In this document: in pieces, positions 1 through 64,000 of the stretch
How positions within the stretch are numbered: the first letter of the stretch is position 1
Layout: every line of letters begins with the position of its first letter
Source: Amoebidium appalachense
Lineage: Eukaryota; Protista; Ichthyosporea
Reading direction: 5' to 3'
Assembly: GCA_963693365.1 (NCBI GenBank)
Contig: CAVNZM010000017.1
Location: 3,091,527-3,155,526, forward strand
Length of the DNA stretch: 64,000 bases
Program-made: the position numbers and the translations under genes
Notes under the pieces: generated by a model
Database searches by the model: none
Seen by the model: the letters and a program-made list of their open reading frames with translations, nothing else
Told to the model about the DNA's origin: nothing

Positions 1-2
1 TT

Positions 3-269
3 CTCGCAGACTTCGATCCTACGGCTCCCTACAACACCACACTTAACCGTGTTGATGCAGAGGCCGCTGCCCGGGCCTCTTGGCAACGCCGGGTGCTTGC
101 AAGAATGGCCAACGCCCATGCATGGGCTGTCAAGGCAGCCACACTTTACCCGGCACACGACAGCCGGGCCAAAACAGCAGCTGAGGTGCGTGCCTACTGG
201 GAGGCTCAGCACGTGCAGGTCTTCAGCAAGCCCTACGACCCCACCGCCGCACCAGCCAACTCCCAGTAA
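3..269 (+). CDS. 3' end of LINE ORF1 (5' part lies outside the window)
   Basis: Frame 3 is open from the window edge (LADFDPTAPYNTTLNRVDAEAAARASWQRR...PANSQ*) to TAA at 267-269. The ORF2 ATG follows 2 nt later (TAAgcATG), a typical bicistronic LINE layout. Confidence 0.7.
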   Translation, partial: LADFDPTAPYNTTLNRVDAEAAARASWQRRVLARMANAHAWAVKAATLYPAHDSRAKTAAEVRAYWEAQHVQVFSKPYDPTAAPANSQ

Positions 270-271
270 GC

Positions 272-3200
272 ATGCTCTCCTTTCTTTTCTGGAATGCTCG
301 TAGTCTAAATAAGAGTAAAGCACAGTTTCTTCTTTCGTTACCCCAACAGGAGTTCCCGTTTATTGTTGTCGCAGAAACGTGGTGGCGAGACCACGCCACA
401 CTCCGTCGGTCTGGACGGCTCGTCGGCGAGTCTACTCAGCCTGTGGGCCACAAGCCTCACTCCGGCATAGTGTTCATCGCCGCCTACCACTTTGTTAACC
501 ACTGTTCAGTTATAGCACGTACAATACACACACTCACCATCTCAGTTTGTGGCCATATATGCACTTTTGTTTATTTTCCACCTAGCCTTCCACTTCTAGC
601 ACTTAAACACGAGCTTAACACCATCGCCCCACATAACCCCACACTAGTGTTAGGAGACTTTAATAGCCCGCTAACTACCACCCCACACCCCCTACACGGC
701 CACCCACAGGCCCTACTTAAACCCAACCACCCACGCACGCCAACCTTTCACACTTTTGTTACAGCCTTACGCCTTACTCTTCCATCTGTAGTACAAGAAC
801 ACCGCACGGACTGGGGGGCAGCCTCTGGTCCTTGCACCTTACACATACACCACAACCTACACCCCCCACCGTCAGACCACCTACCTATAGTCTTTCGCAC
901 TACACTTAGCCGTTCTACGCCGTCACCACAACACACTTACAGACTTAACGTACGCGAACTTAAAAGCCAGCGCGGCCAAGCAGACACTCGCTTCTTTTTC
1001 GAGACGGTGCAACCGAGTCTATTATCGCTTGTGCGTGATGGACGCCAAACCCCACTACGCACCGACCAGACCTTCATCGATAGCGTCTGGTCTACAGTAC
1101 GAGAAACCTTGTGGGACATAGGTGAATATGCCTGTTTAGGTGCCCAAGTTTACCCACAAGCACGAACTACACACACTCGCGGCCCTCGAGCGGAGGCTGC
1201 CTTACGTAAGCCTCTACCGTATCACATGCTATTGGGTAATATTCGGAAGATTGATCGCGGCGATCATTCGATTCGAATAACGGCCGACCCGTCATCCGAC
1301 CCGGAATCTGCAACCGATTCCTTTTACGGCACCCTGTTTAAACGTAACCCGACATGTATGGCCACGGACCTGGGGCAGGCGCCCCCTCCTGTTTTTGTTC
1401 CACCCTCCGACACACCACCACCACCACACACGGCGTGGCCAGCGGAGCCGGCTGAGTTTGGGGCGGAATTGGGGGAACTTTTTACCCCAGATGCGGTATG
1501 GCAGTTAGTCTCCCGTTACCCGTCCCGCAAAGCGTGCGGGCCGGACGGCATCCCTATGGCACTACTTAAGGTACTCATCCCACCCCGACCCGAGAAAGAC
1601 GAAAAGCGTGGCCCGCCGCCACCACTTACATGTATTCTTAGCGAGTTGTTTAGCTGGTATTCTGATGTCGGTAAAGTGCCCTCGGAGTGGCTAGCCACCT
1701 TAGTGTTTCCCATCAAGAAAACGGTTGCACAGGGTCCCATCCACGAATTTCGCCCTATCACCCTTACGTCCGTTTTTCGCCGATTATTCGAAAGTGGCCT
1801 TTTACAGGCCTTTTCCCGTAACCCCACCCTTAAGCAGGCTTCCCAGCTGAGCCCTCTTCAGGCGGCGTTTCGGCATCGACACTCATGTTACGCACAAATC
1901 CTCACTCTACATAATGCAACTCAAAGTGATACCGAGCACCTCGTATTTATCGATTTTAAGAACGCGTACGACACGGTCGACCTCCCTCGCCTGTGGGCCA
2001 ACTTGAAGTTAGCCACTCGCGGTGTCCCATTCCAAATGGGTCGGCTACTGGAAGCTATGTTTACGTTTACACGCGGACGAGCGGTGGTTAATGGGCGGCT
2101 ATCCCCAGGGTTTACCCGCACGCGCGGGGTACTTCAAGGGTCCCTGCTAAGTCCTCTTCTTTTCAACCTGTATATTGATGATTTAGCCGACACTCTTTCT
2201 GCGGCACAAATTGACGGGGGGTTGCCATCCCAGGCTCCTCCCGCCCTCTTTTTTGCCGACGATATTGTGCTTATGTCATCCGATCCTCTCGAACTACGGC
2301 AATTATACATTCGTGTGGTTGAACATTGGTGCCAGCGCAACGATATGCAGATTAATGTCAAAAAGTGTGCCCTTTTATCAAAATCGATACCGGCATGGGA
2401 CGACGTTTGTATTTTCGGCAGTCCCCTCCCTCGCCCAATCGAATACAAGTATTTGGGGATTCCGGTGGACGAATGGGGCATATGTTTCAAACGCCGGCGG
2501 ATGATCGACCGTCGGGTGGAGAGTGCAGGCAGGTGTCTTCGGTTATTTCGGGATGTGTATCTTGCTTCTCTTTCTCATACTGTCCACCTATACAATCGTC
2601 TTAGTATATTTTGCACATATATTCGCCCTTTGTCGGAATACGGGTTGCCCTTACTAGCTATGGCACCCCCTGATACTGTTACTAATGTCCTCAAATCATT
2701 AGATGATTTCCATTACACAACTTGTTGTATGTTTCTCACTGGTCTTTCCACACCTATCCCTAGACGCCTTTTTGATTCTCTCTACGCACTCACACCACCA
2801 TCACAACGCGTACACGAATTAGCCCTTAAATTTCACGAGCACATCACCCGCCTGTCCGCTTGTGCCCCGGACCACCCGCTCTTCCGGCTACACGCATCCC
2901 CGCCGGATTCGCCCCTGTACCTCTTCCCTTCCCCATCGTCTCTGCCCATTGCCGAGCGCTATGTGGAATGGCTGGCGACCCCCCCGGAGGTACGGCTAGA
3001 TCATAGTGTGAATATGAATAGTTTCAAGTCTATGGCTGATAGATATCTTTTTACTCTACGTGTTGAGTCCCTTCCGGTGTTAGGACCGCACAAACACCAA
3101 CTACTAGTAGCCTATATGGCGGATACGGTTAGAGAGTCTCGTTCATACATAGATTCGTTTATTCGTAATGTGGTGTGGTGTAAAAACGCAAAGATGATTA

Positions 3201-3490
3201 TGGCTTGGCGGTGTAATCGGTTTCTGGTGTCTCCTGCTCGTATGTGTAATATGTGTGGGGGGCGGTTTACTCGCGGCTGCATATCTATCAATAAATGCAA
3301 CCTGTTAGCTAATGTATTAGAACCGGAGGTTATTGGCGGTTTTATTCTCTTTTCTTCATCTCTTCCTCAATATATCCGTTTTAAGATGACTATCCTAGAT
3401 CACCTTATTAATGCTGCACAGTATGATATTGTGATCCGGTGCCTTAACTTTCTGTCGGAGCTACCGATGCTAGCATCTGCTTACCCATAA
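272..3490 (+). CDS. Non-LTR retrotransposon ORF2: APE endonuclease + reverse transcriptase + C-terminal Cys domain, 1072 aa
   Basis: APE motifs WNARS, AETW, LGDFN, SDHLPI. RT motifs GPDGI, FRPITL, QAAFR, FIDFKNAYDTV, GVLQGSLLSPLLFNLYIDDL, FADD, YKYLG. C-terminal CNMC-x7-C-x5-C. No stops or introns. Confidence 0.97.
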   Translation: MLSFLFWNARSLNKSKAQFLLSLPQQEFPFIVVAETWWRDHATLRRSGRLVGESTQPVGHKPHSGIVFIAAYHFVNHCSVIARTIHTLTISVCGHICTFVYFPPSLPLLALKHELNTIAPHNPTLVLGDFNSPLTTTPHPLHGHPQALLKPNHPRTPTFHTFVTALRLTLPSVVQEHRTDWGAASGPCTLHIHHNLHPPPSDHLPIVFRTTLSRSTPSPQHTYRLNVRELKSQRGQADTRFFFETVQPSLLSLVRDGRQTPLRTDQTFIDSVWSTVRETLWDIGEYACLGAQVYPQARTTHTRGPRAEAALRKPLPYHMLLGNIRKIDRGDHSIRITADPSSDPESATDSFYGTLFKRNPTCMATDLGQAPPPVFVPPSDTPPPPHTAWPAEPAEFGAELGELFTPDAVWQLVSRYPSRKACGPDGIPMALLKVLIPPRPEKDEKRGPPPPLTCILSELFSWYSDVGKVPSEWLATLVFPIKKTVAQGPIHEFRPITLTSVFRRLFESGLLQAFSRNPTLKQASQLSPLQAAFRHRHSCYAQILTLHNATQSDTEHLVFIDFKNAYDTVDLPRLWANLKLATRGVPFQMGRLLEAMFTFTRGRAVVNGRLSPGFTRTRGVLQGSLLSPLLFNLYIDDLADTLSAAQIDGGLPSQAPPALFFADDIVLMSSDPLELRQLYIRVVEHWCQRNDMQINVKKCALLSKSIPAWDDVCIFGSPLPRPIEYKYLGIPVDEWGICFKRRRMIDRRVESAGRCLRLFRDVYLASLSHTVHLYNRLSIFCTYIRPLSEYGLPLLAMAPPDTVTNVLKSLDDFHYTTCCMFLTGLSTPIPRRLFDSLYALTPPSQRVHELALKFHEHITRLSACAPDHPLFRLHASPPDSPLYLFPSPSSLPIAERYVEWLATPPEVRLDHSVNMNSFKSMADRYLFTLRVESLPVLGPHKHQLLVAYMADTVRESRSYIDSFIRNVVWCKNAKMIMAWRCNRFLVSPARMCNMCGGRFTRGCISINKCNLLANVLEPEVIGGFILFSSSLPQYIRFKMTILDHLINAAQYDIVIRCLNFLSELPMLASAYP

Positions 3491-4639
3491 TATGTAATAG
3501 GGGTGTCAGATCCTACGATGGCGCTCATTGTTGCCTAGCATGTACATATGTCACTGGCTGCATTTGATTGGCTGTGCTGGAAAACGCAGTAGGCCGTCGA
3601 ATGTGGCTGGGCCTCCGGCAATGTCCACGCAATAAAAAGTGTGTAAACCCCCTGGGCCTTATAAGCAAATACTGTAGGAAATAGGGGGTATGGGGGGAAG
3701 AACTAAGGGGTTCCAAAAGATCCGTAAACCAATCAGGGTGCTTATATCATAGCGCGGTGTTCCATTGGTGCCTTCTTATCCAATCCGACTGCAATTGTTA
3801 TAGCGCGGTGCTCCATCACAGCTTTTGTTGAAACCATACCATAGCAACATAACCGTCATAGTCACGTGACTTGTGAGCCGCGCGAATTCAAATTACCCAA
3901 TCAGATTTAGCCGTTTTTACTCGCCATGTTTGGCAGGTGTCAAACCATAAAAGGTTAGTTTTTGTAACATCGCATTGTTGGATTTTTTTGTTTTCGGTTT
4001 TCAACAGGCTGCAGCCGCTGCCTTCAGGACTATTATTTTTACAAAACAATATAGTAAGACATATAATAAAAGCCTAATAGAATTATATTTCATGTAAAGA
4101 GGCCGCTCGGCATGATACATTAAAGATCAGTCGACCTTTATAATGCTATCTCTTACTAATTGACACATATGAGATGCATACACCAATCAAATGCGACCAA
4201 ATAATCTGCCGCAATTTGCTATGTGTCACGCAGTGACATGCGGCAACTTTTGCGCAGCGCAAAGGAGCGCAAAGGCGACCTGGCCTGAGGCCCTGCCCTT
4301 GCACGAGGATTTTTCAAGGGCTCTTTCAAGTTTTTTTTACCCCCTTGTTCCATCACGGGTGGCTGATGACCGTTGTCGAACATCAGCGGTCCTGCACACT
4401 TTAAGGTTCTCTTTTCCAAAAACAATAGAAACAAGGGAACATGTGATGCTCGGGAGCATCAATCGCTAACGATGTTTGTGCAAGCCGGCTTACAGAGAAA
4501 AAACCACACACACTCATAAACACGTTCACCCTCTAGTTAGTCAGGCTAGCTATTTCTCGTAGTTCTGCCCGAAACCTAGTAGATTGCCAAGGGCATGTGT
4601 AGTAGCGTGATGCATGAAAGATAGGTGATGTTTATCCTG

Positions 4640-8640
<4,001 letters not shown>

Positions 8641-9561
8641 GAAAGAAAGTGCAAAGCATGCATAGTAGTGAAGGAGGTACCGCACCGAATGATGTTTGGT
8701 CCCTGCCTTCTTTGTTGCCAACACTTTGCAACAACGAGTCTTTCATAGTAAACTTTAGCTTTTGCTTCGGATGTTTTTTTGGCCCCCCCTCCCCCCCCCC
8801 CCTTCCGGCCCGGCCCCCCCCCCCCCCCCCTGCGGCGGATCTCAACCAAGGCATGGACCCATGATTCCGATATCGCAGACGTCCATTAAAGTTGGCACTT
8901 GGGCAAGGCCTTTAATACACTTCCCTCTCGCGTGCCCATGTGGAAGCGGGGCCCCTCGTTGCTCTGCACCCAGTAGACAGATTATACACAAAAACATATT
9001 CTAACCGAGATTGGGCCCACTAGATCGTTTATTCCAGAATTTCCAGCAACAGATGTGCCAATGGATGGGCCCAATTGTACCAGTATGATCAGATCTGACT
9101 TTGCCAGCCTCACGCGCCGGCCCGTGCAGGCTGAGGGGCACATGCGCACGCAGGTGTTCACTGACCGTGCCCTATCTATGCCAGGCTGCCAGGCAGTGCC
9201 AGCATGCTCCATCAATGGCACTTGCTGATAGATTGCAAAGTTTTTTACATTCTTCTATTTTAGGCATACGTACGCACTGTACCATCACATGCAGCACAGT
9301 AATACACAGTGTACTGTGTGATACGGCAATATATGTGGGGCCATTGATGTTTTTTTTTTTATATACTGTGTGATACGGCAATATATGTGGGACCATTGAT
9401 GTTTTATTTTTTTATCGTACTATTTAGGATCAGAGTAAGATAGGAAAGACCGCGTGCCCCGCATCAGTTTGGTAGCTACTGGAATGCAAGATCTAACCAG
9501 TTCGGTTTCACCAAATTAGATCCACTAATCATCGTTAGGCACTAAAACGCGCAAATCGACA

Positions 9562-10674
9562 AATGGCCAGGGGATTTCACAGCGGGTGCGCTCGCGCTTC
9601 CAAAAAAATGTCGCACTGTGGAGTGTGGACTGGCAGAAACACAGCAGTGCACACTTTTTATTGACCTCGATGAAAAAGAAATCTGCAGATAGTCCGTTTC
9701 TATCCTATAATTGCTTGGTTGAACGCTGGAGTATCTGAAAAGGTAACAGAACCAGCAGACAGGCAGAGGTACACCAAGTTTCACACTCACAGATCTTGAA
9801 ACCACATCTGGGGATCCGTTGGTCAGGGTTGGATTGCTAAGCCCATTGCACTTAAACGAACTAACGTTGTTGTTTGACGTTTTGGAAGAGCACTTGCTGC
9901 ATAACTTCCTTGGGGAAATTCTTCGCAAGGTAAACAATAGTAACTATCAGCACTTCAGGTAAAGCACCTTTTAAGATGTGCAAAACGACTTCCAACTTCA
10001 CAGGTCCCATCGCCCATCCGCGTGCCGCCACCCAATCGCACATGCAGTGGATGCCCAAACAGAAAAGACAAACGACTCAAGTGAAGTCACAGGATTCCTT
10101 GCTCGCGGCCGCAGCAGGCGCGACCTTCTTCTTCCAGTCAGAAGCGAGGGGGGCAATAGACGTCGACACTTCACTGTCCGCAGCCGATGCAAACCCAAGG
10201 ATGGTGAACCCACAACAGATGTTGTGCAAAGGGGATGGCCACCATTGCAAGACTGTCAGTGAGTCAAGCACGCTTCAAGTTGACCTGTGCTTGTTGATAA
10301 ACGACACGAATTCCTCCTCTGGAACATCTTCGGATTCGGGAAGCAGCAACAGTAAAACTTGCGTCGATGGTGACAGAGATGGGGAATCTCTGCACCATGT
10401 CAATAAACAAATCGAAGCTCAACAGGACGAGGGCCCAATTGTGAGCTTCAAGCCACGGCACCTGAACACATCCAGGCACAGGCGGCACGGTGACCTGCGG
10501 AGTACCTACGGCATAAGTGCACACAGTAGCAACGGGGTTGGGCGGCGCACACTTGCTGCGTGCATGGTGGATGACGTCACTCAGGTCACAACAGCCGCGG
10601 CATATGCGAGGGGGAGGCTTCTGCAGACGGCCGTGTGCGAGGTGGCTGAGGAGATGGAGTGCGAGGTTGCGTAG
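9562..10674 (+). pseudogene. Degenerate coding-like segment inside the duplication (second copy about 20452-21566)
   Basis: Protein-like reading (LVERLEYLKRQQNQ...LHLNELTLLFDVLEEHLLHNFLGEILRKVNN) is broken by stops, some differing between copies (TTA vs TGA in LHLNE), and copy B has a frameshift near 21277. Confidence 0.3.
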
Positions 10675-10784
10675 AGTGAGTCAACGGCCGTGGACAGTTC
10701 TCTCGGTTGCGGCAAAGACTGTGCAGAGTCTGGTTTCAAATAGGTGTTGCGGTTTATGAGCTTTCCTTTTTTTTTTTCTTTTTT

Positions 10785-10827
<43 letters not shown>

Positions 10828-11424
10828 TATGGGGGATACATATGTGTCCCCAATCAACCACTATTATCGACATGGGCGGCAGCAATGACGTGTCGCACGA
10901 AAATAGCTATAATAATGATTCAGCTCAACGAATATTCGAGTATAAATCATTCAGCAGCATAGCCTATGTACTATGATACAAGTATATAAACGGCGCACCT
11001 TAACCATGATGTGGTGATGATATCAAGGTTATGCCGCATTAAAATTTTGTACCATGTATTGCCACGGTGACTCGAGTTGATTGGTCAAAAGTCACGTGGT
11101 GCTTGGCAATGTGTATTAATATTGAAGTGCACGTGGATTTGATACTAAGTATACTGTATGTGACTTGTACAATCATTACATAACTGTGTAAAGCACTTGG
11201 CAATTGTAAATCTAGCACTAGTAGTCGATGATGCATGAAAACGTTGGCTGTCGTCTACTGAGCATGGCTTTTGTGCAAATGTGATATATATAGTGGACGA
11301 GGTTGGCAAGCTGCGCATGCAGCTAAGAAATAGTGAATGTATCAATCGAGTCAAAGGCTGCTGTACAGTATAGTGATACATCGCCGGATACGTATATATA
11401 TCATATATATATACTATTATATAT

Positions 11425-11633
11425 GGGGTTTACGCTGTTTACTCGAGGCAAAGAGAAAACAGTCTCAGGTATGGGGGGGGTTTTGCTCGGAATATCCCCT
11501 CAGCGGTATATCATGATCACGTACATAGATGTCGGGTGATGACTATATATCAGGGTTTACTTTCTCTACGAGACACCATAAAGACTAAGAGAAATCAATT
11601 AGTTGGGGTTCCCCGTTTTTTTTTTTTTTTTTT

Positions 11634-11689
<56 letters not shown>

Positions 11690-11719
11690 GGCTCCCCTGG
11701 GACACTCGGTATCAGCTGG

Positions 11720-11788
<69 letters not shown>

Positions 11789-12010
11789 CGCGCGCGTGCG
11801 CTAGAATTTTGTAGTGATGTGTTTCTCAAGCCAATCAATACATCTAATAAACAGGTCGTAGTTACGCGTGTTTAGTATAAAATCAAGGCCCGTTGTAATT
11901 TACAGGTAGGCTATCTTTCTGGGTGTCTGTTGTGAATGTGACGTGTGTGTGTTGCGGGATTATGTGGTCTATCAAACTACATAGACCACATAATACCGCA
12001 ACACACACAC
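11425..12010 (-). mobile_element. 5'-truncated LINE family-2 insertion in a (TA)n tract
   Basis: Reverse complement matches about 38178-38709 (end of ORF2 and 3' UTR). Absent at the corresponding site in copy B (about 22250-22285, TA-rich). Confidence 0.9.
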
Positions 12011-12698
12011 ACTATATATATTGCCTGATCTGTGATAAAAATATAAACTTATATAAGTGCAGTAAATCCATTTGACTATGATTGATTAGCCAGTTCGACG
12101 GCGTTAAATATATTATTAAGGTCCGCTTTGAATGTCACGGGTACTGAGTAGCCTCATAAAATAAGGTATCCGTGTAAGTAGGCAGTGACGTTGATATACT
12201 GTGATAAATGATTCAATATAGACCACAACTTAAGCAGAGTGTTACCTTCCGCAAACAAGTGACTGATAAACTGTCGGTCCTACGTAATTAATTTTATTCC
12301 TCTTTACCAATCGAGCGTACCAGGTCACGGGCTAGGTACTGGTTGGCAATGCGGGCTACTGTGATAACATGTGATGGTTAGTAAGATGATCTGCATTCTA
12401 AGCAAAGTTTGCATAATAGTACAGTATGTGTTAAATTGGGTCTATTGGTACATGTGTTTCACTTTCTAGGGCGGTCCCCACGGCACAATTATGAGGTTGT
12501 TTCCATTTCAATTGCTATCATGGCCATGGTTGGCATGCCGGGAAATACTGATTCCAGCTGGCTACTCGTAAATTCGCCCACTGATTTGTGTCATTCGGGT
12601 GCTTCGGCACACACACACGCACACTTGCGCAGGCATGCACATGCATTGGTCAAGACGCCCACCGTACAAACATGCACGTCTGTCTATATGTGAGCGGT

Positions 12699-12732
<34 letters not shown>

Positions 12733-13607
12733 GGCGCTCGCATGTCACGAGTGTGTGTGTGGTCTGTGTGTGTGTGCATGCATTACAGCACCGGGTCCCA
12801 GTGTGTGGGCACACACACACACACACTCTCTCTCTCTCTCTCAGAGTCCCCCCCCCCCCCCCCCCCCCCCCCTTCTATCTCTCTCTGTCTCTTTTTTTAT
12901 TGGATGTGGTGGCTGGGTGGCCTCGACGGTGGTGGTGGCGGTGCGGGGGGAGGGGAGGGGGGGGGGGGGGGGTTCACATTTCAAGTTATTCGTGTGTGTG
13001 GGTAGTGGGTGGCCGGGTGGTGCAGCGGCAGAGAAGGAAAAAAGCAGTGCGGGGGAAGAAGGGGGGGGGGGGGGGGGGGGGGGGGGAGGAGCGGGGGAGG
13101 AGGGCCGGGGCTCTGCAAGACACACTGGAATCACACCCGTAAACTCTTTATGCTTTTACTGTGCTTCGGGTATTATGCACGATTCATACCTTCTCGCCCC
13201 AAGCGATCAACGGGGGGAAACATTACGGAGTCCTGAAATAAACATCGATCCCACACACAACACTAAACGACGTTAAAATCAGGTGGGTAGGCACAGTTCA
13301 TTCCCATCCTCCCACTAAGCCTGCTTAGTCAGAAAAGTGGTATCCCCCTTCCCCTTCCCCAAACAACAACAACAAAAAAAAAAAAAAAGGGAAAAGAAAG
13401 GAAGAAAAGAAAGGAAGAAACAAAAACCTACCCCCCCTCCCCCCGCTCCCCCCCCCCTCCCCCCTCCCCCCTCCCCCCCACCCACCCACCCACCCGCCTC
13501 CCAACCCCACCAAAAACAATGCAAATAACAAACACGGAATCGGAAACAATATCTAAATACCCCCCCCCCCCCTCCCCCCACCACCCCCCGGCCCCCCCCC
13601 CCCCCCC

Positions 13608-13670
<63 letters not shown>

Positions 13671-13931
13671 CGGATCTCACAAATCAACCCCCTAGTGCAT
13701 GCCCCACCTGCTTGAACTTCCTTGCAGCAGGCGATTGATGTTTTTTTTTTTTTTTATCGTACTATTTAGGATCAGAGTAAGATAGGAAAGACCGCGTGCC
13801 CCGCATCAGTTTGGTAGCTACTGGAATGCAAGATCTAACCAGTTCGGTTTCACCAAATTAGATCCACTAATCATCGTTAGGCACTAAAACGCGCAAATCG
13901 ACAAATGGGGTTGCACCCTCGTTTCCCAAGC

Positions 13932-13977
<46 letters not shown>

Positions 13978-14054
13978 CCCCCCCCGCCCCCGCCCCCCGC
14001 CCCCGCCCAAAAATTTCGAGGTGGGAACGGGGGGGGGGGGGGGGGGGGGGGGGT

Positions 14055-14085
<31 letters not shown>

Positions 14086-14897
14086 GGGAGGGGGGGGGGG
14101 AATCCGAGTCTGCAGTGTGCTTGCCATTAATTTACGGTGTCATTATTAATAAAACAGCTGCAGCATGTGAAAGTGACCTGCAATCACTTCTACACATTAT
14201 TATTATGGTATTTTGACTACGTAATGATATCATAGGTATTAAAAAGGCGAATGTCGCATGCATGGATGTATACATAGTGTGTGCTTGACGTGTATGTGGT
14301 TGCGTGTGTGCATGTTCATGTGTGTGTGCCGTGTGTGTGCATTGAATGTGACAGCATACTCTACATACACCGTGACATTACAGTTAAACTGTAAGTAACA
14401 TTACAATCATAAACTACCACTCTGACATGCTGAACATTACTGGAAGTTAAATGTTACAACTAACACCTAACAAACTGATTCTTAAGTTACTGTATTGACT
14501 AAGTCTTGGCATCATGATGCCAAATCCCATACTAATCGAACCTACTAGACATGCCCTACGTTTGCCACCTGACCCCAAAGCAGCTGGCAGCCACAATAAC
14601 AATTAGAAAAATAAAAAACTACGTGGAGGGATTGGCTCACTTCCACCTATTATCCGTGACACTAAAACTGAGCAGGCGGATGCCAAAAGCGGTGACCAGA
14701 GCATACAACATGGCCTTGCACCTACAGCATTGCATGTAAGTATGACACAGATGGGGAGGGATTGCTAAAGTCAGTTGACAGACGCTACATTGTGCACTGG
14801 CTATCGTGCTCGGGTATGTGTGATAATAACTGGGGTGGAACGCTTGCGGATGGTGCGGGTGCTGGCTAGGGGGAATCACCCCAGACTGTTGGGTGCT

Positions 14898-15821
14898 TTA
14901 GAATTCATCCGCCGAATCGGTTGACGAACTGGTGGGATCATGCTCCTGAGGGGCAACACCTGTGTTGGTGCTTGCACGTGAAAGGCCGCTGGGCTTGGCC
15001 TTCTTTGACGGGGCAGTCTGTGAATTACTCTGTGACTTCAGCCCACGTTTCGTGTTTCGTGCTCTCTCGCTTGCTTTCTCCGTAACTGTCCTAGCAGCGG
15101 CTTCCTTAGCCCTCGCGATTTCCTCCCTCACCTCGGCGGCCACCTGACTACGCAAACGTCTTTCCTTCTCAATGTGTTCTATTTTTGACTTGATTTGTTT
15201 CAATGTTTTGGAAAGGATGGCATCCAGCCCCACACCCTCCTCGTTGCCCTCCAATGCTGCATGGTAATGTGCAAATATGTCCTCCTCTGTTGCCGGCAAC
15301 TTTTGTTCCGCAAGCGAAATAACAATACTTTCAATCAACGCGGTCTCCGCATCCGACCATCTACCCGAACGTACCTCCTCGCCCACAGACACATAATACT
15401 CCAAACCATTCTGATCTGTGGTTCGTGTTTGCGTGAATCGTGCGCGCCGCCTTTGCGTTGGAACCGTGGCAGTGGCCTTGCCCCTGGTGGCTGTTGTGTT
15501 GGCCGTATGGGTGGTGTTGGACCCATCACCACTTCTCAGGGAAAGGTTCCCCCCTTCGCCGGATAAATGCAGCTGCATGGTAGACGGGCGACCTGGACGG
15601 TTTGGCTCTGGCCGCTGTCCATGACTGCATGTGTATGTGCGTTTGTGTGTGCGTGTGAATGCGCGCGCACGTGTACACATGTGTGTTTGTGTGTGCGTGC
15701 GCACACGTGCTCTGTGGGTGCGTGCGTGCGTGGATTCGTGCACCTGTGCATCTATCCACACACGTGTATGCATGGACCATGATGCGCGGATGCATTGTGT
15801 GTGTGTGTGTGTGTGTGGTGT

Positions 15822-15853
<32 letters not shown>

Positions 15854-17518
15854 GGGGGGGCTGTGTGTGTGCGTGCACACGTGCATGCGTGTGTGTGTTT
15901 AAGTTTGTGTATGGTGTGCGGGTGTGCAGGTGGTGAGCAGTGGGGAAGGTGGGGGGGGAGGAGGAGGGGTTAGACATCATGAAACGACGGATACAGGAGG
16001 GGGAGGGGATTGGGAGAGGGGGCTTTTCTTTCCCCCTCCCGGGGGGGGGGGGGGGGGGAGGGGAGGGGGGAAAGAGGGGGGGGGGGGGGGGGGGGGGGGG
16101 AATAAAGAGAGGGACAAGCAGAAATACCTGGATTTGGCCAAGTTAAGGTTTCGATTATAAAGTACCAAGTGTGGGCAAATAGAGGATGCAAAAGAAGAAA
16201 AGTAGCAAATGCATATCATACGGCTCACCTGTTGCCACAATTCTCACACCTGCATGCCTGGGTGCATGCCCGCTTGTTCTTTGCGCATATGCAACGCTCA
16301 TGCCCATCGTATGCCTGCACTTTTCCCCCGCCGTTCTTAAAACCACAAAAAAAACGTGTTCTATCCTTACTGTTTCTATTACAGCTGCAGCCCTTGGCGG
16401 GCAACCCACCGAACGTGTCAGTTGTGTTAGCGTTAGACGCCAACTCCGTCGAGTTTTCCGTGTCAACTGAGTGTGATGTCTGTGTTTGGTTGTTGTCCGA
16501 GATTTTGTTCGCATGCGACAAGCGAGGTATTACCACTGAGTAATGATCTGCTGCACCGTTAAGTGATACGGGTATGGCAATGTTGGGTTCGATGACGGTG
16601 GGTGGAGTGACCGCAACTACACCGTGATTGGCAATCGTGCTAAAAATGGTTATTGGTATGCGGAGTGCGTTGGCTAAGCCCAGCACCATCGCGTCACCGG
16701 CTGCAGAAGCAAAATGGGCGCACCGAGGACAGCGGAAATCATCAGCTACGTATGCGAGGGTCACCCTTGAAAGGAATCCTTGGTATTCTGCTAGATTTCG
16801 CCGCCATTCGTTTACCATTAGTTCGCGTAGCCGTCCAATCGCCTCTATAGGCTCCATATTAGCTGTAAACCCCAATGTGTTGAGGTGTTCACGGGTAGCT
16901 ACATGACCGCTTTGTAGATACTGATTGATATAATGCCACACCGAATGAAACAAACAGTTGCCGTCAGCGGGTGTTTCCATAAGCTCCATTCTCCAGGCAC
17001 CCAGAATTTGAAGAAGGCGTTGTTGCTGGACCTCAGGTGGCCCGGATATGTCCCTGTGTTGCACATCACAAGGAAGAATAAGCAAAGACAAGAAGTGGGA
17101 GGGTGACGTAGGGCAGTGGTGGTGGGGTGGGTGACAGTGGGGTGGGATTGGGGGGGGGGGGGGGGGGGGGGGGAGGGGGAAGAGAGAGAAAGACAGATTA
17201 TGGGGAAGGCGGAAAGGCCGAGGAGCAGAACAAGGGAAACCTTGGCGTGTGTGTGTGTGTGCGTGTGTGGGTGGGTTGGGGTTGGGGGGGGGGGGTTGGG
17301 GGGGGGGGGGGGCATTAGATTATTAACAATTCTATAAGTGAATAAGAGTGTGTGCGCTCGTGGCTGCGAGGGGAGGGTGCATGCGTGCATGCATGGGTGC
17401 GTTCGTGTGTGCAGGTGTGTGAAAGGGGAGGGGTGTGTGTGTGGGGGGGGAGGGGGTTAGGCACTCTGAAGGGGGCCGGGCAGGTGTAAGGGAGTACTGA
17501 TGAAGGAGGGGCTATGAA

Positions 17519-17553
<35 letters not shown>

Positions 17554-17913
17554 AGATGCAGATGCTTTCAAATAGGTGGAAGAGAAGCAGGGAGCTTCCA
17601 AAAAGGTAGGATGGAAGATATAGGTATACTATTAGAGAATAATGAGAATTAGGGGAGGTAAGAGGTAATGGAGGACTTGAAAAGGAGGGACGAATGGGCA
17701 GAGGCCCTCCTGAGGGGGAGGGGGGGGGGGGAGGGGGGAACAGGACAGGCATAATAAGTGGGCCTGGGGAGGCAGGTTGTCTGACAAAAAACTGGTGTCA
17801 CTTGGGTTGGAAGGAGAGATGGATTGATACGTGCAAGGAAGTAAGGAGGTGGAGCAGTTGGGAGGAAGAATTGTGGGAAGGAGGAGAGGGGGAGGGGGAT
17901 GCACAAAAGGGGG

Positions 17914-17947
<34 letters not shown>

Positions 17948-18382
17948 GGGGAGGAAGGGGGATGGGGGAAAGGGGAGGAGGCCCTGCAGGGAAAGGGGGG
18001 GGAGAGGCGAGAGGGAGGGAGCGGGGGGGCGTTGGAGGGGAAGGGGGGGGGGGGGGGGGGGGGGGGTTCGGCAGGAAGCACCTGGCAAGCTGTATGTCTG
18101 CTGCCACGGCCTCGTCAAAGAACACTAGAGTGAAGAGCAGATGATCCGGGTCCTGTGCTGCTAAAGCAAACCCTTCGGAGCTGTGCACAGACCCAATCAG
18201 CTTGCGCATCGCACGCCGGGCGTTAAGCTTGCGGCCTGCTAGGCGCACACATGTTGACACGTTGAATGAACCGGGGCTCTCGTCACTTGACCCCTCATCG
18301 TCATCGTCAGAGCCATCACTGTCGAAAGACCCAACCTCCATACCACACTCAGGCAAGGAACGGTTGCCATTATTGCCATAAG
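14898..18382 (-). CDS. Transposon-borne spliced gene: acidic region + OTU-family cysteine protease + CXC (tesmin-like) + Myb/SANT-like domain
   Basis: Exons 18382-18082, 17053-16229 and 15624-14898 join in phase at GT-AG sites. OTU motifs PADGNCLFHSV and DHYSVV; CXC-like GCSC...CICAKNKRACTQACRCENCGN; Myb-like GRWSDAETALIE...KTLKQIKSKIEHI. Start codon not located. Confidence 0.8.
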
Positions 18383-18486
18383 CTGCAGAGTGAACACAAA
18401 GACAGGGTGAGAGAATAGCTGGTCAATGGTTGCCAGGTCTATAAAGAACCCACTCCCAACCGAATCCCCCATCCAACCCCCCCCCC

Positions 18487-18517
<31 letters not shown>

Positions 18518-18923
18518 AACATACATACACACACACATACACACACACACACCGCCCACACCCTCCCCCACCCCCCCTCTTGCTCTCGGCCCCCCCCCCC
18601 CTGCCTAATTCTCCACTTCCCCCTTCTCCCTCTCCGTCCCACCCTCCCGCCCTTCCTCTTTACCGACTGCCCTCCTCTCTTTGCCCCTCTCTTTCTGTCT
18701 TTTCCGCCATCCCTCCCTCTACCCTTTCTCCCCCTCCCTCCTTCCCTCCAACCCTCCCACCCACCCATCCTTCCCTCCCTTTCTCCCTACCCTGACCTCT
18801 CCCCCTTCCCCCCTCCCCTGTCTTTAACATACACACACAGGCACACACATACACGCCCCCCCCCCCCCCCCTCCTCCCCCTTCTCTGTACCCACCCACCC
18901 ACCCACCCACATTACACACACAA

Positions 18924-18972
<49 letters not shown>

Positions 18973-19535
18973 CAACACACACACACACTCACTACACACA
19001 CACAGGCACATACACACACAGACAAGCACACACCCACAGGCATACACCGTGACACACAGAAACTCTCTACCCACTATCCTGTACTGCCTCTTGACTAATT
19101 GTATGCTTAAAGGGGAAGGGAGGGAAGGGGGAAAAGCGGAGGAGTGGGCTTTAAGTGGGTACACTGCACAGAATGGTCACACAAAACATATGGAACACGT
19201 TGCCACACATACCCTATCGGGTGATAGCAACATATAAGAGGCAAGCCAAAGCAGAAAAGGCAGCATGCCATGCCAAACAGATCATGGGAGAGGCACAAAG
19301 GTCCATAAGATTAAGTGCAAGGGAAGGCCTGAGCGGTGAAGGCATTGGTATCCACAAGATGCAAAAGGACACACCTAACGTATTACATAAAAAACAACTT
19401 CTAAAACGGAGGAACCACCTGTAAGGCCCAGAACAGAGAGACAGGGGAGGGGAGAGAAAAAGTGGAAAAGAGGCAGGGGGTGGTGGGGAGAGAGGGGGGG
19501 GGAGGGGGGGGGGGGGGGGAAGGGGGGGGAATCAC

Positions 19536-20130
19536 CTGATGGACTCCCTCCGCTGTAGATGCATCTATCCGGCCGCCATGACGGGTTTGATGCCACACCC
19601 AATCCCTGAGGAAGGGCTGGGGAGGGCACGTGCCAGCTTCGACAGAGTCCTCATGATCCGCTATGCAATAATCAATGTACCGTGCAACGAATGGCTGTTC
19701 CAGCTTGGCATGATCTTTAGACCAAGATTTGTTTTCCTTAATGACTTTTTTGTTCACCCCATCTGGGTTGTTTGTTGAACCCGCTGCAGCCAAAAGACAA
19801 AAGGCGAGGATAACATGAACGAGAATCCTCAGCAAAGCCCAATGGCCTTGCCCACGTCCAATGCGGACGCGAGCATGTTTGTAACCCATGCTCACACAAA
19901 ATATGTACTACTGTCAGTTATGATCGAGCATTAAAGGGTGTTGTCTGTTTTTATTATTTTTATATGAGCCTACTGCAATATGATAAGGATGCTAGCGCTG
20001 TGTCACACCTGTCAACTGCCAGTCCAGGCTGTGACTGCCCGTTCAAGTACGCCACCACCTGCACGTGGTTGACGTGGTCTTGCTTAGCCCGCCTTTCGAG
20101 TTTATTCCTCGAATCAGACGCCACCAACGA
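19536..20130 (-). pseudogene. Probable transposase remnant (IS256/Mutator-type, inferred)
   Basis: VVAYLNGQSQ-[frameshift]-LDWQLT spliced (20009|19783) to AGST...RYIDYC...STAEGVHQ. These resemble DDE motifs of Mutator-like transposases as I recall them, with large internal and N-terminal deletions. Confidence 0.5.
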
Positions 20131-23038
20131 TGAGCCACAAAAACGGGTCAGAAAACGGGTCAGGAACGATTCGAGCTGATTCGACCCATAATAGTTCGAA
20201 CCGACCCATTTATGCCCCAAATAAATTTGGCACCAAATAATTTGGCACGAACCTGGTGACGTAAAATGTGGCACGAATTTATTTGGCACCAGCCCGCTAG
20301 CGGAGCACATCCAGGGGTATCCCCAAGCTCCTGTCGGTGCCTGGGCGACATCCTGCCCCATTTTCACCGTTTTGCAGGCTCGTGCCAAATAAATTTCGTG
20401 CCAAATATTACGTCACACCCTAGGAGCTTGGGAATTGAGGGTAGCACCACAAATGGCCAGGGGATTTCACAGCGGGTGCGCTCGCGCTTCCAAAAAAATG
20501 TCGCACTGTGGAGTGTGGACTGGCAGAAACACAGCAGTGCACACTTTTTATTGACCTCGATGAAAAAGAAATCTGCAGATAGTCCGTATCTATCTTATAA
20601 ATGCTTGGTTGAACGCTTGGAGTATCTGAAAAGGCAACAGAACCAGCAGACAGGCAGAGGTACACCAAGTTTCACACTTGCAGATCTTGAAACCACATCT
20701 GGGGATCCGTTGGTCAGGTTTGAATTGCTAAGCCCATTGCACTGAAACGAACTAACGTTGTTGTTTGACGTTTCGGGAGAGGACTTGCTGCATAACTTCC
20801 TTGGGGAAATTCTTCGCAAGGTAAACAATAGCAACTATCAACACTTAAGGTAAAGTACCTTTTAAGATGTGCAAAATGACTTCCAACGTCACAGGTCCCA
20901 TCGCCCATCCGTGTGCCGCCACCCAATCGCACATGCAGTGGATGCCCAAACAGAAAAGACAAACGACTCAAGTGAAGTCACAGGATTTATTGCTCGCGGC
21001 CGCAGCAGGCGCGACCTTCTTCTTCCAGTCAGAAGCGAGGGGGGCAATAGACGTCGACACTTCACTGTCCGCAGCCGATGCAAACCCAAGGATGGTGAAC
21101 CCACAACAGATGTTGTGCAAAGGGGATGGCCACCATTGCAAGACTGTCAGTGAGTCAAGCACGCTTCAAGTTGACCTGTGCTTGTTGATAAACGACACGA
21201 ATTCCTCCTCTGGAACATCTTCGGATTCGGGAAGCAGCAACAGTAAAACTTGCGTCGATGGTGACAGAGATGGGGGAATCTCTGCACCATGTCAATAAAC
21301 AAATCGAAGCTCAACAGGACGAGGGCCCAATTGTGAGCTTCAAGCCACGGCACCTGAACACATCCAGGCACAGGCGGCACGGTGACCTGCGGAGTACCTA
21401 CGGCATAAGTGCACACAGTAGCAACGGGGTTGGGCGGCGCACACTTGCTGCGTGCATGGTGGATGACGTCACTCAGGTCACAACAGCCGCGGCGTATGCG
21501 AGGGGGAGGCTTCTGCAGACGGCCGTGTGCGAGGTGGCTGAGGAGATGGAGTGCGAGGTTGCGTAGAGTGAGTCAACGGCCGTGGACAGTTCTTCCGGTT
21601 GCGGCAAAGACTGTGCAGAGTCTGGTTTCAATTAGGTGTTGCGGTTTATGAGCTTTCCTTTTTTTTTTTTTTTTTTGGGGGGGGGGGGGGCATATGGGGG
21701 ATACATATGTGTACCCAATCAACCACTATTATCGACATGGGCGGCAGCAATGACGTGTCGCATGAAAATAGCTATAATAATGATTCAGCTCAACATTCGA
21801 GTATAAATCATTCAGCAGCATAGCCTATGTACCGTACGATACAAGTATATAAACGGCGCACCTTAACCATGATGTGGTGATGATATCAAGGTTATGCCGC
21901 ATTAAAATTTTGTACCATGTATTGCCACGGTGACTCGAGTTGATTGGTCAAAAGTCACGTGGTGCTTGGCAATGTGTATTAATATTGAAGTGCACGTGGA
22001 TTTGATACTAAGTATACTGTATGTGACTTGTACAATCATTACATAACTGTGTAAAGCACTTGGCAATTGTAAATCTAGCACTAGTAGTCGATGATGCATG
22101 AAAGCGTTGGCTGTCGTCTACTGAGCATGGCTTTTGTGCAAATGTGATATATATAGTGGACGAGGTTGGCAAGCTGTGCATGCAGCTAAGAAATAGTGAA
22201 TGTATCAATCGAGTCAAAGGCTGCCGTACAGTATAGTTATGATACATCGATACCGTATATATATATACATATACACTAGTATGGCCTGATCTGTGATACT
22301 ATTAATATAGATTTATATAAGCGCATTAAAGCCATTTGACTATGATTGATTAGCCAGTTCGACGGCGTTAAATATATTACTAAGGTCCGCTTTGAATGTC
22401 ACGGGTACTGAGTAGCCTCATAAAATAAGGTATCCGTGTAAGTAGGCAGCGACGTTGATAAACTGTGATAAATGATTCAATATAGACCACAACTTAAGCA
22501 GAGTGTTACCTTCCGCAAACAAGTGACTGATAAACTGCCGGTCCTACGTAATTAATTTTATTCCTCTTTACCAATCGAGCGTACCAGGTCACGGGCTAGG
22601 TACTGGTTGCAGGCTACTCAGTGATAACATGTGATGGTTAGTAAGATCTGCATTCTAAGCAAAGTTTGCATAATAGTACAGTATGTGTTAAATTGGGTCT
22701 ATTGGTACATGTGTTTCACTTTCTAGGGCGGCCTTGACGGCATACAAATATGTGATTTAAAAAAAAAAAAATTATGAGGTTGTTTCCCTTTCAATTGCTA
22801 TCACGGCCATGGTTGGCATGCCGGGAAATACTGATTCCAGCTGGCTACTCGTAAATTCGCCCACTGATTTGATTCGGCCCACCCATCATGTCTGCATGTA
22901 CGTACACATCCACCAGACCCACATCGTAATTACATAACTATAACGCGGGTGCTTCGGCACACACACACGCACACTTGCGCAGGCATGCACATGGTCAAGA
23001 CACCCACCGTACAAACATGCACGTCTGTCTATGTGTGG

Positions 23039-23075
<37 letters not shown>

Positions 23076-23672
23076 CGCGCGCATGTCACGAGTGTGTGTG
23101 TGGTCCGTGTGTGTGTGTGCATGCATTACAAAGCCACCCAGTGTGTGGGCACTCTCTCTCTCTCTCAGAGTCTCCCCCCCCCCCCCCTCTATCTCTCACT
23201 CTCTCAATCTCTTTTTTAATTGGAGGTGGTGGCTGGGTGGCCTCGACGGTGATGGTGACGGTGCGGGGGGGAGGGGGGGGGGGGGGGGGGGGGGGGGGAG
23301 GGGGGGAGTTCACATTTCAAGTTATTCGTGTGTGTGGATAGTGGGTGGCCGGGTGGTGCAGCGGCAGAGAAGGAAAAAAGCAGTGCGGGGGAAGAAGGGG
23401 GGGGGGGGGGGGGGGGGGGGGGGAGGCGGGGGAGAAGGGGGCTCTGCAAGACACACTGGAAACACACCCGTGGCTCCTTATACTTTTACTGTGCTTCGGG
23501 TATTATGCACGATTCATACCTTCTCGCCCCAAGCGATCAACGGGGGGAAACATTACGGAGTCCTGAAATAAACATCGATCCCACACACAACACTAAACGA
23601 CGTTAAAATCAGGTGGGTAGGCACAGTTCATTCCCATCCTCTCACTAAGCCTGCTTTCTCAGAAAAGTGGTA

Positions 23673-23708
<36 letters not shown>

Positions 23709-23909
23709 AACAACAATAACAACAAAAAAAAAAAAAGGAAAAGAAAAAGAAAGGAAGAACAGAAAGGAAGAAACAAAAACCTACCCCCCCCCCCCCCCCT
23801 CCCCCCCACCCACCCGCCTCCCAACCCCACCAAAAACAATGCAAATAACAAACAGGGAATCGGAAACAATATCTATAACCCCCCCCCCCCCCCCCCTCCA
23901 TCACCCCCG

Positions 23910-35551
<11,642 letters not shown>

Positions 35552-35986
35552 GGATGCCTGCAACATGGAAGATGGAGGATGGAAGGTGGAAGTAGAAGGA
35601 AAGAAGGAAGAAAAAGGAAAGAAGGAAGAATGAAGGAAGAATGAAGGATGAAGAAGGAAGAAGGAAGATGGAGATTGGTCAGTTAACGTGTTGAAATGGT
35701 TGGTTTCTAATCTGTGGAGATCCACTGGTTATGCATGTGCATGTGTGGTTGCGTGTGCATTGTGACATAGCTTCCAGCATCTAAGAGGCAAAAGTGTGTT
35801 CCTGTTTGTGAGTGTAGGGCATTGAACGAACAAGAATGTGGGTGTAAGAAAATGTGAGAGGATATATGTGTAGAGAAGGACGCGTCAGGGTGATGCCCCT
35901 GCTCCTTATCAACCTCCCCAAACTTCCCCCTACCCCCTCCCCCCCTCCCCCCCCCCTTCCCCCTCTCCCTTTCCAAAAAGAGAGGG

Positions 35987-36032
<46 letters not shown>

Positions 36033-36308
36033 CATGTAGCAAAAACATCATTCTTACTACTTCCTCCGTTTACGAGCCTTGCCATTGATAGTGTTGGGCA
36101 GAGCATATATGCTACTATCAAGCACTCAAGCTACCTTTGTGCTCCAAAACCCCTTTTTACCCCCCGGTACCTTGGAACAAAGCAACCACCCACGAAAACA
36201 CCTAACCAGACGGAGTGGTGACATGCTGCACCAGAACATCGTGTATCCATGGACGTGAACATCAAAGCACACAGGCGAGCAAAAGCACACAGACACACAA
36301 CACACACG

Positions 36309-36341
<33 letters not shown>

Positions 36342-37829
36342 GTGTTCGCATACACACACGCGTGCGCGCGCACACACACACACACATGCACACACACACA
36401 CGCGCGCGCGCACGCGCACGCGCGCACAAATTTGCACATAGACACGTGAGAGGGAAAAAAGAAGAGGGAGAGGGGGGGGGGGGGGGAGGGGGGGGGGGGG
36501 GAGAGAGAGAGAGCTACAGAGGGGGGGCGGGGACAGAGAGGAGGGAGGGGGGGGGGGGGGGGGGGAGGGGGGAGAGAGAGTGAGAGAGAGAGAGAGAGAG
36601 AGAAGAAAAAAGGGAGCGAGGGAGGATAGAGAGCCCAAAAAGCGAGCAGGAGATTATGCTTAAACAAAAAACAAATAACCACACAACCCAGGGCACCCAC
36701 GCTCACACACACAACAAACACAGAAACACAGAGAGAAAAGAACACGAACGAACCCTACAGCAGACACATAAGATGAATGGGGAAAGACATCGTGGCAGCA
36801 ATTGTGATGGAAAAAAGCAGATATGAACGGGAAGGGAAGGGGGGGAGAGAGGAAGCGGGTGGGGGGGGGAGAGGGGGGGGGGGGGAGGGGGAGGGGGGGG
36901 AGGGGAGGGGGCAAGAGTTTGCAGACATGCTACCACACCCTTTCTGACACGAACACACACTATGCAGACGCAGAGCTACAAGAAGCCTCACACCAGCGCG
37001 AGCGCACACATGCCGAGAATTCATGTATGTGCCTGCGCACCTTTTAACACTGCAGACCCACGACAGGCCTCTCCTCCCCAGGTGAAAGTAGTTGGTATCC
37101 GCCAGGGGACAAAACCCAACAGCTATTGTTTTGCTTGTGGACCCGCGTTTCCCCACTACCCAACCGCCTCAAAGCCGAGTCTCCATCTACTGTATGTACC
37201 TCTATGTAACTAGGTAACTAGTTGGAACTAAGTTGTATCAGGGGTATATATATAAAAAAAAGCGACCCTGAGTCTCGAGCTAACACGGCACTGAGCTGTA
37301 CGTGAGACTCGCAAAGTGCGAATCTCGTGTCACAGTCAGACAGTTACTCACGACTCATAAGGTTTTTGATTTGCGTAAAAAAAATTGACAAAGGCTAGCC
37401 ACAATTAACCTTTTATGGCTTTGTAATGAGAGCTCGTGATTGGACTCGTGATTGGAGGAACCATGCATGATGCGGCCAGCCACCACCAATGCACAGGGTT
37501 CGAATTCAAATTGCCAAATATGCGTCACATGATGACCCCTCGTACCGGGTCGCACAAGGATGGGGGGCGTGTGAAGTTGGAATAGCTGCTAGACACGGCC
37601 ATCTAGAAACACCTAGTATCCCATCTCGCGCTGAAATTCAATAAGCACATAAGCCGCTTAAACAAGTATTTGCCCTCCCACCCTCTCTTCTCTATCCTAC
37701 CTGTCCCCTCCTCACCTCTCCCCTCTTTCCTTCCCTCTCTCTCTCCTTCTCCCCCGGGCACAAATACAAATAAACCCCGCAAAAGTGTGCGTGTGACTTT
37801 GGACTGCCACTTACTTATTAAACATGTAC

Positions 37830-38409
37830 ACAATCACAAGATAATCATGCAATATAACAAATGGAAAAAGATACCACACGACACTAGACCCGATGAAAGC
37901 AGACACCTTGAAAAACTAAGCCTTATGTCTCGTTTTATATATAATGACCGCCTCAACCATATTGCCAAATATGGCACTCGCAAATGTATAACACCTAAAT
38001 ACATATTACCTTCCTGTAGAACTGGTCTTTCTCTAGCTGATGGTATTATTGATCAATTACCACGCTTTTACTGTACACGTGCTATACAGTGGAGATCTAA
38101 TAAGTATAAGGTGGCATCGTTTGCATGCCCAAACAACACACACACACCCCAGTTTAAACGGTCATGTATCGCCAAATGTAGTTTGATAGACCACATAATA
38201 CCGCAACACACACACGTCACATTCACAACAGACACCCAGAAAGATAGCCTACCTGTAAATTACAACATCCTTGTTTTTATACTAAACACGCGTAACTACG
38301 ACCTGTTTATTAGATGTATTGATTGGCTTGAGAAACACATCACTACAAAATTCTAGCGCGCGCACACACACACACACACACACACGCACACACACACGCA
38401 CACGCACAC

Positions 38410-38460
<51 letters not shown>

Positions 38461-38709
38461 CCAGCTGATACCGAGTGTCCCAGGGGAGCCCAAAAAAGAA
38501 AAAAAAAAAAAAAAAGAAACGGGGAACCCCAACTATTTGATTTTTCTTAGTCTTTATGGTGTCTCGTAGAGAAAGTAAACCCTGATATATAGTCATCACC
38601 CGACATCTATGTACGTGATCATGATATACCGCTGAGGGGATATTCCGAGCAAAAACCCCCCACACCTGAGACTGGTCTCTCTTTGCCTGGAGTAAACAGC
38701 GTAAACCCC
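37830..38709 (+). mobile_element. 5'-truncated LINE family 2 (ORF2 C-terminus and 3' UTR)
   Basis: WRSNKY...C...FKRSCIAKCSLI...ILVFILNTRNYDLFIRCIDWL aligns by eye with the C-terminus of ORF 272-3490 (WRCNRF...FTRGC...KCNLL...ILDHLINAAQYDIVIRCLNFL). Tail shared with 11425-11980. Confidence 0.85.
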
Positions 38710-40209
38710 TATGGGTATCTACATGCTTGCATGCCCCTGTGCACCGACAAGTCATCGTATACATACGTACTCGTACTGCGTACACGCCAGTGCATCCACA
38801 AGTGTGCGAATGCTTTGTCTTCACTGTTTTTTTAGGGTGACGAAGAGTGCACGTGGGGATGAATGTACATGTTTGGACTTGTCAGAACCAAAGCAGCAGG
38901 GCATGGGGACACATGTAACTTGTTGCTAAGTCAGGCAACAAGGCATCCAGCAGGTTTTCTGGAGCCCTGCACGCGCTTGCGTACACAACGTGAAGTTGCA
39001 GGTTATTGATATGACGACCTTATGGAACAACAACCCTTATTATAGTGTAATAAGGTCCCCCCCCCCCTCCCTCCCCCCCGCTCCCCCCTCCCCCCCCCAC
39101 ACACACACACTCCTCCTCTTCCTCCGCCCACCTGCACTCCCCTTCGACACAGACAACAGACCCACCAGAACTACGACTATGAATATGACACGAGCACACC
39201 AGCATAAAAGGGCCGGAACCCGAATGTAGGGAGGTGATGGGATAAGTTTTGACAAAAAGGGAGGGGCGGGGGGGGGGGGGGTTAGAGGCTTGGAGGACTT
39301 TGGCCGTCTATCTATGCCTGAAGCCCCAGGAGTGCTTGTTTCTTACACTGCCTATCAGCACACCAGCACGCATCACATGTGTGGACGTGTCGTAAACGAT
39401 GTGTGCGTGTGTGTGAGTGAGCGAGTGGGTATGTGTGTATTCGCGCGCCCGCACGCATGCCCACGTGTATGAATCATCATTGACCGGCTTTCCAATCGTT
39501 GTAAAACGGTCCGTACTGCAACAAGTGTGTGTGCGAGGCAGCTTGAAAGCCTACTAAAGACAAGAATGATTTTACAAAACCTTCATGATATGCTTCACCA
39601 CATATTCGGATCACCAAAATCGATTCGGATGAGGATGTGGAGAGGCACATGCATGCGTAGGTAGGAAGCGCGAGATAGTGGATGTGACTTCTGTGAATTC
39701 AAGCCGGGGAGAGGGGGAAGAGGAGGAGAAGGAGAAGGAGGAGGGAGGAGGCGGGAGGGAGGGGAGGGGGGACCAAAAAAGGATGTTTAGACTAAATGGC
39801 GTCATAATGTTCTCATGCAGTACTGCATGCCGCACAAGGAAAGAGGGCATGAGGAAAGATTCCGAGTAGTTTCCAGGGCGTTTATTTCAGTCCTGTCTTT
39901 TGTGTACATTTTGTTCACCAGAAGATTGTTGCGATTTTCACTTAGTGTCTGCATCGACTTCACCTATACAAGCATTTTCTCATATCGTTTGTGAATAACT
40001 GCTGCAATGAATCAATCATGTGCTTGACCTACGGAACAAGTTCATTTTCTCTCAATGTTTTAAACGAGCTGCAACTTGTCTGACGTGGGCGTTTCTAAAT
40101 AGATACTGAAAGTCTGTTGACCGCACTCGATACGGCTTCAAATTCAGCCACCTGTAAGCACCAAAGAATACTTTCCCCCAAGAAGCCTTGGGATTGTCAT
40201 GCATTCCTT

Positions 40210-41262
40210 CTAGTGGTGGAAGGCATAGGTGAGGCCGGCCACGATAACAGAGATGATGACGGCAGACGGACCGTAGAAAGATGCCGAGCTTGGCTGTTCC
40301 TGAATGTCCACAGCATCGAACTGCACGCTCTTAACGTTCCCACAGCGGTAGCAAGGAAGGCACTGACCAGCATTCTGCAAGTAGGAGATGCATGTCAGCT
40401 TTAGCAATGTGGGAATGAGCATGGCCAGCCAGGTAAGAGGACAAGGTAAGAATTACTCGGTTGTTGTGGTTATACTTGAAGCAATCTACAAGTTTGGGAC
40501 ACACACTAAGCGCCAAGGGCGTACAATCAAGCTAATGTAATGTTCTGAACAGTAGGTGTTTGTGAGAGAATGGATGCCATCTATGACATGTATCATCGGA
40601 GCAACGAATTTGTGTGGGCTTGTTGATCCGGACACTACACAAATATTTGCCAACCAAAAGCATATGCAAAGCACTTGCAAGCCACAATAAGCCAGCACAG
40701 ACGGCATGCTCCTTTAAACGTAATTTTCCCTATATCAAGATGTGAAGACTCTTGTGCCTGTTATGTTCATCTGTATCTTCCTTCGCAGCAGTTATGCACT
40801 TGATCCATGTACAGTCACCACCAAACTCGGCGAATTGTTCCCAACACAAACTCCACAAATACATACGAAGAGGATGTCTTCTGGTTTTGGACCGTTGTTC
40901 TGTAATATCACCGTATTATATCAGGAGGTAGCTCTTACCGAAGCACGGATGAAGGCCACCTGCTGGTTGGGGTCGAAGGTGGGTGGGTAGTTCTGGCAGC
41001 TGGTCTGGTCGGGGAACAGCAGGACTTCGTTGGGGACATCAGACACACGGGCGTACTTGTAGCTAGTGCCAAGCTCGGGCACGCTAACGGGAGTAGAAGG
41101 CAGTTCGACACACTGTGTTGCCGAGGCAAGGACGTTGGAAGTCAGAGTGATTGCATTGGTGCTGGTGCAAGCACTGTCTGTGAACAGAGACACCTTGGTG
41201 CCGGTGGCAGCAGAGGCAGCGCCAGCCAGAGCAGCAACGAAGAAAGAAGCAATCTTAACCAT
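40210..41262 (-). CDS. Small secreted, probably GPI-anchored or membrane-tethered Cys-containing protein, 2 exons
   Basis: Signal peptide MVKIASFFVAALAGAASA. Exon 41262-40939 (donor gtaaga) joins in phase to exon 40374-40210, NAGQCLPCYRC...SSAS...AVIISVIVAGLTYAFHH*, which ends in a hydrophobic tail. Confidence 0.8.
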
Positions 41263-42499
41263 TTTCGTTGTTTTTTTCTTAGTGTAAGACAGGGAGTAAA
41301 AGGCGACTTTTACAACGACCTAACGAAACTAGGCTCGGGGGCACGTCAAAATTGAGCTGATGATGGCGTGTGTGTCCCGGTTTTGATAGACATCATTTCG
41401 GGGCGTTGTTGATGTCGACAGCATTCCTCGGAAGTGGCTGAGGGCTTGCGATTGGCTCAAAAGGCAGCGGCTAATCACAAATCGGGAATCTGAAAAAGAC
41501 AACCGGCACATGATTGGGTACTTAAAATTCGTACCACTTCTGATTGGATCGGACCGCATTTGAGCCGTGGTTCCATGAGCCTCCTTCGCGACACGTGACT
41601 ACTAATTCGCATGCGCGAGCCAGCGGGTTCTCAATTAGAGTGCCTCTATAGCACGTGAGTAACAGTATGTAATGGGAGCAAATTATATGCGTTCGTTTCC
41701 CCCTCGTTTTTCTCTTGTACTGCGTTGAAGCAACTGTGAATGCGTAGTTTAAGGACACATCGGCAATGTGCATGTCTGCACCAGTTTCCCAAACCACAAG
41801 CCCCTCGAGCTCTTGTGATTTTGCACGGTCGTTTTCACGCCTTACAACACATGACAGAACACAGGTGATTTCCACCAAAAAACAGGGAGGTTGCCTTGCA
41901 TATGATACCTCAGTGGGTGGTCTCCTACCGTCGACTGTCCTCCTACCGTCGACGCACAGGTACCCGTGTAATCCCTTGCCACCACACATCCTCTTTAGCA
42001 GCATTGCCCGACCCTTTCCTTGTACACCTCGGGCTCCCTGAACTTCCCCACTTGCTGTACAACTGCAGTTGGATTCTCAACCTCCGACAAATTCGTCTTT
42101 CTTCCATTCAATACAGACTGTGCGTGTCTTCCCGTTTTCTCGTTCAACTGCTCTACTTTGTCTTCGGCTGCTTCTGTGTTCTCCATCGCCTTGTCCATCA
42201 CCTTTCACAACATCAGCTTACTATTCTATAGCCTGCCGAAGCTTCTTTCTTGTCGTAGTCTCACCATCAATCTGTGGCCGTTAGGGAAACATCACCAGCT
42301 ACTGCAGTATACACACACTTTTCCGTTAACTTTCCAGTGAGCTCTACAACTACAAGTCCCTGCCAAATCACAGCCACTGTGACAGCCACAGCCAATGCGA
42401 GTGCACAGGTGGAATTCGGGAATTCAGCTCCGCCACTTATCTCCATTCTTTTGCAGCCAACACACGTGCCTTCCATTCACATGTTCCTCACAGTTTGCC

Positions 42500-43700
42500 A
42501 GCCAACTTGCAACACATCTGCCTCGTATCTGCTTGAATACCCAGCCACACATAACTGCCACATATCTGTTGATGAATTTATACAACAACACATCTGCTTC
42601 CACATATCTGCCACACATCTGAACCACATAGCTGCCACACATTTTGTACACACACTTTGTACAATCTTCCAGATATCTTCCGAGCATCTCCCATCTATCT
42701 GACTGAGATATCTGCCAAATATCTCAAGTTGCCACACATCTGCCCAATACCTGCTACACGACTGATATCAGCGGTGTGATCTTCCACACGTCGATGTCTC
42801 GAATCCGCCAAATATCTGCTGGATATCTCCCTTCACATAACTGCCGCATATCTGCAATATCTGCAACCGAACATTTCCTTTCACATATCTGACATAACTA
42901 CAATCGAATATCTTCTTTCAACTATCTGCCAAACAACTGCAATCAAATACCTCTTTCCACATATCTGTCTGATATCTGCTTTCACATGTGCGCCACTTCA
43001 TTGGTATCGATTATCTCCTTTCACATATCTGCCACCATAAGTGCAATCGAATATCCCTCCTTGCACATATCTGCCATCATAACTGCAATCGATTATCCCT
43101 CCTTGCACATATTTGCCACCATAACTGCTCCTTTCACATATCTGCCCGATATCTCTTTTCAACATATCTGCCCGATATCTGCTGCCACATATCTGCCACA
43201 TAACTGCGATCGAATATCTCCTTTCACAGATCTGCCCGATATCTGCTGCTATTATCTGCCACATAACTGCGATCGAATATCTCTTTTCACACATCTGTCC
43301 GATACCTCTTTCCCATATCTGCCACCATAACTGCAATGAATATCTCCTTACCCGATAAATCTTTCACCTATCTGCCACACAACTGCAATCGAATATCTCC
43401 TCACATATGCATATCTGCCCGATATCTGCTGCCACATTTCTGCCGTATCAGCCTGTGATCCTGCCACGTGCCTATTGGATAACTGCAACAGATCCAGATT
43501 CGAATTGGCGCGACATATCTGGCAACTTGTCTTCCCGGTATCTACAGTCGGATATCTGCCTGATATCAGCAATCGAATATCTCCTCACATCGGCAATCAA
43601 ATTCCTGCCTGATAAAGCAAATATCTGCCTCATACCTGCCTACAAGGTCTCCCAAACTGAAGTCCTCTTTGGCAACCAGTCACATATCTCCATATATCTC
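42500..43700. repeat. Degenerate short-motif array (CATATCTGCC / ATAACTGCAATCGAATATCTC)
   Basis: Dozens of shuffled copies of ATATCTGCC and several of ATCGAATATCTC. Resembles DNA-transposon subterminal repeats. Confidence 0.85.
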
Positions 43701-43825
43701 GTTTTCGAAATCATACCTTTGCTATTTCTTTACCTATCAGCAAGGTGGTTTGCCTTCGCTGGTCATCCTAGCACCCTCATGACACCGGCACCCATCACCA
43801 TCCGCTAACTAAGTGCCCCCAACCT

Positions 43826-44518
43826 GCCTGTATGCTTGCTCGTAAACTGGTATCCAGTTTGCGGTTGCACTCATTCCAGCATGGGTGAAACCTGCTAAAC
43901 AATGAATACCTCCCCCCCCCCCCCCCCCCCCCCCCTTCTCCCCTGCCTCTCCCCCTCCCCCCTCTCCCCCGCCCCCATTCCATCCCCGCACCCCCCCAAA
44001 AAAGAAAAGAAGAGAAAATAACAGCAAAGAAACAAACACGTCTGCTTGCATAAACTGGTATCTAGTTTGCGGTTGCACTCATTTCAGCATGGGTGCAACC
44101 TGCTAAACATTGAATACCTCTCCCCCCCCCCCCCCCCCCCCCCCCCCCTTCCCTCTCCCCCCCCCCCCCCCCCCCCCCCCCCCCGCTTCTCCCTCCCCCC
44201 TCCCCCTCCCCCCCCCTCCCCCCTCCCCCCCAACAACAACAAAAAAAGAGAAGAAAAAAGCATCTGCATGCTTGCTCCTATACTGGTATCCAGCTGCGGT
44301 TGCACTCATTTCAGCATGGGTGCAACCCTGCTAAACATGGAATACTTACTCCCCCCCCCCCCCCCCCCCCCTCCCCCCCCCCCCCCCCCAAAAAAAAAAA
44401 AGAAAGAAAGAAAGAAAAGAAAGAAAGAAAGAAAACGGTATGCTTGCTCGTGAACTGGTATCCAGTTTGCGGTTGCACTTATTTCAGCATGGGTGCAACC
44501 TGCTAAACACTGATTACC
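43826..44518. repeat. Four-copy tandem array of a hairpin-forming ~80-nt core separated by poly-C and A-rich spacers
   Basis: Hairpins at 43849-43910, 44057-44118, 44285-44346 and 44457-44518. Confidence 0.9.
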
Positions 44519-45309
44519 TGCCATCCTACCCCCCCCAACCCTCCCCCCCCCCCCCCACCCCCCCCCCCCCCCCCTCCCCCCTCCCCCCCCTCCCCCCCCC
44601 CCCCCCCCCTCCCCGCCCCTCCCCCCACCCCAATCCATACTCAGGCTGTAGGTACTGTTGTTGTTTGGGGGTATGCGCATGTAAATTAAATGCGGCTGGT
44701 TATATATGGATGATTTGTCCTTTCATACCCGTAGACTCGGTTATTGGCCCATAAAACAACACGGATACATGCATCGTGTATGTGCCACATGCATACAATG
44801 ACACACCAAAAACACAACAATATCCAGCAGATCCCCCCAACCCCCCCCCCCCCCCCCCCCTTCCCCCTCCCCCCCTTCCTCGCCCCTCTCCCTCCCACCT
44901 ACTCAGGCATTGCGGTTCTGTGTGTTGTGCATGCATATGTGTGTGCCACGATGTGGGTGTGCACACGTGTGCATTATGCATGTTGTGCATGTTCGTGTTT
45001 GTGTTTGTGTGTGTGCGCGCCCCATGTGCCCATGTGGGAACTGGCATCTGTGCACGTATGAGTGCGTACTATTTAGGCGTGAGTGAGAGAGTGGGTGCAA
45101 GTTTGTGTGTGTAAATCGACGGGTTTGTGCTTGAGCGTGAGTGTGTGTGTGTGTGCATGCGGGGACGTGTGCGCATGTGTGCTGCAAAGGAGAATATAGA
45201 AGAGGACCATGATATGTTACCATCGATTAGCTTGATTCATTTCATACATCCTCCCCACCCCCAACCCATCCCCTCCCCCTTGTCCTTCCCAGGCCCCGCA
45301 TCCCCCCCC

Positions 45310-45340
<31 letters not shown>

Positions 45341-45500
45341 ACACTCTCTCTCTCTCTCTCTTCCCCACCCAAAACACACATGAATCACCCACACGAATCC
45401 GCACCCAGAGCTGTAAATTTATGCGCAGCACGCAGGCTACAGGCTGCAAGAGGTTATAAATCCTTCGTTTGCAATGTGTAGACCTCCCCCCCCCCCAACA

Positions 45501-45750
45501 CATGCACTATACCTTTCCCCATAGCTAAAGGCCACCCTCCCCTCTCCCCCCCCCCCCCCCCCCCCTTCCCCCCCCAATACATGCACTATACCTTTCCCCA
45601 TAGCTAAAGGCCACCCTCCCCTCCCCCTCCCCCCCCCCTCCCCCCCAATACATGCACTATACCTTTCCTCATAGCTAAAGGCCACCCCCCCCCCCCCCCC
45701 CCCCCCAATACATGCACTATACCTTTCCCTGTAGCTAAAGGCCACCCTCC
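45501..45750. repeat. Four-copy ~37-bp repeat separated by poly-C
   Basis: CATGCACTATACCTTTCCCCATAGCTAAAGGCCACCC at 45501, 45580, 45651 and 45711. Confidence 0.9.
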
Positions 45751-47693
45751 CCTCCCCCCCTCCCCCCTCCCCCCGCCCCCCCCCCCCCCCCACACACACA
45801 CAAACACACATGCGCACACACACATACAAACATACACATTCCACCCCTTTTGGTCTTCCACTTTATTTGGCCTTTCACGCATTCAGCTTGATGGTAAAAT
45901 CGAGATGCAGAGCAGTGCATACCGTATCTTTGTTCCCGCCCACCACACATTCCCCCTCCCAGAACCCTCCACCTTCGCCCCTCCCCCCCACCATTTCCCT
46001 CCCATTTTTTCCTTTCGGGGACCCACGACTCCCCTCCCTGCAATGATGAAAGCTCTCCAACCTCCGCCCCTCCCCCTCCTCTTCCCCTCCCCCCTCCAAC
46101 CCCCCCCCCCCCCCCAAAAAAAAAAAAAAAAAAAAAAACCTTCCCCTCCCCCCTCCCCCCCCCCCCCCCCCCCCCCTCCCCCTCCCCTCCCTCCCCCACG
46201 CACGTGCACGCACACACACACACACATACATGCAAGTAGACGTTTCATGATCAATTTGTGCTGCTGCGTACACAGTTTTAACATACACACCACACTGTCA
46301 TGACATGTACACACCATCGAATCAGTGTACGGTCACTCTCAAGCTTTCAGTGCACACAGTGTCACTAAGCTTGTGCGCCGTGCACGTTCAACCACCTGCT
46401 ACCAGCACACGTAACTGGGCCTCAATGATTCGCCTGGTAGTAACCGTCTTCACTGTACCCTTTATTTTTGACCTTATTCAGGCATATGCATAGAAATGAT
46501 CCAAAAAGTTTCCCTCTCGTGTTACGTACGACGCAGCAACTCAATAGTTACCACCAGCGCAGCTAGCGCTACAAAAGCTGTTATTACTTGGTAAGCTGCC
46601 ACCTGGAATATTCCTGACCCTAAGAACACCGGTACCTGCTACCAGCCACATGCACCTACATTAACTCCAAGTTCTGTTCTAACGTGTTACACCTTAAATT
46701 TTAAGTGGAAGGTTGACAGGCCTGCATATCTCTGGGAACTCCGATAGTAATTGGGGGGGCGGGGGGGGGGGGGGGGGGGGGGGGGGAGGAGGGGGGAGGG
46801 GAAGGGGGTAGGGGGAGCCGGGGGGGGAGGATGTGAAAGATATACAGCATGGACTCGGTACCGGTCGGTACAGGTTCACTTTAAAGTAGTAATGCAGATA
46901 TGCAAAAAAGAACGAACACACAAAGACTATATGCACCACCCGGCTGCCGGACGGATGGGGAAGGGAGGGGCGGAGAGGGGGGGGGGGGGGGGGGTAGGCA
47001 TGTGGCTGCAGAAGTATGAAGCCCCAGTTCACAACGGATAATGTAATGTAGACATGCAAAAAAAAGAACATGTAAGCACACAGAGTATACAACTCATGCT
47101 CTTAGCAATTACACTATGCCCCGCACAAGACCAAGGATATTGTTTTTTGTTGAAATTGCCACCCAGTGGCATAACACCAATTCTCCAGCAAATCAGACAC
47201 AACCATTCATGCTGTAATCAACATTTCAAACCCCTACATATCAATTCATTGTAACCCCCCCCCCCCCCCCCCCCCCCCCTCCTTCCCAAGTGCTACCCAC
47301 CACCGCACAACTTGCGACACACAAAAGAGGTGAGGGAAGGAAGCATAAGAATAAGAAAGCGAAGAAGAGAGCCCGTCCCCCCCACCCACTACCCAAGTTA
47401 CGTTATTTACAGACATTCGTGCCTTACCCCACCAGTGACCTACTTTCTTCACAACCTGAAACCAGAAGTCGTCATCGATTCGAAAAGATACAAATGTAGT
47501 GTTTGCCCATGCCACCCTAGGTTCAGAACACACCGCACCCAGAATCCCTTTCCTAGAGTGTTCCAACCACACCACCACACTTGACTCTCCCAAACCACCA
47601 CATACTTCCCATTTCGTAATATTGTCCCCCCCCCCCCCCCCCCCCCCCCCCTCCCCCCGCGCCCCCTCCCTCCTCCCCCACCCCAACCTGATT

Positions 47694-51872
<4,179 letters not shown>

Positions 51873-52317
51873 GTTGTCGAGTGAAGAAAGAATGTAGCAA
51901 AATGAGAGGGTTTGGAAAGGAAGAATTGCACAGGCACCTATGTTACCACTAGTGCTTCTTTGCTTGATTTGTTGCCATCAATTCGGTAGAAATCCTTTAT
52001 GCTATACTCTTCAATGATTCACATGTGATTACTTGGTGCCACACACACAACACGCTCCTTCCCTTTATTCTCAAATCCGCAGCTCGTCTTGGGATGTCGA
52101 ACACTAGTCTCCAAGGATATGTACCCACTGGCTTACGCGATAATCATAGGGAGCCCCTATACGTAAGTGGCCAGGCACTAGTGGAAAGGAACAAAATCGA
52201 TTTGCATACCACTGCTGTAGAGTTACCTGATTGGTTAAAATTGAAAACGTATAAACCAATCAAAAGCTTTTAACGGAGTTTTTTTTTGGCGGGAAGATTC
52301 GTGATATTACAAATTGT

Positions 52318-53326
52318 CAGGGTTCGAAGGACGGTGGAGCCCATTAACGGAAGTCGAAATCCCGTTTCGGAAAACCTCTTCGAAAATCGGAATGCTCGGT
52401 CGGAGCAGGCCCACCAAAAATCGTAATCGTCGCGCATCAGTAAACTTGAGTACTTGTACTTGAGTTGGTTAACATTGTGAGAATAATCCCAATTAGTAAC
52501 TTGAGTTGGTTAACATTGTGAGAATAATCCCAATTAGTAATGCAACAAGTGAACGTGGCTTCTCTGGTGTGAATATCATTAAGACTTCTCTCAAAGCACG
52601 CCGTGACAACACAGACAGTGCACAATCAGCTCATGATAGCCATGAATGGGCCGGATATAGAGGCAGATGTGAAGCACGTGAAAGCTGAGCTTAAGTTTCG
52701 GAAAGAAATGGCTAAGAAATTATTTAAAGAGGGCAAACTGAAAGGGTTGACTGTAGAAGGGGCCAAGGAGCAGCTGGGAAAGGCCCAGCCACGTGGCCGA
52801 GGCAGCAGCCCAAAAGAAGGCTCTGGCAGATTTCCTGGCTTTTGACTGGAACAGGGTGCACAATGTGTATATTGCCAACCCTTTCAAATAAATTGGATCT
52901 CTGACAACACACCAGCACCTAGTAACCGTCAAGTAGTGTCCCTTGTTTTTATTTAAAAATTCTGGGGGAGGGGAGGGGAGCCTCGGGAGGGAGGGGGGGG
53001 GGGGGAGGGGGGGGGGGGGAGTGAGTTGAGGCAGCAACATGGAAAGCTCAGCTAGGCAGAAATCGCATGTTTGGGGGGGGGGGGGGAGGGGGGCCCGGGG
53101 GGGGGGGGGAAGAAAATCACGTTGGGTGGTTGTGTTCGTGTTTGTGTGTGTGTGAGTATTTTTCTTTGCAATTGTGTGTGCGTGTGTGGTGGGTATATGT
53201 ATGCACGGCGTACGCGTGTGTGTCTGTGACAGTGTATGTGTACAGGTGTCAGTGTGTGGGTGTGTGTATTTGTGTCAGCGGTAATCGGTGTGTGTGTGTC
53301 TATGTTGTGTGCATGTGTGCACATGT

Positions 53327-53357
<31 letters not shown>

Positions 53358-53576
53358 CTTGTGTGTGTGTGTGCATGACATTGTGTGCATGTGTGTGTGT
53401 GTTTTGTGTCAACAGTTATGGTGTGTGTGTATGTATGTAGTGTGTTGTGGTATGTATGTGTGTGTGTGTGCAGTGTGGTGTGTATGTATGCAGGGTGTGT
53501 GTGTCTGTGTATGTGTGTGTACATGCCAGTGTGGGTGTGTGTGTTTGTACCAACGGTTTCTTGTGTGTGTGTGCGT

Positions 53577-53612
<36 letters not shown>

Positions 53613-54579
53613 CACGGGGTGTGTGTGCTTGCGCCGTGTACATGGTCACGGTGTGTGTGTGCAGTGTAAGTGTGTGTGTGCGTGCGTGTGTGTGTGTGTG
53701 TTTGTGTGTGTGTGGGTGGGTAGGTGCATAGCATGTGATTGTACAGGGTGGATGCATGTGCACGTTTGAAATACAGTTATCATGATCTGAGATAGTATGT
53801 GCCTGTGCACGTGTACTAGCCTAGGTCACATGTGGTGTCACGGCTCACGTGTATGTGGGGTGCATGTGTGTCTTTGCAATTGAACGGAACACAGTGGTGC
53901 ACAGTACTAGTGTGTGTATTGCCTGCCATTTAAGACACGTGCCACTGATCGTTGATACACGTGGCACCTGCACCTGGTGGCAGTCGACTCTGAGCATCTA
54001 GATCCATTCCATGTTTAGGCCTTCCTGGGGGGGAAGGGGGGGGGGGGGGGAGTACTAGTGGGGGGGGGGGGGGGGAGGGGGGGGGATCCGCCTGAGAGGG
54101 GAGGGGGGGGGGAGAGGGGGTGAGGCCGGAGCGGCGGTGGGGGAGAAGGAGGGGCAGCACTGGTGGAGGGAACGATGGGCAGCGGAGGAGGGGGGGAATG
54201 GGGTTCGATTTCTGTGGGGGGGAAAGTTTCGAAGTGGAGGCCGGCCTATATACATGCGCAGGCACATGCATTGTATGTTCATGTGGCCATGCATGGCTAT
54301 GATGCAGATGTGGTGTCACGGCTGTGTGTGTTTAAATGTGTGTGTGTGTGTCTGTCTGTGTGTGTGTGTGTGTGTGCGCGTGGGTGTGTGCATAAATGTG
54401 TTTGGTGTGACAACATGTACATGTGCATGCTAGGCTGGCACTCTAGTCAGGGTCTGCCATTGAACATTCTACAGGGAACGGGAGACACGTACGTACGTGT
54501 GCAGCTTGTGTGGGTGGTGTATGCCCCGTGTATGATGAGACCTGCGAAGTCATGGGGAGCTTCTCCCCGGGGGCCGGGG

Positions 54580-54620
<41 letters not shown>

Positions 54621-54710
54621 CTCGGGCGTTCCGATTCGGCCGGGACGATTTTCGGAACTGTGTTTTCAAATATCGGAAATTCCGATTTTTTTTCGTAACT
54701 TCGAACCCTG
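52318..54710 (+). mobile_element. Non-autonomous hAT transposon, ~2.4 kb
   Basis: Perfect 12-bp TIR CAGGGTTCGAAG / CTTCGAACCCTG, CCGA/TCGG-rich subterminal regions, and a frameshifted hAT dimerisation-domain remnant at about 52506-52660 (IIPISNATSERGFSGVNIIKT...LMIAMNGPD). Confidence 0.88.
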
Positions 54711-55325
54711 ATTACAATTACAATAGGACGGTTCACATCGCAGGCCGTGCGCAGGCATCATCATGGTTGAGCACACTCGCCACACAGTGTGTATACGTAT
54801 ATACGGCCCGTTCCAGTTTCTGAGTTTTCGCCTCGCTGTTGAAAACCTCATTATTTTCCTGTTTCTGTTTTCCCACACGTCTCATTGAAATGTTAGCTCA
54901 TTTGCACGCCGAAGCGCTAGCGCTCTTACGAAAGTGCACTTGGCGACCTGGGAAACCTGAGCCCGAGGTCCCGAAAGCGAGCATACAACCGTGAATACTC
55001 GAAACTTGCAAGGAAGCGAAAAGAGGGAAGAAACATTAAACGAAAAGCTGAAAGTGAATTAGTGGATTTTTTCTTTCCTGCTTTTCCTTAGCGTTTCAAA
55101 GTCACAGTGTTTTTTTCAACCGAGTTTCCAGTTGTGTCAACGGCAAAGGTTTTTTTTTTTTGGAATGCGTCTTTTGTAGCGATTGGTTGAAACAGCACCA
55201 TGGCTCAACAGCGTTGACCAATAGCAGCTCGCCAAAACCGCGGTAAATCGGCGTGCAAATCGATTTTGTAACAATCCTTTCAAAGTTTCCACCCCAAACG
55301 ACAAAAAAAAAAAAGCCACAAACGA

Positions 55326-55364
<39 letters not shown>

Positions 55365-55368
<4 letters not shown>

Positions 55369-55629
55369 CGCAGGGAAGACAGCACTCAGAGTCTGATATT
55401 CTTAGTTCACGATAAGCTACGTCACCGCCATTCCATTTCTTTGATATATCAATACGATTGTTTGAATGGAGTGTACACAAAAAGGAAAAAAAAAAAAAAA
55501 AAAAAAAAGGGCCGCAGGGAAGACAGCACTCAGAGTCTGATATTCTTAGTTCACGATAAGCTACGTCACCGCCATTCCATTTCTTTGATATATCAATACG
55601 ATTGTTTGAATGGAGTGTACACAAAAAGG
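55365..55629. repeat. Exact ~121-bp tandem duplication separated by poly-A
   Basis: GGGCCGCAGGGAAGAC...GTGTACACAAAAAGG at about 55365-55486 and 55509-55629. Confidence 0.9.
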
Positions 55630-56288
55630 CGTACACTCGAGCATTTTAGATTAAGGAATCCGATTCAGACCACATACAGGGCTTTCATTGGTCGACATCC
55701 CACCCAGTCCTCCGACCAGAGCGCCAAAACAGCCGATGCCCAGTTAAGTGAGATAAGAACATGATTGGCTGATAATTCTTAGTCTTTTCCACGTGCACCG
55801 TCCGTGGAATTTGGCGTAGTGGTACCATTGATCGGCCCTTACTGAACAAAAATTATATAAAAGCTGGCCATAGTTTGTTGCTACCCCACAGCACTCGAAC
55901 GTTTTATAAGTGAGGAATAGAATGCACCTTCAATATGCTTTATTTTATGTGAGAACAGTGAGACTCGGTACGTACATGCCATCATGACAACGCAATCCCT
56001 GGGTCCGCAATCCTATTGGCTACGCTGAATCGTTACGAACAATACGCCCTTATTATTCGTTAACTATCACGCTAATTCAAAAATCGTTTTTTAAACCAAT
56101 CCAAATGCATATAATATCCCTGTTTGCGAGCCAGTCTGACCAAATGCTCACCGTGGCAAACACAACACAACCGGCATCAAAAAAACGGCGTTTGAGTCAA
56201 CACCAAATTCATAGTGTGTGAAAGCTGTGGATAATAGAATAAGACTCTCTTTCTTGTGGGTCTTTTGGTTCCATAAATATTTAACAAT

Positions 56289-59029
56289 ATGTCTTCTCTA
56301 CTGGCGAGCCGTGCAATGGCTGCGGCATCAAGGCGGCCCGCTGCCACCTGCCTAGTAAGTGGGGTTGGTTTTATGATGGTGGCATCTCTGTGATGTTAAC
56401 ATGGTGGGAACCAGGGTTTCAGTTTGATTAGTCGCTTCGCAAGAGATAGGGTTACTAATTGATATGCTCACGCTCTAACGCTGTCGCCTATTGCAGGGCC
56501 GGTGTGCGAGCACCCTAGCAAACAGCATTCATCGCAGCCAGGTAAGAGCCCCCCTCCCCACCCCCCCCCCCCACCCCCCACACTCCCCCCTCACCCGCCC
56601 CCACCCCCCACCCCCCACCCCAACACTCACATTCACACGCACCAAGCCTCCCACCCCTGCTCCTTCCTTTAAGCTCACGCGAGTAATGCAGGAAACTAGG
56701 GTATTGCTGTCGTTTCTCTGAAAGATTATTTGAGGTCGCGGATTGCGGTCTGACACATGAGGCCTCTTTCCTGCTCTCTTTCACGGCAGCACCAGTTCTA
56801 CGTCCCACTCTCTCCAGTTTTTTTGCTGTCTCAATCTTTTCGATTTTGCTGCATGAAAGTACTAAGTTGCTATTAGATAGCTAGTTTATACTATGGTGAC
56901 CGTTTCTGAAATATGAAATATGGTTTATCTTTGCAGTCTTCAGTAAGACAGCTGCCATGGCAGGCCGCCGGTTTGTCACTGTTTTTGGTAAGTCCACAGC
57001 TCAGATCTTGAAGCGGATGATCGTCTGGCCCCCGTCCCCCCTCACCCCCCCCCCCCTCCCCCCCCCCCCCCCCCCTCCTTCCCCCACCCACCCACTCACA
57101 CACCCACCCATTTCCCCCCCCTCCCCCCTCCCCCCCCCCCCCCTTCCTCCCGCCTTCTCTATCTACCCTGCATCCCCACCCCCCTCCCCCCTCCTCCCCT
57201 CCCCTCCCCCCCCCCCCCCCCCCCCTTTCATATATCGTTGCACATATGCACCCATTTACTTTCGCTTCAGGCAACCATTCCCCTTTACCAATCCTTGTGA
57301 TCCCCATACCCTCCATGCACCCTTTGCTCTCTCGTCCATGTGTTTAACGCCATGTTTCAAATACATGTAACTGCCTACCCACCCCATTAGCCATTCCTGG
57401 TTGTACATCACACACACGTTGACATGCACTTTGCCCATGGCTTCGTGTTCGATGCTGTAGATCATACAACATTTAGGTTTGAGCAAGTGCTTAGATTACA
57501 TGGCATGAGCCTGGCAGTAACATCTCATCTCATGCAGACACGGAGCTTCCACAGCAGCCCAGCGTGGCAGAAAGTTATCCAGTATAAACTCGCAGACATT
57601 GGCGAGGGTATTGCCGAGGCAGAGGTTTTGCAATGGTTAACACTCCTCCTCCCCCCCCCTCCCCCCGGCCCCCTGCTCTTACCCCCTGTGCCGGCCCAAC
57701 TGTGTTCCCTTCCTCTTCCTCCGTCATTTCACCTTCTCCTCGCCCTCATCCCACCCTCCATCACCCAGAAACTCTCGTTTATATTGCAACCATACGCGGG
57801 ATTATGCATGCCAGCTTGCACACTCACGTGTGGACAACAAGAATTTTGTAAGAATTCTTGTCTTTTCTCACTGAGGGCCTCTTTCAGTGTGTCCCATCAA
57901 CGCCTCTGCATTTTTTCATCAATCCGTTGCTTACATGCATTCCTCCTTCCCTACCACCATCCCCCCCCCCCCCCCCCCCCCTCCTCCCCCCCAATGTCCC
58001 TTACCCCGTCTCTAGGGTCTGTCCTGTGTTTCCTTTGCCCTGTCTACTACTATTTCCCATATGCTGCAATCAGTAATTCCATTTGGGGCAGGCGGGCAGA
58101 CACCAAGTAGTGGCCGCAAGCGATGAGAAGGGGGAAGAAAGGGGGGAGAGGGGGAAAGGGGGGATTCGGGAAGAGGTAGAGACGGGGAATGGTCGGATCA
58201 AGGACAAATAAGCGAGAAGTTGGAATGTTTTCCCCGTAGACATTTTCCCGGGAATGGAGGTCAGGGGGCGAGGTGTGGGGTGGGGTATCGGGAGTGTGCG
58301 GGTATATTAAAGAAGGTTGACCCCCCCCCCCCCCCCTCCCCTCCCCCTCCTCCCCCCACCCCCGTTTTTGCCCTCAATCCTTGTCTGCTTGTCCCCCTCC
58401 TCGTGTTGTATTTGTTGTCGGGGTCGAGCCCTAAGTTGATGGTCAAGTATGTGTCTATCGTGTGCCTCTCTCTCGCTCGCTGGCAGTGTGTGTATGTGTG
58501 TGTGTGTCGGGGGTGGTTTGTTTTCGGGATCAAAGAAGCACTTAGTTAGCATGTAACCATGGGTATATCTTGTAACTCCCTGTTGTAATGCATACATCCC
58601 CCCCCCCCCCCCCCCCCTGCTCGTCTTTGATCAAGACGGGTTGACCCTCCCAAGTTCAGTTGATGCTGCTGTCTGAGTTGGAGAGTCGTATATACGCGGG
58701 CTAAGGGGTCGAAACTCATACGCAATTGATGACTTGGGCCCTCCCTGAGGATGGGCTCTGCTTATGACGCATACTGTGCGCATGGCTGATGTTGCACACT
58801 TGCATGTTTGCCTTTGCATGTGTCCGTGGTGTATGCATACCTTGTACTGTTTTCCGCATTCAAACCCCCCCCCCCCCCCCCCCCCCTCCCCACCAAACAA
58901 ACCTTTTTTCCCAAAAATACACACACGCCTTGCCTTTCCCTGCTACAGCACTCACGCACACGCACACACAGACACAGACACACACACACAGTAACCACTC
59001 CCTCCTAAACTTGCACACACACACACACC

Positions 59030-59108
<79 letters not shown>

Positions 59109-59385
59109 CATTCGCCCTCCTCCCCTTCCCCGCCTCAGCCCCCCCCCCCCTCTCTCCCCCCCCCCCCCCCCAACACACATACACACACAACCGTACACAC
59201 ATACGTACACACACACACACAGGTTTGTGGATGTAGGTGACCAGGTGCAAGAGTTTGACCGGATAGCCGAGGTGCAGAGTGACAAGGCCACAGTGGAGAT
59301 CACCAGTCGCTACACCGGCACCATCAAGAAGAGATACTATGGTGTCGGGGATATGGCAAAGGTCCACTTTGTAAGTTTTCATCGG

Positions 59386-59420
<35 letters not shown>

Positions 59421-59695
59421 CCCCCCCTCCTCCGCCTCCCCCTCCTCCCCATCCCCGCCCCCCATGCCCCCCCTTCGCCCCCCAAAAATGACAAAGGTTT
59501 ACTTTGGAGTTTCCATTGACCATCCCCCCCCCCCCCCCCTCCCCCCGGCGCGCCTTTTGCATACCTCTCCCCCCTTCCCCTCCCCTCCCCCGCCACGTCC
59601 CCGAGTTAGGATACTTTGCGCCCCCCCTCCCCCCCCATGTCTCACATTCTCGACATGGATGGTTTTCTTTCACTAATTCACCCGCCTTGCTCCTT

Positions 59696-59727
<32 letters not shown>

Positions 59728-60071
59728 CCCCATCCTTTGTCTTTAGTCCTGTTCCCAAAGGCACACACAGCTTCAGGCCTTTTCCCGAACCAGTTCCCTT
59801 CCCCCTTCCCCCCGCCCCCGCCCCCCTCCCCCCGTTGCCTTGGTAAAACTTCAAAGCCACCAAGCACACACAGTTACTGTTGAGTCTCTCACTTTCTCTG
59901 CACAACACGTCTGTCTGATCCCATCCCATCCACCCTTATCCCTCCAACCTTTTCAATACCACCTATGCATTTCAGCCTCTTCAACCCGAAACAATAATTT
60001 CTTCCTGTGTAGGAACATTCAGAAATTAAAACTCCTAACCCCTCGACTCCCCATATACCTGGACTAACAAA

Positions 60072-60119
<48 letters not shown>

Positions 60120-60623
60120 CACACACACAGCCGCTAGTGGAAATTGACACGCAGGCGGAGGCAACGGGTGAGGATGCACCCTCAGAGGCCGCAGACACCC
60201 CCAGTGCCCCCCCGGCAGCAGAGGCCCAGCCAGCACCCGTAGCTGCCGAACAGGTGTGTGTGTGTGTATGAGGGGGGGGGGGAGGGGTTGGGTGTAAATG
60301 TGTGTGTTAGGGGGGAAGGGAGGGGGAGAGTGTGGATGGGTGTATGGTATGCTGGTGAGGTTGGAACACAGATGAACAAACAAGGGCATGGGACGGGTTG
60401 GCCTGTGGGGGAGCGGGGATGGAGTAAGCCCTTGGGGACATGCGGGGGCGGAGGGGAGGGGGGGGAGGGGGGAGGGGGGAAGGGGATGGTTAGAGAGAGA
60501 AGAGGGTGTTGAGAGGTGGGGGAGGAGGGTTTGTTCTGTGTGTATGTGTGTAGTGTGTAGGATGACAGTGGGGCTGGAGAAAGAATTTGGAAATCCACAG
60601 TACATGTGTTGATAAGGTGGTAG

Positions 60624-60657
<34 letters not shown>

Positions 60658-61030
60658 CGGAAGGCGGGCACACCAGTCCTTTTCTGTTTTTTTTCGTCTA
60701 AGTCACACATACACCACCCACCCACTGACCTATTTTCGGTCACCCCTTGCCCCCTCGTCTTTTCCTTCCGTTTGTCTACACCACTTGTCTGTCCCCTTGC
60801 AACCCTCCTGCCGCTCTCCCCCCCCCCCCCCCCCCCCTCCTCCCCCATCCCCTCCCCTTCCCCCCCTTTCCCCCACGTTCCTGTCTTTGCCAAAACCCGC
60901 TATCCCTCCTCCACCCCCCTCCACTCTCTCTCATATACCCCCTAACCCTCCCTACCCGCCCGGCTCCTTCATTTTGGGTTCGCCTCCGTGTTCCCACCTT
61001 CTGGCATACCCCCCCCCTCCCCCCTTCCAC

Positions 61031-61072
<42 letters not shown>

Positions 61073-62053
61073 TCACTCACTCACACACTCACTCACTCAC
61101 TCACTCACTCACTCACTCACTCACTCACACTTTATGTGCCTCTTTCAATCGGCATTGTGTCTTCTGCTGTGAATGTGTACTTGTCATTCTGTAACACGTT
61201 CTAACACTCCCCCCCCCCCCCCCCCCCTTTCAATCACACACCCTCTTTCCCGTTCTTTCACCTTTCCCCCCTATCCTCTCACTCCCCCCCCCCCCCCCCC
61301 CCCCCCCCCCAAACACACCCTTTTTTTTCCTTCCTTTTTTTTCTTTCCCACCACAGCCAGGACAGGATCTCGACAGCTTTGAAGGTCGCAAGTTGGCCAC
61401 CCCAGCCGTCAGACGCATAGCAAAGGACAACGGTATCGACATTAGAAAGGTGAAGGGCACAGGCAAGGAGGGGAGGGTACTGAAGGAAGATGTGGTGGCG
61501 TACATGGAAGGGATGAAGACTGGGGGAGCGGTTGCATCTGTACCTGTTACTGCGGCACCGACGGCGGCTGGTGAGTCATGGTTCTTCCCTTTTGGTTTGA
61601 ATGTTCGTCTGTTTATGTGTCTGTCTCTGTCTGTCTCTGGTAATCTCTCTCTCTCTTTCTCTCTTGATACTCTGATACTCTCTCTCCTCTCTCTCTGTCT
61701 CCCCCCCTCCCCTGTCTCCCCTCCCCCCTCCCTCTCCCCCTCTCTCTCGCCCACCTCACTCCCCCTCTCTTCCCCTCCCTCTATCCATTCCACCCTTCCC
61801 CGCACCCTCTGTCTGTCTGTCGTGCAATCTCTCTCTCTCTTTACCCCTCTTTCTCCCCCCCACCTCCGCTTCGCTTTCACTCTTTCCCCCCCCTCCCCCT
61901 CTCCGTCCCTCCCTCCCCCTCTCTCCCGCACCTCACCTCTCCTCTCCTTTTGCTCATTCATTTGCCCTCCAATCCCTTTGCCCTTGACATGGACATTAGC
62001 GCACGTCCGCAGGTTCTCTTTAGAAACGGGCCTATCTTGTGATATGCCTCCCC

Positions 62054-62091
<38 letters not shown>

Positions 62092-62208
62092 CCCCCCCCC
62101 CTTCAAACCAGCCAACCAACCCACCCACCCACGCCTTCTTTCCCCTCGCCCATTTGAAGTCCACATCCCATTCTGGGCACCCGCTTCCTCATTCACTTCC
62201 CACTTCAG

Positions 62209-62252
<44 letters not shown>

Positions 62253-62644
62253 CTACCATCCTCCAAGCACACTCACAAGCACAAGCACGCATGCACACAC
62301 CACACCCATTCGAGCATTCACCAACCCCAATGGTTTTCTTACCTCTCCCAGTTACATCCGCAGTTCGAATACGACCTTGCTTCGCTCTATTCATGCCTCC
62401 CGTCTGCCTGTGCCTGCACTTCCACTTTACTCCACATACATGCCCTCTTACAATTAATCTCCTTTCTCCCTCTTCCCTTCCCTTCATGCGCGCGCGCGCG
62501 CGCGCACACACACACACACATGCGCGCGCGCGCACACACACACACACACACGCACACACACACACAGTGCCCGCCCCAGCCGCTGCGGCGCCCACGCCAA
62601 CACCAATGGCTGCCCCAACACCGAGTCAGTGTCTTTTTTTTTTT

Positions 62645-62676
<32 letters not shown>

Positions 62677-62735
62677 GGCATGAGTGGTTTTCATGAATGG
62701 GTTTATGCTCCCGGGATGGGATGGGGTCTGGCACC

Positions 62736-62772
<37 letters not shown>

Positions 62773-63077
62773 GGGGGGGGGGGGGAAGGAATAGGTGTGT
62801 ATGTGCAGGCGGGGAAGAGGCTGAATCATAGTGCGGGTGTGCTTGGGTTTGGGTGTGTGTGTATGGGTGTTTTTGGTTGTGTGTGGGGTGAATATATATG
62901 CTCATACTTGCTGCCACATTCTAACCTCCCCTCCCCCTTCCGCCCCTTCCCCCCCTCCCCCCCTCCTCCGCTTCCGCCACCAAATCCCTCCCCATCATAC
63001 CACCACTCTCTCTCATACTATGTGCCTCATTCCAACCCATTGCACCCCCACCCCCTTCCATACTGTGCACCGAGTTC

Positions 63078-63113
<36 letters not shown>

Positions 63114-63368
63114 AGTCTTTGCCAGTGCAGCAGACCAAGTATTGCCCATCCGGGGGATCCAGAAAGCAATGGTCAAGAGCATGAATGCAGCCAACATGGT
63201 GCCCCACTTCACATACTGCGACGAGATTACATTGAACCGCCTGGCTGACCTCAGGAACCAGCTCAAACCCATGGCTGCTGAAAGAGGTAACATAACCATT
63301 CACATCGTGTTGACTTACTTGCTTTTGTTTAAGTACATGATGTCTCCCTTCTTCTTCTTCTTCTTCTT

Positions 63369-63404
<36 letters not shown>

Positions 63405-63789
63405 GCTTCTCCCTTACCTTCATACTTCATACCTGCATCCCCCCCCCCCCCCCCCCTAATCCCTCCTCTCTTTCCTGGTGGTTGTACAGAGCCACCCACC
63501 TAAAGACAAACCACGTTTGTTTCAGACAGACTTGCACCAATTTGAGGGGAAGTAAACTAAACACTTATTTCAATAACATCGGAATAGGAAAGCGGCACAT
63601 AGCCACTATATCCATGCGCCATGAGAGGAAAAAAAACAGAGCACATACCAATGCTGTGTTTGTATGTTTCCTGCAGGGATCAACCTGTCGTTCCTTCCGT
63701 TCTTCATGAAGGCCACCTCCCTTGCCCTGCGCCAGTACCCAACTATTAATAGCCACGTAAACGAAGACTGCAGCCAGCTCACAATCAAG
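56289..63789 (+). CDS. DBT: Mitochondrial branched-chain 2-oxoacid dehydrogenase E2 (dihydrolipoamide branched-chain transacylase); 3' part outside the window
   Basis: Targeting-peptide exons from ATG 56289, lipoyl domain [12 protein letters not shown]...[16 protein letters not shown]3-binding ATPAVRRIA...[13 protein letters not shown], and catalytic domain [12 protein letters not shown]...PHFTYCDE and [23 protein letters not shown] introns in phase. Confidence 0.96.
58680..58865. repeat. Short dispersed intronic repeat (opposite orientation to 48193-48393)
   Basis: Shares GGGCTAAGGGGTCGAAACTCA...CTCCCTGAGGATGGGCTCTGCTTATGACGCATACTGTGC with the reverse complement of the 48-kb copy. Confidence 0.85.
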
Positions 63790-64000
63790 GTGGGTGTACG
63801 TGTGTGTGGGGGGGGGGGGGGAAGGGGGGGGGGGGGGGGGGGGGGGGGGTGGGCGGGTGTGTGTGTGTGTCTGGGTGTGTTTGTGGGTATTTGTAGGATT
63901 CCACACCTGTAGACGGAGAGGGGGGAGGGGGGGGGGAGGGAGGGGGGGGGGGGGGGGTAATGGGGGAAGTTGTTGAAACAGGGGTGATTGTGGAGGGAAG

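Follow-up and report, generated by a model that had tools for sequence, protein, structure and literature searches.

A transcribed, probably non-autonomous Mutator/IS256-like transposon with a spliced OTU-CXC-Myb-like reading frame in Amoebidium appalachense

What kind of transposon carries a spliced gene for an OTU protease domain, a CXC cluster and a Myb-like module, and what would such a gene do? The question is raised by a window of 64,000 nucleotides (the whole stretch of DNA analysed) from Amoebidium appalachense, a unicellular, culturable organism related to animals, in which transposons are methylated (PMC11244446). A sequence-only reading had delimited a TIR transposon there, found that it fitted neither hAT nor Harbinger and proposed that its protein was a DNA-targeted deubiquitinase that could counter silencing or protect the transposase. 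With good confidence, we now regard the element as a transcribed Mutator/IS256-like (DUF6729) cut-and-paste transposon, likely multi-copy and likely non-autonomous, whose ORF encodes the C-terminal half of a transposase that has likely lost its DDE middle.

The boundaries of the element are exact. An 8-bp target-site duplication (TSD), ACAAATGG, stands on either side of it (13901..13908 and 20449..20456, plus strand), and the same letters occur once in the empty target site (9559..9566, plus strand) of duplicate copy A (9395-13588). Between copy A and copy B minus the insert, the alignment has 1955 matches, 35 mismatches and 47 gap columns, and in run X3 a loose end showed the same uninterrupted target-site junction. 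The left TIR of 26 bp, followed by poly-C (13909..13934, plus strand), and the right TIR of 26 bp (20423..20448, minus strand) both start with GGT and agree at 21 of 26 bases, which 14 of 200,000 random pairs from the window matched. The TIR transposon first proposed is therefore confirmed in its TSD pair, its TIRs and its empty site. Direct and inverted subterminal repeats of the TTTGGCAC type (20202..20416, no strand assigned), overlooked by that earlier reading, are likely candidates for transposase-binding sites. Over the parts of the element, the CpG observed/expected ratio (0.55-1.0) gave no signal.

Public read contigs indicate that the element does not stand alone. Contigs of runs X1, X3 and X9 stop exactly at the last base of the right TIR, 20448, and single contigs of run X3 inside this end have a depth of 1218-1694 against 35-53 in the flank, an excess of 30-45 times that is a contig depth and not a copy number. 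The other copies on which the sequence-only reading depended are thus likely to exist, probably in the tens. Run X2 yielded one different flank at 20455, a mere hint.

The gene lies on the minus strand. Its ORF of 603 aa, with the first in-frame AUG at 18341, runs through an exon coding for an acidic linker and a helix (18082..18382), an exon with the OTU domain and the CXC cluster (16229..17053) and a last coding exon with a basic linker, a three-helix module, a coiled tail and the stop at 14898-14900 (14898..15624). These three exons, 18382-18082, 17053-16229 and 15624-14898, are separated by GT-AG introns and form a single frame whose only stop is at its end. The spliced product is present in the EukProt transcriptome P0151 (Amoebidium parasiticum, 614 aa), which matches 602 of its 603 residues across both junctions and extends 11 residues past the stop of the window. 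The three in-phase exons proposed earlier are borne out by this protein, on which junctions 18082|17053 and 16229|15624 rest, the read contigs having been examined over 19505-20900.

Within that interval, run X9 revealed a fourth, upstream exon that had been overlooked (19536..20015, minus strand, 5' end approximate), spliced to 18382 through junction 19536|18382 and a GT-AG intron of 1153 bp (18383..19535, minus strand). In the same run nothing covers 20022-20256, a stretch with deep coverage in DNA runs. This 5' exon changes the outlook for translation. Eleven AUGs precede the OTU ORF and none is in frame with it; that at 19889 lies in a strong context and opens an ORF of 165 aa (stop 18239) that overlaps the start of the OTU ORF. 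It codes for a hydrophobic, signal-peptide-like segment and, after 118 codons, passes out of frame into the linker exon. A separate transcript record of 221 aa lacks the catalytic His, the CXC and the Myb parts. The OTU ORF is likely translated poorly.

The OTU domain is recognizable and divergent. Pfam OTU matches it at E 3.9e-4 and 21.4 bits, slightly below the cut-off of 23.3, and a confident predicted model resembles OTUD3 (E 5.1e-5) as well as yeast Otu2 (Z 16.2, rmsd 2.0, 149 aligned). The OTU fold with its catalytic Cys (DGNC motif, codon 16954-16956, minus strand) and His (HY motif, codon 16543-16545, minus strand) is therefore upheld, at the level of a predicted structure. The third catalytic residue, an Asp or Asn two positions after the His, is replaced by Ser259; the family has Asp there in 64 of 72 rows and Ser in four. 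Seven of the 27 conserved OTU columns differ in this protein, a count reached or exceeded in only 3 of 72 rows, itself included, and the changes G254A, G256D and D259S adjoin the catalytic His. In TYMV PRO, a Ser at the third position accompanies poor DUB activity (PMC3744425). These deviations may merely mirror the distance from an animal-dominated consensus, given the long branch, without resolved placement, of the Amoebidium protein in an OTU-domain tree. This tree, built on 39 of 42 chosen rows (three without the motif were left out), gave no sign of recent horizontal transfer, and no donor is claimed.

The two remaining modules fared differently. The CXC cluster (about 16389-16237, minus strand) has nine Cys at family-conserved columns and, because the family profile matches the MSL2 CXC 2lua (E 3.4e-4), is of the MSL2/tesmin type, in agreement with the tesmin-like label given at first. 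For the Myb/trihelix-like module (about 15377-15150, minus strand), the predicted model has the three helices and weak Myb/SANT/homeodomain matches (Z 5.0-5.7), while Pfam Myb/SANT families do not match this protein, so that the original Myb/SANT label is plausible but weak. The last exon as a whole aligns by hhalign with the C-terminus of a transposase family (probability 96.5, E 8.7e-10).

It is this family that identifies the element. A word-index search had given no longer relatives for either the OTU exon or the 5' exon; a full HMMER search found 310 relatives of the OTU-CXC exon at E<=0.001. The full-length ones, of about 950-1030 aa, come from marine invertebrates and place a DUF6729 N-terminus before the OTU-CXC-Myb C-terminal half. 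Ptychodera flava, Clytia hemisphaerica and Porites harrisoni are among the named cluster members and bear out the earlier mention of such proteins in marine invertebrates. The N-terminal half of the long relatives conserves D224 (38/38 rows with a residue), D297 (43/44), D319-x-x-H322 (43/44 each) and E425 (43/44). The DxxH motif is a hallmark of Mutator transposases. Fifteen Pfam families were matched by 44 members at E<=0.05, including OTU (25), MSL2-CXC (15), TCR (7), DUF6729 (4), Transposase_mut (2), DDE_Tnp_ISL3 (2) and Myb_DNA-bind_4 (1). In the Atlas, the best three matches (0.93-0.96) have DUF6729 on 28-96% of their members. For the relative P0049, the predicted model has ISCth4 as its best Foldseek match (E 1.4e-5); VIA-align confirms it (Z 16.4, rmsd 3.4, 266 aligned) and places the next transposase/integrase rows at Z<=9.7. 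Conserved N-terminal Cys (C33 in 35/35 rows, C36 in 26/31) matched no named zinc finger.

These DDE/DxxH residues, Pfam families and ISCth4-like predicted fold identify the OTU-CXC-Myb ORF as the C-terminal half of a DDE transposase of Mutator/IS256-like type. The superfamily, which had seemed to be neither hAT nor Harbinger, is thereby named, the 8-bp TSD and short TIRs being inside the MULE range (PMC6446971). DUF6729 can in turn be understood as the N-terminal portion of such transposases, and the lineage gets one member with exact ends and a TSD.

Where, then, is the catalytic core? A profile of the DDE half had no match among 1507 window peptides (best E 2.4), and tblastn and HMM searches of the window found no DDE remnant, so that the element is best classed as a likely non-autonomous derivative and not as an autonomous member. 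The stretch YIDYC...DWVWH in the 5' exon was considered as a decayed DDE core and rejected, having no match in DDE or family profile searches. Neither the 5' exon nor the linker exon (18082-18382) has a profile match to the transposase family. One contig of run X9 diverges from the window at 19530 and continues the frame of the 5'-exon ORF into VPAVFIWDPQ, which scores 31.8 on the WDP columns of the family (its members score 23.2-39.5, and the highest of 96,847 window 10-mers 24.6). The DNA coding for it is not in the window, where the best match has 11 mismatches in 30. The evidence that this genome has such a parent consists of 30 letters of one contig, from one run guessed as RNA; among the rows listed for the DNA runs, there is no loose end like it. 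The 5' exon is likely the N-terminal leader of the parent transposase, and we infer that the intron at 18383-19535 marks the site where the DUF6729/DDE coding region was deleted. To judge by a contig at 19505-19848, which includes the intron side at a depth of 1218, the deleted form would be the prevalent one.

Two other accounts of the missing core can be weighed on the same evidence. The element could be the native helper of a two-component system, or its intron of 1153 bp could hold DDE exons too diverged or small to detect. The intron starts with GT and poly-C like the next intron, so its donor may be native, and short exons escape profile searches. Some 450 codons for DUF6729 and DDE are nevertheless too many for 1153 largely repetitive bases, and the absence from the window of both the WDP-coding letters and any tblastn or HMM remnant makes this account very unlikely.

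Alternatively, as in Pack-MULEs, a TIR element of unrelated type (hAT, Zisupton or another one with 8-bp TSDs) could have captured an OTU-CXC-Myb fragment, leaving ends and gene of different origin. An 8-bp TSD would suit hAT elements, which make such duplications. Zisupton/Dileera elements make them as well (PMC12730594), and none of the loci searched had an intact relative with such ends. Both TIRs and a TSD surrounded none of the intact relatives at 42 loci, chosen from 80 metagenome loci for long matches and flanks, in a search whose control recovered the window element. Inverted repeats flank the transposase at 5 of 40 loci; in three cases they are long arms of minisatellite type that do not resemble the 26-bp TIRs of this element. 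Locus L020 has a 113-bp inverted pair without TSD, and locus L067 an 86-bp pair with one arm at each contig end. Capture is hardly credible, since one transposase family accounts for the 5' exon, by way of the X9 contig, as well as for the 3' exons, and these parts follow its order, all on one strand between the TIRs.

The favoured reading, internal deletion, leads to a simple history. The parent gene would have had the order leader, DUF6729/zinc finger, DDE, linker, OTU, CXC and Myb-like module. A deletion would have taken out DUF6729 and DDE, after which the 5' exon was presumably spliced out of frame to the linker exon. Ac moves Ds in trans. With its intact TIRs and subterminal repeats, the element could likewise be moved in trans by a full-length copy elsewhere in the genome, producing 8-bp TSDs. 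The open OTU ORF would require no function of its own, a young derivative keeping it open by default; the window copy is most likely an ordinary defective derivative. From the known functions of OTU and CXC domains, the parent's OTU would most probably have its targets in cis, either the transposase itself or ubiquitinated chromatin and repair proteins at DNA ends, where CXC and Myb-like DNA binding would keep it.

The first idea of an anti-silencing protein survives in revised form as domain partitioning: the C-terminal half would be an accessory protein of TnpA or VANC type, translated separately, that attaches to element DNA by its CXC and Myb-like modules and strips ubiquitin, so that its carriers escape silencing and amplify. 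Its 603-codon ORF is intact over three exons, spliced and present in a transcriptome, neither the catalytic Cys and His nor any of the nine CXC Cys has been lost, and the predicted OTU model is confidently OTU-like. The host methylates its transposons, and Spm TnpA derived from transposases via splicing and partitioning (bioRxiv 10.64898/2026.08.24.746577). The DNA-targeted anti-silencing deubiquitinase is nonetheless weakened by the out-of-frame upstream exon with its 11 AUGs and by the seven deviating OTU columns with three changes beside the His; the Ser of TYMV PRO and the truncated 221-aa record add to this, and we consider partitioning improbable.

The leader of the family is the surprising part for specialists. 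Signal-peptide heuristics (a basic or neutral n-region, a hydrophobic core, small residues at -3/-1) are passed by the leaders of 20 of 23 intact relatives and by the 5'-exon ORF of this element; 11% of control stretches pass their hydropathy part. When a profile was built from these 23 leaders and run on 987 peptides, the 5'-exon ORF was not among its matches at E<=10. For a nuclear enzyme, a predicted secretion-type signal peptide is odd. It is conceivable, if rather doubtful, that the lineage has, from ichthyosporean to marine invertebrates, a working signal peptide or membrane anchor that targets the ER or nuclear envelope, the OTU freeing or rescuing the enzyme by processing or by ubiquitin removal during retro-translocation. 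Transposition would then possess a built-in trafficking switch, possibly a route between cells, and the deleted copy described here would mainly express the leader alone. Neither a signal-peptide transposase nor the DUF6729-DDE-OTU-CXC-Myb architecture was found in the literature searched, outside which stand Repbase, Dfam, subscription papers and supplements that may contain them; no paper in the literature searched names DUF6729.

Among known systems, Mutator-like elements and their bacterial relatives IS256 and ISCth4 (6xg8) are the closest, sharing the 8-bp TSD, the TIRs and the parent's DDE, DxxH and ISCth4-like fold (PMC6446971, PMC13359780). MULE TSDs range over 8-11 bp, with short TIRs of 20-38 bp in some groups (PMC6446971); the TSD of this one insertion falls within that range, and the 26-bp TIRs are short yet within Table 1 of that source. 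The copy differs from them in lacking the DDE core, and its parent in adding DUF6729, OTU, the MSL2-type CXC, the Myb-like tail and the signal-peptide-like leader; the available text of PMC6446971 mentions no protease, peptidase or Ulp1, and that of PMC13359780 no OTU or signal peptide. Rehavkus shares a MULE-related DDE, TIRs from 26 bp and repeats near one end, and differs in its 9-bp TSD, PHD finger and arthropod or annelid hosts (PMC6446971), against an 8-bp TSD and OTU-CXC-Myb in an ichthyosporean; membership was rejected on the TSD and on the absence of PHD from the Pfam families matched. The 8-bp TSD would fit Zisupton/KDZ (PMC12730594), yet the 44 members match the Mutator clan and not KDZ. 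For hAT, marked by a Hermes-like transposase fold and a dimerisation domain, the picture is less sharp: the 44 members have no hAT Pfam match and ISCth4 tops both fold searches, whose listed matches leave room for families not among them, Hermes/hAT included. Spm TnpA (bioRxiv 10.64898/2026.08.24.746577) and VANDAL VANC are likewise transposon ORFs with DNA-binding modules and no catalytic core, described as proven regulators from autonomous elements, whereas the ORF product here is putative and its copy likely defective.

OTU domains on transposases are already known from Ginger1, Helitrons and a Medicago MULE (PMC2836005, PMC1702500). The Medicago MULE transposases also bear a C-terminal OTU-superfamily protease, for which transposon polyprotein processing was suggested (Babu et al. 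2006, PMC1702500); they belong to a plant WRKY-GCM1/SWIM lineage, in whose available description no CXC, Myb-like tail or leader appears. Ginger1 and animal Helitrons share the OTU fusion and spliced genes, with ubiquitin control of DNA repair as the proposed role (Bao et al. 2010, PMC2836005), and use Gypsy-integrase-like or Rep-helicase enzymes in contrast to the Mutator-like one here; membership in Ginger1 was rejected on the integrase rows, far below ISCth4, and on the lack of an integrase Pfam match in the 44 members. To these repeated fusions of an OTU protease with a transposase, whose function is so far merely proposed (PMC2836005, PMC1702500), the family described here adds one more lineage.

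The OTU-CXC exon of the element's gene, used as the query in a full HMMER search, recovered 310 relatives at E<=0.001, the longest of which (940-1030 aa) end in the same OTU-CXC-helical arrangement after a conserved N-terminal half. In 44 aligned members, this half holds D224 (38/38 rows with a residue there), D297 and E425 (43/44 each) and a D319xxH322 motif (43/44 for each residue). Pfam recognised DUF6729 in four of the 44, Transposase_mut in two and DDE_Tnp_ISL3 in two, and the Atlas places the N-terminal half beside DUF6729 clusters (0.93-0.96). For the model of one member, protein record P0049 (mean pLDDT 82.9), the IS256-family transposase ISCth4 was the top match in both fold searches (E 1.4e-5 in one; Z 16.4, rmsd 3.4, 266 aligned in the other), and the last exon of the window gene matches the family C-terminus (prob 96.5, E 8.7e-10). 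The OTU-CXC-Myb protein is thus the C-terminal part of a Mutator-type transposase. The few named family members belong to a hemichordate, a hydrozoan and a coral.

The boundaries proposed in the sequence-only reading are exact, the TSD ACAAATGG lying at 13901-13908 and 20449-20456 and its uninterrupted single copy at 9559-9566 in the duplicate region. Once the insert is taken out, an alignment of the two duplicates shows 1955 matching columns against 35 mismatched and 47 gapped ones. The TIRs begin with GGT and are identical at 21 of 26 bp, a likeness equalled by 14 of 200,000 random pairs drawn from the repetitive window. The interior of the right end (20202-20416) is a cluster of short direct and inverted repeats, where part of the TIR also recurs, inverted, at 20319-20332. 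A contig present in both public sequencing runs X3 and X9 matches the subterminal stretch 20278-20346, then diverges, and possibly represents a related element with the same predicted binding repeats.

The host locus is a tandem duplication of about 4 kb (9395-13588 and 13734-23908) holding a 246-codon open frame (9934-10674) with no Pfam match; its counterpart is covered by X9. An insertion in the first duplicate only (~11421-12018), with TA-rich junctions, resembles 38176-38709 (inverted; 84.5%) and 49601-49764 (70%), and is probably a second small mobile element. Elsewhere in the window, an intact 1100-codon non-LTR retrotransposon ORF occupies 185-3490 on the plus strand (RVT_1 E 3.7e-26, endonuclease domain E 2.4e-4), and a 249-codon open frame at 37607-38356 (minus strand) resembles by eye the C-terminal end of such a LINE ORF. 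Also by eye, plus-strand exons at ~57391-63459 seem to encode a branched-chain 2-oxoacid dehydrogenase E2, with lipoyl and E3-binding motifs, and a minus-strand exon at 34103-34561 resembles an RNA-recognition motif.

The in-phase splicing first read from the DNA is supported at both junctions, 18082|17053 and 16229|15624. The minus-strand exons 18382-18082, 17053-16229 and 15624-14898 flank GT-AG introns and join into a single open frame. The transcriptome record P0151, a 614-aa ORF under the name Amoebidium parasiticum, agrees with this product at 602/603 residues and extends 11 residues beyond the stop seen in the window; the match also assigns the window to the ichthyosporean genus Amoebidium. 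A 221-aa transcript record, P0001, joins ~16702 to ~14927 at a non-GT-AG junction and lacks the CXC and Myb parts as well as the catalytic His; it is either another deletion derivative or an artefact of assembly. Over 19505-20900, the analysis compared contigs from four public runs, X9 being taken as RNA by guess. An X9 loose end at 19536 matches the start of the 18382 exon and places a fourth exon upstream, where X9 coverage reaches ~20015. At that stop of RNA cover, one X9 contig bears a 26-letter purine-rich loose end, possibly a 5' leader, a template switch or an artefact. At 19906 the window has three bases that the spanning contigs lack in all four runs, which leaves the frames discussed here unaffected.

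The OTU and CXC assignments of the sequence-only reading were confirmed. The OTU part scores slightly below the curated Pfam cut-off (E 3.9e-4), and its AlphaFold model (75-sequence alignment) matches OTUD3 (E 5.1e-5) and yeast Otu2 (Z 16.2, rmsd 2.0, 149 aligned); nine Cys of the CXC cluster are kept at family-conserved positions, and the family profile matches the MSL2 CXC structure (E 3.4e-4). The Myb/SANT label is weaker: the modelled region has three helices with Myb/SANT/homeodomain matches at Z 5.0-5.7, and the spliced protein has no Pfam match to Myb.

Neither tblastn nor a profile built from 31 N-terminal halves and run against 1507 peptides (best E 2.4) detected the DDE half in the window. 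Single X3 contigs inside the element have a depth of 1218-1694 versus 35-53 in the flank (~30-45-fold). Depth changes likewise at 20448 in X2, and this is exactly where contigs of X1, X3 and X9 end, as expected where a single end joins many flanks. From this we infer tens of copies, contig depth giving, by the tool's own warning, no copy number. A further X9 contig departs from the window at 19530; translated in frame with the 5'-exon ORF, it yields VPAVFIWDPQ, the motif at the start of the DUF6729 region in the family, and its DNA is absent from the window. The peptide scores 31.8 against the family columns (present in 28/44 rows; members 23.2-39.5), and none of 96,847 window 10-mers exceeds 24.6. 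These 30 letters of one contig suggest that the organism also has a longer form that codes for the transposase. The presumed deletion seems more likely to start six bases past the present donor than inside a native intron, since the latter needs a six-base coincidence.

With ends, splicing, homology and missing core established, the element is probably a defective derivative: an internal deletion would have removed the transposase core from a parent element, and a full-length relative would move the remainder in trans. A search of 42 out of 80 metagenome loci with relatives recovered no TIRs accompanied by a TSD, while the control run regained the window element. For the TSD length of this lineage, the window insertion is thus the single source. 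Inverted repeats surround the transposase in 5/40 loci: L030, L031 (1794-3746 / 12414-14537) and L058 are full-length relatives with long, Foldback-like inverted minisatellite arms, L020 has a 113-bp inverted pair without TSD, and L067 a pair at contig ends.

The OTU-CXC-Myb ORF is intact and transcribed, and might instead encode an accessory DNA-binding protein without catalytic core, for which TnpA/VANC offers a reported precedent (bioRxiv 10.64898/2026.08.24.746577); the Amoebidium host is described as methylating its transposons (PMC11244446). We consider this unlikely, the reading frames and the active site both speaking against it. None of 11 AUGs upstream of the ORF is in frame; the 5'-exon ORF opens at AUG 19889 in strong context, reads out of frame into the following exon and, in the observed splice form, stops at 18239, beyond the OTU ORF's AUG at 18341. 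The OTU domain deviates from the family at 7/27 conserved columns, which only 3/72 rows reach, and G254A, G256D and D259S adjoin the catalytic His; in TYMV PRO, Ser at the third catalytic position is reported to accompany poor deubiquitinase activity (PMC3744425). As the Amoebidium protein sits on a long branch of the OTU-domain tree, these deviations may reflect mere distance.

The 5' exon is likely the counterpart of the family leader, the stretch before the WDP motif. At least 45 residues precede this motif in 16 of 28 protein records; in the 24 locus ORFs, a Met lies at that distance upstream in 15, the frame opens closer in seven, and two lack a Met. By our own heuristics rather than SignalP, short-leader records being excluded by design, 20/23 leaders (near-duplicates removed) have a hydrophobic 12-mer within the first 57 residues, versus 11% of same-protein control stretches. 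Small residues at -3/-1 follow the segment in 20/23 leaders and in the window 5'-exon ORF, and by these features the leader would resemble a signal peptide. A leader profile fails to pick the 5' exon, the leaders being too diverged.

In the open-access literature searched, no publication dealt with DUF6729, with a DDE-OTU-CXC-Myb transposase or with a transposase bearing a signal peptide. On the features tested, Rehavkus (9-bp TSD, PHD) and Zisupton/KDZ, as characterised in PMC12730594, both fail. MULEs are described with TSDs of 8-11 bp and, in some, TIRs of 20-38 bp (PMC6446971). OTU domains have been reported for Ginger1 transposases and for Helitrons (PMC2836005), as well as for MULE transposases of Medicago (PMC1702500). 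The Amoebidium element is real, and the fusion of OTU domain and transposase is already in print.
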